A DNA stretch of 64,000 nucleotides from Candidatus Poribacteria bacterium. GTDB lineage: Bacteria > Poribacteria > WGA-4E > PCPOR2b. The notes under the pieces are model-generated. The model made no database searches. It was not told where the DNA came from and worked only from the letters and a program-made list of their open reading frames with translations. Shown in pieces: positions 1-64,000 of this stretch. The stretch's first letter is position 1. Each line of letters starts with the position of its first letter. The stretch lies in the NCBI GenBank assembly GCA_965208325.1, contig OZ242326.1, positions 448,001 through 512,000 of the forward strand, read 5' to 3'. A program made the translations under genes and the position numbers.

Positions 1-351
1 CGAGAAGGCAATCTACGCCAAATCACCGTCAACGCCCATGAACGCAATCAGAAAGCCAGAGCAAAGTGTATTGCTCATTTCGGATGCTATTGTGCTGTCT
101 GTGGTTTCAATTTTGAGGCAAAGTATGGCGATGTGGGAAAAGGCGTTATTGAGGTGCACCACATGATGCCATTGTCTCAAATCAGTGGCGAATACGAAGT
201 TGACCCTGTCAAAGATTTGATACCTGTCTGTTCCAACTGCCACACGATCATACATAAACAAAAACCGCCATACGACGTTAAAGAAGCTAAAGCATTTGGC
301 TCTTCAGAGTTAAGTGTGGTAATGAGCTTAGCTATAGGAATGCCACAATGA
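1..351 (+). CDS. HNH endonuclease (McrA-like C-terminal part), 5'-truncated by window edge; 3' end altered by ISL3 insertion
   Basis: Frame 1 is open from base 1: HERNQKARAKCIAHFGCYCAVCGFNFEAKYG...IEVHH...DLIPVCSNCHTIIH (CxxC...HH...CxNCH). Confidence 0.85.
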   Translation, partial: REGNLRQITVNAHERNQKARAKCIAHFGCYCAVCGFNFEAKYGDVGKGVIEVHHMMPLSQISGEYEVDPVKDLIPVCSNCHTIIHKQKPPYDVKEAKAFGSSELSVVMSLAIGMPQ

Positions 352-1611
352 CACGGATTCGGAAATGCTCAAAGTTGCGAAACCCAAAAGCCCGGCGCTT
401 GATGAGCTTGATTTTATTGTTAATGCCTTCGACGATGCCACTAGTCGTACGGTGGCAAAAGTAATTGGCAATTTGGTGCTCCCAGTTTGCTAGTGTCCGA
501 CGGAATTGTGGAAACAACCCCGCTTTCTCAGCAATAAGGCTCCACTTCCGCAGGCGCTTAATCGCCTTTTCTTTAGTGGACTTACACTCGAAGATATGTC
601 GCAAACACTCCTTGAGCCGATGAGCCGTCTTGACCAAAGGCGACACCTGATAAACGTGTTCAAGCACCGCTTGCTGCTTATCGGTTAAATCTTGACGATT
701 CTTTAACAGCGCATAATGAGCACCTTGCAGTATTTGGGGGTGCGCCTGCTTTTGCTGATTCTTCAACAGCTTGAGTTCCCGGTTGACCGCTTGCATCACA
801 TGAAACCGGTCGGCAGTAATCACCGCGTGGGGCAACAATTCAGCACAGACCGTATCATAGGGATTCCACATGTCGATGGCGACTTCTTGAATTTGTGCAC
901 GCTCACAAGGCGATACCTGTTCAAGTCGCGCCCTAAGTTTCTCTTGGGTTCGCGCTTTGAGCACATCAACGACCCCTTTTGTGTCCAGATTCGTCAGAAT
1001 CAAAGCGAAGTCTCCTCTTCCTTTACGCAACGCAATTTCATCAATACCCAAACGTTTGAGATTGGCAAAGGGAGTTAAGGGAATGCGACATCTCGCTTCG
1101 TGGAGGAAGATGCTTTCAATCTGGTCATAAGTCAGTCCTTCAGCACGGTGTACCGCGCTGATGTTGTTCTCTCGAACTTGGCGGAATATCCAATCCTGAT
1201 AACGATGGGTGTAATCGCGTCGCTCGTCGACAAAGCTTAGGGATTCAGAGAACACTCGGTGACAATCTTGACAAAAGAATCGTCGTCTGATAAAGCGAAG
1301 ATAAGTCGGCTTGCCACTGATAGGAAGGTCGCGAACGATGCGAGGGTGTCTTTCGTGCAACGTTTTTGAGGTTTTGCCACAGTGAGAGCATGCCACTGTC
1401 TGAGATACCGATTCAATGTCCAACGTGATTTTATCGCTCCTAATATCGGCAGAAATCACTTGGTAGCTGGGAATGTCGAGCAACTGTGTTAAAAGGGTAT
1501 ACATCGCAGACTCCAGAACTATATCGGGGATTATTGAAATCAACTTACACGCATAGGAAAAACGTAATTGCATAAAGCAAGTTTCATTCCCACACTTAAC
1601 CCTGAAGAACC
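298..1611 (-). mobile_element. Complete ISL3-family insertion sequence
   Basis: 28-bp imperfect terminal inverted repeats (298-325 GGCTCTTCAGAGTTAAGTGTGGTAATGA vs 1584-1611, 25/28 match); 8-bp direct repeat AAGCATTT at 290-297 and 1612-1619; ISL3 transposase inside. Confidence 0.95.
332..1504 (-). CDS. ISL3 family transposase
   Basis: CSHCG zinc finger, RDLPISG, GIDEIALRKG, AIDMW, DRFHV, EGINNKIKLIKRRAFGFRNF; start placed at MYTLL (1504), ORF extends to 1573. Confidence 0.95.
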   Translation of the reverse strand: MYTLLTQLLDIPSYQVISADIRSDKITLDIESVSQTVACSHCGKTSKTLHERHPRIVRDLPISGKPTYLRFIRRRFFCQDCHRVFSESLSFVDERRDYTHRYQDWIFRQVRENNISAVHRAEGLTYDQIESIFLHEARCRIPLTPFANLKRLGIDEIALRKGRGDFALILTNLDTKGVVDVLKARTQEKLRARLEQVSPCERAQIQEVAIDMWNPYDTVCAELLPHAVITADRFHVMQAVNRELKLLKNQQKQAHPQILQGAHYALLKNRQDLTDKQQAVLEHVYQVSPLVKTAHRLKECLRHIFECKSTKEKAIKRLRKWSLIAEKAGLFPQFRRTLANWEHQIANYFCHRTTSGIVEGINNKIKLIKRRAFGFRNFEHFRIRVIVAFL

Positions 1612-1770
1612 AAGCATTTTTGAAGTAAGCGACAGATGATATTTAAAGCGCCATCACGTCGAAAAATCTGGGACAGTTTTTGTTGGTTGGGTTTCGTTAC
1701 GCCAAACAAATCTTGAACACAATTATAGTCATTTAGGTTCATATTTACACAAGGAGGAATCGGCTGATTG

Positions 1771-1799
1771 ACAATCGAGGCTAGGAAGCCTCTCCCACA
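1771..1799 (-). repeat. REP-like palindrome (GTGG foot)
   Basis: acaatcgaggctaggaagcctctcccaca, near-identical to 15759-15787; hairpin GAGGCT-AGGA-AGCCTC. Confidence 0.7.
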
Positions 1800-2199
1800 A
1801 TCCAATGAGTAAATGTATAATTTTTAGTCGCAATGGCTATGGAATGTGCGGACGATGGTGTGAAAGCGGGAAGGCTAAAGCGTTTGGGGTGAAGTTAGAC
1901 AGGACGTTTGACGTGCCGCTTACTGATGGCTAACACGGTAGCCGATATTACCAAACGAAGCCAAAACCAACCCAAATCGCCCAGTAGGAAGATAGCACAC
2001 ACAGCGCACCGCTGGCAAACAGCGAATGATCCTTTTTTACGAAACGAACCCAAAACGAAGCCAATCGTGATGGTTTTTTCAATCCGTGTCATCCTTAAAT
2101 TTGCGGCAATCCGCAATTCAGACAATGGCGATGGACGAAAGAATTGCATAGGATAAAATAAAATCTGTCAAATTTTGTAAACTTTTTTCAAATATCAAA

Positions 2200-2383
2200 T
2201 AGGAGTTACGCAGTTGAACGTTCAAAGGTTCGTAGTAGGGATCAAGGGAGCGAATAGCGACTGCGATTGGAATCCTCTTTATTGCTCGTTTCTACATAAA
2301 ACAATATGTCAGGTCAAGAAAGTGAATGACCTGCCGGACGCGCAATAATTTGCGCTACTACAAACTGAACCGCGTAAGTCCTA
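2200..2383. repeat. MITE-like element, copy 1
   Basis: Inverted ends TAGGAGTTACGCAGTT...AACCGCGTAAGTCCTA; aligns over its whole length with the reverse complement of 36452-36634. Confidence 0.85.
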
Positions 2384-2515
2384 TTTAGATTAGCGGTGAA
2401 AACTGCTTGGTTTTACCCTGCGCCGAGATTCGTCACCTCTATCTTCCTCGGTGCTCAAAGACCAAAGCTAATCCGCTTCAATGAATAGTCGAAATTTCAG
2501 AAACTTGACACCTAT

Positions 2516-3907
2516 ATGACAGATCAAACTAAGTTCGATGATTTGAAGAGCATTATTGCACCGGCGTGCATATCTCAGGAGCCGGAGGACTTAGCACTTC
2601 ACAGTTGTGACTGGTGGCCCGTAGCTATCAAACGGCGGCAACAAGGCAGGACCCCGATGCGCCCGGAGCTAGTCGTGCGCCCTAGGAATCAAGACGAGGT
2701 ATCAAGGCTTCTCGCTTGGGCGAATCAGCGGGGTGTAGCGGTTACCCCGTGGGGAGCCGGTTCCGCCGTGACCGGTGCGCCCCTCCCTACACAGGGGGGC
2801 ATCTCTTTGGACCTTTCAAGAATGAATCGAACGCTCCACATTGATTCGACTAATCTTCTTGTCCGCGTTGAAGCCGGCAAGATTGGAATTCAATTGGAAC
2901 AAGAACTGAACGAGAAGGGTTTCACGCTAAACCATTCCCCGCAGTCGCTGAATCGATCGAGCGTAGGCGGATGGCTGTCGACGCGCTCCAGTGGACAATT
3001 CTCGAGCCGTTGGGGCAATATAGAAGATTTGTGCATTTCCTTTACAGTCGTGCTAGCCAACGGCGAAATTCTAACAATGCCCCAAACGCCTCGCGCCGCC
3101 GTTGGGCCGGACCTTCGCCATATTTTCATTGGTGCTGAAGGTACCTCTGGTGTAATCACTGAAGTTAGTCTCAAGATGTTTCCGCTTCCGGAAACTCGCC
3201 GCTACGAGAGTATCCGTTTTCCCAAACTTCATCAAGGCCTCAATGCCGTGCGGCAAATTATGCAGGCTGGTTTGCGTCCGTTTCTAGTCCGTTTGTATGA
3301 CGCCGATGAATCAAAGCATGTCATGGCAGACGAGCGATTTGCTGATTCCGTTTTGTTTGTCGGATGTGAAGGTATCCGGGAAGTTGCCATGGCTGAGATG
3401 AATGCCGCTGTTGACATCTGCCTACGGAGCGGCGGGGAAGCCATTGGTCCAGGTCCAGCAGAATCCTGGATGCAGCGGCGTTTTGATTTCTCGGCGTTTG
3501 AGCGCACGCTAGACTTGCCCGGCGGAATTGCTGAGACCGTTGAGGTGTCGCACTTGTGGGGCGAGGTGGAGCACACGTATTGCGTAATGAAGGAGGCATT
3601 GCGCCCCTTTGTTGATGAGGTACTGTGCCATTTTTCCCACGCCTATCCCCAAGGCACATCGCTTTACCTAATTCTCTTCGGGCAGGCTGTGGATGACCGA
3701 GCGGCAGAAAACACTATTCTACGGATTTGGGACGTGGCTATGGAGGCTGCTCTGCGCAAGGGCGCCGCCATCTCGCACCATCACGGGATTGGATACGCGC
3801 GACGAAAATATGTCGCACCGTATTTGGGCAGCGGATACAAAATGATTCAACAGTTGAAGGAGGCGGTTGACCCGAACGGAATCATGAATCCCGGTAAATT
3901 GGTTTAA
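2516..3907 (+). CDS. FAD-binding oxidoreductase (GlcD/alkyl-DHAP synthase-like, YgcU-like)
   Basis: PWGAGSAVTG, GPDLRHIFIGAEGTSGVITE, SHHHGIG, DPNGIMNPGK. Confidence 0.85.
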   Translation: MTDQTKFDDLKSIIAPACISQEPEDLALHSCDWWPVAIKRRQQGRTPMRPELVVRPRNQDEVSRLLAWANQRGVAVTPWGAGSAVTGAPLPTQGGISLDLSRMNRTLHIDSTNLLVRVEAGKIGIQLEQELNEKGFTLNHSPQSLNRSSVGGWLSTRSSGQFSSRWGNIEDLCISFTVVLANGEILTMPQTPRAAVGPDLRHIFIGAEGTSGVITEVSLKMFPLPETRRYESIRFPKLHQGLNAVRQIMQAGLRPFLVRLYDADESKHVMADERFADSVLFVGCEGIREVAMAEMNAAVDICLRSGGEAIGPGPAESWMQRRFDFSAFERTLDLPGGIAETVEVSHLWGEVEHTYCVMKEALRPFVDEVLCHFSHAYPQGTSLYLILFGQAVDDRAAENTILRIWDVAMEAALRKGAAISHHHGIGYARRKYVAPYLGSGYKMIQQLKEAVDPNGIMNPGKLV

Positions 3908-3921
3908 AAGGAGTGAATTCA

Positions 3922-4554
3922 ATGAATTTAGAGGCAATTGCCGCAGAGATGAGCGATGTTAGTGAAAAATTAGTCGTGACAGGCATGGTGCATCTGCTTG
4001 GCGGCAATTTTAGTGTGCGTGACGGTGAAAGGATGGCAATTACAGGACATCGGTCAGCGAAGAGGCACCTATCAGGAGACGATTTGTTCGTTGCCGACGT
4101 AAACAGCGATAAATCGGTTGAGGGTGCTTCTTCGACGTTGGACATGCATAGAGCCATATTCAGGATGACGGACGCCGACGCTATTATTCATGCGCACCCA
4201 TACTACGCGACATTACTCTCATATTATACCGATGTCATCTGCCCGATTGATGAGAACAACATCTATTACCTCGGGGAACGGGTTTATTGTATCCAATCTG
4301 AAGGATACATGAAATGGGCATTGCTTGCGGATCAGATGGCGGAGTTACTTACCCGAAGTCCGGCGGCAGTCTTAAAATGGCACGGCAGTTTTGCGATTGG
4401 CGACTCTCTTGCGGAGGCGTTTAATCACACTCAGGCGCTTGAACAAGCATCTCGGTTCATATTGGATACACGTCGGCTCAAGCCGCACCTAGGGTCCCCC
4501 GATTTGCCCGATTACGCCAAGTACAGTTCTTTTGAGGAGTCGGGAAAATCCTAA
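3922..4554 (+). CDS. Class II aldolase/adducin family protein (FucA/RhaD-like)
   Basis: GGNFSVR, SSTLDMHRAIF, IIHAHP, LKWHG; SD AAGGAG upstream. Confidence 0.85.
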   Translation: MNLEAIAAEMSDVSEKLVVTGMVHLLGGNFSVRDGERMAITGHRSAKRHLSGDDLFVADVNSDKSVEGASSTLDMHRAIFRMTDADAIIHAHPYYATLLSYYTDVICPIDENNIYYLGERVYCIQSEGYMKWALLADQMAELLTRSPAAVLKWHGSFAIGDSLAEAFNHTQALEQASRFILDTRRLKPHLGSPDLPDYAKYSSFEESGKS

Positions 4555-4573
4555 TTGCCTAGATAGATAGGAA

Positions 4574-5986
4574 ATGACAATCGATATAAACAGCAATCCT
4601 GCAACGCTAGTTTTGGACGTGGGCAAAACCAACGTCAAACTGCTGGTCATGAGCAAGACTGGGCATGTCATTGACGATGTAAGATTAGACAATCAATCGC
4701 TTGATGCACCGCCGTATCCTCATTTGGACACAGAACGCGTTTGGCGGTGGCTGTTGGAAACGGCGAGCGGGTTTGCCAAAAAATATACAATTGATGCCAT
4801 CGTACCGACGACCCACGGGTGCGCGGCAGCGCTAGTAGGCGCCGGCGAGTTGGTTCTACCCATCCTTGACTATGAAGCAGAAATACCGGAAGATTCAGTG
4901 GAGGCGTTTCGCGCGGTCATGCCTACGTTCGAGGAGACCCAATCCCCGGATTTGCCCGGTGGTTTGAGTCTAGGTCGGCAACTGTTTTGGTTGCAGCGGG
5001 ATTTTCCGGATGAATTTGCGCGAGCAGAGTGGGTGCTCACTTATCCTCAATACTGGGCGTGGCGGTTGAGCGGCGTTGCGGCAAGCGAGGTTACTTCAAT
5101 TAGTTGTCACAGCCACCTGTGGCGTCCGCAAACCCGGTCATTTTCCAAGCTCGTGGAAGCACAGGGTTGGTACCGTCTGTTTCCACCAATTCGTCCTGCG
5201 TATGATGCGCTGGCGCCAATTCTTACTCAGGTTGCGCAGGCGGCGGGCATTTCTCCCGAGTGCAGGATATACAACGGTATTCACGATGCCAATGCCGCTT
5301 ACAGCCTCTTTCTGAGAGGATATACTGAACCTTTTAGTCTTCTGTCTACGGGAACTTGGGTCGTCCTGATTAACCCTAACCTACCCATAGCACGACTGAA
5401 TGAGCATCGGGACACCATGGCATTGGCTGACCTTAACGGCAAGCCAGTACCTATGGGACGTTTCATGGGCGGCAGGGAGTTTGAAATTTTGAGCGCAGAC
5501 GTTGGCGCTACCAAAGAATTTTCGGAGGCGGACGTAAGAAGTGTAATTGCCAAACGCAGTTATCTGCTGCCGTCTTTCGCTGCGGGCGGCCCATATATGG
5601 GGCAGCGCGGTTCGGAAATTGGGCGGCAGGTTAGCGCTAGCGGCGAAATACTTGCGCGCGCGACGCTGTATTTGGCGATGATGACCATGACGAGCGCGCG
5701 TATTCTCGAAATGGACGGCGATCTGATAATTACGGGCGGGTTTGTCAACAACCCGTGGTATTGCCGGTTAGTAGCAACATTGACAAGGTGCCGGCGTTGT
5801 TTTGTCGATCATCAGTCTGAAAGCACAGCGCTTGGGGCGGGCATGTTGCCCGTATGGAACGATGACGATATTCAATGGCTGCTTGATTTGACACCCGTAG
5901 AAAAATTCCACGATACAGACCTCTTCCAGTACGCCGAAGAGTGGCAACAATTGACCAACTTACAAGCAGCCGACGGCGCCAAGTAA
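4574..5986 (+). CDS. FGGY family carbohydrate kinase (rhamnulo/fuculokinase-like)
   Basis: LDVGKTNVK, TTHG, GIHDANA, STGTW, RFMGGREFE. Confidence 0.85.
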   Translation: MTIDINSNPATLVLDVGKTNVKLLVMSKTGHVIDDVRLDNQSLDAPPYPHLDTERVWRWLLETASGFAKKYTIDAIVPTTHGCAAALVGAGELVLPILDYEAEIPEDSVEAFRAVMPTFEETQSPDLPGGLSLGRQLFWLQRDFPDEFARAEWVLTYPQYWAWRLSGVAASEVTSISCHSHLWRPQTRSFSKLVEAQGWYRLFPPIRPAYDALAPILTQVAQAAGISPECRIYNGIHDANAAYSLFLRGYTEPFSLLSTGTWVVLINPNLPIARLNEHRDTMALADLNGKPVPMGRFMGGREFEILSADVGATKEFSEADVRSVIAKRSYLLPSFAAGGPYMGQRGSEIGRQVSASGEILARATLYLAMMTMTSARILEMDGDLIITGGFVNNPWYCRLVATLTRCRRCFVDHQSESTALGAGMLPVWNDDDIQWLLDLTPVEKFHDTDLFQYAEEWQQLTNLQAADGAK

Positions 5987-6142
5987 GGCAAAAAAGGCGA
6001 GCCATAGTTTAAAATCTTCCTTCGTGTTACCGTAAATCGCACAGCCTTAAATGGTCGGCTAAGACCGGTCTACATCAACGGCGGCCGAGATTCCACGCAA
6101 AACGGCGCAATCAATTAAATAACAACCGTTAGTGGGCATTTC

Positions 6143-6895
6143 ATGGAATTACAAGAAGCTATTGACCACCTCGACACCTACGGCTACTGTCTTCTCGAAA
6201 ATCTCATTTCCGTTGAAGGTGCGGATTGCATGGCGGAGAAGTATTTCCGGCTTCATGAAGACCCTGCCAATCGGCGGTTGTTTCAAGATCCTAACGCTGA
6301 ATTGTACCAAACGCTGTTCAGCGTGATTAACTTGGATGAAATGTGTTGGGACTGCATCGTACATCCACAGGTACTCGCCGTTGTGCGACACTTCTTGGGC
6401 GAGAACGCGCGGTCCTCAGGACAGGGGAGCACGAAATGGGTAAAGCCGGGCGCGCTGATGGGCGGATTGCATGTAGACTCCGCACACGACTTGCCGCCGA
6501 GATTACCAGATATTCCGTGGATGATTAACACGATTTGGATGATAACAGACTTCACGGAAGACAACGGAGCAACAATCGTTGTACCGTTCAGCCATAGGAC
6601 AAGGCGAAGGCCTTTACCGGGGATAAGTCCCTCGGACATGTGTTCGCTGCCCGTTACCGGACGCCGCGGTTCAGTCGTGCTTTGGCAGGGCGGTACGTGG
6701 CACGCCAATGGCGCAAACACATCGCATGACAATCACCGAATGGGACTGAACTTCGCCTACTTTCCGCCGTGGTGGAATCAGGGACGCGAAGGCGCGCATA
6801 CAGTTTTACCCGAGGTGTTCGAACGGATGCCAAAAACTCTTCAAGATTTGTGCCGTCATAGGGTCGGTAAAGCACGGTCTGAGGCGCGTGGATGA
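6143..6895 (+). CDS. Phytanoyl-CoA dioxygenase (PhyH) family Fe(II)/2OG dioxygenase
   Basis: GYCLLENLI, LHVD, DFTEDNGATIVVPFSH, WHANGAN, distal Arg. Confidence 0.9.
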   Translation: MELQEAIDHLDTYGYCLLENLISVEGADCMAEKYFRLHEDPANRRLFQDPNAELYQTLFSVINLDEMCWDCIVHPQVLAVVRHFLGENARSSGQGSTKWVKPGALMGGLHVDSAHDLPPRLPDIPWMINTIWMITDFTEDNGATIVVPFSHRTRRRPLPGISPSDMCSLPVTGRRGSVVLWQGGTWHANGANTSHDNHRMGLNFAYFPPWWNQGREGAHTVLPEVFERMPKTLQDLCRHRVGKARSEARG

Positions 6896-6968
6896 GCGGT
6901 TGGCGGATTGTCCGCACTGAGAAATTGCCTGAAAAACGGTCTCACAGGGCGTTATGTAATTTCTCTCC

Positions 6969-6998
6969 TTGATCGCCGCTGCAATTTTGTGCTATAAT
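6969..6998 (+). promoter_or_regulatory. Putative sigma70 promoter of the LamG gene
   Basis: TTGATC-18 bp-TATAAT with TG extended -10. Confidence 0.5.
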
Positions 6999-7120
6999 AC
7001 AGCCGTTAAGCACAGCTCAATTAAGTTGCTTGGCAAATAAGAACATCTTGATGTTTTTCCCGAGCAGTTTTAACCTGCTTTCCAGCAGCCAACCGGACAT
7101 GTCAAATGGAGGTCATAACT

Positions 7121-7897
7121 ATGAGAACCACAGTCAGGTATCTAATGTTGGTATCGGTCGGTTTAATCCTCTTAGGACTGATATTCACCTCACACAATTA
7201 CGCCCAGGTTAACCCAGATTCCTTTGCCGGGCTTTGGACCTTTGATGAAGGAGAAGGCAATGAAGCAAAAGATTCTTCAGGCAACGGAAATGATGGGGAG
7301 TTTGTGGGCAACCCCGCTTGGGTCGAGGGGAAATTCGGCAACGCCTTACAGTTTGATGGCTCAAATCATGTTGATTGCGGCGACTCCCGCTCACTAGATA
7401 TTGACGGCGAGGGACTAACACTAATGGCGTGGGTAAAGCCAAACACAACACAGGGGTTGGATGGAATAATTGAAAAAGAGTGCGGCGCTAATGCCGGTTA
7501 CAATCTCTATTTGGATAACGGCAAAATCCATTTCAGGATGTTTGCCGGCGGGAATGTCGCTGTAGATGCTGTCGATGGGGTTCCCAACAATTCATGGTCG
7601 CATATCGCCGCGGTCTATGACGGTTCTAAGATGAAAGTTTACATCGACGGCGAATTTAACGCCGAAAGAGATCAAAGCGGTAATATAACGACTAATGATA
7701 TCAAGTTAGCAATTGGTGCAAGCAGCGAGTGCGGGCGGGGGTACGATGGCGCCATCGACGAAGTCGCTATATTAAACATTGCCTTGTCCGAAGATGAGAT
7801 AAGCGATGTTATGAAGAATAGGTTTCCAGGCGTAAACGCCGTTTCGCCCAACGAAAAACTCGCAACGACCTGGGGACGGCTAAAGGCCGATGGCTAG
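7121..7897 (+). CDS. Secreted LamG-like jellyroll (ConA-like lectin) domain protein
   Basis: Signal peptide; WTFDEGEG..AKDSSGNGNDG, WVEGKFGNALQFDG, WSHIAAVYDG, GAIDEVAI; C-terminal AVSPNEKLATTWGRLK; SD GGAGG. Confidence 0.9.
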   Translation: MRTTVRYLMLVSVGLILLGLIFTSHNYAQVNPDSFAGLWTFDEGEGNEAKDSSGNGNDGEFVGNPAWVEGKFGNALQFDGSNHVDCGDSRSLDIDGEGLTLMAWVKPNTTQGLDGIIEKECGANAGYNLYLDNGKIHFRMFAGGNVAVDAVDGVPNNSWSHIAAVYDGSKMKVYIDGEFNAERDQSGNITTNDIKLAIGASSECGRGYDGAIDEVAILNIALSEDEISDVMKNRFPGVNAVSPNEKLATTWGRLKADG

Positions 7898-8165
7898 AAC
7901 GGGCGAAGGGATATTTGAACATCTCAATGGCGAAATCCGCCGCTAGGCGGTTCTAATTTAGGGCGCGATTTTGCGCGCCGGAATTCAGAGTTATCGCCGC
8001 ATACGCGCCCCGAATTGTCCATGAACTCTGACTCTCAAGTGTTCGTTGTTCTGAATGGGACTGCTATCCGGTTCGGAACAGCGGACACGTATTTTAAACT
8101 GGAAAGACTATCGGTTTATGAGGCGGTACGGCGATTGAAATTCAATACAGCGAATTAGAAAGACA

Positions 8166-8951
8166 ATGCTCTCGGAACAGCAAATAACCGACTTTCACAC
8201 CTTCGGGTTTTTAATCATCCGTCAGTTGTTTAGTCCAGATGAGCTTCAGACCATTAACGCTGAGTTCGACTTTGCGATGGACACTTCCTACCGCCATGCA
8301 CCTTTTGACGGTACGCGCCGTCATTGGGTTACTATGGTAGGTCCGCAAACTCCTTTTTTTGCCTCGTTGCTTGAAGACCCTCGATTTTGTACTGTGGCAG
8401 AGCAGCTATACGGAGAAGACGTTATCGGCGCCGTTAGCGATGCGAACCGTTACGTTAGGGAATCAAATTGGCACCGCGATACGGGGAACAGGCATCAATA
8501 CGGCGTCAAATTCGCGTATTACCTGCAACCGGTGGGAGCGGAAACCGGCGCGCTGCGCGTAATACCGGGGTCGCATAAGCATCCGATTAGTGACGACCTG
8601 GCGCACTATTTTAGCCAATCCGAGCTAGACATCCAAGACGTTCCCGCCTACGTATGCGAATCGGAACCGGGCGACGTAGTTGCATTTGACCTGCGTTGTT
8701 ATCATGCGAGTTGGGGTGGTTCTAAGGACCGCCGGATGTGCACGGTGGTTTATTACAACAACCCAAAGTCTCCCGAAGAGGAGGACGCAACCCGGGTGCA
8801 AGTGGGAGGCTTTGCTACATCCGGAACCCCGGCAAGTTTTAACCGTCCGGACGATCCATTTTACGATCCGCACTGGATTGCAAACAGTGAGCGTAGCGTG
8901 AAACGCAAACGGTGGCTGGATCGCATGCGGGAGTTGGGATGCGCCATTTGA
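8166..8951 (+). CDS. PhyH family dioxygenase
   Basis: FHTFGFLIIRQLF, WHRD, GALRVIPGSH, PGDVVAFD..YHAS. Confidence 0.9.
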   Translation: MLSEQQITDFHTFGFLIIRQLFSPDELQTINAEFDFAMDTSYRHAPFDGTRRHWVTMVGPQTPFFASLLEDPRFCTVAEQLYGEDVIGAVSDANRYVRESNWHRDTGNRHQYGVKFAYYLQPVGAETGALRVIPGSHKHPISDDLAHYFSQSELDIQDVPAYVCESEPGDVVAFDLRCYHASWGGSKDRRMCTVVYYNNPKSPEEEDATRVQVGGFATSGTPASFNRPDDPFYDPHWIANSERSVKRKRWLDRMRELGCAI

Positions 8952-9021
8952 AAGGGTTTCATTTGTGAGTGCGGTTTTCCCGCCAAAGCCGTCGTTTTTG
9001 ACATCCCGCCCGATAGAAAGT

Positions 9022-9786
9022 TTACTCCGCCTCGTAACATGCCTCTTTCAAAAAAGCTAACATCTGCAACCGCTTTGGTGTTGCGTCCTCAAACAGCTCG
9101 CGGGTATAGTAGGTCCAACCGTGCGATGCATCATGATGGTAGAGCCATTTGATATACTCCTCCTCTTCCCGGGTCTGCGGATTCTGGACATAGTTAATGT
9201 AAACGCCTTTTCGAGGCGTTTCGCTAAACGCTGCGTGATAGCACTTTACATTAAAAACTACAGCGTCCCCTGGATCAGACTCAATTGGATAGGCGCCCGG
9301 CACATCTTTACCTAACGGCAGGACAGACTCGCCATACTTCTGCATCCGTTCTCGATACGGCAAAAATTGGCTGCCCGGAAGTACGCATAGACAACCGGTA
9401 TTCGCCCGAACGGGATTGAGAAAAAGCACCACTTTGAGATGAGTCTGCCCCTCCGGCGCCACCGAGTCGTGGTGCCAACGCGTCCCGCCAAAGTGATGAA
9501 TCCCCTCTGAGACAGTAAAAACAAAGTCTTTCCCTAGCAGGCCTTCCACAACTTCGTGGATGTTGTCATGATCGAGGAGTCGATGGTACACCGCTGGGTT
9601 GTGACGGTAGAACGGTACGACCTGCTGTCGCCGCGGCGCATGCTGCCAGGGCACACCTCCGTTTGCCGCCGTCATCGTTTCATCGAACGCATCAATGAAA
9701 GTGTTCATTTCTTCGGGCGGGATGAGGTTTTTCAAACGGAGAAATCCGAGGGTTTCAAATTGATGTTTTTGTGCATCGGTAAGCAT
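9022..9786 (-). CDS. PhyH family dioxygenase
   Basis: FETLGFLRLKNLI, WHHD, GCLCVLPGSQ, PGDAVVFN..YHAA. Confidence 0.9.
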   Translation of the reverse strand: MLTDAQKHQFETLGFLRLKNLIPPEEMNTFIDAFDETMTAANGGVPWQHAPRRQQVVPFYRHNPAVYHRLLDHDNIHEVVEGLLGKDFVFTVSEGIHHFGGTRWHHDSVAPEGQTHLKVVLFLNPVRANTGCLCVLPGSQFLPYRERMQKYGESVLPLGKDVPGAYPIESDPGDAVVFNVKCYHAAFSETPRKGVYINYVQNPQTREEEEYIKWLYHHDASHGWTYYTRELFEDATPKRLQMLAFLKEACYEAE

Positions 9787-9858
9787 GTTGTACCTCCCGT
9801 GGAAGCGATGTGGAAAACGTATGTCAAGCTAACAACCTGTTTGCCGTTGTGCCGCTAA

Positions 9859-10830
9859 TCATCCATCGATACGATAAAGCGGCGTGAGTCCTTGCGCGAG
9901 GCGGTCGACATTTTCGGCCGCGCACGCTGCACGCTTCAGAGATGTTTGGTACGTGACCCCTGCGATATGCGGAGTCACAACGACGTTGGGGAGCTGGAAC
10001 ACGGGAAGATTCGGATCGGGCGGTTCTTGAGCGAATACATCAAGACCTGCACCGCCGAGTTTGCCATTGGAAAGCGCCTGATGCAGCGCGGACTCGTCCA
10101 CTAGTGCGCCGCGGGCGACATTAATGAGACACGCCGTGGATTTCATCAGGGCGATGCGGCGAGCATCCATAATGCGGCGTGTTGCCGGGTTTAAGTGAAG
10201 ATGCAGTGAGAGAAAATCGCTTTCGGATACCACATCGTCCAAATCAGCGGGAGTTCCCATCAAATTGGGTTTTATCTCCCGAAGAATTTCCGGCTCTATG
10301 GTTCGGACATCAATTGCCAAGATGCGCATTCCAAAAGCCTTTGCCCGCCGTGCGAGTTCCTGTCCACTGGCGCCAAAACCGATAACCCCTAAATTCAGCC
10401 CGTTAAGCTCGCGCCCCACGGCTTCGTTAAAGACCCCAGACTCAAAATTTGAAGCGGCTTGGGGGTATTTATGTGCGAGCATCAAGATAAACATGAATGC
10501 GGTTTCAGCCAATGCGATGCTGCTAAATTGGCCTGGGCAGTTGGCAACGGCAATGCACCGCGCACGGATGTAATCCAGATCGAAATGGTCAAATCCCGTT
10601 CCTAAAATTTGCCACAAACGAGCATCCGTTGCAGCGTCCATCATTTCGCGAGTGCCAACGCTTCCTCCGTGATCGATAACTACGTCCACGCCATCGAACT
10701 GGGGAACAATAGGGTGGGACTCGTCAAAGACGGATAGGTCGTGGCGGCCGCTTATGGCTTGGATAACATCATCACACCACGGATGAAAAAGCCGCGTTAG
10801 CGGTAGCAGGAGCACTTTTTGGCGAGGCAT
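9859..10830 (-). CDS. D-isomer-specific 2-hydroxyacid dehydrogenase
   Basis: GVIGFGASG, INVARGALVDE, GAGLDVF..EP, TPHIAG. Confidence 0.9.
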   Translation of the reverse strand: MPRQKVLLLPLTRLFHPWCDDVIQAISGRHDLSVFDESHPIVPQFDGVDVVIDHGGSVGTREMMDAATDARLWQILGTGFDHFDLDYIRARCIAVANCPGQFSSIALAETAFMFILMLAHKYPQAASNFESGVFNEAVGRELNGLNLGVIGFGASGQELARRAKAFGMRILAIDVRTIEPEILREIKPNLMGTPADLDDVVSESDFLSLHLHLNPATRRIMDARRIALMKSTACLINVARGALVDESALHQALSNGKLGGAGLDVFAQEPPDPNLPVFQLPNVVVTPHIAGVTYQTSLKRAACAAENVDRLAQGLTPLYRIDG

Positions 10831-11135
10831 AATTTACGTTATGTTGCTGTTTGGTCGTGGTCTACTAACGGTCACTTGATACAAGCGTATCAAAACAACA
10901 TTCCTTCTGAAATTTATCACTAATTCTACCAAATGCAAGAATGGATTCTCAAGAAAATTGCGGTGATGGTTCGAACTAAAGATACCAATTGTACAGTTCG
11001 CATTCTGGTGATTGTTATCGCATGAAGCGTAGATGATTTCTACCAAGGACTCGCCGCAAAAACTAACTGGATAAAATCGTTTTGCCGTTATTGGCATTTC
11101 GGCATAATCACAAATTCATCGAACTGCGTTTTGTA

Positions 11136-11164
11136 TTGACTGAGCGGATCGACAGCAGTATTAT
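11136..11164 (+). promoter_or_regulatory. Putative sigma70 promoter
   Basis: TTGACT-17 bp-TATTAT upstream of the 11284 membrane protein gene. Confidence 0.45.
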
Positions 11165-11283
11165 AGCGCTGAACCAAATTTATTACTAAGGAATCCTCAC
11201 GTATTTGATTCGGGGCGTTAAATCTCTATGGCAATTCCTGGGTTTAACGACAGTTCTACTCGTTTCCTCAAATTTGCGCGTAC

Positions 11284-13191
11284 TTGAAAATCATGATTGA
11301 AATGAAATCGAGCAAACGGGACATTACTTTCAAATCCATCCTCATCGGCCTGATACTGGTTGGATTAAATGCCTACTGGATAAGCATTGCCAGCCAACTC
11401 TGGGGTTCACACCCAAACCTAATGACACCCTTTTCGAACGTCATTTTTAGCATCGTCCCTTTTATTTTGCTCAACTTTTTGTTTTCCCGCGTCTCGCGAA
11501 AAACACTGTTTTCCCGCTCGGAACTATTAGTGATGTACGTTATGGCTACCATGGTGACCACGGTGTCCGGGCACGCCTTCATAGAGGTCCTGATATCCGC
11601 GATGGGGCATCCGTTTTGGTTCGCTTCGCCTGAAAACGAGTGGGAACAACTCTTCTGGCGGTTTGTTCCGTCTTGGTTCACAGTGCAAGACCTTACCGTA
11701 GTCAGAGGATACATTGTAGGCGAATCTTCTATTTTTATCGGCAAACATATCCGGGCTTGGCTTCTCCCTGTCGGGGCATGGTCGGTGTTTATCTTTGTTC
11801 TGTTGCTTGCCCTGTTGTGCATGAACGTTATTCTTCGAAAGCAATGGACAGAGCGGGAAAAACTCAGCTATCCATTGATTGAGCTGCCGCTGGCAATCAC
11901 CCAAGACAACTTTCGATTCTTCCGTTCTAAGATAATGTGGGTAGGTTTTAGCATCGCCGCGGGGATTCGAACACTCAACGGACTCAATAGCCTATATCCC
12001 ATAGTCCCTGCAGTTCCAACCGGTTACGCTGTCGGGGGCTTTTCCATGGAGCCGTGGAGCGCCGTTGGTTACACGTCGTTTTCTTTCAATTTGTCGATGC
12101 TGGGCCTAACCTATTTCATGCCGTTGGACTTGCTATTTTCCTGTTGGTTCTTTTATTGGCTTGGCAAAGCAGAACACGTCGTCGCGGGAATTTATGGCTG
12201 GCGCGAACTCCATCTCAACGAGCGATCCGCGGGCAGTTGGGTCGGAATGGGCTTAATCGCCATTTGGATTGGGCGCCGATATCTTATCTCCGTCGTCAAA
12301 CAAACCGCCGGATGGGGTTCCCAACTGGACGAATCGCGAGAACCGATGCGTTACCGCACCGCCGTAGTCTTACTACTGTTGAGTTTCGTGTTTCTATTTC
12401 TCTTTTGCTATCAAGCCGGCATGTCGCCGTGGGCAATCGCCGCATTTTATTTCTTATTCTTTGTGATGGCGCTTGGACTGACGCGCGTTAGGGCAGAATT
12501 AGGGCCGCCGTACCATGAGGTGATTTTCGTCAATCCTCGGCAAGTGATGACTGAAGTTTTCGGTTCAAAGCGCTTGGGAGGACCCAACCTCGTCGTATTG
12601 ACATTTCTTTACGCCTTCAATCGATGCAACCGCTCTCATCCGATGCCAAACCAACTAGAATCGCTAAAAATTGGCGAGCAGTCGGGCATGAATCCCTCCA
12701 AATTGGTGTTTGCCATGATTCTGGCGATCGGCGTCGGCACAGTGGCAACGTTTGCGGCTTACTATCAAGTTGGATACGAACATGGGTTATCCGGCAGAGG
12801 GTATCTCGATTATTTGGGTTGGGAATGTTTCAACCCGCTTCAGTCGTGGCTGCAATTTCCAAGCGTTACGAACTGGACGAGCGTTGGTTTTATGTCCGGT
12901 GGATTCGGATTCGTGTTGTTACTGATGGCGATGCGCCGGGCATTCTTCTGGTGGCCATTCCATCCGGCGGGATACGTCTTGCTTGGCGGTACATGGGGAG
13001 GGATGATCTATTTTTGGTTTCCACTTTTCGTCAGTTGGACGATTAAAGCGCTGATACTGAGATACGGCGGGATTGGTTCCTACCGAAAAGCGGCGCCGCT
13101 ATTTTTGGGATTGGTGTTGGGTGACAAGGTGTTATGGGGAGTATGGAGCATTGCCAGCTACCTGTTGAATACGAAAATATCCATGGTGTAG
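11284..13191 (+). CDS. Polytopic membrane protein, DUF6785/DUF6784-like (putative transporter); start uncertain
   Basis: Many hydrophobic segments; RKQW...EKLSYPL, TRVRAELG, WWPFHPAGY, KALILRYGG...YRKAAPLFLGLVLG. Confidence 0.7.
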   Translation: MKIMIEMKSSKRDITFKSILIGLILVGLNAYWISIASQLWGSHPNLMTPFSNVIFSIVPFILLNFLFSRVSRKTLFSRSELLVMYVMATMVTTVSGHAFIEVLISAMGHPFWFASPENEWEQLFWRFVPSWFTVQDLTVVRGYIVGESSIFIGKHIRAWLLPVGAWSVFIFVLLLALLCMNVILRKQWTEREKLSYPLIELPLAITQDNFRFFRSKIMWVGFSIAAGIRTLNGLNSLYPIVPAVPTGYAVGGFSMEPWSAVGYTSFSFNLSMLGLTYFMPLDLLFSCWFFYWLGKAEHVVAGIYGWRELHLNERSAGSWVGMGLIAIWIGRRYLISVVKQTAGWGSQLDESREPMRYRTAVVLLLLSFVFLFLFCYQAGMSPWAIAAFYFLFFVMALGLTRVRAELGPPYHEVIFVNPRQVMTEVFGSKRLGGPNLVVLTFLYAFNRCNRSHPMPNQLESLKIGEQSGMNPSKLVFAMILAIGVGTVATFAAYYQVGYEHGLSGRGYLDYLGWECFNPLQSWLQFPSVTNWTSVGFMSGGFGFVLLLMAMRRAFFWWPFHPAGYVLLGGTWGGMIYFWFPLFVSWTIKALILRYGGIGSYRKAAPLFLGLVLGDKVLWGVWSIASYLLNTKISMV

Positions 13192-13234
13192 TAACGTAAG
13201 TCGAATAATTTCCCAAATTCTATAGCCGCAGACC

Positions 13235-14632
13235 TTACAGCAACCGTTGTGTCCGCCTTTCCCACTCGTCACAAGTCGCATGGGTGCGTTGAACAGATGC
13301 CCCGATATACGTTGTCGAATCTCGAAGGATTTCCCGTTGCTTTTCGGTCAGCTTATCAAGGAAAGGGTGCAGTGCTTCGTCAGCCCAGAGAAGGTCGTTC
13401 AAGGCTCGCCCTGTCCGATGGACCTCAGCCACTAGTTTGCGGGTGTGATTGTAGGCATCGGGGAATCCGTGATACGCCATCAAGAGGTATATCGGCTCGG
13501 CAACGGTATCGCCGGCACTCATCGCCAGATTTTGACGCATGTTATCCGACTTCACGTCCATTTCGTTCAACGCCCGCTGCAACCTATAAATGGTGTAGTC
13601 AAATGCCGTGAACAACTCCATCAAGAAGCGGCTTGAAGCGGAGTTAGTCAAGTCCCGTTGATGTTCCAAGATTCCATCCATAAATACCGTTGTCATACGC
13701 GGCATGAATGCCTTCCATAGACTCTTGATAGTCTCAAAATCTTCCGGGTTGAGTTTGTGAGGCATCGTCGAAGAGCCGACTAGCTGCGTGTCGTACTTTT
13801 TGCTAATCTCAGCGATCTCTGTACGGTAGAGATGCCGTATATCGTCCGCAAAATTTGCAAGGATTGTGTAAGCGGACATGATTGCATACGCCAAATCTGC
13901 CAGGAATTCAGGCTCTATACATTGTGTGGAAGTGTGGGTGTCGGAGGCTTTCAAACCGAGTTGCTCTAGTAAATCGGCTTCGATTTGTTCAGGTTGTTCC
14001 GTAATCATTGAAAGCCCGTTGAAGGCGCCGACCGCGCCGGAAAACTGTCCGCGGAGATTTCGGCATGCTGCATCTATCAATTCGATTCGATTCCCAATGC
14101 GGCTGACATAGAGCGAAAGTGCGTACCCGAAAGTAATAGGTTCCGCATGTTGGCCATGCGTTCGCCCAATTTGCACGGTTTCCGCATGTTCACGCGCCAA
14201 CTCAATTAGCCGGCTTTCGAGCGCGATGAGATCGGGAAGGATGACTTTCCGCGTTAGATCTTTGTAACGCAACGCGGAAGCCGTATCGAGAATATCCGCC
14301 GAGGTTGCAAAGAGATGCACATACGGACGCGATTCGGGACTGATTTTTCTTTGAATGACGTTGACGAGCGATCGGATGTTGTGGCGAATCCGCGCCTGTT
14401 CTTCGTAGACCTCCGTTGCCGTTACTTCCGATACCGCGCGCTCGACATCATCGGCGATTTCGTGCGAGCAGACACCATGCTTGGCAAGCGTCCGCACTAG
14501 TGCGGCTTCAACTTTCGCTTGATATTTGACGTAGCCTGCTTCAGAGACGTAAGGCAGCAGCCTTTTCATAAAGGCCTCGCTGCCGCCGTAATACCTAAAG
14601 TCAAGCGGGCTGACTGCTTCGTACAGTTCCAT
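13235..14632 (-). CDS. purB: Adenylosuccinate lyase
   Basis: SPLDFRY, GRTHGQHAEPITFG, GSSTMPHKLNP signature, HQRDLTNSAS. Confidence 0.88.
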   Translation of the reverse strand: MELYEAVSPLDFRYYGGSEAFMKRLLPYVSEAGYVKYQAKVEAALVRTLAKHGVCSHEIADDVERAVSEVTATEVYEEQARIRHNIRSLVNVIQRKISPESRPYVHLFATSADILDTASALRYKDLTRKVILPDLIALESRLIELAREHAETVQIGRTHGQHAEPITFGYALSLYVSRIGNRIELIDAACRNLRGQFSGAVGAFNGLSMITEQPEQIEADLLEQLGLKASDTHTSTQCIEPEFLADLAYAIMSAYTILANFADDIRHLYRTEIAEISKKYDTQLVGSSTMPHKLNPEDFETIKSLWKAFMPRMTTVFMDGILEHQRDLTNSASSRFLMELFTAFDYTIYRLQRALNEMDVKSDNMRQNLAMSAGDTVAEPIYLLMAYHGFPDAYNHTRKLVAEVHRTGRALNDLLWADEALHPFLDKLTEKQREILRDSTTYIGASVQRTHATCDEWERRTQRLL

Positions 14633-14689
14633 ATAATTTTTGCTCCTAATAAGAAGACTCTATTCGGCGGTTTAACAATAATCGTTAAA

Positions 14690-15709
14690 TCAGCCAGCGT
14701 GCGCCGTGTCATGAACAAAAACCCCGGCTCTAGCAGCGGCCTCAATCGCCTTTTGGGGGTCAACAACCGTGGGACCGTTGCGATTGAACCGAACGCGTAC
14801 GCTTGCTCCCGGCTTCACCTCAATTTCGCGTTCACCGTCAAGCGCGAGCACACATGCCTTTTGACGACGGAGCACAACCTCGTCATGGGCAGACAAAAGT
14901 CGGTGTTCAGCGAGGCTCACACGGCGAATAACGCCAGGCGCTATCGGGGCGAGCACCTCCCGTCCTCCCGGTTCCATTCGGAGATAAAGACCGTGTTCGG
15001 AAGAACCGTTCTTGCCTAATATATGCGCACCGATAGAAGAAAGTCCAATAGTGCCTGCTTGAGTACGAGTCGAGATTACCGCTTTTATTTTGGACGCATC
15101 CCAGATAGCGCCGGAGGCAATGAACTGCTCATCGTAGATTGCCGCATCTACCAGAGCAATATCATCCGGCGAATCAGCGATCTGTACTTGGTCCGGATCT
15201 TCACAATAGATGTCGAGTCGCGGTACTTGGTTTACCGCCTCGTCTGCCAACCCGCACGCGACCAAGCCCGCTGCGATGCCGGCGACGGTACCTTCAGTCA
15301 TCGTTGGGAAGACGTTGTTGGTACCCGTGGAAATCGGCATGAGGGGAACGTCCTCGCAAGCTTTTGCCACACTGCGGTTGGTGCCATCCCCGCCCAATGT
15401 GACGATGCAGTTGACATTGTGCGCCACCATGCACGCCGATGCCTGCGTCGAATCCTTACTAGTGCTAGTTACCGGCAAGGGCAGGACGGAAGAGTCAAAC
15501 CGCAAGTCTAGCCCGTCAAGGGCTTTCTCCCCGATGCAGAACGAATCAGGCATTATCAAAACTCGTTTGACGCCAGTCGCGTCCAACCCTAACAACAGCC
15601 GTCGGACAATATTGACCTTCTCATTATTGTTGAATGCCGTACCATGTGCCACGAGTCGGCGGATGTCTTTGCCCGATGCCGGGTTAGCGATGATGCCAAC
15701 GCTGTTCAT
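14690..15709 (-). CDS. ATP-NAD kinase family / AcoX-like protein
   Basis: GIIANPASGKDIRRLVA, LGGDGTNR, STGTNNVFP, LALDGERE; start placed at MNSVGII. Confidence 0.8.
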   Translation of the reverse strand: MNSVGIIANPASGKDIRRLVAHGTAFNNNEKVNIVRRLLLGLDATGVKRVLIMPDSFCIGEKALDGLDLRFDSSVLPLPVTSTSKDSTQASACMVAHNVNCIVTLGGDGTNRSVAKACEDVPLMPISTGTNNVFPTMTEGTVAGIAAGLVACGLADEAVNQVPRLDIYCEDPDQVQIADSPDDIALVDAAIYDEQFIASGAIWDASKIKAVISTRTQAGTIGLSSIGAHILGKNGSSEHGLYLRMEPGGREVLAPIAPGVIRRVSLAEHRLLSAHDEVVLRRQKACVLALDGEREIEVKPGASVRVRFNRNGPTVVDPQKAIEAAARAGVFVHDTAHAG

Positions 15710-15734
15710 TCTAGTGATAGATATTCCGTCACAA

Positions 15735-15860
15735 GTAAGGTGGGACATCCGTGTGCGAACAATCGGGGCTAGGAAGCCCCTCCCACAGACTTGGAGTACA
15801 CCGTCAGATGTAGGACGGACATCCCTGTTCCGAGAATTGTGGCTAGAGAGCCACGCCTAC
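15735..15860. repeat. Cluster of REP-like palindromes (two inverted doublets)
   Basis: GTAAGG..GGACATCCGTGT / GGGGCT-AGGA-AGCCCC-TCCCAC and GTAGG..GGACATCCCTGT / GTGGCT-AGAG-AGCCAC-GCCTAC. Confidence 0.65.
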
Positions 15861-15902
15861 GGATTTGGGGTGTGCACGAGATTAGAGCGCGGTTCGCACC
15901 TT

Positions 15903-16241
15903 TCAAACGCGAATGATTAAGGTGTAATCTGGGCCTTCAGCTTGTCCTTCTCTTTTGGTAATGTTGAGATAAAGTGATTCGTCTTCATTAAGCGTCCACC
16001 CACTCATATGCGAACCGACTTTCAGAGGTTTCACGAGGGGTTCAGTGGAATCTGAGCGAAGAGCGCATTCAACGCTTTCGCATGCCGTCAGGTGCACATG
16101 GACATCAAGCGGACACTCCGCAATGCGGTTGGTGTAAAGCGCGAACTCGCCCGTCGCACTGCCCACAGTACCGGAACCCTCATAGATAAACTGATCTTCA
16201 CCCGTAACTTTAAGAACCGTTTGCATAAGATTCTCTCCCAC
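15903..16241 (-). CDS. Hypothetical protein
   Basis: ORF co-oriented with neighbours, protein-like composition; start may be the Met near 16226. Confidence 0.55.
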   Translation of the reverse strand: MGENLMQTVLKVTGEDQFIYEGSGTVGSATGEFALYTNRIAECPLDVHVHLTACESVECALRSDSTEPLVKPLKVGSHMSGWTLNEDESLYLNITKREGQAEGPDYTLIIRV

Positions 16242-16308
16242 GTCATATTGCTAAGTATTCACAACATCAGAGTTTTCCGTTTTGAACTCGGCAGCGCCAT
16301 TTCACCCG

Positions 16309-17346
16309 TTATAGCGTGTTGACCATCACCTTTACCGAGCCAGTCTTTTTGTCGAGCGCGGTTTCAAAGGCGTCAGGCGTATGCTCTAGTTTGAAGCGGT
16401 GTGTGACCAATTCCCGCGGGCGGACTTTTCCGGACACGATGAGATCCGAGGCGATTTCGTAGTCATGGCGCCCATCAACAGCGCTGTAACATACAGCAAA
16501 GATGAATGTGACTTCTTTGCCTAGTGCACTTCCAAGGTTTACAGGTACCGGATCAGGAAACACCCCCGTAACGATGACTTTTCCTTTGGGTTTAACCACA
16601 CTGACGGACTGGTCTACACTGGGTGCCGATCCGCCAACGGTTTCGATGACAACGTCAATTTGCTGATCCCCCGCAACTTCCTTGACCTGTTCAGGCAAAT
16701 TCCTGTCTTCCAGTCTGATTACGCCGTCCGCACCCATCCGCTCAGCCATATCCGCTTGGACATCGTATTTCGCAACGATGTACGCCGCACCTGCGCCGAA
16801 GGCTTTGGCAACGGCTAGACTCAACAGCCCAATCGTGCCTGCGCCCAAAACGAGCACGGTGTCGCCAGGCTTCAACCCGCCATACCGCCATGCGTGCACA
16901 CCGACTGCGACGGGTTCCACCATTGCGCCGTCTTCATAGGAGAGAGTGTCAGGCAAACGGTCCAGCCCCAACCCTTGAACCTCCATATATTCGGCGAACC
17001 CGCCGCCCCAGGGTACCCGATCCTTGTTGGGGCAATGGAAAAATTGACCGGTAAGGCATATCGGACAGTTCCCGCAAGCGTGGTGGCGGGTTAGATCCAC
17101 ACAAACGCGATCGCCTGGGCTGAGGTTACCGGCACCCTCGCCGACTTCTACAACCTCGCCGCTGACTTCATGCCCAAGTACGGTGGGGTCGGCATAGGGT
17201 CGGGCTGAATACCAATGAAGGTCGGAGCCGCAAACGCCGCTGCTGACGACCTTGATTACGGCAGTACCCGCCTTTGACCGAGCGACGTCTACCTCTTCAA
17301 CACGCATGTCGCGGGCATCATACATCACAGCCGCTCTCATATTCAT
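16309..17346 (-). CDS. Zinc-dependent (MDR) alcohol dehydrogenase
   Basis: GVCGSDLH, LGHEVSG, CGNCPIC...C, GAGTIG; SD AAAGGAG before 17346. Confidence 0.92.
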   Translation of the reverse strand: MNMRAAVMYDARDMRVEEVDVARSKAGTAVIKVVSSGVCGSDLHWYSARPYADPTVLGHEVSGEVVEVGEGAGNLSPGDRVCVDLTRHHACGNCPICLTGQFFHCPNKDRVPWGGGFAEYMEVQGLGLDRLPDTLSYEDGAMVEPVAVGVHAWRYGGLKPGDTVLVLGAGTIGLLSLAVAKAFGAGAAYIVAKYDVQADMAERMGADGVIRLEDRNLPEQVKEVAGDQQIDVVIETVGGSAPSVDQSVSVVKPKGKVIVTGVFPDPVPVNLGSALGKEVTFIFAVCYSAVDGRHDYEIASDLIVSGKVRPRELVTHRFKLEHTPDAFETALDKKTGSVKVMVNTL

Positions 17347-17407
17347 ATGGTTGCATTCTCCTTTTGCCGGCGAAACCGAGTCAACGGAAGGGAAAAGCTT
17401 TAGGATT

Positions 17408-19705
17408 TCAGTTGCCGTTGTCATGTAAGGCAGCCACAATCTTCTCCGGCTTAATCGGCAGGTCATTAACCCGTACCCCGACCGCGTCGACAACCGCGTT
17501 GGACATCGTAGCTAATGTTGGCGTGATCGGCGGTTCGCCGACACCTTTTGCGCCAAACGGACCGTTTGGGGCGGGAACTTCAACGATTACTGATTCAACG
17601 GTAGGTAAATCTGCAGAGGTCGGCACACGGTAGTCGACAAATCCGGGATTTACATTGCCGTTCTGGTCGTATTGCATCTCCTCCATGATTGCCCACGCAT
17701 AACCTTGCACGGTACCGCCCTCGATTTGCCCTTCAACAGCCATGGGATTGATGGCAAAGCCGACATCCTGAGAGGATACCAATTTGAGCACCTTAATTCG
17801 TCCAGTTTCAGAGTCCACCTCAACTTTAGCGATTTGCGCAGCGAGTGCAGGCGTGCTAGATTGCTGGGCGAAAGATCCCTTTCCAACAATCGGTCCGCCT
17901 CTTGTATTCAGGCTAAAGGCGGCTAGCTCGCCGAGTGAAATGGATTTGGGCGAATCGGCGCCGTTCACGAATATCTTGCCATCTCTGAGTTCGAGGTTAT
18001 CAATCTCGGTGTTCAGCCGCTCGGCAGCAAGTTCAAGGATGCGTCTACGCGTATCTTCAGCCGCGAGTTTCGCGGTATTGCCCATCGTGAATGTCACAAC
18101 GCTGCCGCCGGAACCCGTTGCGTAAGGTGCAGAATCGGTGTCACCGCGGGTGATTGTAACCCGTTCGTACGGTAAGGTTAAAATTTCTGCGACAATCTGG
18201 GTGATTGCCGTATCCGTACCGGTGATGTCCATGGAGCCGTGAAAGATTCTCGCACTGCCGTCTTCGTGAATGGAGACATATACTCCGCCAGGGCCGCACC
18301 CGTTTGTCCAATCCCCCACAGCCACGCCCCAGCCTTGATTATGGGATTTATCCCGGTTCCACCAGCCTGCAGCATCGGCAACCGCCTTGAGCGTTTCTTT
18401 GTAACCGATGACGGGTTCTTGGCTGCCGCCGGGAATCATATCTCCCTCCTCACGCATGTTTTTGAGCCGGAATTCGATAGGGTCCATACCGATTCGGCGC
18501 GCAATTTCGTCCAGTTGCGATTCCGCCGCAAAAATTGCTTGAGGAGCACCCGGTGCTCGATAGGCGGTGGTACCGGATTTGTTGGTGTACACGCCGTAGG
18601 CATCGACCTTTAGGTTCGGAATCTTGTAGACGCCGCGCACTCGGATAGTGCTGCCAATTGAGGCGCCGGAAACCGCGCCGGAATCCCAGAATGCCAGTGC
18701 TTGGCATGCAAGGATGTCGCCGGATTTGGTCGCGCCCGTTTTCATTTTGATTACGCATCCAGGCGCAGGGCGTCCGTCAAGGAACTCCTCCTTGCGGGTC
18801 ACCTGCACCCTTACGGGTCGCCCTGTTTTCTGGGAGAGTAATACTGCAGGGACATGCGTCATCGTAACGCCGAAACGTCCGCCGAATCCGCCTCCCATAA
18901 TTGTGGGGATAACATTAATTTTGCCGAGTGGGATTCCGAGCGTCCCGGCGATACCCGATCGAATCGCAAACGGTCCCTGTGTGCTTGCCCACACCGTGAC
19001 TTTTCCCGATGAATCGGCACTGGCTACAGATACATGCGGTTCCATGTAGGTCTGATGCACTCGCGGGATTGTGTATGTATTCTCGACAATAATATCCGAT
19101 TCCGCAAACCCCTTTTCAACATCGCCAATTTCTGTGTGTGTTTCAGCGGAGATGTTGTAGTACACATCCTCCTCAAGCGTTTCCAATTGCGTTTCCAACG
19201 TACTAATTTCTTCGCTGCGGCCTTCCGACTCGTCTAGGGATAGTTGCTTCAACCTGTTTCGGATGCCGCGGCGCGAGGGGCCGTCTTTGGTTTCATCGCT
19301 ATGCAGACGCGGCGCCGCAGGTTGAATTGCGTCCATTACATTTTGCACAACCGGAAGGCGTTCATATTTGATTTTAATTAGCCCTGCCGCTTCGTCCGCG
19401 ATGTCTGAATCAGTTGCTGCGACTGCGGCAATCGGTTCTCCAAAATACAAGACTTTATCTGACGCAAATACTTTTCGTCCGCTCTCAACATCCGCCTGCG
19501 TAATAATAGCGCGCACTCCCGGCAACATTTCGGCTTGGCTGGTGTCAATGTGAAGAATCTTAGCGTGCGGGTATTCGCTGCGTACAATTTTGCCGTAGAG
19601 CATACCGGGTGGATGTACATCTGCGCCGTACTTCGCTGCACCGGTGACTTTTTCAAGTGCATCAACTCTTGGTAACCCTTTACCTACGACCGAATATTCT
19701 GGCAT
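17408..19705 (-). CDS. Xanthine dehydrogenase family molybdopterin-binding subunit (CoxL-like)
   Basis: KVTGAAKY, MGGGFGGR, AYRAPG, EGQIEGG..QG, GPFGAKGVGE. Confidence 0.92.
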   Translation of the reverse strand: MPEYSVVGKGLPRVDALEKVTGAAKYGADVHPPGMLYGKIVRSEYPHAKILHIDTSQAEMLPGVRAIITQADVESGRKVFASDKVLYFGEPIAAVAATDSDIADEAAGLIKIKYERLPVVQNVMDAIQPAAPRLHSDETKDGPSRRGIRNRLKQLSLDESEGRSEEISTLETQLETLEEDVYYNISAETHTEIGDVEKGFAESDIIVENTYTIPRVHQTYMEPHVSVASADSSGKVTVWASTQGPFAIRSGIAGTLGIPLGKINVIPTIMGGGFGGRFGVTMTHVPAVLLSQKTGRPVRVQVTRKEEFLDGRPAPGCVIKMKTGATKSGDILACQALAFWDSGAVSGASIGSTIRVRGVYKIPNLKVDAYGVYTNKSGTTAYRAPGAPQAIFAAESQLDEIARRIGMDPIEFRLKNMREEGDMIPGGSQEPVIGYKETLKAVADAAGWWNRDKSHNQGWGVAVGDWTNGCGPGGVYVSIHEDGSARIFHGSMDITGTDTAITQIVAEILTLPYERVTITRGDTDSAPYATGSGGSVVTFTMGNTAKLAAEDTRRRILELAAERLNTEIDNLELRDGKIFVNGADSPKSISLGELAAFSLNTRGGPIVGKGSFAQQSSTPALAAQIAKVEVDSETGRIKVLKLVSSQDVGFAINPMAVEGQIEGGTVQGYAWAIMEEMQYDQNGNVNPGFVDYRVPTSADLPTVESVIVEVPAPNGPFGAKGVGEPPITPTLATMSNAVVDAVGVRVNDLPIKPEKIVAALHDNGN

Positions 19706-19789
19706 GAAAATTACTCCTCATACGGTTTCATGGCGATCGAGCAATTGGAATTAGATTTCAGCTTGAAATAACCGCAGTCTCTTACGCGG

Positions 19790-20272
19790 TTACCGCGCAC
19801 TGCGCATCGCCTCCGCCGCACTCATAACTGCCTCAATAATTTTCGTGTATCCCGTACATCGACAGATATTACCGCCGAGAGCGTGCCTGACCTCGGCTTC
19901 CGTTGCGCTAGGGTTTTCCTCAAGGAAGGCTTTAGACGCCATGATGAAGCCCGGGGTGCAAAAGCCGCACTGATAGCCGCCCTTGTCGATAAACGCATGC
20001 TGAAGGGGATGCAAAGAACCGCCGCTCGATAGTCCTTCAATAGTCTTGATTGCTTTTCCGTTGGCACTGACGGCGAGCATCAAACACGATGTCACTGACT
20101 TACCATCTACCGTGACGGTACACGCGCCGCAGTCGCCGGTGCTACATCCCTCTTTTGTCCCTGTCAATCCTATCGTATCCCGCAGAACCGCCAAAAGCGT
20201 TTTTCGGGGCTCAACCAGCAATTCATGCTGATCGCTATTGACAGTAAAACTTACCAAATGTTTCTTCATCAA
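19790..20272 (-). CDS. (2Fe-2S)-binding subunit (CoxS-like)
   Basis: GTKEGCSTGDCGACTV, QCGFCTPG, GNICRCTGY. Confidence 0.95.
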   Translation of the reverse strand: MMKKHLVSFTVNSDQHELLVEPRKTLLAVLRDTIGLTGTKEGCSTGDCGACTVTVDGKSVTSCLMLAVSANGKAIKTIEGLSSGGSLHPLQHAFIDKGGYQCGFCTPGFIMASKAFLEENPSATEAEVRHALGGNICRCTGYTKIIEAVMSAAEAMRSAR

Positions 20273-20405
20273 CTTCTGCCATTCCTTTCGGTGTCACCTT
20301 AAAGTTCGGAGAATTTGGGACACGGCAATTCGCTTATTATGAGGCATTTTGGGATAAATTTACACATGTAACAACTGTATACCGACGTATAGTAGGAATA
20401 AGGGT

Positions 20406-21266
20406 TTAAATCCTTGCTGCTGAGGTCTGAATTGTGCGTTTAGTAAGAACCCTAACCATGTCTTGCCGATACTCCGCTGAACACCGGAGGTCTGAAATCG
20501 GGCTTGACTGTTCTGCAGCAGCCGACGCCGCTTGGTCCAGAATTGAATCTGAAAGCGGATTTCCTTTCAGTATATTCTCCGCATCAGTTGGCCGAATCGG
20601 CGTAGGAGCAACAGCCGCGAGTCCAATTTTGACATCTGCCACCACACCGTGCGCCAACTCCAGAGAAGCCGCTACGCCAATGAAAGCGAGATCCATGACC
20701 TCGCGAATTTTTTGCTTTATGTAGTGTGAAGCCGATTTGTCGGGCCGGGGTGGGCAAACCAACCTAGTCACAATCTCACCATGATTTAAGGACGATTCTC
20801 CTGGTCCCACAAAAAAATCACGGATAGGGATAGTACGTTCTCCATATGTACTCGCAATTTCGAGCTGCGCACCAAATACTAAAAGAGCTGCGACCGTGTC
20901 TGCAGCCGGGGAAGCGTTACAAATGTTACCGCCAAGCGTCGCTAGGTTGCGAATTTGAATGGATCCAACTTCGCTTGCTCCCTCGGCTAATGCCGTGTAG
21001 CGGTTCCGGATAGTTGAAGATTGTTCGATGGCGCGCATTTTCGTCATCCCGCCAATCGATAAGCCTGTATTCTCATCATACGCGATGCTGTCCAATCCCG
21101 GTATCTGCGCTAAACTAACGACGGATTTTGGCGTTGCAATACCTTCTTTCCACCCGACGAGCAAATCTGTGCCACCCGCCAAAATCGTGGCTTCACCGCC
21201 GTTTTCGGCAAGCAGGGATGACGCTTCCTCGATTGTGGTTGGTTCAAAAAAAGCGAAACTTCTCAA
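20406..21266 (-). CDS. FAD-binding subunit (CoxM-like)
   Basis: LAGGTDLL, QIRNLATLGGNICNASPAAD; TTG start after SD AAGGAG. Confidence 0.92.
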   Translation of the reverse strand: MRSFAFFEPTTIEEASSLLAENGGEATILAGGTDLLVGWKEGIATPKSVVSLAQIPGLDSIAYDENTGLSIGGMTKMRAIEQSSTIRNRYTALAEGASEVGSIQIRNLATLGGNICNASPAADTVAALLVFGAQLEIASTYGERTIPIRDFFVGPGESSLNHGEIVTRLVCPPRPDKSASHYIKQKIREVMDLAFIGVAASLELAHGVVADVKIGLAAVAPTPIRPTDAENILKGNPLSDSILDQAASAAAEQSSPISDLRCSAEYRQDMVRVLTKRTIQTSAARI

Positions 21267-21399
21267 TATAGAAAACTCCTTGGACGTGCACACCATCTAC
21301 CGGGCGGCGATTGATATGCATTATCTTGTATTATTGAATGGTTAAACCCTATCAAATCTGATTAAGATTGTCAAGATATGCATGACACGCTGCTTTCCT

Positions 21400-22194
21400 T
21401 CACGCCGACATGAAGACAGGCAAATTATTCCGCTCGGTCAAGCGGTATTCGCGCTCCATACCGCACAACCAGTAGAACATTTCGGCGGCGTCGTTGATTG
21501 CGCGGTGGTACTCGCGGTGATAAGTCGGTCCGGGAGGCGGCCCCTTGGCATGTCGAGGATGGAAGTTCGGTTCGTGAATCCAGTCGCGTTCCGGGGCTAC
21601 GGTCCGCCTATACGCATACTTGAAAAGATGTCGAGTCCCCTTCGCAGTGGAGCCTGAGCGGCGGTGCCAGATAGGATAGGCGGTCAAAAAGATAGAACCT
21701 GCTGGCGCGGCTGTAGGGACTGCGCCCCGAATGCTCCCGTAATGCGCCATTGATGGAATACCATCGGCGATAAGAAAATGTGAGCCGGGCAACACCTCAG
21801 TCGGCCCCATTTCTAGCGGCGTATCTTGTGGATAATAGAATACTTGCAGGCAGTCGAGTATGGGAGGGAATACGGCGCCGCCATCAACGTGCCATGGGCC
21901 TGGCGGCAAAGGGCACACGACGGGATGGCCGGTATGCAGGTGAGTGGGGTAAGTAAAATCCTTTCCCAAGAGCGATCGGATTGCACCGGTTACATGCGGA
22001 TTGAGGCTGATATTCTCAGTGACGCCATCTATCATCCCGGTATCGCCGCCATCGGGGCGTTCCACAAAAAAATCAAACACCTGCCGGTTGATTTCATCAG
22101 GAACCACACCTTCGAAAATCAGGAAACCCTGTCTGCAAAACTCCAGCACCTGCGTATCTGTTAAGGTTGGTTTACAGTCATAAGTATCACGCAT
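21400..22194 (-). CDS. PhyH family dioxygenase
   Basis: WHVDG, YYPQDTPLEMGPTEVLPGSH, IWHRR; SD GGAGG before 22194. Confidence 0.88.
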   Translation of the reverse strand: MRDTYDCKPTLTDTQVLEFCRQGFLIFEGVVPDEINRQVFDFFVERPDGGDTGMIDGVTENISLNPHVTGAIRSLLGKDFTYPTHLHTGHPVVCPLPPGPWHVDGGAVFPPILDCLQVFYYPQDTPLEMGPTEVLPGSHFLIADGIPSMAHYGSIRGAVPTAAPAGSIFLTAYPIWHRRSGSTAKGTRHLFKYAYRRTVAPERDWIHEPNFHPRHAKGPPPGPTYHREYHRAINDAAEMFYWLCGMEREYRLTERNNLPVFMSA

Positions 22195-22469
22195 TGTGTG
22201 TGACCTCCATTTTGGGATAGTCAATGCTTCAGCGACTACAGCGGCAGCCGTGATGTGCATTCACCGAGTTTGAGGCACGGCAGCGAATTGGACAAAAAGG
22301 CGATTCTTCCTTCGTTATCACGAAACCACTGGAATTTTATGATGTACCACATTTTACAGGAAATCACGGTCGATGTCAAGGTCTGTGTAGGTTTATCAAC
22401 GCGCAGCATAGTTGTCTTGCTTTGGATAAATAAAATTCAGGATTAGAGAGCTAAAATCGCATCCGTCCG

Positions 22470-23477
22470 TTAGTCAGTTTTACGAAAAAGGGCTGACTTG
22501 GAAACCGCCCCATACACACCCAAAAGCAAGCTGAACAACAACGTCAGAATGTGCAGACTAAACGCAGAAATAATCGCATTGTCCCTTGAGATTCCGAGAC
22601 CCGTAAGCGCCAATATCCACGGCACTTCCACGGTGCCAAAATTTCCCACAGTCTGGATAGGAAACATGTTGAAAAACGAAGTAAGGCTTAGTGCAAAGAT
22701 AATCTCCAGAATACCTAGATTCATCTGCATTGATGTTACGAGATAGCACTGCATGATGAACCGCAGTCCTAGATTCGCAATCGAACAGCCAATTATGCCG
22801 AGTAACAGCCAATTAAAGGGCAGCTTGGTGACCTCTCGCAGCAACCTCGCGAACGACTCCACGAGACGAACCAATACCGCCATTCTAATCCTACTCGATA
22901 AGGACTCTACCCATTTTACCCCCCCGCAGACCGCGTTTGGCAACAAGAGGATTACAATTGCGGCAGACAAAATGACTGAAATTCCGATTAGCGGCAAAAC
23001 AAAAAGAAGCCAATAAGATAAATTGCTCTGTGCCGACAATTCCAGTCTGAACCCCCACGCCGTGGCTGACATCGCCAACAATATCAGCAGGATGTCGATA
23101 ATACTCGCACTCAATAAAGAGGCGATCCCCTTGGCCGCGGGCACTTTTTCGTCTCGCCTCAGGAGATAAACATACGAGAATTCCCCCGTACGCATCGGCA
23201 AGATGTTCGTCCAGAAGGTTTGAAGTGAAACAATTGAAACCAGCCGATGCAGTTTTACATTGACACCCAGAATTAACCGAAACCGCAGCGCTTTGAACGG
23301 CAATGACAGAAAATAAATCACGAACGCGAAAAGCAGATCCTTTATGGGAATGCGTCGAACCGTGTCTACAATGTAAGACGGATCTTTGAGCTTCGACAGT
23401 AGGAAAAAGACAACCATTACGGCAATTGCCGATGTTAACAAGAATCTGTTGCGCGCCGACAATAGAACCCCCTGCAT
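22470..23477 (-). CDS. Lysylphosphatidylglycerol synthase TM / flippase-like protein
   Basis: Multiple TM segments; KALRFRLIL, NILPMRTGE, GNFGTVE. Confidence 0.75.
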   Translation of the reverse strand: MQGVLLSARNRFLLTSAIAVMVVFFLLSKLKDPSYIVDTVRRIPIKDLLFAFVIYFLSLPFKALRFRLILGVNVKLHRLVSIVSLQTFWTNILPMRTGEFSYVYLLRRDEKVPAAKGIASLLSASIIDILLILLAMSATAWGFRLELSAQSNLSYWLLFVLPLIGISVILSAAIVILLLPNAVCGGVKWVESLSSRIRMAVLVRLVESFARLLREVTKLPFNWLLLGIIGCSIANLGLRFIMQCYLVTSMQMNLGILEIIFALSLTSFFNMFPIQTVGNFGTVEVPWILALTGLGISRDNAIISAFSLHILTLLFSLLLGVYGAVSKSALFRKTD

Positions 23478-23581
23478 TCAATCACTTGGCTGTATCGGAA
23501 ATCTATCCGAGTGTGTTGTAGACAGCACCGCAATTGTGTGAATGCCTTCATACGGTTTGAAACGTGGGAAAATATTCGGCA

Positions 23582-24421
23582 TTACCCAAGTTTTCGGGCG
23601 ACCAATATAATTGGATAATAAAACTCCAGTTTTCTGCCGAGGTACTTCACGACCGAAATGAGTTTTAGCCGATGTACAATTTTTGTCAATTTCATCATAA
23701 TGCCGGTCGATCCCCAGGTCGAAAAGGCAGCAGTCTCTAAGCGTTTTTCCCATATGTCAATTCCTAAGTTTAAAATTTCTACTTTTTCACCCGCGAAAGC
23801 CTTTACGATGCGGGACGGCGTCGTGTATTGAATCTCGTCCAAAAAGTCCGCATTCCGGCCTGTACACCTAAGGTAAATCTTCGCTAGAAACCGGGGGAAT
23901 TGTGGTAACCAGATTACGCCGTAGTGCCCTTCCCAAAAAGAGTTGTAATTTGGTACAACAAAGTGGATGTATCCCCCCGGTTTTAGCACACGTACAGTTT
24001 CCCGCAAGACTTTTTCAGGGATTTGCGTGTGCTCAAGTACCTGGAACGAAACAACCAAGTCAAACGTTCGATCTCCGAAAGGCAAGTCTTCTCCGACGCT
24101 GCGCAGTATATTCCTATGAACGCCAGCGTTATCAAGGCGATCAAGAGAAATGCCAACCTTAACTGAATCCGGTTCGATTCCGTAACAATCCCCGCCTTTC
24201 TGCTGACACACGATGTTAAACGTACCTAAACCGCTGCCAATCTCCAAAATTCTCTTGCCTTTTACCTGAATCCCAAAAGCCTCCCGCATAATTGCAATCC
24301 GCTCTTCCTCGCGCTGCGTAGAGAGCGATTCTCTAATGCCTTTTTCTACATTGGGCAACGGCTTTTTACACCCCGACAAATAGTATTCCTTCAATTTTTC
24401 GATTAGCATGTCTTGATTCAT
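23582..24421 (-). CDS. Class I SAM-dependent methyltransferase
   Basis: ILEIGSGLG, EDLPFGDRTFDLV, VLEH, RVLKPGG. Confidence 0.9.
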   Translation of the reverse strand: MNQDMLIEKLKEYYLSGCKKPLPNVEKGIRESLSTQREEERIAIMREAFGIQVKGKRILEIGSGLGTFNIVCQQKGGDCYGIEPDSVKVGISLDRLDNAGVHRNILRSVGEDLPFGDRTFDLVVSFQVLEHTQIPEKVLRETVRVLKPGGYIHFVVPNYNSFWEGHYGVIWLPQFPRFLAKIYLRCTGRNADFLDEIQYTTPSRIVKAFAGEKVEILNLGIDIWEKRLETAAFSTWGSTGIMMKLTKIVHRLKLISVVKYLGRKLEFYYPIILVARKLG

Positions 24422-24548
24422 TTTAACATTCCGATGGTCATCATGCGAGGAGGTGAGACCGCTTTACACACGTCTGTGCCTTATTATATCACATGAACCA
24501 TTGACTTCAATCGAAGAAGTCTGTACTTCCCATGAAAGGATATTTCGC

Positions 24549-24577
24549 TTGCACAATCCCGAAAACTCATGTATGAT
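24549..24577 (+). promoter_or_regulatory. Putative sigma70 promoter of mutS
   Basis: TTGCAC-17 bp-TATGAT. Confidence 0.45.
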
Positions 24578-24661
24578 AAATCGTTAAGAGAATCATAACA
24601 TACCTGAAGTGGCAATCTTAGTCAGTTGCGGGTGTCAGTGCGAAATTTTTAAAGGTTTACG

Positions 24662-27600
24662 ATGCCAAAAAAAACACAACTTTCCCCCTTGATGGAGCAA
24701 TATAAACAGCTGAAAAACCAGTATCGAGATTCGGTTCTGCTCTGCCGTGTAGGAGACTTCTATGAGGCGTTCTTTGAAGATGCGGTGCTAATCGCTCGTG
24801 AGTTGGAGATTGTCCTGACTTCGCGTGACAAAGATAAAGCGACGCCGATGGCAGGAATTCCGCATCACGCGCTCGATTCATATCTTTACAAACTCGTCAA
24901 GGCGGGCCACAAAGTTGCAATATTAGAGCAAATTGAAGACGCGAAGAACGTGCCCCCGGGAGAGCTTGTAAAGCGGGATATCGTCCGAATTGTAACGCCC
25001 GGCACGTTGACGGATCCAAAGGTGCTCGATCAGCGTATGAACAACTATTTAGTTGCCGTCTGTATCCGTGATGAAATCTACGGATTTGCGTCGGTCGATC
25101 TATCGACAGGTGAATTTGCGGTAACCGAATTACAAGATGACGAGAAACTATGGACAGAACTACATCGGCTTGCTCCCAAGGAACTTCTGCTCTCTGAGGT
25201 GTTTGATGATCCAGAGATTTTGGAACGGATAAGGGTCGATTTGAAAGCAGTGGTGAATACGCTGCCGGATTGGCGGTTCGCGCTGGACACAACGAGATCG
25301 GAACTGCTGCAACATTTCAATACGCTCTCGCTAGACGGTTTTGGATGCGAACATCTCCCAACGGCCATATGTGCCGCGGGCGCGTTGATATATTATCTGC
25401 ATGAGACCCAAAAACAAGAGGTAGAACACATTCTTTCCATCCACACCTACACGGTTTCTGACTTTATGATATTGGACGCGGATACACAACGGAATCTGGA
25501 GTTGACGACATCTATCCGCGACGGCTCCGCTAAAGGCACACTCTTGGAAACAATAGACCAAACTGTGACACCGATGGGAGCGCGCAAACTTCGCGGTTGC
25601 CTCTTGCAACCGCTGCTTCAACCGGACCAAATTATCGCACGTTTGAACGCAGTCGAAGAAATGAAAAATCAGATTGGCACACAGGAGGAAATTCGTGATT
25701 TACTAAATAAAATTTACGACATGGAGAGGTTGATTTCGAGAATCAGTTTAGGGACGGCAAACGCCCGTGATCTGCTTGCATTGAGGGACTCACTGTATTT
25801 GATTCCGGCGATTAAAGATCAGCTTGGGGATTGCGAGACCTCATTATTGCAGACCTTGAACGACACACTTGACCCTTTAAATCAGTTAGCAACGCTGATC
25901 GAGTCGGCGATTCATCCCGAGCCTCCCGTAACGTTGCGCGAAGGCGGATTAATCCGCGACGGTTATAGCGGTCAGTTAGACGAGCTGCGCGCCATCACGA
26001 GCAAAGGGAAAAACTGGATTGCGGAACTTCAGCAATTGGAACGCGAAAAGACTGGCGTTACATCGCTGAAAATCGGTTTCAATCAGGTCTTCGGTTACTA
26101 CATCGAAGTCACAAACTCGAATCTCCACCTTGTACCCGATGATTATATACGCAAGCAGACATTGACGAACGCAGAACGGTTCATTACCCCGGAGCTTAAG
26201 GAGCGGGAAGCGCAAATCTTGAACGCGCAGGATCAGATTCAGGCGCTTGAGCATAGTCTCTTTCTTGAAATCCGCGCGCAAATTGCCCAAGAGACGGAGC
26301 GGATCCAGAAAACCGCGGCGGTGATTGGGATGATTGATGTGATCGCAAACCTAGCTTATATTGCGGCTAAACATGATTACGAGAAACCCATTATTGATGA
26401 GAGTGATGAAATTATTATTCGCAATGGACGCCACCCCGTAGTTGAACGGCTGTTCACGCAAGAGGGGTTTGTTCCTAACGACACTTCATTAAATTGCCGC
26501 GGCCATCAGATGCACATTATCACGGGACCAAATATGAGCGGCAAATGCGTTCGCGGTGACACGCTAGTGTTCACCGATGCCGGTCTTGTCCCAATCGCTT
26601 CTCTTCAACCCGGCAAGGTTGAAATAGACAGCTTCACCCCAGTGAATTACCGCGTAAAGGGGCTGAACGGACACGCGCGCGCAACCCATTTCTACGCCGG
26701 CGGGCGGCGCCGAACCGTGCGACTCCGCACGAGACTGGGTTACGAATTGGAAGGCACACCCGAACATCGAATTTGGGTGCGCCAGCAGTCCGGCGTGGAG
26801 GGTTGGAAACCGCTGGGGAAAATTGAGAGTAGCGATGCTGTCGCAATCGATTGCCAGATTGATTTGTGGGGGGCTAACGATACACTACAATCGCCGCGCG
26901 CAGCTTATATGGAATCTCAAGTAAACCGCATTGAAATGCCGCGAGACTCGTCAGCGGACTCGCTGCCCGCCCGCCTTACGCCGAATCTGGCTTATTTGGT
27001 GGGATTGCTGGTTGGCGGTAGTGTATCGACCGATGGAGACGCTGTATCACTGGAAACGAAGGACGCGTTTCTCGGGCGAGAATTTAGACGCATAATAGGT
27101 GCGGAGTTTGGATACAGTAGGAAGCCAACCTCCCAAATAAGGAATTCCAACAATCGCGGAGGTGATTTTCAGATTCGGCGTTTCATTGAAGCCTTGGGAC
27201 TGGCGCATACTGCTAATGAGCAGGTTCCGGCGGCTATTTTGGGCGCACCAAAGGCTGTCGTTGCTGCATTCCTGCAAGGGCTGTTTGACATAACTAGCGA
27301 TGGTGATGCAAAAGAGGACATCACCCTGTTTACTCCATCGGATACTCTTGCTAAACAGGTGCATACGCTTCTGCTTAACTTCGGGATCTTGTCCGCGTTA
27401 CAGGAGAAAAAAGCGAGTCGCGCTGGCAACTGGATTTACCGAATTTCTATTACCGGTGCAGACGCATTGAGGTTTTTCCGGCAGATTGGATCTAGAAATC
27501 CGGTCAAGCGGCGCCGCGCCAAACATATTCGGTTCATAGGTTATCCCAGAGTCACCGGCATGGAACACCGAGACGAACGATCATCAGGCGGCGGGCGTTA

Positions 27601-28486
27601 CGTCTTCGATTCAATCGCGGACATAACCACCGGTACGGCAGAGGTTTTCGATCTCTCTGTGGAAGAGAGCCACTCGTTTGTCGCTAACGGCTTCGTGAAC
27701 CACAATTCGACGTATCTGCGTCAGACGGCGCTCATTACCCTGTTTGCGCAGATGGGGAGTTTCGTGCCTGCATCGGCGGCGAAGATTGGGATTGTGGATC
27801 GGATTTTCACTCGCGTCGGGGCGTCAGATAACCTCGTGATGGGTCAAAGCACCTTCCTGGTCGAGATGAACGAAACCGCGAATATTCTGAACAACGCGAC
27901 CTCGAAAAGTCTGATTATTCTTGATGAAATCGGGCGCGGTACCAGTACCTTCGACGGGTTGAGCATCGCATGGGCGGTCGCGGAGTACATTCTGGACAAG
28001 AAGAAGATTGGCGGCAAAACACTGTTTGCCACGCATTATCACGAACTCATTGAGTTGGCAGGCAAATACAAAAACGTGAAAAATTTCAACGTTGCCGTCC
28101 ATGAAGATGGAGAGAAGATAACGTTTCTGCGGAAAGTCGTGGAGGGAGGTACCGACCAGAGCTACGGGATTCATGTGGCGCGACTCGCAGGGTTGCCGCT
28201 GGCAGTAATTGCGCGCGCGCAACAGATTTTGGAGATTCTCGAACAGCACAACCTGAGCATTGAGGGAGAGGAAAGAGGGCGCCTGCCGAAGGCAGCACCC
28301 AAAACGCCGCGTCCCCGACGCCGAATGTCGCAGTCCGCCTTTCAAGATGATTCGCTCCAACTCGCACTGTTCACCCCAAAAACGCACCCCATCGTGGAGC
28401 AACTTCAAGACCTTGACCTCAATGACATGACCCCCATGGGGGCACTCAACCTACTCTATCAATTGAAGGCAAAGGCAGACGAATAA
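24662..28486 (+). CDS. mutS: DNA mismatch repair protein MutS (MutS1), intein-containing
   Basis: RVGDFYEAF, GRHPVVE, TGPNMSGK-[intein]-STYLRQ, STFLVEM, DEIGRGTST, FATHYHEL, SYGIHVA. Confidence 0.97.
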   Translation: MPKKTQLSPLMEQYKQLKNQYRDSVLLCRVGDFYEAFFEDAVLIARELEIVLTSRDKDKATPMAGIPHHALDSYLYKLVKAGHKVAILEQIEDAKNVPPGELVKRDIVRIVTPGTLTDPKVLDQRMNNYLVAVCIRDEIYGFASVDLSTGEFAVTELQDDEKLWTELHRLAPKELLLSEVFDDPEILERIRVDLKAVVNTLPDWRFALDTTRSELLQHFNTLSLDGFGCEHLPTAICAAGALIYYLHETQKQEVEHILSIHTYTVSDFMILDADTQRNLELTTSIRDGSAKGTLLETIDQTVTPMGARKLRGCLLQPLLQPDQIIARLNAVEEMKNQIGTQEEIRDLLNKIYDMERLISRISLGTANARDLLALRDSLYLIPAIKDQLGDCETSLLQTLNDTLDPLNQLATLIESAIHPEPPVTLREGGLIRDGYSGQLDELRAITSKGKNWIAELQQLEREKTGVTSLKIGFNQVFGYYIEVTNSNLHLVPDDYIRKQTLTNAERFITPELKEREAQILNAQDQIQALEHSLFLEIRAQIAQETERIQKTAAVIGMIDVIANLAYIAAKHDYEKPIIDESDEIIIRNGRHPVVERLFTQEGFVPNDTSLNCRGHQMHIITGPNMSGKCVRGDTLVFTDAGLVPIASLQPGKVEIDSFTPVNYRVKGLNGHARATHFYAGGRRRTVRLRTRLGYELEGTPEHRIWVRQQSGVEGWKPLGKIESSDAVAIDCQIDLWGANDTLQSPRAAYMESQVNRIEMPRDSSADSLPARLTPNLAYLVGLLVGGSVSTDGDAVSLETKDAFLGREFRRIIGAEFGYSRKPTSQIRNSNNRGGDFQIRRFIEALGLAHTANEQVPAAILGAPKAVVAAFLQGLFDITSDGDAKEDITLFTPSDTLAKQVHTLLLNFGILSALQEKKASRAGNWIYRISITGADALRFFRQIGSRNPVKRRRAKHIRFIGYPRVTGMEHRDERSSGGGRYVFDSIADITTGTAEVFDLSVEESHSFVANGFVNHNSTYLRQTALITLFAQMGSFVPASAAKIGIVDRIFTRVGASDNLVMGQSTFLVEMNETANILNNATSKSLIILDEIGRGTSTFDGLSIAWAVAEYILDKKKIGGKTLFATHYHELIELAGKYKNVKNFNVAVHEDGEKITFLRKVVEGGTDQSYGIHVARLAGLPLAVIARAQQILEILEQHNLSIEGEERGRLPKAAPKTPRPRRRMSQSAFQDDSLQLALFTPKTHPIVEQLQDLDLNDMTPMGALNLLYQLKAKADE
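26546..27706 (+). mobile_element. Intein (387 aa) with degenerate LAGLIDADG domain
   Basis: Block A CVRGDTLV, block B GTPEHRIW, block F VFDLSVEESHSFVANG, block G NHN followed by Ser; removing it restores GPNMSGKSTYLRQ. Confidence 0.95.
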
Positions 28487-28592
28487 AACCGCAGCATATC
28501 AAACCGTGCGTCCCTCGAATAAACGGCGACGTTAATCATGGCACTGCATCCGGATTTTCCCGAATCTCTACATGCTGGTGGTGACATAACAT

Positions 28593-28913
28593 TTGGCCTC
28601 CATTGCCAAAAACCATTTCGGCGTCAGGTTTAAGCCTGATTACGCCAACTACTACCCCGATTTTATCGTGAAGCTGGCGGATGGACGAGTGATTGTCGTC
28701 GAGACTAAAGGTCGAGAAGATGTGGATGCCGCGCCCAAAATGCGCCGACTGTGGCAGTGGTGCGAGGATGTCAACAGCGTTCAGGGAGAAACCGTTTATG
28801 GCTGTGTCTACGTAGACGAAGAAAGCTTTCGGACATATCAACCGAAGACATTTCAGCAACTGTTGGATGGGTTCGCGCACGATAGGAGGCAATACAATGA
28901 AACGCAGAACTAA
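28593..28913 (+). pseudogene. C-terminal remnant of a type III restriction (Res-like) endonuclease
   Basis: AKNHFGV.F..DY, NYYPDFIVK, VVETKGRED, WCEDVN PD-(D/E)xK tail with no helicase N-terminus. Confidence 0.7.
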
Positions 28914-29493
28914 GATTTTCGGGCTAGCGGGTGGTATTGCTGCAATTGTATGTTTCGTGCTGGTCTATTTTCTAGGAATGCGTGAAGAAGACACGGCTCA
29001 GGCGTATAAGCCCTATATCGGTTACTTCACCACAACACCAACCATCCGCATTTCTGCTTTTGAATCAATTCTGTCAAGGCTACAACAGTCTGGAGGCGGT
29101 GAGGTAATTTTCAGCGGGGGAAAGGGATTTGTGCGTTTTCAAGTTCGTGAAAATGGGAACATTGTGGCGTTGGTTCCCGTGTCAGCATCAGTACGGCGTC
29201 GGTTGCCCGCCACACTGGCTAGGTTCTTTATGGCGGACAAATACAAATTCCATAATATCCGGCTGCCCCGCCATGAAAGGCAGCGGCTTGAAGAGATGAA
29301 GCCGCTCCACAATGCAGTAGAGCGGAAAGTCTCTTATTCAGGCACAGCGCCGCATATTTTCATTGAGGCGGAATTGAAATTGGATGTTTCACGTGCATCG
29401 GTGTTAGCGGAATCAATCTTGACGGAGGTTTTTCAAATTGGGTCAGGCATGCTAGATATCTACGGGGGTGAATACCGTAAATTTCGTTGGTAG
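28897..29493 (+). CDS. Hypothetical membrane-anchored protein
   Basis: SD AGGAGG; N-terminal basic residues plus TM segment. Confidence 0.6.
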   Translation: MKRRTKIFGLAGGIAAIVCFVLVYFLGMREEDTAQAYKPYIGYFTTTPTIRISAFESILSRLQQSGGGEVIFSGGKGFVRFQVRENGNIVALVPVSASVRRRLPATLARFFMADKYKFHNIRLPRHERQRLEEMKPLHNAVERKVSYSGTAPHIFIEAELKLDVSRASVLAESILTEVFQIGSGMLDIYGGEYRKFRW

Positions 29494-29545
29494 TAGGAAA
29501 ATAGTTACTTGTGGCTTTACGCTTTGTTAGGCAAGAGATGCAGGT

Positions 29546-30376
29546 ATGCTGAACAATACATACGCCTACGTCCGTGCTAGGTGGGTAATCTTAGTTTCGA
29601 TAATCGGGTTTGTTGCCCCGGCTTTTGTTTTCGATTTGAACCAACCGCTTGAGAACGCGGTCTATTATTTGGTATCATACAGTCTCATCGGCTTGCTATT
29701 ATGGTGGATTTGGGGACGGAATCTCGAGTCGAAAGATGTCTTCGGCACAGTCCCAAATGGGGAAGAGGCATGGATTTGTCTGATGCTCGGAACACCCTCG
29801 GTATGCGCACATTATGCGGGAAAATATCTGTTGTTTGTGCCGTTGTCCTTTGTAGTGCCGCAGTTTGTTTCTTGGTGGCTGTTCGAAACTTCGACTACGC
29901 TTTTTGACATGTCCTTCACCCGAGAGGCGATGTTGGTCAACGGATTGATGGCATTTAACCTCGTGATCTTAGTGCCAATCGTCGAGGAAATCGTGTTTCG
30001 GGGGTTCCTTCTGCATCGGTGGTGCGAAAAATTCGGCGAGAAACGAGGCGTTGTGTTGTCCTCAATGTTGTTCAGCATAATACACAAAGACATACTTGGA
30101 AACCTCGTTGTTTCGGTCATCGTAAGTGTTTTCTGCCTTCACAGAAAATCGCTAGTCGATCCCATTCTTATTCATGCCGGCAACAACTTAATGGTGGTGA
30201 TAGTGGTACTGTTTGTTTGGGTTGTTGGAGGAGAGGTCGTTGGACCACTAGCTGCCTCAACAGTCGAGGAGTTTCGATCCGGCTGGTGGTTCGGTGCATT
30301 CACCGCGGTCGTCAGCGTTCCGTGGTTGTATTGGTTTGTAAAGACCCGATTGTTGGAATCGAACGCTTCGTGCTAG
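29546..30376 (+). CDS. CPBP family intramembrane metalloprotease (CAAX/Abi)
   Basis: PIVEEIVFRGFL, FSIIH, HAGNN. Confidence 0.88.
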   Translation: MLNNTYAYVRARWVILVSIIGFVAPAFVFDLNQPLENAVYYLVSYSLIGLLLWWIWGRNLESKDVFGTVPNGEEAWICLMLGTPSVCAHYAGKYLLFVPLSFVVPQFVSWWLFETSTTLFDMSFTREAMLVNGLMAFNLVILVPIVEEIVFRGFLLHRWCEKFGEKRGVVLSSMLFSIIHKDILGNLVVSVIVSVFCLHRKSLVDPILIHAGNNLMVVIVVLFVWVVGGEVVGPLAASTVEEFRSGWWFGAFTAVVSVPWLYWFVKTRLLESNASC

Positions 30377-30541
30377 TTTAGGACGGAAAAGTTGCGGAGT
30401 AAAACGTGGGATTGCACATGATTGGCTTTCCTAGATTTGGTAAACGGTAGAATTATGTTTAATCCGTCTTTCAATTGGGTTTGCGGAGCGTTGCGGGGCA
30501 AACTCGAATTTCCCAAAATGTTTTAACCCAAGGAGACTTAC

Positions 30542-31009
30542 ATGAATGTAGAATCGTACATGACCGAAAGAGTTGACAATCAGGTTGAGAATTTTGACCA
30601 GCTCGCACGCTGCAACCAGAGAATATATAGCTTTCTGCGAATGGCCACGATTGCGTGCAACGTTCTCACCGCCTTTGCTATCGCGTTGACTCTCGCTGCG
30701 CCAGCACGATATAAGATATATGCGGGGCTGGGGGCGTTGGTCGTCTCAATGATAGTCCTTGCTGCACACCAGATACAAGAGTTCTACAAGTTTGGGTCGA
30801 AATGGGAAAAGTTCCGAACGGTCGCATAGCAGATAAAATCTGAAAAGTTCCTGTTTCTGAATGACGCAGGTACTTATCGCGCAGGTGATACCGATTCAAA
30901 GAAACGCGCCTTCATTGAGAGCATTGAAGGTATCATTCAGGGAACAGATAAATCCAATTTTGCACTGATGATAGAACCCGACGAAGAACATGAACCGCAG
31001 TTGCAATAG
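30542..31009 (+). pseudogene. DUF4231/SLATT-like two-TM protein interrupted by an in-frame TAG (30827-30829)
   Basis: SD AAGGAG; two TMs; WEKFRTVA*QIKSEKFLFLNDAGTY...FIESIEGII continues in frame to TAG at 31009. Confidence 0.75.
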
Positions 31010-31025
31010 CGTTAGGAAGGGCAAC

Positions 31026-31259
31026 ATGACAGACAGAATTGTTGTTGATCCCACGATTCATCTCGGAAAACCTTGCGTGGTAGGCACACGCATAACAATC
31101 CAAATTGTTCTCGAACTCCTTGATGAAAACCTCTCTTTCGCTCAGATCATCCACGACTACTATCCGAATCTCAGCGTTGAAGATATCCGGGCATGCATTC
31201 AATATGCGATAGCGTTAGTAGCGGCTGAAGACATTCATCTGAGACCGATTTCCGCATGA
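31026..31259 (+). CDS. DUF433 family antitoxin-like protein
   Basis: RIVVDPTIHLGKPCVVGTRITI...YPNLSVEDIRACIQYA. Confidence 0.9.
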   Translation: MTDRIVVDPTIHLGKPCVVGTRITIQIVLELLDENLSFAQIIHDYYPNLSVEDIRACIQYAIALVAAEDIHLRPISA

Positions 31260-31390
31260 AGTTTCTACTCGATCAGGATGTGTTTACAAGCACCGCGCGG
31301 TATTTGAATGATTTACGGCATGATATTGTGAGCGTCGCTCCACTGGGCTTGTCGCGAACCGGCAAAATGTCAAAACTCTGTATTACATAG
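31256..31390 (+). pseudogene. Truncated DUF5615 PIN-like toxin
   Basis: ATGA overlap with DUF433; MKFLLDQDV...LRHDIVSVAPLGLSR, then unrelated sequence and stop after 44 aa. Confidence 0.75.
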
Positions 31391-31703
31391 TTGTCCATAG
31401 CCGCCTCCTATCATTGAATTCGATCAAAAAAATAGCTTAGTGATTGGCAAATCAAATTCCAACATATTATCAATAAATTTCTTTACGTAGTTGCCATGAG
31501 AAAAGCACATGCAGCGAATAACCGAACAAGAACAACAAAAGTTTATGCGTCACCTTGGCGTGGACAAGCCCAAACCCGACAATTGCAACTTTATGCTGTG
31601 CGAGCATTTGCGCGCGATCGCCACGCATCGCGATGAATGTGAAAATTCAACCACGGGTGTTAACTGATTGAAGAGTTAAACAATCCCGCTGAGAAGATGA
31701 CAA

Positions 31704-33491
31704 ATGATCCCCATCTTCACCCACCCACTCGGTTTCTTATCACTGTTGGCGATTCCGGGGCTTGTCGGTATCTACTTGCTGCGCACCCGATCGCGGCGCT
31801 ACCCGGTGTCTAGCTTGATGCTCTGGGTGAACCAGCGGCAGGCGCGTGCAGGCGGTCTACGCTTAGAGCGGTTGCAGACTCCTCTTCTGTTCTTTCTTGA
31901 GTTGCTCACGATTATCCTACTCGCCCTGGCAGTGGCAGCCCCAATCATTCGGACCGCGCAGGGAGCGGTGCCGTTAATCGTCGTGCTCGACGATTCCTAC
32001 TCAATGCTGGCAGGCGTTCATGATAACACGAGAAGCCGGGCGATTGCAGCGCTTGAGAAAGAGCTCGACCCTGACGGGTTGAACCCGCTCACCAACCGCC
32101 GCTATGCGGTGCGCTTCGTGCTCGCGGGCGCAGCGCCGCAGGTGTTGAATGAAGCGGCGAAAACTGCGGACGACGCAATCGCGCAGCTTGAAGACTGGAG
32201 GTGCCTTTCGCCATTTGCGGACCTAGAGGGGGCAATCGCATTCGCTGCGGAGCTTGGAGGACCGAAAACACTCATCCTTGTTCTGACGGACGTACCCCCT
32301 TCGCGCACGCTTGAGGGGGAGCGCATCCAGTGGTGGAGTTTCGGAACCCCGCAACCGAACGCTGCGATTGTCAATGCCGCCCGAACTTCCGCGGAATCGG
32401 GCGAACGGTGCCTGTTTGAAGTTACGAATCTCTCGCCGAATGTGATGGTAAGGGAGTTTATCGTAAGGGCAGATGAGCCTGCCGTGCAACGACCTTCGTC
32501 GCCGCTGCACCGTTCGACCCTCGAACTTGAACCGATGGCGACGCACCGGATTGTCCTAAACCTTCGGCCTGAGACGCCGCGGTTGCGAGCGCAAATTGGC
32601 GATGATGCGCTTGCCATTGATAACGAAGTTTTACTCTTGCCGCAACGCCGAAAGCCGGTACGCGTTGATGTCCGTATTCGAAACCGGCAGATGCGTTCGT
32701 TGGTTGAAAATGCACTGGTGTCGACGGATAGAAGTATACCGGTAAAAGCCCGGCCAGAGTTGGTGTTTCTTGATGATTCAACGGAATCCGATATCTCGCC
32801 AGGGGCGTGGTATATGTATATCATCAGCGAATCGGACGCGTCTGCTTATCTCGGTCCTTTTGTCGTCGATCAGCGGCACCCATTGACTGAAGGGCTGTCG
32901 TTCAGCGGTGTCGTATGGGGCGCCGGTAGGACTGAAGCATTTATGGGGTACCCGATCATCACCGCCGGAAACGTCCCGCTATTGACCGACACTCAACGAT
33001 TCACGGGCAGCCACGAACTCCGATTACGCCTCCGCCCGGACCTGTCTACGCTTCAGCGTTCACCGAACTGGCCGGCATTGATATGGAATCTCCTCCAATG
33101 GCGCGCTTCCAAGACGCCCGGACTAAACCGCGCCAACCTTCGGCTAGGTGAAACAGCAGCGCTGGCCACGGCGTTAGGAACGGAATCTGTGCAGGTTGTT
33201 TCCCCAGACGGTGCCATAAGAGAGCAAGCCGTAGTAGACCGGACGATAAACGTCAAGACAGAGTCCGTCGGTATCTATGAGATGCATACTGATGCAGGCA
33301 GATATACGTTCGCGTCTAACGCGCTTTACCAAGAAGAGTCAGATCTTACAAATAAAGCGGGCGGGCGGTGGAGCGATTGGGGCGACGAAACCTTGCACTG
33401 GTGGGGTTACCACAGTTTTGCATTGTTCTTCCTATTGCTCGCGATGGGCATTTTAACGCTCCACCTGATTCTCGCCAAACGCGAAGCCTAA
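31704..33491 (+). CDS. BatA N-terminal double-TM / vWA domain protein
   Basis: FTHPLGFLSLLAIP..IYLLR, VSSLMLW, vWA MIDAS-like VLDDSYSM, VLTD; C-terminal TM. Confidence 0.8.
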   Translation: MIPIFTHPLGFLSLLAIPGLVGIYLLRTRSRRYPVSSLMLWVNQRQARAGGLRLERLQTPLLFFLELLTIILLALAVAAPIIRTAQGAVPLIVVLDDSYSMLAGVHDNTRSRAIAALEKELDPDGLNPLTNRRYAVRFVLAGAAPQVLNEAAKTADDAIAQLEDWRCLSPFADLEGAIAFAAELGGPKTLILVLTDVPPSRTLEGERIQWWSFGTPQPNAAIVNAARTSAESGERCLFEVTNLSPNVMVREFIVRADEPAVQRPSSPLHRSTLELEPMATHRIVLNLRPETPRLRAQIGDDALAIDNEVLLLPQRRKPVRVDVRIRNRQMRSLVENALVSTDRSIPVKARPELVFLDDSTESDISPGAWYMYIISESDASAYLGPFVVDQRHPLTEGLSFSGVVWGAGRTEAFMGYPIITAGNVPLLTDTQRFTGSHELRLRLRPDLSTLQRSPNWPALIWNLLQWRASKTPGLNRANLRLGETAALATALGTESVQVVSPDGAIREQAVVDRTINVKTESVGIYEMHTDAGRYTFASNALYQEESDLTNKAGGRWSDWGDETLHWWGYHSFALFFLLLAMGILTLHLILAKREA

Positions 33492-33956
33492 TACACCGCT
33501 TCCGTTGTAACCTCAATCACGCCAAGCCTCTAGTCCATCCAATTGATGTTTACACATGTTTCGGCTGCTGCAGTGTCCAACGGAATCTGCGGTCTGAATC
33601 AACACCGGTTCAGTTAGGAAATCGCACCCGCCGCGGTGTACAAATAGTTTACGGTCTTGCCATAAAACCGTGTACATTGACATTCTGATTCATACAGCTC
33701 CTACTCACTCCCATTTCCCAACTTTCAGACTGAAGGCTAAATCGACACTCGTCTGAACATACTGCGTTGGACTACACCCTCCTGTTGAAGAATTTCCCGG
33801 CGATGCACCCCGCACAGCAGGTTAATATCCCGTCATTTTCCACCGGTTTTTGAAACCGCATACCTACCACTGCGTAGACGATTACCACAGGACACAAGCA
33901 GGGCTAAGGTTAGGTTTAACCGTAAAAAACCCAAGGATAAACTGTGCGAGGGGTGT

Positions 33957-34910
33957 ATGGAAATTCATCGCCATTTCAGTGTTCGCTGTTGCAAAGGCAA
34001 ACTCTGGATAAGATCGCTTATTTTGTTAGGCTTAATCACCTTAGGTCTAAGTTGTTCAGAAACTGAAGATGTTAATCGGCCGTTTACGGAAGATGCCCTT
34101 GAGCCTATTGATGCTGAAAATGAAAATGGCGGCATTGCGGCTACATTCCGCTTAGCGACTTGGAATATCCGAATCTTCAGTGACAACAGTCGAAGCGACG
34201 AAGAGTTGCAACTTATCGCCAATGTGTTGGTAGATTACGATTTTATTGCTATCGTTGAGTTGCGTGATGAAAACGTGTTAAAACGCACAGTGAGTATGCT
34301 GGAACTTATGGGTAAGGATTACGATTACGTAATGAGCCGTAAGGTTGGCGGAAAAGTAAAGGAACGCTATGCCTTCTTGTTCGATCAACAGATTGTAGAC
34401 GTTGTTGAGGACGGCATGGTATTTCCCGATCCGAATGACGCTTTTTTCCGCGAGCCGTATTTCGCTTCTTTTAAGGCGGGTGAATTTGACTTTACCGCAA
34501 TTGCCGTACATGTAATCTGGGGTAATTCCGTTGCCAAACGCAGGAGTGAAGTTCAAGAATTAGCCGACGTGTATCAGACGGTGCAGGACATAAATGGCGC
34601 AGAGCAGGATGTGATTCTGCTGGGCGATTTCAACCGTAACCCAGATGACCGAATAGCTTATCAGCCGTTGTTGCAAATTACTGGGATGTTACATCTGTTC
34701 ACCCTGCCTCAAAAATCCCACATCAAAGACTCAAGCTTATATGACAACATCTTTTTCCAATCGATACATGTTACCGAATACAACAACGAGAGCGGCGTTG
34801 ACCGTTTTGATGAAACGGACTTTGGAAATAACGACCGAGCGGCATCTCTTGCAGTAAGCGACCATCGACCGTTATGGTGCGAGTTTCGGATTGACAGAGA
34901 TGACGATTAA
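33957..34910 (+). CDS. Endonuclease/exonuclease/phosphatase family (DNase I-like) lipoprotein
   Basis: TWNIRIF, VELRD, KERYAFLF, REPY, LGDFN, YDNI, SDHRP; LGLSC lipobox-like. Confidence 0.88.
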   Translation: MEIHRHFSVRCCKGKLWIRSLILLGLITLGLSCSETEDVNRPFTEDALEPIDAENENGGIAATFRLATWNIRIFSDNSRSDEELQLIANVLVDYDFIAIVELRDENVLKRTVSMLELMGKDYDYVMSRKVGGKVKERYAFLFDQQIVDVVEDGMVFPDPNDAFFREPYFASFKAGEFDFTAIAVHVIWGNSVAKRRSEVQELADVYQTVQDINGAEQDVILLGDFNRNPDDRIAYQPLLQITGMLHLFTLPQKSHIKDSSLYDNIFFQSIHVTEYNNESGVDRFDETDFGNNDRAASLAVSDHRPLWCEFRIDRDDD

Positions 34911-35033
34911 TTCATCCAAAAACAGCTATGCGAAGACGGGAAACCAGCTTCCCAAATGGAGATAAAATATAAGCCTTGAGAACCTTTTGCCATTGTTAAT
35001 CGCCTTTTACTATTGATAAAGGAGGTGGGCGCA

Positions 35034-36401
35034 GTGGAAAATTTTGATAATGCGACGCTGGCTCGCTTAAGTGCACTGGGCAGTGAATGCGCGTTCGGTG
35101 AGCTAATCCGACGGCATGAACGGCAGTTGGCGGCTCTAATCCAATATCAACTTGGAAATCGAGACGACGCTGAAGATGTGCTGCAGGAGACATTAATGCA
35201 GGCGTGGGTTGGGATTCGCCATCTACGCGAACCGAAAACCGTCGGGAGGTGGTTGCTTCGGATTGCTCGGAATCGTTGTTACGACTTTCTTAAATCCGCC
35301 CAGCGGCGAGACCAGCCGATGGAAGACGGGGAGTTAACCCAGTTTATAGACCGTTTCGGTCATAGGCAGTTTCGGCGGACGCATCTTTTCAATGACGCGG
35401 TCGCAGCTTTAGAGGAAATCCCAAAAACCGAGCGAAAAGCCGCGCAACTCTTTTACTTGGAGGGATTTACCATTGCCGAAATCGCCGCACGCAGCCGCTG
35501 CGCCGAGGGGACGGTTAAGCGGCGCCTGTTTCAGGCACGGGCTCGCCTCCGTCAATCCTTTGGCGTTTCTAATAAAAGGAGGAAAATTCAGATGCAGACA
35601 CGTAAACCGAGAACCAAAAAGCAACCATTTCCGGTTCGCCGACCGGAAGTTGTCATCACCCAGATTAACACCGAGCCGTTCTCGGTGGATTGTCCCGAAC
35701 TCCGATGTTGGTTCATCGTGCCCAAAATCGGCGAGCGTTCCTTGTATGCGAACTATGATCCGATGGATTGGAAACTCACGGAAGTGTATGAGTTACAAGT
35801 GGTCAGGCAGAGCCGTGTGCATGATATGGATGGGGTTGAGATTGACGTCCACCTATGGATCTCTCAAACCGGCTGGATGCCGTCAACGTGGCAAATGTAC
35901 GGTAGGCTGGCCGAAGAAAGAGTTGAGTATTTGGCGGTGTCGCAACTTTCCGATGGCACTAGGATTTTGTACACCTTTCTTGACAAAGATTTCGACTTCG
36001 ACTGGGGCGGGATGCCTCGCCGGCTGGAAGACAAAGGCCGTTTCGAATCACAAGCGGACGGTTCGTTAAAACAGGTACATGGCGTAGACAACGTAGAAGC
36101 CAGCGGCGCTGGTTTATTTTCCGTCGCAGTCGGCGAACGACGCTTTTCCTGTCTCCGAATTATTGAACTGGACGTACCTGTCGAAAAGATAGGACGTGAC
36201 TTTTCAATAACCGAAAGCTACATTACGGAGGTAGGGCGCACCGTATTGGTCCGGCATTTCTGTCACCCTGAGAGGACAATGTATAATGACCAAGGGATTT
36301 GTGAAAGGGTTATCCTTGATAAAGATGTGCAAATTGTAGTTGATGGCGTCACTTTTGTTCACTGGTATGACAGCATTTCAAATTTGGCGTTTGGATTTTA
36401 A
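35034..36401 (+). CDS. ECF sigma factor with ~270-aa C-terminal extension
   Basis: AFGELIRRH, DAEDVLQET, WLLRIARN, EIAA...GTVKRRLFQARARLR; GTG start after SD AAGGAGGT. Confidence 0.88.
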   Translation: MENFDNATLARLSALGSECAFGELIRRHERQLAALIQYQLGNRDDAEDVLQETLMQAWVGIRHLREPKTVGRWLLRIARNRCYDFLKSAQRRDQPMEDGELTQFIDRFGHRQFRRTHLFNDAVAALEEIPKTERKAAQLFYLEGFTIAEIAARSRCAEGTVKRRLFQARARLRQSFGVSNKRRKIQMQTRKPRTKKQPFPVRRPEVVITQINTEPFSVDCPELRCWFIVPKIGERSLYANYDPMDWKLTEVYELQVVRQSRVHDMDGVEIDVHLWISQTGWMPSTWQMYGRLAEERVEYLAVSQLSDGTRILYTFLDKDFDFDWGGMPRRLEDKGRFESQADGSLKQVHGVDNVEASGAGLFSVAVGERRFSCLRIIELDVPVEKIGRDFSITESYITEVGRTVLVRHFCHPERTMYNDQGICERVILDKDVQIVVDGVTFVHWYDSISNLAFGF

Positions 36402-36451
36402 AATATTCCGATCGCCAGACGATGCCGCTGATATACAATTTTCATAAAGGT

Positions 36452-36634
36452 TAGGCCTTAGGCAGTTCAGTTAGTAGCAGCGCAATTTATTGCGCGTCCG
36501 GCAGGGCGTTCACTTCCTTGACCTGACATATTTTTTAGTGAAAACGGGAAGTAAAGAGCAATCTCTATCGCCTTCGCTATTCGCTCAGTTGCTCCCTACT
36601 ACGTACCTTTGGACGTTTAACCGCGTAAGTCCTA
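36452..36634. repeat. MITE-like element, copy 2 (inverted relative to copy 1)
   Basis: Ends TAGGCCTTAGGCAGTT...AACCGCGTAAGTCCTA; reverse complement aligns with 2200-2383. Confidence 0.85.
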
Positions 36635-37226
36635 ATTGTTCTAATGGAATGCACACGCCTCGAAAAAATGTCTCTTTTTCACGGAAATCCCGTGAAAAGT
36701 GCATCCAAAACTGTGTATTAGTAATAGCTAACGAAATGTCTTTCCGACGCCTCGCCGAGTCGGTAACTGCCACAATCAACGTTCAGTTGCGATTCAGCGA
36801 TTGTGAGCAACTCGGTGCAAACGGTTAATTTTAAACCACGTTGAAGAGCAGAAAGGAGGCGCCCGGTATGAAAAAAGTTGTGTTTCCAATTCGCCAATTT
36901 GATTCAATCGACACGGTATTCAGCGGGGGAGCCTCTGATTTCCGTCCCTCTCTCCACGCGGACGTTGGATGGGTTGCGGCATAGTTCACCGCACGTTGTA
37001 TGGAGCAGAAGCCTATCCGCCCAGCACTTCTTCTCGGGATTTTTTGCCATTCCGTATTCATCAATATACGTTTGGCAGTTCAGCAACCAGGACCGTATCG
37101 GTGCAATCCCTCCCTTTGAAGTTCCCGGTTTACGCGGCGAATTCCTGCATGAAAAGGATAAAGTTTACCTTGTTGCTAATGCGATAAATGGCTAGCCGCG
37201 TCAGCATTTTGGTGTTGTTACTTGAC

Positions 37227-37255
37227 TTGAGGGCGTTTTGTGCGTGTGGTATAAT
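37227..37255 (+). promoter_or_regulatory. Putative sigma70 promoter of the propeller cluster
   Basis: TTGAGG-17 bp-TATAAT with TG extended -10. Confidence 0.5.
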
Positions 37256-37352
37256 GTCGGATTTAGGAAACGTAAATGATTAGTAGCGGGGACCAGTTTT
37301 GGGCGTCGCTGCGTGATTCCAGTATGAATCAGAAGTCGGGAGGGGAAGCCCC

Positions 37353-40300
37353 GTGAGTATTTCAGGAGCAAAGCTGACATTAGACTGCCGTTGGTTCTTC
37401 GTTATCTTATCGCTATTCGGATGCGCCGGTACCTCGACTGACTATATACCGGAGGTAACGAAAAAGGATCTGCCTTGGAATGCAACCGCGCTTTTGAGCG
37501 ATCGGGTTAACGCGGTCGCAGCAGATGCCGAACATGTATGGGTCGCCACTGACAAAGGGGTCAATCGTTTCAATAAGCGTGAGAACACGTGGATAGGCTA
37601 TACTGTGGAAGATGGGCTGGCGAACAACAAAGTGTCCAGCGCAGCGATTGACGGAGATGTCGTTTGGTTTGGAACAGAGTCCGGCATTTCAAAATATCAG
37701 CCAAATAACGATAAATGGACAACCTACAACCGTGACGACGGTCTGCCGAGTAACCGCGTGTTGGCAATAGGTGTGGATGGAGTTTATATTTGGTTTGGCA
37801 CGGCTAAGGGTTTGTGCCGGTATAACAAAGCCATTGACGTGTGGGCGCTTCGCACCGTTGACGATGGCGGGTTGACCAGCAACCAAATTTCCGATATTGC
37901 AGTGGAGGACGAATATGTATGGTTTGCGACGGACGAGGGAGTTTCACGGTACGATAAAAAAATTGATTCGTGGACGCAATTGACCAAAAGTGAAGGTTTG
38001 GCGGACGAGAAAGTCACTACCATCGCAATTGAGGATGAATTTACTTGGTTCGGCACGAAAAATGCCGGTGTCAGCTTATACAGCAACGCTGAGCAGGCGT
38101 TTGTAAAGACATATACGCGAAACGACTTGCTTGAAACCGACAAGATTAATTACATCTTGGTCGACGGATTGTATGTCTGGATCGGAACAGCAAATGAAGG
38201 TGTTCAAAGATTCATCAAACCCGCCAATACGTGGATTCACTACAGCACAGAAGATGGGCTGCCGTCGTCAAACATAACGGCGATGGCTGTCGATGGCAAG
38301 TATATCTGGTTCGGTACGTATGAGGACGGACTGGCGCGATTCGACAAGATTAGTGGGCTTTGGAGCGCTGTCAAGAGAGAAGAAGGCTTAGTGAGCGATG
38401 ACGTGAAATCAATTGTTGAGCAGAATGGCAAGCTTTGGATTGGCACTGCGATGGGGCTAAGTCAATTTGACTTGCAATCTAGGCAGTGGAAAACCTTCAC
38501 CAAGGGGCAAGGACTTACAACGAATTACATCACACGCGTTGTCGCCGACGATGACGTAATCTGGGTGGGCACATCCAAGGGGGTGGGGCGGCATCAGAAC
38601 GGACGGTGGAAATTCTGGCAGCGGCAACACGGACTCCCCAGTGATTTTGTCGTGGATGTAGCGGTAGATAATCAATTGGTTTGGGTCGGTACACGCAATG
38701 GTCTATGTCGATTTGACGCTAAGAACGACAGGTGGCATACCTTCCATAGTCTAAAGAATACCTGGATAAATTCCGTCGTTGTTGATGGCGGTATGTTGTG
38801 GCTTGCGACGAACCGAGGATTAGCTCAATTATCAGACGCGAATAACAGCGATCCAACGGAGGTACAAATCGATTTTTATTCATCGCATTGTGCGGATTAC
38901 GCCAACATAGTCTTGGTGGTGGACGGTGCCGTCTGGATCGGCACACGGAATGGACTTACGAGATATGGGAAACACAAGAATAGTTGGCGCCATTTTACTG
39001 TTGAAGATGGACTTCCGAATAATAACGTCAGGACGCTGGCTGTAACGGAAAACGCGCTTTGGATCGGTACGCCGAGTGGGCTAGCCACATTACCTCGAAA
39101 TGGGTGGAACGCTTATTCGGAGTTGGGCTCGAGTGGATGGCAGCATTTCAACCTGACGCAGCCCGGGGCGGAGATGGGGCACGAAAATGTCCGGGACATC
39201 TGTGTCGTGGATGGTCAGGTCTGGCTGGCTACAATCGGCGGCTTGGGTGTGTACTCTCTCCAAAACAGCACGTGGAAAGCAATTCGTGCAACGGAACGAA
39301 CGACTGTTCTGCGTCATGGCGATGTCCACCACACTGCGCTTGATGGCTATTGGGTATGGTTTCTGTCATGGCCCAACACTTCCAACGGAGGAATAGTGCG
39401 GTATGACAAACGCACAAGAACTTGGGGTCATTTCATGAAAGAAGATGTGACGCCAATCGGACGAAACGGAGAGACGCGGTATATCAGCCAAATCAATTGG
39501 ATGGAGGTAACCGCTGATAGTGTATGGTTTGCGACCGATGGCGGTGTACTGGCTTATCACAAAATTTCGGACACGTGGCGGCACTACACGACTGAAGACG
39601 GGTTAGCGGCGGATAAAACGACAACGCTGACGGTTGATGGAAATGACGTATGGGTCGTTTTGAGGGATAACCGCATCTGCCGCTATCATCGAAATACGAA
39701 CGTATGGGATACGCATCAGGTGGTTCTTAAGGAAATTGCGCCGGGAATGGAATCGTTCCGTACGCGGATTTCGGCGGACAACCGGTATGTGTGGGCGCCG
39801 GCTCAGCGGGAAGGTGTGGCGCGTTTCGACAAGGTAAACCAATCGTGGCGCAGATACACATCGGCAGACGGCTTGTCGAGTGGAACAATCGCATTCACAG
39901 CAGTGGACAATAATGATGTTTGGGCTTACGGTGGAGCTAGCGGTTTAAGCAAGTACGACGAAAACACTGATAGCTGGCGTGTCATTGACGACAAAAAGGG
40001 TTTAGCTTCTAACCGGGTTCGTGAAGTCATTTCCGGCGAGGATTTTATGTGGGTGTTGTATGACCGCAGGTCGTGGGAAGAAGACGACTATGCGCCGGCA
40101 AGTGGACTGCACCGTGCCAATCAGACGTGGCAGCGATTTCGAGGGCACACGGACAACGTCGGCAACAATTTTACAGATGTGCAGGAAATGCGTGAAGTGG
40201 TGTGGTTTGGCAGTAATAATCACGGTGTCAGCCGATACGACAAGGCATCATCCTCATGGACTGTGTTCACGGAAGAAGACGGGTTGCTTAACAACCGCGT

Positions 40301-41357
40301 GATCTATCCATCCCTGAAGATTGATGGCAATTTTCTCTGGATGGGCGGTGGCAGCGGTATCAGCCGCTACGAGCTGCGCGATGATAGCTGGACCGTCTTT
40401 ACAGGGCGTGCATCCTTGCCGTCAGATGTTGTTCGCGCCGTGGCTGTCGATTCTCGTTACGTTTATTGCGGGACCGATCGGGGCGCAACCCGGTACGATA
40501 AGCGGTATGACCGATGGCTAGAAGGACAGATTATAGGAGACCCAGTAAACGCGCTCGCTGTCGATGAAAAATTCGTATGGATCGCGAGCGCAAAAGGGGT
40601 GATTCGGTTCGACAAGTCGGCGCATTTGACGGACTATCACGCTGAAGAAAACGGTCTAGCTGATACATTTGCTAAAGTGGCTGACGCCGCGGGCCGTACA
40701 TTGTGGATCGGCACTGAGAAGGGGGTGAGCAAATACAACACGCTTTCGGATGACCCGAACGCCTGGGAGACTTTTTCTCAGGCCGATGATGTAGACATTT
40801 TGCAATTAACTCAGAAATACGCCAACAGCCTTGTATACAACCGTGTTACCAGTATAGCTGTTGGCAATCGTTACGTCTGGGTAGGTACAGAAAGAGGCGC
40901 CAGCAGCTATGACATGAAGAAAGGTACATGGGAAACGTATACGAAGCATGATGGATTGCATCATAACGAAGTGAGCAGTATTTGTATTGACGGCGATAAG
41001 GTGTGGTTTGGAGTATCCGGGGGAGTCAGCAAGTTGGATATTCGGACAGAAGAATGGAGCGCATTCTTACCATCTGACGGATTAGCAAGTGGTCACGTTA
41101 CCTGTATCGCAGCGAGCGATGATTTCGTATGGTTCGGAACGTTTGAATCGGGCGTGTCTAGACACCACAAGGCAACTGCGACGTGGAGAAACTACACGCA
41201 GAGGGATGGGCTTAGCCACGATCGCGTTTTCGACATCGCTGCGGAAGAGGATTTCATCTGGGTGGGTACTGAGCGCGGATTAAGCCGGTATGACACGATG
41301 ACGGACACCTGGACAATCTTTACGAAGCACTTTGACAGAGAAGATGATAGGAGATGA
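37353..41357 (+). CDS. Giant beta-propeller repeat lipoprotein (Reg_prop-like), paralogue 1
   Basis: LFGC lipobox-like; ~40-45 aa repeats DGL.SN.V..IAVDG..VWFGT..G.SRYD....W over the whole length; no kinase domain. Confidence 0.85.
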   Translation: MSISGAKLTLDCRWFFVILSLFGCAGTSTDYIPEVTKKDLPWNATALLSDRVNAVAADAEHVWVATDKGVNRFNKRENTWIGYTVEDGLANNKVSSAAIDGDVVWFGTESGISKYQPNNDKWTTYNRDDGLPSNRVLAIGVDGVYIWFGTAKGLCRYNKAIDVWALRTVDDGGLTSNQISDIAVEDEYVWFATDEGVSRYDKKIDSWTQLTKSEGLADEKVTTIAIEDEFTWFGTKNAGVSLYSNAEQAFVKTYTRNDLLETDKINYILVDGLYVWIGTANEGVQRFIKPANTWIHYSTEDGLPSSNITAMAVDGKYIWFGTYEDGLARFDKISGLWSAVKREEGLVSDDVKSIVEQNGKLWIGTAMGLSQFDLQSRQWKTFTKGQGLTTNYITRVVADDDVIWVGTSKGVGRHQNGRWKFWQRQHGLPSDFVVDVAVDNQLVWVGTRNGLCRFDAKNDRWHTFHSLKNTWINSVVVDGGMLWLATNRGLAQLSDANNSDPTEVQIDFYSSHCADYANIVLVVDGAVWIGTRNGLTRYGKHKNSWRHFTVEDGLPNNNVRTLAVTENALWIGTPSGLATLPRNGWNAYSELGSSGWQHFNLTQPGAEMGHENVRDICVVDGQVWLATIGGLGVYSLQNSTWKAIRATERTTVLRHGDVHHTALDGYWVWFLSWPNTSNGGIVRYDKRTRTWGHFMKEDVTPIGRNGETRYISQINWMEVTADSVWFATDGGVLAYHKISDTWRHYTTEDGLAADKTTTLTVDGNDVWVVLRDNRICRYHRNTNVWDTHQVVLKEIAPGMESFRTRISADNRYVWAPAQREGVARFDKVNQSWRRYTSADGLSSGTIAFTAVDNNDVWAYGGASGLSKYDENTDSWRVIDDKKGLASNRVREVISGEDFMWVLYDRRSWEEDDYAPASGLHRANQTWQRFRGHTDNVGNNFTDVQEMREVVWFGSNNHGVSRYDKASSSWTVFTEEDGLLNNRVIYPSLKIDGNFLWMGGGSGISRYELRDDSWTVFTGRASLPSDVVRAVAVDSRYVYCGTDRGATRYDKRYDRWLEGQIIGDPVNALAVDEKFVWIASAKGVIRFDKSAHLTDYHAEENGLADTFAKVADAAGRTLWIGTEKGVSKYNTLSDDPNAWETFSQADDVDILQLTQKYANSLVYNRVTSIAVGNRYVWVGTERGASSYDMKKGTWETYTKHDGLHHNEVSSICIDGDKVWFGVSGGVSKLDIRTEEWSAFLPSDGLASGHVTCIAASDDFVWFGTFESGVSRHHKATATWRNYTQRDGLSHDRVFDIAAEEDFIWVGTERGLSRYDTMTDTWTIFTKHFDREDDRR

Positions 41358-41444
41358 ATCGAACAGAGGGTGTGCAATCCAGTTGCTATGCTTTTTTCCT
41401 CAATTATTCGGACGAATGGTTAAGAAGGCGAAGGGAATTTAGTT

Positions 41445-42380
41445 ATGACCGAAACAAGTAAGGGCGGTCTCGCAATCGCTAAACACATTGCATCGTCCTA
41501 CGGTGATGACTCCGGTGTCAAGGTAATTTTCGTCGGCGGTTCAGTCTCACGCGGCTGCGCAGACGAATACTCCGATCTTGAAATCGGTATCTTCTGGGTG
41601 GAGAGGCCATCCGTTCGCATGCGGAAGGCTGCTATCAAACGTGCCGGCGGAGAACTATGGTCGTTGAACGAGTCGCAGGGGAGTGAGAAGTGGGGACTCA
41701 ACGAAATTACTGTCAATGGAAAATCCTACGCGGGTATGTTAATGGTTTCTACGATACATCTCAGTGTCACAGAAACGGAAACCCGCCTATCAGATGTTAT
41801 TGATTGTTACGATACTGACATTGAGAAGCAGGGATTGCTTTCCGCCATCCAACACGGATTTCCGTTGCACGGCACGGCGATTCTTGGGCGATGGCGGGCT
41901 AGGGCATCCGCATACCCTGATGAGCTTGCACGGCGAATGGTTCGAGAGAACCTCTGGATGGCACCGTGGTTCTGCCCTGAACAGTATATTGGCAGAGACG
42001 ACCTTATCGTCCTGTACGATCACTATATTCAGATTGCGCAGGGCATTCTCAAGGTGCTGTCGGGGCTGAACCGTGTCTATTATGCAACTCCTTATACCAA
42101 GTGGATGGATTGGCTAATTCAGCAGATGCCGATTGCCCCGCCGGACCTGTCAGTTCGGTTGAAGTCAATTTTCCATGCGGGTGCCGCATCCGCGTGGATT
42201 GAACTTAAAGCGTTGGTTTTCGAAACCTTATGCCTTGTTGAGGATCACATGGCTGATGTAGGTACGCCAGTTTCGGGCGAAAAGAATCCACCCCACGTCA
42301 ACATTGCATGGGCGAAAAGGCGGTGGATGCCTCACTCACCGTACAGCCTCATGCGGAATATCGCCGCCGCCGAATATTAG
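41445..42380 (+). CDS. Nucleotidyltransferase-fold protein (DUF4037-like)
   Basis: GGSVSRGCADEYSDLE pol-beta NTase motif; helical C-terminus with LNRVY...KW. Confidence 0.7.
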   Translation: MTETSKGGLAIAKHIASSYGDDSGVKVIFVGGSVSRGCADEYSDLEIGIFWVERPSVRMRKAAIKRAGGELWSLNESQGSEKWGLNEITVNGKSYAGMLMVSTIHLSVTETETRLSDVIDCYDTDIEKQGLLSAIQHGFPLHGTAILGRWRARASAYPDELARRMVRENLWMAPWFCPEQYIGRDDLIVLYDHYIQIAQGILKVLSGLNRVYYATPYTKWMDWLIQQMPIAPPDLSVRLKSIFHAGAASAWIELKALVFETLCLVEDHMADVGTPVSGEKNPPHVNIAWAKRRWMPHSPYSLMRNIAAAEY

Positions 42381-42390
42381 GATTACTTAT

Positions 42391-43170
42391 ATGGCAAGCA
42401 TTTACGACTTTCCCGACGTCTACGATGCCGTGCTTCGATCGCCGCCTGATCAGATTGAAACAGAGGTTAACTCCATCCGGCAGTTACTGGGGGGGAGGCG
42501 AAGTGTAACCAAAGGCAGGATACTCGAACTTGCTTGTGGGACGTGTGCGCATGGAATACTTCTCGCTAAAAGCGGTTTTTCTGTAACAAGCATGGACATC
42601 AATCCGAACATGCTTGCCAGTGCACAGAATCGAATGGAAACTGCAGGAGTAAATATCCGACTCATTCAAGGTGATGTGGTTGATTTTAACCTAAGCGATA
42701 CAGGGTTTGACAGTGCGATTTTTATGGCAGAGACCTTCCCTCTCATTACCGCGTATGAAGATGTCAAGAGCCATTTTCAATCTGTGAGACGTCACCTCAA
42801 ACCGGGCGGACTCTACGTTATTGATATGGATAAACATTACTTCGCACCTCCAAAACGGGAAATAGGAGTGTGGAGTGAAAAAACAGTTCGCCTTGGCAAC
42901 GGACAAGTGGAGGTCTGGCTTGAGGATTATCCAGGTGATTGGGTTGAAGGAGTAAATCGCATGGCGATGCACTGCCGTATTCACCAAAATAATTCAGTCT
43001 ATGAGACAACCGACAATTGGAATATCCGGTATTATAACCCTTGGATGCTATCCCTACTGGCGCAAACATTGGAAGGATGGCGGTTAAAGGGATTCTTCTC
43101 GCGTCACAATCTGAACCAGGATATTGCCGAAGAATCACACTATTTCACAGTTTTGGAAAAAGCGTTTTAA
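42391..43170 (+). CDS. Class I SAM-dependent methyltransferase
   Basis: ILELACGT, MDINPNML, QGDVVDF, HLKPGGLYVID. Confidence 0.88.
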   Translation: MASIYDFPDVYDAVLRSPPDQIETEVNSIRQLLGGRRSVTKGRILELACGTCAHGILLAKSGFSVTSMDINPNMLASAQNRMETAGVNIRLIQGDVVDFNLSDTGFDSAIFMAETFPLITAYEDVKSHFQSVRRHLKPGGLYVIDMDKHYFAPPKREIGVWSEKTVRLGNGQVEVWLEDYPGDWVEGVNRMAMHCRIHQNNSVYETTDNWNIRYYNPWMLSLLAQTLEGWRLKGFFSRHNLNQDIAEESHYFTVLEKAF

Positions 43171-43192
43171 ACCATACACCGAGAGGCGCGTG

Positions 43193-46100
43193 ATGTTTCG
43201 CCAAGTCCACAAGATTTTGGGGTTTATGATACTCCTGTCCGTGGGGAATGGTCTAGCACAAGGCTCCGAGAACGTGCAACGCAAGTTTCATGTAGCGGAA
43301 AGGCCGGCAGCAGACAACCAACTTCTTAGCGACCGCGTTCTATCACTAGCCGTCGATTCACGCTATGTGTGGGTTGGAACAGATCGGGGTTTGAGTCGGT
43401 ACGATAAACTGCGCGGCGAGTGGGACAATTTTACCGTTAAAGACGGCTTGGCGCATAACACTGTGGTTTCCATCGCTCTAGACAGCGATTTGGCGTGGAT
43501 TGGTACACGTGATGGTGTGAGTCGTTTTGACGTGCATACAAATACCTGGACACGCTACATGCCGCGTGATGGCTTGGCAGGGCGAATCATCTCCTGCGTC
43601 GCTGTGGATTCGAGATTCATCTGGTTTGGCACACCAAACGGACTGTCGCGCTACGACAAAGAGACGAATAGTTGGGCGCAGAAACGTGAAAAGGACGGAC
43701 TTGCCGGGGACGCTGTGACGCGCATTACCATTGATGAAGACTACATCTGGATTGGTACACGGAATGGGATCTCCAGATACGACAAACTCACCGATTCATG
43801 GAACAACTACGACAAAAACAGCGGTCTCGTTGACAACAGAGTGACGGCTATAGCCGCAGACGGAAATTTGGTTTGGTTCGGTACGGAAGAAAAAGGCCTC
43901 AGCCTCTATGACCGGCGGAATTCGGATTTCGTCAGGACGTATACCAAAAAAGATCAGCTGGCGAGCGATCACATTAGGGCATTAGCAGCCGATGGGACAT
44001 CACTGTGGTTAGGAACCGCCGATCGCGGTGTACAGCGATATATCTTATCTGTGAACACATGGCAGCAATACACGGTTTTAAATCCTGAAAAAACGGAAAA
44101 TACGGCGCCAACTGGGTTAATTTCCAATCACATAACGGCGATTGCACCTGACGGTAACATGGTGTGGTTCGGCACACACGAACATGGACTGGCGCGGCAT
44201 GACTTGCTCAGTGGAACGTGGAAATTTTACGGCGAAGTAAAAGCGCTGAGCGACAACGATGTTAAAGATGTGGCTGTAACGGACGAATCGGTTTGGGTAG
44301 CGACGCGATTTGGATTGAATCAAGCATCGTATCCGGAAGTTGCGGAGTTTTCGACTGGATGTGATTGGCGAACATTTCGTAAAGCGGACGGTTTGGCGGA
44401 TAACTATATCACTTGTGTTTTGCAAGTGGAAGAAGACGTTTGGGTCGGTACGCCGAGTGGTTTGGGGTTGCGGCATGGAGACGAGGGTGAGTGGGTGTTT
44501 TTTTCGACGAAAGATGGACTTCCGCATGACTTCGTGACCTGCCTGGCGTGGCAACCGGCGGCCAGAGACACCGAGAAGCAGAATTCATGGGAAAGTCCGG
44601 GGAATGTGAAGGGGAAGACTGACGGCAGCACGCAATCAGGTTTTGATTCGCGTCTATGGATTGGGACAAAAGCCGGACTTTCGACATACGAACCGCAAAG
44701 CCGCCAATGGAATACGCATCCGTCGCCATTGCAAATTTCAGGTCGTGTTAGCGACATTGTATTCGGCGGTGATTTCGTCTGGATCGCCACGGAGTATGGA
44801 CTTGTTTATTATGATGGGACCTCAGGTGAATCAGGAAAACTGACCGTCAAGGACGGTTTACCTGCAGACATGATTAACACGGCTGCTATAGGCAATCGGT
44901 CTATATGGGTTGGCACACTGTCGGGCTTATCACAGTTGAGCAAATCATCATTCAAAACTCGTTCGCACGCGTCCGCCACGCACTTACCGCGTTCAAACGT
45001 CAGGGCGGTTGCCGTTGATGGCAAAGACGTCTGGGTTGGAACTCCGTCTGGTTTGTATTGCGTTGCTGGCGATGCATTTACACATTACACACGCGAGAGC
45101 ACCGATGGCGGGCTTGTTAGCGATAATGTTAAAGCTATTGAGATCAACGGCGGCAAAGTTTGGGTCGGTACCACTGCGGGCTTTAGTGTCTTGGATAAGC
45201 ATGGAAAGAAATGGTCGAAACATGCAGCTGCGGCAACCACAGAAGTGCTGCGATCCAATTGGGTAAGCAAGCTCACCGAGGATGGAACTGACATTTGGTT
45301 CGGCAATTGGAATGACTCTGCAGATGGCGCCATTGTAAAGTACGATAGACGAACAGATACCTTTCAATTCTTCGACAAAGATGACCTACCATTGAAACCC
45401 GCCGGCCGACCGATTACGCACATCCACGTACTAACCGTGGGGGAAAATGGGGTTTGGGCCGGCACTAACGGAGGGCTGTTACGCTACGACAAAACGAAGG
45501 ATTCATGGCGTCATTACACCGTGTACGACGGTCTTCCGAACAATGAAGTCTGGAGTATCATCTTCGATTCGCCCTACGTATGGACAGCACATATTGGCGG
45601 CGTGGTTAGTCGATATTCGATGGCAATGGATGAATGGACATCTTTCGAAATTTCGCCAAGCGAAACATGGAGCGGAGTCGGGTCCATGGCAGTTGACCCG
45701 CAATATGTTTGGGTCACGACGATGTGGGATGGGCTCAAGCGATACGAAAAATCAACGGGTACATGGACAAATGTCACGGAAGTACACGGTTTGGGTGATA
45801 ACGAAGCGAACGATCTACTTGTTGACGGTGAGCATGTCTGGGTCACGGGTTGGGGGGATGCCAGCCGATACAATCGGCGAACCGGGGAATGGAATGTCTT
45901 CAGCCGGTGGCGCGTGCTCTCCGGTCCGAATATTTACCTCAGTAGAGGTCTGAACGGAGTTTGGCTTGCATACCCATGGTTAAGTTGGGGCGATGCAATC
46001 GCCTCAAAATTTCACAATAAATCCGGTTCATGGACAACATTGAAAGTGCCGGAAATTGAAGGGGGCTATTTTGGACGTACCATGCAGGTTGTGGAATCCA

Positions 46101-47332
46101 TTGACAGTGTTTGGTTCGCGGTGGAATGGCTGGGATTGGCTCGATATAATAAAGCCTCAAACGACTGGACATTCTTCGATGAAAAAAATGGTCTTGCAAG
46201 CGGCGAGCTGCATGAGCACTCGATAGTCGTCGATGAAAACTATGTCTGGGTGGGAACGGCTGGTGGATTGGGTCGGTATGACATTGAGAGTGAGGTCTGG
46301 ACGACTTTCACGCAGTCGCCATTAACGCCGATTGGACGTGCTCCAAAAGTGTACGCCATTGCGGCTGAAGCGCGTTTTGTGTGGTTGGGAACCGCAAACG
46401 GCCTGCATCGGTATGACAAAGATACAGGCCGATGGTACTCCCCGCGACCAATGGGAAGACACGGTGAAATGGTGAATAATCCAAGCATCGCAAGTATTGC
46501 AATTGACGAAAAATATGTTTGGCTAGGTACTAACGAAGGTGTCTTGCGGTATGATAAGGCCGGAGACTACTGGGAAGTGTACACAGATGAAAACGGTCTT
46601 CCATCCAACGCTATCCGAGATGTGGCAGTCAAAAGCTACGAAGTGTGGATTGCGACGAATCATGGTGCCGCGGTATTCAACCGACTCTCAGACGATCCAA
46701 ACACTTGGGAGCCGCACACACAGGAGCTGGAAATCAAAGGGATGCAAGATGTCAAAAAGTACGCACAGACGCTGTTGAGCAATGATGTCCGGTGCATCGG
46801 CGTCGGCGCTAGGTCTATATGGTTCGGTACGGACAAAGGCGCCTGCCGCTACGATAGAGAGAAAAAAACATGGAAACCCTTAATTGCAAATATTGCATCT
46901 TCATCACAAATTGCCGGATTCTCAGAGTCTCACGCCCATCACACACCGAATATTGCCGACATCAGCGCAATCGCCGTTGATGAAGATTTTGTCTGGTTCG
47001 GCACCGAGCACGGCGCGATGAAGTATCACCTAGAATCCGGGAAATTCGACACGTTCACTCAATCGGACGGTTTAGCGGGAAATATCGTTACGTGTATCGC
47101 TCTCAACGACGAGGAAATCTGGTTCGGATCGGCGAACGCGGGGGTCGCACGTATGGATAAAGCCACAGGTAAATGGCGCGTCTTTGACACAAGCCATGGT
47201 CTGCTCCACAATCGAGTGGAAGCCATCGCGTTTGACGGGGACCAGCGGTGGTTCGGCACAGAGCTTGGACTGTGTCGGTATGATCCAAAAACCGAAACAT
47301 GGACAAGTTATGCGGAGGGTTTCAATCCTTGA
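43193..47332 (+). CDS. Giant secreted beta-propeller repeat protein, paralogue 2
   Basis: Signal peptide ending GLA-Q; same repeat, colinear with paralogue 1. Confidence 0.85.
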   Translation: MFRQVHKILGFMILLSVGNGLAQGSENVQRKFHVAERPAADNQLLSDRVLSLAVDSRYVWVGTDRGLSRYDKLRGEWDNFTVKDGLAHNTVVSIALDSDLAWIGTRDGVSRFDVHTNTWTRYMPRDGLAGRIISCVAVDSRFIWFGTPNGLSRYDKETNSWAQKREKDGLAGDAVTRITIDEDYIWIGTRNGISRYDKLTDSWNNYDKNSGLVDNRVTAIAADGNLVWFGTEEKGLSLYDRRNSDFVRTYTKKDQLASDHIRALAADGTSLWLGTADRGVQRYILSVNTWQQYTVLNPEKTENTAPTGLISNHITAIAPDGNMVWFGTHEHGLARHDLLSGTWKFYGEVKALSDNDVKDVAVTDESVWVATRFGLNQASYPEVAEFSTGCDWRTFRKADGLADNYITCVLQVEEDVWVGTPSGLGLRHGDEGEWVFFSTKDGLPHDFVTCLAWQPAARDTEKQNSWESPGNVKGKTDGSTQSGFDSRLWIGTKAGLSTYEPQSRQWNTHPSPLQISGRVSDIVFGGDFVWIATEYGLVYYDGTSGESGKLTVKDGLPADMINTAAIGNRSIWVGTLSGLSQLSKSSFKTRSHASATHLPRSNVRAVAVDGKDVWVGTPSGLYCVAGDAFTHYTRESTDGGLVSDNVKAIEINGGKVWVGTTAGFSVLDKHGKKWSKHAAAATTEVLRSNWVSKLTEDGTDIWFGNWNDSADGAIVKYDRRTDTFQFFDKDDLPLKPAGRPITHIHVLTVGENGVWAGTNGGLLRYDKTKDSWRHYTVYDGLPNNEVWSIIFDSPYVWTAHIGGVVSRYSMAMDEWTSFEISPSETWSGVGSMAVDPQYVWVTTMWDGLKRYEKSTGTWTNVTEVHGLGDNEANDLLVDGEHVWVTGWGDASRYNRRTGEWNVFSRWRVLSGPNIYLSRGLNGVWLAYPWLSWGDAIASKFHNKSGSWTTLKVPEIEGGYFGRTMQVVESIDSVWFAVEWLGLARYNKASNDWTFFDEKNGLASGELHEHSIVVDENYVWVGTAGGLGRYDIESEVWTTFTQSPLTPIGRAPKVYAIAAEARFVWLGTANGLHRYDKDTGRWYSPRPMGRHGEMVNNPSIASIAIDEKYVWLGTNEGVLRYDKAGDYWEVYTDENGLPSNAIRDVAVKSYEVWIATNHGAAVFNRLSDDPNTWEPHTQELEIKGMQDVKKYAQTLLSNDVRCIGVGARSIWFGTDKGACRYDREKKTWKPLIANIASSSQIAGFSESHAHHTPNIADISAIAVDEDFVWFGTEHGAMKYHLESGKFDTFTQSDGLAGNIVTCIALNDEEIWFGSANAGVARMDKATGKWRVFDTSHGLLHNRVEAIAFDGDQRWFGTELGLCRYDPKTETWTSYAEGFNP

Positions 47333-47365
47333 CGGTCCAAGGATTTCCAGCAGAGAAATGACAAT

Positions 47366-50300
47366 ATGAAGAAACAGGTGAAATGCACCATACAGATTTT
47401 GCATTACTTATTGCTAATCTCCCTGATCGGGAGCGGTTTGGCTCAGCTTAACTCACAGGACGAAAAATCGGCTGTTCTTGAGGAATCGGCCCTTGCCCAA
47501 CTGGCATCAGAAAATACGTTGGTGAGCGATAACATCCGCTGCGTTTCAACTTCAGCCGACTACGTTTGGGTAGCAACAGACCGAGGCGTCAGCATCTACC
47601 ATAAGGCGGATAGCCGCTGGACGAAGTTAGATTGGGAAGACGGTTTAGTCTCGGACGATGTCACAGCGTTGTCCGCCGATCGAGAGTTTCTCTGGGTAGG
47701 TACAACTCTGGGAATCAGCCTATACAACATAGAGAATGGCAGTTTGACGAAGTTTCAACGGCGCGACGGTTTAGCAAGCAACAAAGTCACCGCAATCGCT
47801 GTGGACGGAAATTACACCTGGGTCGGTACGGAGTCCGGTATTTCGCGTTATGATAAGACAACGGGTACATGGGCATTACAACGTGAGAAAGACAAAGATC
47901 GGTTTAACTCCATTACCGCAATTGCTGTGGAATCGGAGTATGTTTGGTTTGGTACAGAAAATGGACTACGGCGATACGATAAGTTAAAAGACGCATGGAA
48001 CGCATACACGAAAGAGGACGGGCTGGTGGAAAACCATGTCCGCTGTATTGCATTAAGCCCTGATTCTGTTTGGGTGGGAACAGAGAAATCGGGTGTGAGC
48101 AAATACAGTGTAGCCAACCAATCCTTCACCGAAAGCTATACGCGGACAGATCTATTGGAAAGCGATTTCATCAGGGCGATTGCCGTTGACGGCGACAATG
48201 TCTGGTTTGGTTCCGCGGACCGCGGTATTCGTCGGTTTATTTCAACGGTGAATACTTGGTTTAAGTACACGACTGGCAAGGGTTTAGTTAGCGACCACAT
48301 TTCTTGGCTGCATGTTGATGGCGGTCACATTTGGATCGGCACCTACGAGTTCGGTTTGGGTCAATTCGATAAAACGAACGATGGCTGGACATGGTATTCA
48401 AAGCGAGATTCGCTGGTGTCCAATCAAATCAAATCCGTCGTATCAACTGAGAAGGCACTCTGGATTGGTACGAATAAAGGCTTAAGTCGCTATGCACCTC
48501 AAAAAAAGTCGTGGAAAACGTTCACGAAGGCAGATGGTTTAGTAACAAATTATATTACGCATCTGACGAAGGGTGTGGATAATAGCACGATATGGGTCGG
48601 GACGCCACTGGGGTTAGGGGCACTAGTCGGAAAACAGTGGAGATTCTATACGGAAAGGCATGGACTGGCAAATGATTACGTTACCGGTATCAGTGCGGTT
48701 CCCGGTAAGATTTGGGTTGCGACCAAGGGGGGAGTGAGTTCTTTTTCCGTAACCGCAAACCGGGAAACTGGGATTGAACAGACTAGCGCATCAACAATTG
48801 GGCAAGACTCACCGCACGTTTCATCCGGCGTCACCCTTTATGATTCACAAACGTATCTTACAAGCAAGTGGGTAACCGCCGTGCTGGTGATTGGGCAAAA
48901 TGTGTGGGCGGGCACAACAGATGGGCTGTACCGGATAAACGATGAAACAGGTGAATTTGAGCCCGTTCTGGAAGTTAGGAATTATGTTAACGCACTTTCC
49001 TCTAGTGTTGATAGGCAATTGCTGGTTGGCACGCGAAACGGCTTGTGGATCATAGGTGGCGAAAAGTCATCACATATCACGGAGGGATTGCCGAACTTGA
49101 ATGTCAGGAGCGTCGCGGAAGACAACGGTACCATCTGGGTAGGAACTCCGGGCGGTGTTGCGCGTCTGAATGACGGAAACGTTAATCAGGTTATTACGAT
49201 GCAGGCTGCCGGTTTGCTTCACGATAATGTACGGAGCATTGTGGTCTCGGATCAGCAGGTTTATTTCGGTACTGCCGCCGGTCTCGCTATCTATAACGTA
49301 GAGAAAAATCAGTGGGAACAATATAAACCGTATTACGACACAGAAATCCTTAAAGAGGAGCAAATTCGTTGGATAGAGTTGGATGAGCACAATCTATGGG
49401 CTCTTAATTGGTCGTCTTCTCCGAATGGCGCAATATTAAAATTCGATCGGCGTACTGAGACTTGGATCGAATACACGAAATACGCTCTGCCTCTCTCTTC
49501 AAATGTCCCGTTTATCACCGAAATTCACCGCCTTGCGGTAGGTGAAGAGGATGTCTGGTTTGCCGCTGGAGACGGCGGCGTACTTCGGTACAATAAAGCA
49601 TCGGATACATGGACCCACATCACTATGCCCACTGGGATACCGGGGCACCAAGCTATGCTAATCGAGCTTGACGGACCGAATGGCGTTTGGGTTTCATTCC
49701 AAGGCGGCATAGCAGGGAAGTACGATACGCGAACGCAGCAATGGGAGACCGTGAAGGTGACAGATTCTGGTGCAGGAACGCGCATTGAGGACATTGCTTG
49801 CACAAACGACTACGTCTGGTTCGCTACAAATAGCGCAGGGGTCAGAAGATATGAACAAGCCACGCAAACCTGGAAATCGTACACAGAAGCGCAAGGTATG
49901 GCGTCGCGGTTTACTCCGTGGATTGACGCGGACGGCGAAGGCGTGTGGACTAGCGGCGGTACTTCTTGGTCATGGGTCAGTGACCGCGGGGTGCAAGGAG
50001 TGAGTTTCTATCGCCCAAAAGAAAACAGTTGGACATTTTTTGACCGGAGAAACGGTTTGCGTGCAGAGGCGACCGGATACGGACAGGTTGGCAAAGATTA
50101 TGTTTGGTGCTTTGGAGGGGAAGGAATCAACAGATACCATAAAACAAGGAAATCTTGGACTTCCTTCAATTCGAGCGATGGTTTGATAGTCCATAATGTC
50201 CGTGCAGTCGCAAGAGACAGTGACGGTTTCTGGGTAGGTTCGGATGAAAGCGGTATCTGGAAGTATGCGCAAGCCTCTGGTGCATGGACAGTGTTCACTG

Positions 50301-51448
50301 TTGAGGACGGTTTGATTGATGGCAGCGTCCAACCTTACGCGCTCAAAGTTGGTCCGGAACATGTGTGGGTTGGAACGTCACAAGGATTAAGCCGATACGA
50401 TAAGAGGAGGAGGACATGGATTTCGTTAATGAAGCCGGCCACATTGGCGGACCGCCGAGCCGTCTCTGTTGCTGCTGATAGCCAATTTGTATGGGTCGGA
50501 ACACACCGCGGCTTGAGTCGATACGACAAAAGGTACGACAGATGGAGACATTTTAGGACTGAAGAGCAAGAAAACGAGGATAATGGAGACGATGAGGACG
50601 ATAAAACTAAGCAAGAAAAAAGGAACCAACTGGTGGACAACAGTGTCGTAGATCTATCTGTCGGTGTACGGTACGTTTGGATCGCGACTGAAGGCGGGGT
50701 GGGCCGGTACGACAAAATCGCTAATCGTTTTGAATCGTATACCCACGAGAACCAACTGCCGAGCGTCGATATCCGAGCGGTTGCAGAGAATGAAAGCGAT
50801 GTGTGGATTGGGACGAAAAACGGTATTGGCAAGCACAGTATTCTTTCGGAAGATCGAAATGCCTGGGAAACATTTAACACTGCGATTGAAATCCTGCCAA
50901 CAGTGAAAGGTAAGTACGCTAAGAGCTTGGAAAATGATGACGTGCGATGCCTTGCAGTCGATGATTTTCGAGTTTGGGTCGGAACCAAAACGGGCGTGTC
51001 ACTCTATGAAATTGAAAAAGGGACGTGGAGTACCTTTACTCAAAAGGACGGGTTGGCAAGTGACGAGGTAAGTTGTATTACTTTTGACGAGGGGCGCGTA
51101 TGGTTTGGAAGCGGGCGCGGTGTGACAGTTTATGATACGGAAAATGATACTTGGAAGGTTCTTACGGAAGCGGATGGGTTGGGTTCAAATCTAATCACGT
51201 CAATTGCAAATCACCGGAGCCAAATCTGGTTTGGCACATTCGATAGTGGAGCCACTGTGTATGACAAAATCACCGGAAAATTCACGACCTTCACCAAAGC
51301 TGATGGCCTTCCTCATAATGGCATCCTGTCGATCGCGGCTGACGGTAACTGTCTCTGGTTCGGCACACACGGCGGGTTGACCCGATACGATTCTTTAGCT
51401 GGGACGTGGACAGTCTATACTGAGCGATTTGACTATGATGGGCTGTAG
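47366..51448 (+). CDS. Giant secreted beta-propeller repeat protein, paralogue 3
   Basis: Signal peptide ending GLA-Q; same repeat, colinear with paralogues 1 and 2. Confidence 0.85.
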   Translation: MKKQVKCTIQILHYLLLISLIGSGLAQLNSQDEKSAVLEESALAQLASENTLVSDNIRCVSTSADYVWVATDRGVSIYHKADSRWTKLDWEDGLVSDDVTALSADREFLWVGTTLGISLYNIENGSLTKFQRRDGLASNKVTAIAVDGNYTWVGTESGISRYDKTTGTWALQREKDKDRFNSITAIAVESEYVWFGTENGLRRYDKLKDAWNAYTKEDGLVENHVRCIALSPDSVWVGTEKSGVSKYSVANQSFTESYTRTDLLESDFIRAIAVDGDNVWFGSADRGIRRFISTVNTWFKYTTGKGLVSDHISWLHVDGGHIWIGTYEFGLGQFDKTNDGWTWYSKRDSLVSNQIKSVVSTEKALWIGTNKGLSRYAPQKKSWKTFTKADGLVTNYITHLTKGVDNSTIWVGTPLGLGALVGKQWRFYTERHGLANDYVTGISAVPGKIWVATKGGVSSFSVTANRETGIEQTSASTIGQDSPHVSSGVTLYDSQTYLTSKWVTAVLVIGQNVWAGTTDGLYRINDETGEFEPVLEVRNYVNALSSSVDRQLLVGTRNGLWIIGGEKSSHITEGLPNLNVRSVAEDNGTIWVGTPGGVARLNDGNVNQVITMQAAGLLHDNVRSIVVSDQQVYFGTAAGLAIYNVEKNQWEQYKPYYDTEILKEEQIRWIELDEHNLWALNWSSSPNGAILKFDRRTETWIEYTKYALPLSSNVPFITEIHRLAVGEEDVWFAAGDGGVLRYNKASDTWTHITMPTGIPGHQAMLIELDGPNGVWVSFQGGIAGKYDTRTQQWETVKVTDSGAGTRIEDIACTNDYVWFATNSAGVRRYEQATQTWKSYTEAQGMASRFTPWIDADGEGVWTSGGTSWSWVSDRGVQGVSFYRPKENSWTFFDRRNGLRAEATGYGQVGKDYVWCFGGEGINRYHKTRKSWTSFNSSDGLIVHNVRAVARDSDGFWVGSDESGIWKYAQASGAWTVFTVEDGLIDGSVQPYALKVGPEHVWVGTSQGLSRYDKRRRTWISLMKPATLADRRAVSVAADSQFVWVGTHRGLSRYDKRYDRWRHFRTEEQENEDNGDDEDDKTKQEKRNQLVDNSVVDLSVGVRYVWIATEGGVGRYDKIANRFESYTHENQLPSVDIRAVAENESDVWIGTKNGIGKHSILSEDRNAWETFNTAIEILPTVKGKYAKSLENDDVRCLAVDDFRVWVGTKTGVSLYEIEKGTWSTFTQKDGLASDEVSCITFDEGRVWFGSGRGVTVYDTENDTWKVLTEADGLGSNLITSIANHRSQIWFGTFDSGATVYDKITGKFTTFTKADGLPHNGILSIAADGNCLWFGTHGGLTRYDSLAGTWTVYTERFDYDGL

Positions 51449-51485
51449 AGCTTAATACACAATACACATTGAGGAAGTTAATCAG

Positions 51486-53453
51486 ATGAGAATATGGAAT
51501 TCAAATGCGAAGATTTCAAAGTTTATCTTCTACAGCATGATGTTGTTTCTACTGTTCGGGACTACTGTCAACCGGGCGGCGGCGGAAGATGTGTACAGTC
51601 TATTCGGGAAACTATTCCTTTCAGGACGCGTAGAATATGATTTCACGAATAAACGAGACTTTCTCGCGGACACAGAAGAGGATGCCGTCCGGCAAAACGA
51701 GTTTGATTTTGACCGAGTGTTTCGGCGCGGCTTCCACAGTGTCATGATTATTGAGGAAACTGCTGGCAACGTCAAGAACATCTTGAGTTTGGGAGAAGTG
51801 CCAACCACCTTTACGAAATTCACCTTTGATCAGATTGACCTCTCGGGTGTACGATGGGATGTCCGATCAGAGCGCACCGATTGGACGATATTGATGGTAC
51901 CCGGTTTACTCAACCCAGTAATTGGCCAAGAAAATGTGCATGGATCGGGAATTGGTATACGGGAAGTAACGAAGTTTGGGAAGTCTAAGTTTGGAGCTTC
52001 GTGGTACTTCCGCGATACGCCTGTATGGGCATTGGATTTGGAGACTAACTTTGCAAACTATGGTTTGAAGGCGGAAATTGCGGCGACTCCGAAAAGTGCA
52101 TTGAGGAAAAACTTCAGTTCTCGATTTGACGCGACGACGACGGTGTTTAAGGCGTTCCGAACTGTTGGTGACACGATTTTCCAGGGTGAGGCCTTTCGCG
52201 TCGGTCCGCGATTCGATGCCTCTCGCTCTGTTGGGGATAACGACGATCAGGACCGATATAGCGATAACACAACGTTAGATCCGCCCTCATTGATTATTCC
52301 GGGCGATTTGGACAAGAATAACAACGGAACGTTCGATTACGAGGATGATATTCTACTGTTTGACGTTGATGAAGATTTTCTTGACGAAAGGGATCGGAAT
52401 AACAACGGAATACGAGATGCGGAAGAGAACGATAGAGACCCAAATTACGAATTTGACGCTGGCCTGCGGGGGATGCGTCTTTTTATGAAACGCAAAACAA
52501 TGCGCGGAAACACGTCCACTGACCTTGAAATCGGAATGCAATTCGAAAAAGATCTAATGGAAAGGGAATTTCAGCGCCCTTCAACAGCAACAAAGGCGTT
52601 CACCAATCTCGTCTACAAAGACAATCTCTCTCAGAATTCTGCTCTGGTGCTTGAGAACGAACTGAAGTTGGTGAGAGACCACATCCCAGATGAGACCTGG
52701 TACTTTGCGGGATTCTTAAGCGAGACAGAGTGGCAACTCTACCGGGCTAATCCCAACGTGCAGAAATCTGAGGCGGAAGGCGGGTTGGCGTTTTTTAATG
52801 TAGATGGCGGCGTTGAGGTAGAGAAGCGGCGAATAGATCCGCTCTTGATGCAGGACGACGCAATCAATACAGCCAAAGTCACTTGGGAATATTCGGGTAT
52901 AAAGCACATGGTCACGACTGGACGCGTCAAACTGCGATATAATTTGGATTTCAACCTTGACAACGAGCATTACGAGGTCGGCATCATCAAAACAAACTAC
53001 CGAATGCGGCCATCCAAATCGCTTGAGATTACACCGATGTTCAAATACACGGTTCGCAACGGCTTTCAGATGGCAGAAGACCGTTTGGAACTTCTCCCAT
53101 TGGCCGGGACAATCGAGGGTGAAGAGATTACACGCAATTTGCGGCTGAATGTAATTGAAGCTGCAGATGTTCGTGACATGGCGGCAGCCTTTATTTTGAA
53201 AACCGTTTATCAGTTCACGAAGACTATCAAGATCACGGGAGGCGGGCAGGTGTTACTCTTTAACGATATGCTTGAAGATGGAAACGATTTTGTTCGCCAA
53301 GCCATTCTAGCTGAAATGGAAAAGAGCTTTGTAGCTTACGAAAAGGAAATGTTTTTGCACATAGGTGCCAAATACATCGACCAACGCGCAAACGCGGACT
53401 TGAACGACGATAATTACATGGAAACATTCGTGCGTGTATTCGGGAAGTTCTAG
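51486..53453 (+). CDS. Putative outer-membrane beta-barrel protein with acidic Ca-binding-like loops
   Basis: Signal peptide (AAA-E); alternating beta-strand pattern; DLDKNNNGTFD and DRNNNGIRD loops; C-terminal VRVFGKF ending in Phe. Confidence 0.6.
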   Translation: MRIWNSNAKISKFIFYSMMLFLLFGTTVNRAAAEDVYSLFGKLFLSGRVEYDFTNKRDFLADTEEDAVRQNEFDFDRVFRRGFHSVMIIEETAGNVKNILSLGEVPTTFTKFTFDQIDLSGVRWDVRSERTDWTILMVPGLLNPVIGQENVHGSGIGIREVTKFGKSKFGASWYFRDTPVWALDLETNFANYGLKAEIAATPKSALRKNFSSRFDATTTVFKAFRTVGDTIFQGEAFRVGPRFDASRSVGDNDDQDRYSDNTTLDPPSLIIPGDLDKNNNGTFDYEDDILLFDVDEDFLDERDRNNNGIRDAEENDRDPNYEFDAGLRGMRLFMKRKTMRGNTSTDLEIGMQFEKDLMEREFQRPSTATKAFTNLVYKDNLSQNSALVLENELKLVRDHIPDETWYFAGFLSETEWQLYRANPNVQKSEAEGGLAFFNVDGGVEVEKRRIDPLLMQDDAINTAKVTWEYSGIKHMVTTGRVKLRYNLDFNLDNEHYEVGIIKTNYRMRPSKSLEITPMFKYTVRNGFQMAEDRLELLPLAGTIEGEEITRNLRLNVIEAADVRDMAAAFILKTVYQFTKTIKITGGGQVLLFNDMLEDGNDFVRQAILAEMEKSFVAYEKEMFLHIGAKYIDQRANADLNDDNYMETFVRVFGKF

Positions 53454-53573
53454 TTTGTGTTGGCGTTTCAGTTTCTATAGTCGACTCATTTTGCAATTAC
53501 CCATTCTAGTTGCAATTTGGATTCGTCTGTGCCGCTGCAAAGGCATTGAATGTTTTTATATTTTAAATCTCAC

Positions 53574-53614
53574 AAAAAAAACGCAATGCAGAAGATGAAC
53601 TTCCCCATTGCGTT
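53574..53614 (-). terminator. Rho-independent terminator downstream of groEL
   Basis: Minus strand AACGCAATG-GGGAAG..CTTCTG-CATTGCGTT followed by a T-run. Confidence 0.7.
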
Positions 53615-53680
53615 AGCATTTTGCTTTAAAATTTAGTGTCCTCATCGTGGGTAATGGAAGCGTTTCATTCCACGCACCTA

Positions 53681-55318
53681 TCAATGGAGATGTCCATGAT
53701 GTTGATGTGCCCCACCGGGTTCCGGTTTAGGTTCTTCCTCTACCTCCGTGACTAATGATTCTGTTGTCAACAGGAGTCCCGCTACGCTCGCCGCATTTTG
53801 AAGTGCCGACCTGACTACTTTGGTGGGGTCGACGATGCCTGCCTGGAGCAAATCTTCGAATTCGCCGGTTTGTGCGTTGAATCCATGCCCCGCTTCACCA
53901 TCTTTGACTTTGGCAACGACAACGGAACTCTCCTCACCCGCGTTTTCAGTAATCCTCCGGATTGGTGCCTCCAAGGCTTTACGGACGATGTTTACGCCGA
54001 CCGCCTGATCGCCCTCAAGTTGGCTATTCGACAGCACGGAGCTTGCTCGCAACAGCGCAAGACCTCCTCCCGGAACAATTCCTTCCTCGACAGCCGCGCG
54101 CGATGCAGATAAAGCATCTTCAAATCGAGTTTTTTTCTCTTTCATCTCCGTTTCAGTCGCCGCACCGACCCGAATCACAGCAACACCTCCCGCGAGTTTC
54201 GCTAGACGTTCTTCCAGTTTTTCACGATCGTAGTCGGAAGTAGTTTCCTCAATTTGCCGACGAATTTGGCCAATTCGATTCTCAATTTCCGATTTCATTC
54301 CTGCGCCTTCGACGACCGTGGTATCGTCTTTGGTAACGATTACCCGCTTTGCGCTGCCAAGCATACCGATCACCAGATTTTCCAATTTAATGCCTATGTC
54401 TTCCGAGATAACCTGTCCGTTGGTAAGAACACCTAAGTCCCCGAGCATCGCTTTACGCCTGTCACCGAAACCCGGTGCTTTTACAGCGACACATTGACAA
54501 ATGCCGCGCAGTTTATTCACGACCAACGCGGCTAAAGCCTCCCCTTCAACGTCTTCTGCGATGATGAGGAGAGAACGTCCAAGTTGGACAACTTTCTCCA
54601 AGATTGGGACAAGACTAGCCATCGAGCTAATCTTTCCATCATTAATCAAAATCAGTGGATCTTCTAATTCCGTAACGAGTTGTTCGTCATTGGTCACAAA
54701 GTGGGGGGAGAGATACCCGCGGTCAAATTGCATCCCATCAACATAATCAACGTTTGTGTCAGAACTCTTTCCTTCTTCAACCGTGATAACGCCGTCCTCG
54801 CCCACTTTTTCCATTGCATCTGCGATAAGTCTTCCTATTCCGGAAGCATTCGCCCGGTCATTGGCTGCAATGGACGCGACTTGTGCAATTTCACCGTGTG
54901 TGCTTATGGCTGTACTCTGTTTTTTTAGCGCTTCGACAACAGCGGCCACAGTTTTCTCAATGCCAATCTTCAATTGCATCGAATCCATGCCAGCGGCAAC
55001 GCTCTTTAGCCCCTCATGGATGATTTCTTGAGCCAACACCGTAGCGGTTGTTGTGCCGTCGCCTGCCACGTCGTTTGTTTTAGTGGCGACCGATTTTAAC
55101 AATTGTGCGCCCATGTTTTCGTATTGATCGGGAAGTTCAATTTCCTTAGCAACAGTAACGCCGTCACTCGTAATTACCGGTGATCCAAAGGACTTTTGAA
55201 GAATCACATTACGGCCGCGGGGACCAAGTGTTACTGTTACCGCCTGCGCGAGTGTGTCAGCACCCCGCTGGAGGGCTTCTCGGGCTTCTACATCAAAAAT
55301 CAGCTGCTTTGCTGCCAT
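53681..55318 (-). CDS. groEL: Chaperonin GroEL with His-rich C-terminus
   Basis: [49 protein letters not shown]. Confidence 0.98.
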
Positions 55319-55363
55319 ATTTTCTCTCCTGTAGCATCGGTATTTACCTGAAAGGTGGGGTTG

Positions 55364-55390
55364 TTAGCACTCTTACTTAGTGAGTGCTAG
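55364..55390 (-). promoter_or_regulatory. CIRCE element (HrcA operator)
   Basis: TTAGCACTC-ttacttagt-GAGTGCTAG, 45 bp upstream of the groEL start. Confidence 0.92.
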
Positions 55391-55401
55391 CCGAACACCG
55401 A

Positions 55402-55431
55402 ATTATACATCACGCCACCGCAAAAAGTCAA
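55402..55431 (-). promoter_or_regulatory. sigma70 promoter of groEL
   Basis: Minus strand TTGACT-18 bp-TATAAT just upstream of CIRCE. Confidence 0.7.
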
Positions 55432-55481
55432 CCTGAATCCTCATTTTGGGTTCGGCGAATGCAGATTTGCGACGTGCCGTA

Positions 55482-56219
55482 TTAGTTGATGCCGTCCCAG
55501 TATTTCCACATGTCTCGGGGCGTTTCGTACTTAATCTGCTCCAAATCTTTCCGGCTGACCCGGCCAATCAGTGCAATCCTAACATCGCGGCTGATGTTTG
55601 TGGAGGCTGTGTGTGATAGTTGATTATGCCAGAAACAGACATCTCCCGGCCCGCCTGTGACCTCCATCCCTGCTCCGAGATCGAAGGGAGCCACACCACC
55701 CTCCAAGCTGTCAATATCGTGGTGTCTGAAATACTCGGCAAAAATTTTATGGCTCTCCGGCCAAACCATAAATCCGCCGCCTTTAGATTCCACTCTGCCG
55801 AGATAGATTGTGACGCCCAGTGTAAACACGCTAACACCACCTTTAGGGACTCCGTTCGACGGGGTATAATAGCCGTCAAGATGGCCAGTTGGCGGATGCC
55901 ACTCACTGTTTGGGGATGGAAAATTTATGTGGGGTGTTACCCCGCCATCGGTATGTAACGTCCCTTTGCCCACCATCTCCTCTGCCATTGCGAACACGGG
56001 TTCGGCATAGATGGTGCGCTTGAGGGCGTCTGTTCCCCCGATGTCGAAGGCTTGATATCCTTTGTCTATCCAAGAAGCTGGATTGTTTCGGTCCGCTTCA
56101 ACGTTGTTCCAAATCACCTCCAACGCCGCGTCTATTACTTGCGGATTGAGTGCATCTCGTATTATGACGTATCCATGTTCTTTAAAGTAATCTTTATCTA
56201 CCTTCGTTAGATGAGCCAT
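55482..56219 (-). CDS. PhyH family dioxygenase
   Basis: FKEHGYVIIRDAL, GHLDGY, GGFMVWPESH, PGDVCFWH..LSH. Confidence 0.85.
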   Translation of the reverse strand: MAHLTKVDKDYFKEHGYVIIRDALNPQVIDAALEVIWNNVEADRNNPASWIDKGYQAFDIGGTDALKRTIYAEPVFAMAEEMVGKGTLHTDGGVTPHINFPSPNSEWHPPTGHLDGYYTPSNGVPKGGVSVFTLGVTIYLGRVESKGGGFMVWPESHKIFAEYFRHHDIDSLEGGVAPFDLGAGMEVTGGPGDVCFWHNQLSHTASTNISRDVRIALIGRVSRKDLEQIKYETPRDMWKYWDGIN

Positions 56220-56230
56220 TGTGTGCGTTT

Positions 56231-57445
56231 TTATGCCCAGCCTTGGCTAACGCCTCCAACCCGCTGCTCGCTAATTTTTTCAAAGTAACCACTCTTACGA
56301 TACGCTGTCAACGGGTCAGGGTCTCTATCCATTTCCAAACGCACTTGCTCAAGCAGCGGTGATAGGTCCGTTTCGTATGCCCGTTGCAGAATTCTCTCGG
56401 CGTCGATAATTTCGCCCGTATCCTGCGCTTCGCCCAGCGCTATGCGGTCGACGATTAATGCTTTTGCGTACGCTGACTGTAGGTTGCAGACGGATTGAAT
56501 GCTCGCTTCAACTTTGGGCTTTAGGTTGTGGCTTTGGTCAATCATGTATGCGATATTCGTCTGAGTGCCAGGATCCAACTCTGCCGCGGCGAGTTCCGTG
56601 TAAATGAGGAAAAGCTCCTGGGGGTTGATTGTTCCAACGGTCAAATCATCATCGGCAAACTTTCGGCAGTTGAAGTGGAAACCGCCCAGTTTCCCTTCGT
56701 CGATGAGAAAGGCAACGATATATTCGATGTTTGTACCTTGCGCATGGTGCCCGAGGTCAATCAGGACCTGTGCCTTATTTCCCAACTTGGCCGCCATCAC
56801 GTAAGCGTTTCCCCAATCAGCGAGGTCGGTATGATAGAAAGCAGGTTCGAAGAATTTGTACTCAATAAGCATGCGCACACCATCATCGAGTGCGTCATAA
56901 ACCTCGCGCAGGCATTCGTACATCCACCGCTTGCGCTTCCTGAAATTTCCTTGGCCGGGAAAATTTGTCCCATCGGCGAACCAGAGGCTGAGCAGCGTGG
57001 ACCCAGTAATCTGCATAATCCCCACACATTCTAGCATGTGATCGACAGCAAGGCGCCGGACAGATGGGTCATGGTTGCAGATGCTTCCAAATTTGTACTC
57101 CTGCCCTTGAAAGACGTTCGGATTAATTGCCCCGATACCGATCCCGATTTCTGCCGCATACTGCTTTAGCCCTAGCCAATCATCTGTCTTGTCCCAAGGG
57201 ATATGTAGAGCGACGGTTGGGGCGGCGCCGGTGAATCTGTGGACGGCGGCCGCATCTTCAAGGCGTTCGCGAGCATTTCGTGCTGCCCCCAGTTGTGCAA
57301 ATACGCCGAATCGCGTTCCTGAATTTCCGTAACCCCATGACGGGGTTTCAATGCGTTGGCTTTTGAGTCTAGATTTGACCGCCTCAATCTCAATCCCTTG
57401 TTTTTCCAAGTCTTCCGCTAGTAGATCGTATTTGGGATTGCTCAT
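56231..57445 (-). CDS. rhaI: L-rhamnose isomerase (RhaI type)
   Basis: [56 protein letters not shown]. Confidence 0.88.
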
Positions 57446-57645
57446 TCCGTATCGTCCTAGTATTTGCCTTGATTTCTCGACCTACGCGTCCGGTTTAAAA
57501 TTCATGTCTGCCGCAATAAAAACCGACTGGATTGATCGAATCGCCATGAAGGCTTAAGAGTTTTTCGGTATCCACACCGAAAGCATGCTCAGATGGTAGC
57601 ACGACTGCCTTTTCTCGTCAACCAAAATAATCCTTGAGAATTGCC

Positions 57646-57674
57646 TTGATAGAGGTATATGTGTAGGTTATAAT
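57646..57674 (+). promoter_or_regulatory. Putative sigma70 promoter of glyQS
   Basis: TTGATA-17 bp-TATAAT. Confidence 0.55.
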
Positions 57675-57725
57675 GATTAAAGAACCGGGGAAGTCGATTT
57701 AAGGAAATGGCGTGGAGGAAACGCA

Positions 57726-59024
57726 ATGGTATCAATGGAAACCATCACCTCGCTATGCAAAAGGCGAGGATTTATCTTTCAAAGCAGTGAAATTTACGAA
57801 GGACTCGCCGGATGTTGGGATTTCGGTCCACTCGGGGTTGAATTAGTGCGTAACGTGAAGGAAGCCTGGTGGAAAAACGTAGTGCATCAGCGAGATGATA
57901 TGGTAGGCCTAGATGCGTCAATACTCATGCATCCACAAGCTTGGGTTGCATCGGGGCACGTTGAGAACTTCACCGATCCGATGGTTGATTGTATGCGTTG
58001 TAAACGGCGTTTTCGCGCGGACCACATTGATGGGGAAAACTGTCCTAATTGCGGTGGTGAATTGACCGAAGCGCGGCAATTCAACCTAATGTTCAAAACA
58101 TTCATAGGTCCCTTAGAGGACGAGGCTTCTCAAGTGTATCTTCGTCCGGAAACCGCCCAAGGAATCTTTGTTAATTTCAAGAATATTATAGATTCGATGC
58201 GCCTAAAAATCCCCTTTGGCATTGCTCAAATCGGAAAGGCGTTTCGGAACGAAATCACGGTTGGAAATTTTATTTTCCGTGTTCGTGAATTTGAGCAGAT
58301 GGAAATTGAGTATTTTGTGAAACCGGGTACCGATGAAGAATGGCACGAAAAGTGGATTTCAAATCGTTCGGACTGGTATTTGCAACTGGGAATTCGGAAA
58401 GAGAATCTGAGGTGCCGTCCGCACGAGGAAGATGAACTAGCGCACTATAGCAAATCGTGTGTTGACATTGAATATCTTTTCCCAATGGGTTGGTCAGAAT
58501 TGGAAGGGGTTGCCAGCCGCAGCGATCACGATTTATCTGTTCATGCAGAACATAGCAAGAAGGATTTGAACTATTATGACCCAGTTGCAGAAACACATTA
58601 CGTTCCCTATGTCATCGAACCTTCAGTCGGCGTTGGGCGCGCAGCGTTGGCTTTCCTGATTGATGCTTATAGCGAGGAAGAAGTCGCCGGCAGAAAGCGG
58701 ACAATACTTCGAATTCATAAAGACCTCGCACCAATCAAGGCAGCAGTATTGCCGCTGTTGAGAAATCGGCCTGATATCGTTCAACTTGCTAGAGAGATTA
58801 CACATGCGTTGCAGAAAGAATTTGTCGCGGTTTATGACGATACCGCAGGAATTGGACGTCTGTACCGGCGGCAAGATGAGATTGGCACACCTTATTGCAT
58901 TACGGTTGATGTCGAGTCTTTGGACGACCGCGCCGTCACTATCCGCGACCGTGATAGTATGCAACAGATTCGTGTTTCCGTTGACAGACTTGTAGAGACA
59001 GTTACTGAAAAGTTAAAGTCTTAA
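57726..59024 (+). CDS. glyQS: Glycine--tRNA ligase (homodimeric type)
   Basis: KRRGFIFQSSEIY, LRPETAQGIF, GKAFRNEI, REFEQME, YRRQDEIGTP. Confidence 0.96.
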   Translation: MVSMETITSLCKRRGFIFQSSEIYEGLAGCWDFGPLGVELVRNVKEAWWKNVVHQRDDMVGLDASILMHPQAWVASGHVENFTDPMVDCMRCKRRFRADHIDGENCPNCGGELTEARQFNLMFKTFIGPLEDEASQVYLRPETAQGIFVNFKNIIDSMRLKIPFGIAQIGKAFRNEITVGNFIFRVREFEQMEIEYFVKPGTDEEWHEKWISNRSDWYLQLGIRKENLRCRPHEEDELAHYSKSCVDIEYLFPMGWSELEGVASRSDHDLSVHAEHSKKDLNYYDPVAETHYVPYVIEPSVGVGRAALAFLIDAYSEEEVAGRKRTILRIHKDLAPIKAAVLPLLRNRPDIVQLAREITHALQKEFVAVYDDTAGIGRLYRRQDEIGTPYCITVDVESLDDRAVTIRDRDSMQQIRVSVDRLVETVTEKLKS

Positions 59025-59098
59025 GCCGAAACGCATACGTCAATATCCAGAAGCGGCGCTTAGGCGTTTCACAGCGGAGGTTCGCGGGGAGTATTTTC

Positions 59099-59575
59099 AT
59101 GAAAGGGACAATTCGTAAAGCTCAATTGGCTGACGCTGCGCACATGGTCGAACTCTCGGAGCAAAAACGCACCGAGTATGAAAAACATAAGCCCAATTTT
59201 TGGCGTAAAGCTCATGATTCCGCCCAAAAGCAGACGCCGTATTTTGAGCAGCAAATTAGGAGCGACCAGGTAATCGCCCGCATACATGAACAAAATGGAA
59301 TAATGGATGGCTTTGTTATCGGTATGCTTGTGTCAGCACCGGCGGTCTATGATCCGGGCGGGCTTAGTTGTTTCATTGACGACTTCGTGGTAAAAAACCC
59401 AAGTCTTTGGCAAAGTGTAGGCGTGTTGTTGCTTAACGAAGTCATCCATGAATCTAAGATCCGGGGTGCTGTGCAGAGCATAGTTGTGTGTGGCCATCAC
59501 GATGCACCTAAACAGTTAATGCTTGCTTCCACGGGTTCTTCGATTGCCTCTGAATGGTGGGTAAAGACGTTATAG
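59099..59575 (+). CDS. GNAT family N-acetyltransferase
   Basis: IRKAQLAD, IDDFVV...WQSVGVLLL. Confidence 0.7.
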   Translation: MKGTIRKAQLADAAHMVELSEQKRTEYEKHKPNFWRKAHDSAQKQTPYFEQQIRSDQVIARIHEQNGIMDGFVIGMLVSAPAVYDPGGLSCFIDDFVVKNPSLWQSVGVLLLNEVIHESKIRGAVQSIVVCGHHDAPKQLMLASTGSSIASEWWVKTL

Positions 59576-59638
59576 AGATTCGCAAAAATACTACAATGAG
59601 ACTTGAATCACTCATGAAACTAGGAAGGAAAACTCAAA

Positions 59639-60664
59639 GTGATACGCGATGCAATTCAGAAACTTGTTGATGGACGGGACCTTACCGAGAATGAAACAGT
59701 TGACACGATGAATGAAATCATGAATGGTGAGGCGACCGATGCCCAAATAGCAGGTTTCATCACTGCTCTACGATTGAAAAAGGAAACCATTGAAGAGATT
59801 ATCGGTGCGGCGCGCGTGATGCGTGAAAAAGCTACACCCGTACATACCAGACATTCGTTAGTTGTGGATACATGTAGTACGGGTGGCACCCGTTTGGATT
59901 CCTTCAACATATCAACGACTTCCGCCTTCGTAGTTGCGGGCGCAGGGGTGCCGGTGGCAAAACATGGTAATCGAGGGGTGACCCGCGTAAGCGGCAGTGC
60001 GAATGTATTGATGGCGCTCGGTGTCAACATTGAAATTACGCCGGAACATGTCAGTCGGTGTATTGATAAGGTTGGCATCGGTTTCCTCTTTGCGCCAATG
60101 CTGCATGGGGCGATGAAATATGCAATTGGACCTCGTCGGGAAATTGGAATCCGCACAATTTTCAACACCGTTGCGCCCTTGACTAACCCGGCGCGTGTTA
60201 AGGCACAAGTGATCGGAGTTTACGCGCCTGAACTCACGGAGCAACACGCAAACGCGCTCAAAAATTTTGGGAGTCATCACGCTTTCGTCGTGCACGGCAA
60301 CGACGGATTAGATGAAATCACAACAACGACAACCACGCGGATTTCAGAGTTGGTCAATGGCGGCGTTACAACCTATACCCTTGATCCAACAGCGATGGGG
60401 ATTCCTAAAGCGCATCCTAATGATATCCTAAGTGGTACCCCAGAACAAAATGCCGAAAGAATTCTGCGCATTCTCAACGGAGAGAAGGGGCCGAAGCGAA
60501 ATATTGTTGCACTCAATGCGGCGGCGGCAATTGTCGCTGGCGGTAAAGCTGAGAATCTTAAGCAAGGATATATGCTTGCAGAAGCATCGATTGATTCGGG
60601 CAAGGCTTTGGAGAAATTAGAAGGGTTGAGGTCAATGTCGAATGAATTGGAAAATTCAAACTAG
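59639..60664 (+). CDS. trpD: Anthranilate phosphoribosyltransferase
   Basis: DTCSTGG, FNIST, AKHGNR, RTIFN, DGLDEI. Confidence 0.95.
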   Translation: MIRDAIQKLVDGRDLTENETVDTMNEIMNGEATDAQIAGFITALRLKKETIEEIIGAARVMREKATPVHTRHSLVVDTCSTGGTRLDSFNISTTSAFVVAGAGVPVAKHGNRGVTRVSGSANVLMALGVNIEITPEHVSRCIDKVGIGFLFAPMLHGAMKYAIGPRREIGIRTIFNTVAPLTNPARVKAQVIGVYAPELTEQHANALKNFGSHHAFVVHGNDGLDEITTTTTTRISELVNGGVTTYTLDPTAMGIPKAHPNDILSGTPEQNAERILRILNGEKGPKRNIVALNAAAAIVAGGKAENLKQGYMLAEASIDSGKALEKLEGLRSMSNELENSN

Positions 60665-60672
60665 GTGAAACG

Positions 60673-61713
60673 ATGGATTTGGTCACGTTTGGCGAGGCGA
60701 TGGTTCGGCTCACTTCACCGGATTTCATGCGGCTCGAACAGTCGTCATCCTTAAACATGAGCGTAGGCGGCGCTGAACTCAATGTTGCTATTAATGGAGC
60801 TCAGTTAGGATTGCGCACGGCATGGGTTTCACGGCTCGTTGACAATTGGTCAGGCCGCTTTATCCGAAATACAGGGCGCAAATTAGGTGTTGATATGTCC
60901 CGAATCGTTTGGGCTCAATTTGATGGAATTGGGCTTGAACGCAACGGCTTTTATCACATTGAACTAGGAGCGGGGCCTCGTGCGAGCAACGTCACGTATG
61001 ACCGAGGATTTACTGCTATTTCAAAGATTAAACCCGGTGAAGTTGAATGGAAGTCCATTTTTGCAGACTGCCGGTGGTTTCATTTGAGCGGAATTACTCC
61101 TGCATTATCGGAATCTGCCGCGTTGGCAACGTGCGAGGCATTGCATACCGCACGTGCAATGGGGGTGACAACCAGCTACGATTTGAATTACCGCGCGAAA
61201 CTTTGGAGCCCAGAACGCGCGCAAGCCGTCAATCACGAAATAATGGAGTATATTTGTGTATTAATCGGGAACGAAGAAGATTTTGAGAAGGCGCTCGGCA
61301 TAAGGGCGGAAGGAACGCAACACGGCTATAGTAAAATCAATCCAGATAGTTACAAAACTGTAGCGAAGCACGTGGTTGATCGCTATGCCAATGTGGAAAT
61401 GATTGCCACAACTTTGCGCGAGGCAAAATCAGGTTGGTTAAACGACTGGCGCACGCTGCTTTTCAACGGGGAGGAATTTTTCCTGTCCAGCATTTACGAA
61501 AATCTCGAACTTGTTGATCGCGTGGGCGGCGGAGATAGCTTCGCGGCAGCGTTGATTTACAGTTTGCTCGCAGGCAAGCCGCCTCAAGAGACGGTCGATT
61601 TTGCAGGGGCATACTCCGCACTCGCACACACTTTTCCAGGTGATTTTAACTGGGCAACGTCCGAAGAAGCTGAAAAGGCGATTGTGGCAGACAGTGTGCG
61701 AATCGTTCGTTAA
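60673..61713 (+). CDS. PfkB family sugar kinase (2-keto-3-deoxygluconate kinase-like)
   Basis: TFGEAMVRL, GGAELNVA, SYDLNYRAKLW, DRVGGGDSF. Confidence 0.88.
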   Translation: MDLVTFGEAMVRLTSPDFMRLEQSSSLNMSVGGAELNVAINGAQLGLRTAWVSRLVDNWSGRFIRNTGRKLGVDMSRIVWAQFDGIGLERNGFYHIELGAGPRASNVTYDRGFTAISKIKPGEVEWKSIFADCRWFHLSGITPALSESAALATCEALHTARAMGVTTSYDLNYRAKLWSPERAQAVNHEIMEYICVLIGNEEDFEKALGIRAEGTQHGYSKINPDSYKTVAKHVVDRYANVEMIATTLREAKSGWLNDWRTLLFNGEEFFLSSIYENLELVDRVGGGDSFAAALIYSLLAGKPPQETVDFAGAYSALAHTFPGDFNWATSEEAEKAIVADSVRIVR

Positions 61714-61743
61714 ACTGCGCCTTCAGGTATGGTCTATTTTTAT

Positions 61744-62769
61744 TCACGTCGTTGACTGAATTTCCGTCAATTTGTGTCGGACAGTTGCCCACACTTCATC
61801 AACCGTAATGCGTTTCATACAGATGTTGTCTTTACACTTATCAGTAAACTGCTTGCACGGGCTGCACGGAACGTGATGGCGGATGGTTGAATGGATAAGG
61901 TCCAATGGTTGAAAACGCGTGTGATTTCCCGGTCCAAACAACGCGACCGTAGGAGTACGCATCGCCGCGGAAATATGCATGGGGCCCGTGTCGTTCGTGA
62001 TGAAAAGATCGCACAATTCGATTAGCGCCGAGAATTGGCGAATGGGCAAATGCACGGAAAATGTAGTTGCCCGCGCCTCCATGAGACTGGCGACGTGATT
62101 CACAAGTTCACCCTCATTTGGACCGCCAAAGATTAGCACTTGTGCGTCAAATTCATGGACTGTTCGATCGCCGACAGCGGCAAATCGGTCGGGCATCCAC
62201 TCACGCAATTTCCACCCCGCTCCAGGGAATAATCCCACCTTTATCCGATTTGGATGAGCGCCTTTGGTATCGAGCAGATTACGAGCGCTTTCTCGATCCG
62301 CGTCCGACAAAAACAGTTCCAACGTGCGATCGGATGTCTCAATTCCCAATGGACGGAGTAAATCGAAATTCCTATTGATAGCGTGTAGGTTCACGAGGTC
62401 TTGCGCACGCACCGCGCACATCAACCTGTTTCGCCGATGATCCCCGACACGGCATTTTGAACCGCTCAAGTACGCCAGCAAATTGGTGCGAAACTTGCTT
62501 TGAAAATCAATGGCAAGGTCGAAGTCTCGTCGTCTCAGAATACGGACGATTCGCATCATTTCACTGGTATCCCTGTTTTTTGCCCTTCGATCAAATCCGA
62601 TAACCTCGTCGAGGTGAGGGTTCTCGGAGATTAAATCGACAAACTGTTTTGCAACCAGCATTGAAATCCGCGCCTTTGGGTAGTGGCATCGTACCGCACG
62701 GATAGCCGGCGAAGTGAGTATAATGTCGCCAAGCGAGCTGAGGCGGATGAGAAGGATGTTCTGATGCAT
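61744..62769 (-). CDS. Glycosyltransferase family 9 (LPS heptosyltransferase)
   Basis: LIRLSSLGDIIL, NDTGPMHISAA..TPTVALFGP. Confidence 0.92.
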   Translation of the reverse strand: MHQNILLIRLSSLGDIILTSPAIRAVRCHYPKARISMLVAKQFVDLISENPHLDEVIGFDRRAKNRDTSEMMRIVRILRRRDFDLAIDFQSKFRTNLLAYLSGSKCRVGDHRRNRLMCAVRAQDLVNLHAINRNFDLLRPLGIETSDRTLELFLSDADRESARNLLDTKGAHPNRIKVGLFPGAGWKLREWMPDRFAAVGDRTVHEFDAQVLIFGGPNEGELVNHVASLMEARATTFSVHLPIRQFSALIELCDLFITNDTGPMHISAAMRTPTVALFGPGNHTRFQPLDLIHSTIRHHVPCSPCKQFTDKCKDNICMKRITVDEVWATVRHKLTEIQSTT

Positions 62770-62796
62770 TTTCTTGAATTCAATTCTGCATTTTTC

Positions 62797-63545
62797 TTAT
62801 CGGACAACCGCAAATTCTCCGCTGCGGTTGACTAATTGCTCCCCGCTTGCCGCTTCCAAAATGTAGATACAAACACTGCTAGTCACACCTTCACCCGCCT
62901 GGTTTTCAAAATTCCAAATGAACTTTTCGTTACTGGAGCCGAACGGTTTACCGGTGACATTTTGTGATTCAACAGTGTGAACAATTTGACCTGCGGCGTC
63001 ATTCATTTTCAGCGTCACATCCGCTGATTTTGATAGGCCGAACCTGATGTTGACTTCGAACTTAGCGGGATTAGGATCGAGGAGCACCTCGGTGGCGAAA
63101 TCAAATATATCGCTCGTGAAAAAGGTTTGGCGATGGTACACCGAATGTTTCGCTCGATCGGTAGCCGTAAGCTCCAGGGTATGCTAACCTGCATTTAGGT
63201 CGCTTGGCATGTTACATAAACTGTCAGTGTTTCGCTCATAATGAAATTGGACGGGCCGGCTATCGCCCCGCATTTCGATGTTATCAACACAGAGCTTAGT
63301 CTGTAATCACGCCCTCGACCAAAAACCGACTCTAGGGCACGTCATCGCAATCTCCAGTCTGGAAGGAATAGATAATGGGCGGGTCTTTTTCCGTTAAAAG
63401 CACGTAACTGCCAAACTGATGTCCGACCGCCTCAAGTGAACCGAATTCATTGGTAGTAGTACCACGCGGAATCCAAGATTCGTCCCGCGGATCCCACCAA
63501 AAAGGCACCATACGGCCGAAATTCTCTGCCACCTCAAAGTCGTTG
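62797..63545 (-). pseudogene. Decayed C-terminus of a secreted protein (Ig-like plus FlgD-Ig/T9SS-like C-terminal domain)
   Basis: Fragments FGSYVLLTEKDPP*, ITD*..VDNI, AG*HTLELTATDRA, DPNP..IRFGLSKSADVTLK..G..V..W...NQAG..V...IYILEA; several stops and a frameshift. Confidence 0.7.
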
Positions 63546-64000
63546 GTTTGTAAATCTTTCGTCATCGGACGAGTTTGAAAAACCTAAAACAGGACTAGGT
63601 CGTGGAAATGGCAAATAAATCCAGAGTAGCGTATGCCCTTCTTCATATTTGGCTTCGATCGTGTAAACAGGAGGCAGAACTAATAGGCATCGTTGCATCG
63701 CATATTGATTCTGTGCTGCGGCAAGATTCTGTTCTGATCCACTTTGGCTGCGCAATGTCATCTTAAAATCCGGTTCAACGGTATGTCGAAACAAGACAAC
63801 ATGGGGACCGTCTTCAAAGTAAAGGCGATAGAGCGACGGCAAGGGCATTTGTTCACGGATGTATTGTGAAAGTCGTGTAAGCGATAATCCCGAGGGTCTA
63901 TTCTGGTCGGTGGAATACCCAAAGAGGGGTATTTCGAAATTGTTTGCTTGAAAATCCGCACCGAATTGCGAGGGCTGCACAACCGCCGCAAGCGAGAACC
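63534..64000 (-). CDS. Hypothetical or partial ORF open to window edge, possibly part of the same decayed gene
   Basis: Reading frame is open from the edge to 63534; no recognisable motif. Confidence 0.3.
   Translation of the reverse strand, partial: FSLAAVVQPSQFGADFQANNFEIPLFGYSTDQNRPSGLSLTRLSQYIREQMPLPSLYRLYFEDGPHVVLFRHTVEPDFKMTLRSQSGSEQNLAAAQNQYAMQRCLLVLPPVYTIEAKYEEGHTLLWIYLPFPRPSPVLGFSNSSDDERFTNQRL

Follow-up and report, generated by a model that had tools for sequence, protein, structure and literature searches.

Most sampled Poribacteria genomes share a two-gene unit in which a giant beta-propeller lipoprotein is encoded beside a large beta-barrel protein. Secretion signals and fold classes could be assigned to both partners, the two genes co-occur and lie adjacent to each other, and both are well conserved. 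On balance, and with modest confidence, we favor the view that the conserved unit is an outer-membrane complex of a giant lipid-anchored propeller protein and a large beta-barrel dedicated to it, whose family is unannotated. The propeller partner would contain the double-propeller module of Bacteroides glycan sensors and PorZ twice in tandem, and the lineage studied here carries three diverged copies of this partner. In the modeled complex the first propeller docks on the short-turn, putatively periplasmic face of the barrel. By analogy, the propeller array may bind a carbohydrate polymer of glycan or LPS-like type, with the barrel perhaps anchoring the array or conducting the polymer. The window, a 64,000-nucleotide stretch of a Candidatus Poribacteria contig, contains the following genes at this locus.

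37353..41357, + strand: propeller paralogue 1 (P1 clade), 1334 aa; four tandem Reg_prop propellers, about 29 blades; signal peptide with lipobox-like LFGC
41445..42380, + strand: DUF4037 / nucleotidyltransferase-like gene, 311 aa (PF13228, 25.6 bits)
42391..43170, + strand: SAM-dependent methyltransferase (open reading frame from 42304, likely start M30)
43193..47332, + strand: propeller paralogue 2 (P2 clade), about 1379 aa from the likely start M24 at 43193 (open reading frame 43124-47332); signal peptide ending GLA-Q, without Cys
47366..51448, + strand: propeller paralogue 3 (P3 clade), 1360 aa; signal peptide ending GLA-Q
51486..53453, + strand: partner barrel protein, 655 aa; signal peptide, beta-rich, C-terminus ...FGKF; without annotated family

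Architecture of the giant propeller proteins

The three propeller proteins are colinear end to end, with pairwise BLASTP identities of 34%, 35% and 34%, and match Reg_prop (PF07494) with 127.8, 109.2 and 118.8 bits (Pfam gathering cut-off 20.4). Open reading frames, BLASTP and Reg_prop scores thus bear out the original prediction of three same-strand giant W-x-G-T paralogues of 1334 to about 1380 aa. The three landmark motifs that the paralogues were said to share, LFGC in paralogue 1 and GLA-Q in paralogues 2 and 3 were all found in the translations, and the predicted gaps of 33 and 37 bp between paralogues 2, 3 and the barrel gene agree with the open reading frame coordinates. In an AlphaFold2 model (pLDDT 85.8), residues 640-1334 of paralogue 1 form 59 strands, corresponding to about 15 blades and two propellers. 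The N-terminal half contains 14 W-x-G-T motifs with a spacing of about 42 aa. Half model and motif count together give about 29 blades in four propellers, in line with the earlier estimate of 28-30 blades and about four propellers. Each of the three chains ends directly after its last blade. A Pfam search of the three proteins (E <= 0.01) yielded no TM, kinase, receiver or Y_Y_Y domain, and "kinase-less" was hence an accurate description. Likewise, Por_Secre_tail (the CTD) had no match in any of them.

The lipobox at the end of a signal peptide follows the pattern [LVI][ASTVI][GAS]C. In paralogue 1 the lipobox-like site reads L-F-G-C, with a non-canonical F at position -2. Paralogues 2 and 3 have no Cys at the signal peptide end, and paralogue 3 shows LIGS where a same-genus orthologue has the lipobox LIGC. 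A lipobox was present in six of six single-copy propeller orthologues inspected and also in genomes G029, G104, G015, G004 and G113; the canonical form occurs in single-copy orthologues and in most P1 and P3 orthologues. Judging from these signal peptides, the lipoprotein anchor of the propeller protein is ancestral.

The partner is a predicted large beta-barrel

The 655-aa protein has a hydrophobic N-terminal signal, an aromatic C-terminal residue and a predicted all-beta fold, which together assign it to the outer-membrane beta-barrel class. Its model, of low quality (pLDDT 57.9), depicts a large transmembrane beta-barrel with about 24 long strands. Compared with solved structures, it matched transmembrane barrels only: Foldseek returned 21 matches at E <= 0.001 with a TM-score of about 0.2, and VIA gave Z scores of 10.7-14.5 to many unrelated barrels, which makes these matches generic. 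Polysaccharide secretins and SusC-type barrels are among the many matches. The protein also contains an invariant insertion of about 80 residues (aa ~245-325) that is rich in Asp and Asn and resembles calcium loops.

The barrel and its relatives had no Pfam match even at E <= 10. In particular, the barrel matched neither the plug nor the TonB-dependent receptor domain at this threshold, the two domains that define TonB-dependent and SusC-type transporters. NCBIfam gave no match at E <= 0.01, including the PorV/PorQ models NF033709 and NF033711. Distant relatives of 700-1100 aa belong to no Pfam family and show weak, sub-threshold hints to OmpA_membrane and SlpA_C. In a protein atlas the barrel fell into unnamed clusters only, from Poribacteria, Gemmatimonadota and Latescibacterota; DUF6029, at 0.91, is a lead only. 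The pair defines an unannotated barrel family.

Distribution and conservation of the pair

The survey of gene neighborhoods that had been proposed with the original prediction was carried out on 121 sampled Poribacteria genomes. The barrel orthologue and a giant propeller were each found in 98 of them, and both were absent from the same 23, which spread over at least ten genera. The pair is also patchy within genera, occurring in 23 of 32 genomes of g5 and 41 of 45 of g7. Among the 73 genomes with both gene places listed, barrel and propeller are adjacent in 66; in 65 of these the propeller gene precedes the barrel gene on the same strand at a distance of up to 5.5 kb, and in one it follows. 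The homologues are thus linked to the barrel gene and share its presence and absence. Co-occurrence is not independent of this adjacency, because one deletion can take out both neighboring genes, as illustrated by G018 and G112, where relics of the barrel persist but none of the propeller. Three genomes (G090, G113 and G029) keep both genes even though they are unlinked, and both are retained at separations of 29 kb, 247 kb and 1 Mb. Since the pair is missing in a fifth of the sampled species, the complex has to be regarded as accessory.

The pairing recurs in a second lineage: in a contig assigned to Fermentibacterales, the gene of a 574-aa barrel homologue and the end of a Reg_prop open reading frame (at least 877 aa) overlap by 4 bp. 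The taxonomic assignment of this contig is uncertain because the pair was found in only 1 of 61 sampled genomes of that phylum, the barrel homologue being absent from the 60 others. A near relative of the 574-aa protein (P0134) is 34% identical to P0004.

Sequence identity between families is 71-85% for the barrel and 62-80% for the single-copy propeller; the pair is conserved and under strong constraint across a candidate phylum of uncultivated sponge symbionts. Duplicated propeller copies diverged fast, with 54-56% identity compared to 71% for the barrel across the same split, and the stems leading to P1-P3 are long in the propeller tree, which was obtained by a quick tree search only. Most lineages have one propeller copy, and the triplication is restricted to two families. 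In a four-copy genus, one genome retains just one unlinked propeller copy together with the barrel. By gene content, the conserved unit is a pair of one giant propeller lipoprotein and one barrel, not a four-gene system. A hetero-oligomer of the three paralogues, as had been proposed, is not needed, given the single copy of most lineages.

Fast divergence of the copies, the long stems and the patchiness inside genera would also suit eukaryote-like repeat proteins that a symbiont displays on its surface for host interaction or adhesion and that the barrel only exports or anchors. We consider this unlikely: the single-copy propeller is too well conserved for a typical fast-evolving adhesin, and the modeled docking face of the barrel is read as periplasmic.

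A search of a limited library of papers found no description of the pair, which agrees with the earlier designation of the system as undescribed.

A predicted propeller-barrel interface

The N-terminal propeller of paralogue 1 was docked on the barrel with ipSAE values of 0.69, 0.69 and 0.67, compared to 0.00 for the best of three controls. Partner pLDDT did not fall below 81, and the runs had at least 82% of contacts in common. Of 157 solved complexes, 116 reach the mark applied to the complex score, as do 2 of 215 mismatched pairs; these counts are only roughly valid here because our own alignments were used. According to the prediction, the docking face of the barrel is the side with short turns, which we read as periplasmic, and the docked first propeller is the most conserved one. 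Predicted interface residues are not conserved above background; random residue sets reach the observed mean with fractions of 0.37 and 0.40.

This lack of enrichment, and the possibility of co-loss by a single deletion, would be expected if there were no complex and the genes were neighbors through shared locus ancestry, with the propellers acting alone as periplasmic binding or sensor proteins. However, both genes are retained where they lie far apart, the pairing recurs with a 4-bp overlap in a distant lineage, and the complex prediction passed with its controls at zero. We therefore rate independent action as very improbable. Co-occurrence, adjacency, a predicted interface that passes its controls and the ancestral lipoprotein anchor support a functional tie between the propeller proteins and the barrel gene, as the original prediction had suggested, and the pair probably forms one envelope complex. 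Ligand capture, import and protein sorting, the roles put forward with that prediction, are candidate functions. It is a concrete two-protein target that is testable by expression in a laboratory host.

Outer-membrane pairs of a lipoprotein and a barrel include LptD-LptE, BamA-BamB, SusC-SusD and PelB-PelC. The Poribacteria pair is similar in that the lipoprotein is encoded beside a large barrel and is here predicted to bind it. It shows no sequence relation to any of these pairs, and its lipoprotein, at about 150 kDa, is built solely from propellers.

The propellers are related to two-component glycan sensors

The only PDB sequence matches of the propellers were domains of hybrid two-component sensors (4a2l at E 3.9e-34, also 3v9f, 3va6 and 3ott). 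The C-terminal half model of paralogue 1 (640-1334) matched BT4663 (4a2m/4a2l) at E 1.5e-24, BT3049, BT4673 and PorZ (5m11) at E 2.4e-18. Hybrid two-component sensors are hence closer to the propellers than PorZ, both by sequence and by structure. BT4663 is titled a heparin/heparan-sulphate sensor. BT4663, BT3049 and BT4673 (4a2l/4a2m, 3v9f, 3ott/3va6) share the Reg_prop tandem double propeller with the Poribacteria proteins. Bacteroides hybrid two-component sensors further comprise a Y_Y_Y domain, a TM helix, HisKA/HATPase, a receiver and an AraC-type output. In contrast, the Poribacteria chain fuses two double-propeller modules into four propellers, is lipid-anchored or has a signal peptide only, is paired with a barrel gene, and is devoid of Y_Y_Y domain, TM helix, kinase, receiver and DNA-binding output. 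The fold is that of the hybrid sensors but the output domains are missing (Pfam, E <= 0.01), and we did not assign the propellers to this class. They represent a new architecture of the glycan-sensor/PorZ propeller fold, with two fused modules, a lipid anchor and no output domain.

Because glycan sensors, among them the one for heparin/heparan-sulphate, are the nearest relatives of solved structure, the pair might be a device for glycan capture, uptake or export, like SusCD or PelBC, unrelated to type IX secretion. The secretins and SusC-type barrels among the structural matches point the same way, as does a 1095-aa barrel paralogue that adjoins a Wzc-like chain-length/tyrosine-kinase gene. 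However, those structural matches are generic, the plug and TonB-dependent receptor domains had no match, and the conserved neighbors of the pair include no CAZyme, sulfatase, synthase or transporter gene. We regard such a device as a rather doubtful candidate. If true, it would bear on the symbionts' dealings with host or environmental polysaccharides.

Type IX secretion and the comparison with PorZ

PorZ is described as a protein of two beta-propellers plus a CTD; it binds A-LPS and acts together with PorU and two barrels, PorV and PorQ (PMC5121618, PMC8545088). Its CTD is a C-terminal beta-sandwich, the protein is exported by type IX secretion (PMC5121618), and its site of action is the cell surface (PMC8545088).

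The genome analyzed here encodes PorU (427.4 bits, cut-off 420), a SprA-like protein (160.6 bits, under the cut-off of 200), at least eight PorV/PorQ-family genes above cut-off and dozens of open reading frames with a CTD. The GldM_4th profile had no match in the genome, and the control for this profile likewise matched nowhere. No open reading frame of the genome exceeded the cut-off of 260 of the NCBIfam PorZ model NF052228. Type IX secretion machinery is thus present in this genome and a canonical PorZ is not. Against the same model the three propellers scored 104.5 bits, 108.9 bits and no match; they lack a CTD, and none of the CTD matches of the genome lies within G000:C1:485353-499436. 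We therefore rejected them as PorZ members. The likeness to PorZ that had been noted stands at the level of fold and fails at that of family membership.

The resemblance to the PorZ-PorQ arm of Porphyromonas gingivalis nevertheless extends beyond one protein. Both combine a double-propeller protein with an outer-membrane barrel, type IX parts are encoded in the genome, and PorU neighbors the pair in two lineages. In genus g2 the distance between PorU and the barrel is 2-10 kb in 14 of 14 genomes, and in G004 a same-strand PorU precedes the propeller by 291 bp. Furthermore, the gene of a 781-aa barrel paralogue comes after those of a PorV-like protein and a CTD protein. The pair may thus be a lipoprotein-based counterpart of PorZ-PorQ. 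In this scheme, the anchor glycolipid would be bound by the propellers and handed to the PorU sortase, with the barrel keeping the propellers at the outer membrane. Several observations disagree with this. The Poribacteria protein has twice the propellers of PorZ, no CTD, and a lipoprotein signal instead of export by type IX secretion; the barrel lies outside the PorV/PorQ family and has about twice the length of its 326-354-position models. PorU is distant from the pair in most lineages, this genome included. The docking face is read as periplasmic, as opposed to the cell-surface location given for PorZ (PMC8545088), and hybrid sensors are the nearer relatives. Finally, the SprA-like gene and both PorU paralogues are still present in the 23 genomes without the pair, which is consequently not required for type IX secretion. 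Covariation with type IX genes was discarded as a discriminator, since these are near-universal in the sample (SprA-like gene in 120 of 121 genomes, PorU paralogues in 121 and 119 of 121).

We consider this counterpart a possibility with the odds against it. By analogy, a PorZ/PorQ-like role is still the leading specific hypothesis, because the type IX set comes without a canonical PorZ and PorU stands beside the pair in two lineages. In its most specific version, the favored outer-membrane complex would do the job of the PorZ-PorQ arm in the type IX attachment complex. A bolder formulation, which we hold to be speculative and improbable as a whole, is that Poribacteria and one or more further lineages possess a previously unrecognized envelope machine. 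In it, a lipoprotein with four propellers would be docked beneath or onto a novel barrel of about 24-28 strands and would handle a glycan or glycolipid in the attachment of type IX cargo, as a CTD-less replacement of PorZ-PorQ outside Bacteroidota; the three paralogues would provide three ligand specificities for one barrel. If true, this would reveal how attachment proceeds without PorZ.

Surroundings of the locus

No carbohydrate-active, transporter or type IX gene accompanies the pair consistently across families. Rfam gave nothing at gathering score within 34000-56000, and promoter and terminator scans ran at chance level (24 found versus 20.3 expected, and 18 versus 19.6, respectively). 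The four sequencing runs that contain the stretch, all from one study, include no RNA data. An ECF sigma gene (35013-36401) is kept upstream of the propellers within the genus only and was not counted as part of the system. The nucleotidyltransferase-like gene is present in the same-genus locus L013 and absent between the propeller copies in L006, and P1 and P2 are contiguous in L023. Together with the methyltransferase gene it was rejected as a system member, both being a genus-specific insertion between copies 1 and 2, outside the conserved unit. The predicted layout of three propellers plus an outer-membrane protein was confirmed, with the amendment that these two unrelated genes separate copies 1 and 2.

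Three giant propeller paralogues and a barrel gene

Genes of the cluster and its surroundings (window positions)
29546-30376 and 31704-33491, Rce1-like CAAX protease and BatA-domain protein, ordinary neighbours
35013-36401, upstream of copy 1, ECF-type sigma factor (Sigma70_r2 and r4)
37353-41357, + strand, propeller copy 1, ORF of 1334 aa
between copies 1 and 2, DUF4037 nucleotidyltransferase-like gene
between copies 1 and 2, SAM methyltransferase gene
43124-47332, + strand, propeller copy 2, ORF with likely start M24 at 43193
47366-51448, + strand, propeller copy 3, ORF of 1360 aa
51486-53453, + strand, barrel gene, ORF of 655 aa
53681-55318, - strand, groEL, directly after the barrel gene

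The three giant propeller paralogues and the barrel-like gene of the original prediction are real, as seen from the ORFs, an end-to-end alignment and the Reg_prop scores, and every motif quoted there was found in the translations of copies 1-3. The copies can be aligned with each other over their whole length at 34-35% identity and match Reg_prop (PF07494) with 109-128 bits at a cut-off of 20.4 bits. They had also been described as free of kinase, TM and receiver. Indeed, a Pfam search of the three copies matched no kinase, receiver, TM or Y_Y_Y family, nor a C-terminal domain (CTD) of type IX cargo. Residues 640-1334 of copy 1, modelled by AlphaFold2 from a 26-row alignment, are predicted to be all-beta, with 59 strands in about 15 blades (pLDDT 85.8). 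The top PDB matches of this model are the hybrid two-component periplasmic domains BT4663 (E 1.5e-24), BT3049 and BT4673, and PorZ (5m11) ranks after the Bacteroides sensor domains (E 2.4e-18). The same sensor domains were the sole matches in a sequence search of the PDB, aligned at residues 171-538, and the N-terminal half contains 14 blade motifs spaced by about 42 aa. From model matches, sequence matches and motif spacing we conclude that each propeller protein consists of two tandem sensor-type double-propeller modules, about 29 blades, with nothing else attached. Further Reg_prop ORFs of 1455-2160 aa lie outside the window at G000:C1:1384245-1390767 and 1834903-1839153, one of them next to a weak PorV-family match and an ORF with a CTD.

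About 270 aa at the C-terminus of the sigma factor form an extension without Pfam match. Its gene is kept upstream of the cluster in the same genus only (74.5% identity in locus L013), and recurrence of the nucleotidyltransferase and methyltransferase genes is equally confined to this genus. The roughly 950 bp between sigma gene and copy 1 (36402-37352) contain neither a convincing ORF nor an Rfam match; L013 has a gap of about 860 bp at the equivalent place. A promoter-like site, TTGAGG-17-TATAAT with TG, was seen in the window at 37227-37255, ahead of copy 1. The window (G000:C1:448001-512000) comes from a complete genome of 4.7 Mb, and named relatives of its proteins all belong to Candidatus Poribacteria.

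Propeller and barrel form a conserved pair

Of 121 sampled Poribacteria genomes, 98 contain a full-length orthologue of the barrel (55-94% identity) and 98 a giant propeller (E <= 1e-60). The remaining 23 genomes yielded only weak paralogue matches or fragments for the barrel, and the 23 genomes in which the propeller was missed are the same ones (20 from the listing, 3 from genus tallies). These pair-less genomes make up genera g3, g4, g12, g13, g15 and g17 and part of g5, g6, g7 and g11. Where the places of both genes were listed (73 genomes), the propeller lies at most 5.5 kb upstream of the barrel on the same strand in 65, downstream in one, at a distance of 8 kb to 1 Mb or on the opposite strand in four, and on a different contig in three. 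No third neighbour gene is conserved across families in 13 fetched loci. The conserved unit is the pair, and the link between propeller and barrel that had been proposed is well supported by genomics and one in-silico test.

Since the two genes are usually adjacent, a single deletion takes out both, and co-loss has to be read with this in mind. In two pair-less genomes, G018 (L034 13927-14444) and G112 (L035 11255-11650), short, frame-broken barrel relics are left and the fetched flanks hold no remnant of a propeller; these relics look like traces of whole-locus deletions. Nevertheless, propeller and barrel are both retained while unlinked in G090, G113 and G029, which counts against pure hitch-hiking.

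A distant counterpart of the pair was also seen outside Poribacteria. P0134, a 34%-identical barrel relative, has a close relative (62%) on a 5.4-kb contig of a Fermentibacterales MAG bin, where a 5'-truncated Reg_prop ORF of at least 877 aa (Pfam 24 bits, cut-off 20.4; BLASTP to copy 1, E 4e-10) precedes the barrel homologue, its stop sharing 4 bp with the start of the homologue. That phylum was sampled with 60 further genomes, none of which yielded a barrel homologue; the contig is a distinct lineage with an uncertain taxonomic label. A literature search returned no paper on the propeller-barrel pair.

History of the copies

A tree of 24 propellers, built by a quick maximum-likelihood search only, resolved four clades: P1, P2 and P3, corresponding to copies 1-3, and the single-copy clade type-0. 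P1, P2 and P3 each span families f1 (genera g1, g2) and f2 and are grouped with a support of 100; type-0 comprises the single copies of f3, f4, f5 and f8 together with an additional, unlinked copy from g2. Since each of P1-P3 contains both f1 and f2, the triplication is older than the f1/f2 split. Type-0 was lost in the window's genus, and G090 (genus g2) has type-0 as its whole propeller complement and keeps the barrel. A lipobox is present in all six single-copy propellers first inspected and in five more, and was gained or lost variably within P1-P3 (copy 3 has LIGS, its same-genus orthologue LIGC). Between families, type-0 is 62-80% and the barrel 71-85% identical, whereas P1 and P3 reach 54-56% across a split where the barrel shows 71%.

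The P2 orthologue of G010 (L006 6638-11959) is broken into ORFs of 1035 and 332 aa with about 1.2 kb between them, the barrel of G003, from the same genus, contains one in-frame TAG, and several propeller matches in g2 contain in-frame stops. Gene decay or errors in assembly may account for these interruptions.

The barrel protein and its predicted binding to the propeller

The barrel protein begins with a signal peptide, and its last residues are ...FGKF; it matched no Pfam or NCBIfam family, with Pfam searched down to E <= 10. Mean column identity is 70% in a 22-row alignment, which includes an invariant Asp/Asn-rich stretch at residues ~245-325 that we take to be calcium-loop-like. The AlphaFold2 model has about 24 long strands and is weak (pLDDT 57.9). 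Its 21 Foldseek matches at E <= 0.001 are all transmembrane barrels (TM ~0.2), as are the VIA matches throughout (Z 10.7-14.5); these matches settle no more than the fold class.

Among 1.84 billion representatives searched, 83 matched at E <= 0.001. Only two are full-length near relatives, a cluster representative (62%) and a 567-aa protein (34%). Matches 700-1100 aa long, for which Pfam has no family, have the acidic motif and the strands that follow in common with the barrel, and the few with a name are annotated as hypothetical proteins from Spirochaetota and Gemmatimonadota. Two paralogues were seen elsewhere in the genome. One, of 781 aa and with the acidic motif (L031, G000:C1:4164000-4180000, region 4637-11586), comes after genes for, in this order, a 700-aa protein with a CTD, an ISL3 transposase and a PorV-like protein (42.6 bits, under the cut-off of 90), and has a sub-threshold SlpA_C match (27 bits, cut-off 35). 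The other, of 1095 aa with a lipobox-like N-terminus (L032, G000:C1:2822000-2841000, region 6914-14584), is flanked by a TolQ/ExbB-like gene on one side and a Wzc-like polysaccharide chain-length/tyrosine-kinase gene on the other, surroundings of a polysaccharide-export kind.

For complex prediction we combined barrel residues 34-655 (alignment A1) with residues 26-400 of copy 1, its N-terminal propeller (alignment A2). This region was selected as the most highly conserved one: it is 49-51% identical to type-0, and the remainder 36-37%. The runs scored 0.69, 0.69 and 0.67, while the best of three controls scored 0.00; pLDDT of the partners was at least 81 and contact agreement between runs at least 82%. 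Of 157 solved complexes 116 reach the mark applied, as do 2 of 215 mismatched pairs; these counts are approximate here because we used our own alignments. The model supports, as a prediction, binding of barrel and propeller. Predicted contacts involve hairpin turns 189-191, 228-229 and 383-386 of the barrel with adjoining strand ends, and propeller residues 271-296, 315-316 and 332-335. In the AlphaFold2 barrel model these turns lie opposite the long acidic insertion, from which we infer that the docking face is probably periplasmic. Conservation of the interface residues is no higher than background.

Relation to type IX secretion

PorZ is described as having two propellers and a CTD, binding A-LPS and acting together with PorU, PorV and PorQ (PMC5121618, PMC8545088). 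Although glycan sensors and PorZ resemble the propellers described here in structure, membership in either family fails on the defining features. We infer a function for the pair by analogy only. No paper with both Poribacteria and T9SS in its title was found in a literature search.

The genome encodes a PorU sortase (427 bits, cut-off 420), a second PorU-like gene, a SprA/Sov-like protein (160.6 bits, under the cut-off of 200), eight PorV/PorQ-family matches over cut-off and dozens of CTD-bearing ORFs; a genome-wide ORF search gave no PorZ over its cut-off. Of the 121 genomes, 120 have the SprA-like gene, and 121 and 119 have the two PorU paralogues, respectively. All 23 pair-less genomes keep SprA-like and PorU genes, and therefore the pair is accessory to the type IX machinery at most.

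In genus g2, PorU is encoded 2-10 kb past the barrel, convergently, in 14 of 14 genomes, an adjacency that is one evolutionary event; a PorV-family gene follows PorU in G040. In the distant G004 the second PorU paralogue is encoded 291 bp upstream of type-0, both genes being on one strand, and G111 has a PorU-PorV pair 10 kb away. PorU is megabases from the pair in the window's genome. The type IX-like set there, with two PorU-like genes, each encoding about 2100 aa, and a SprA/Sov-like gene of 2188 aa, is located outside the window, with genes at G000:C1:4021620-4027895, 3715230-3721577 and 3089393-3095956.
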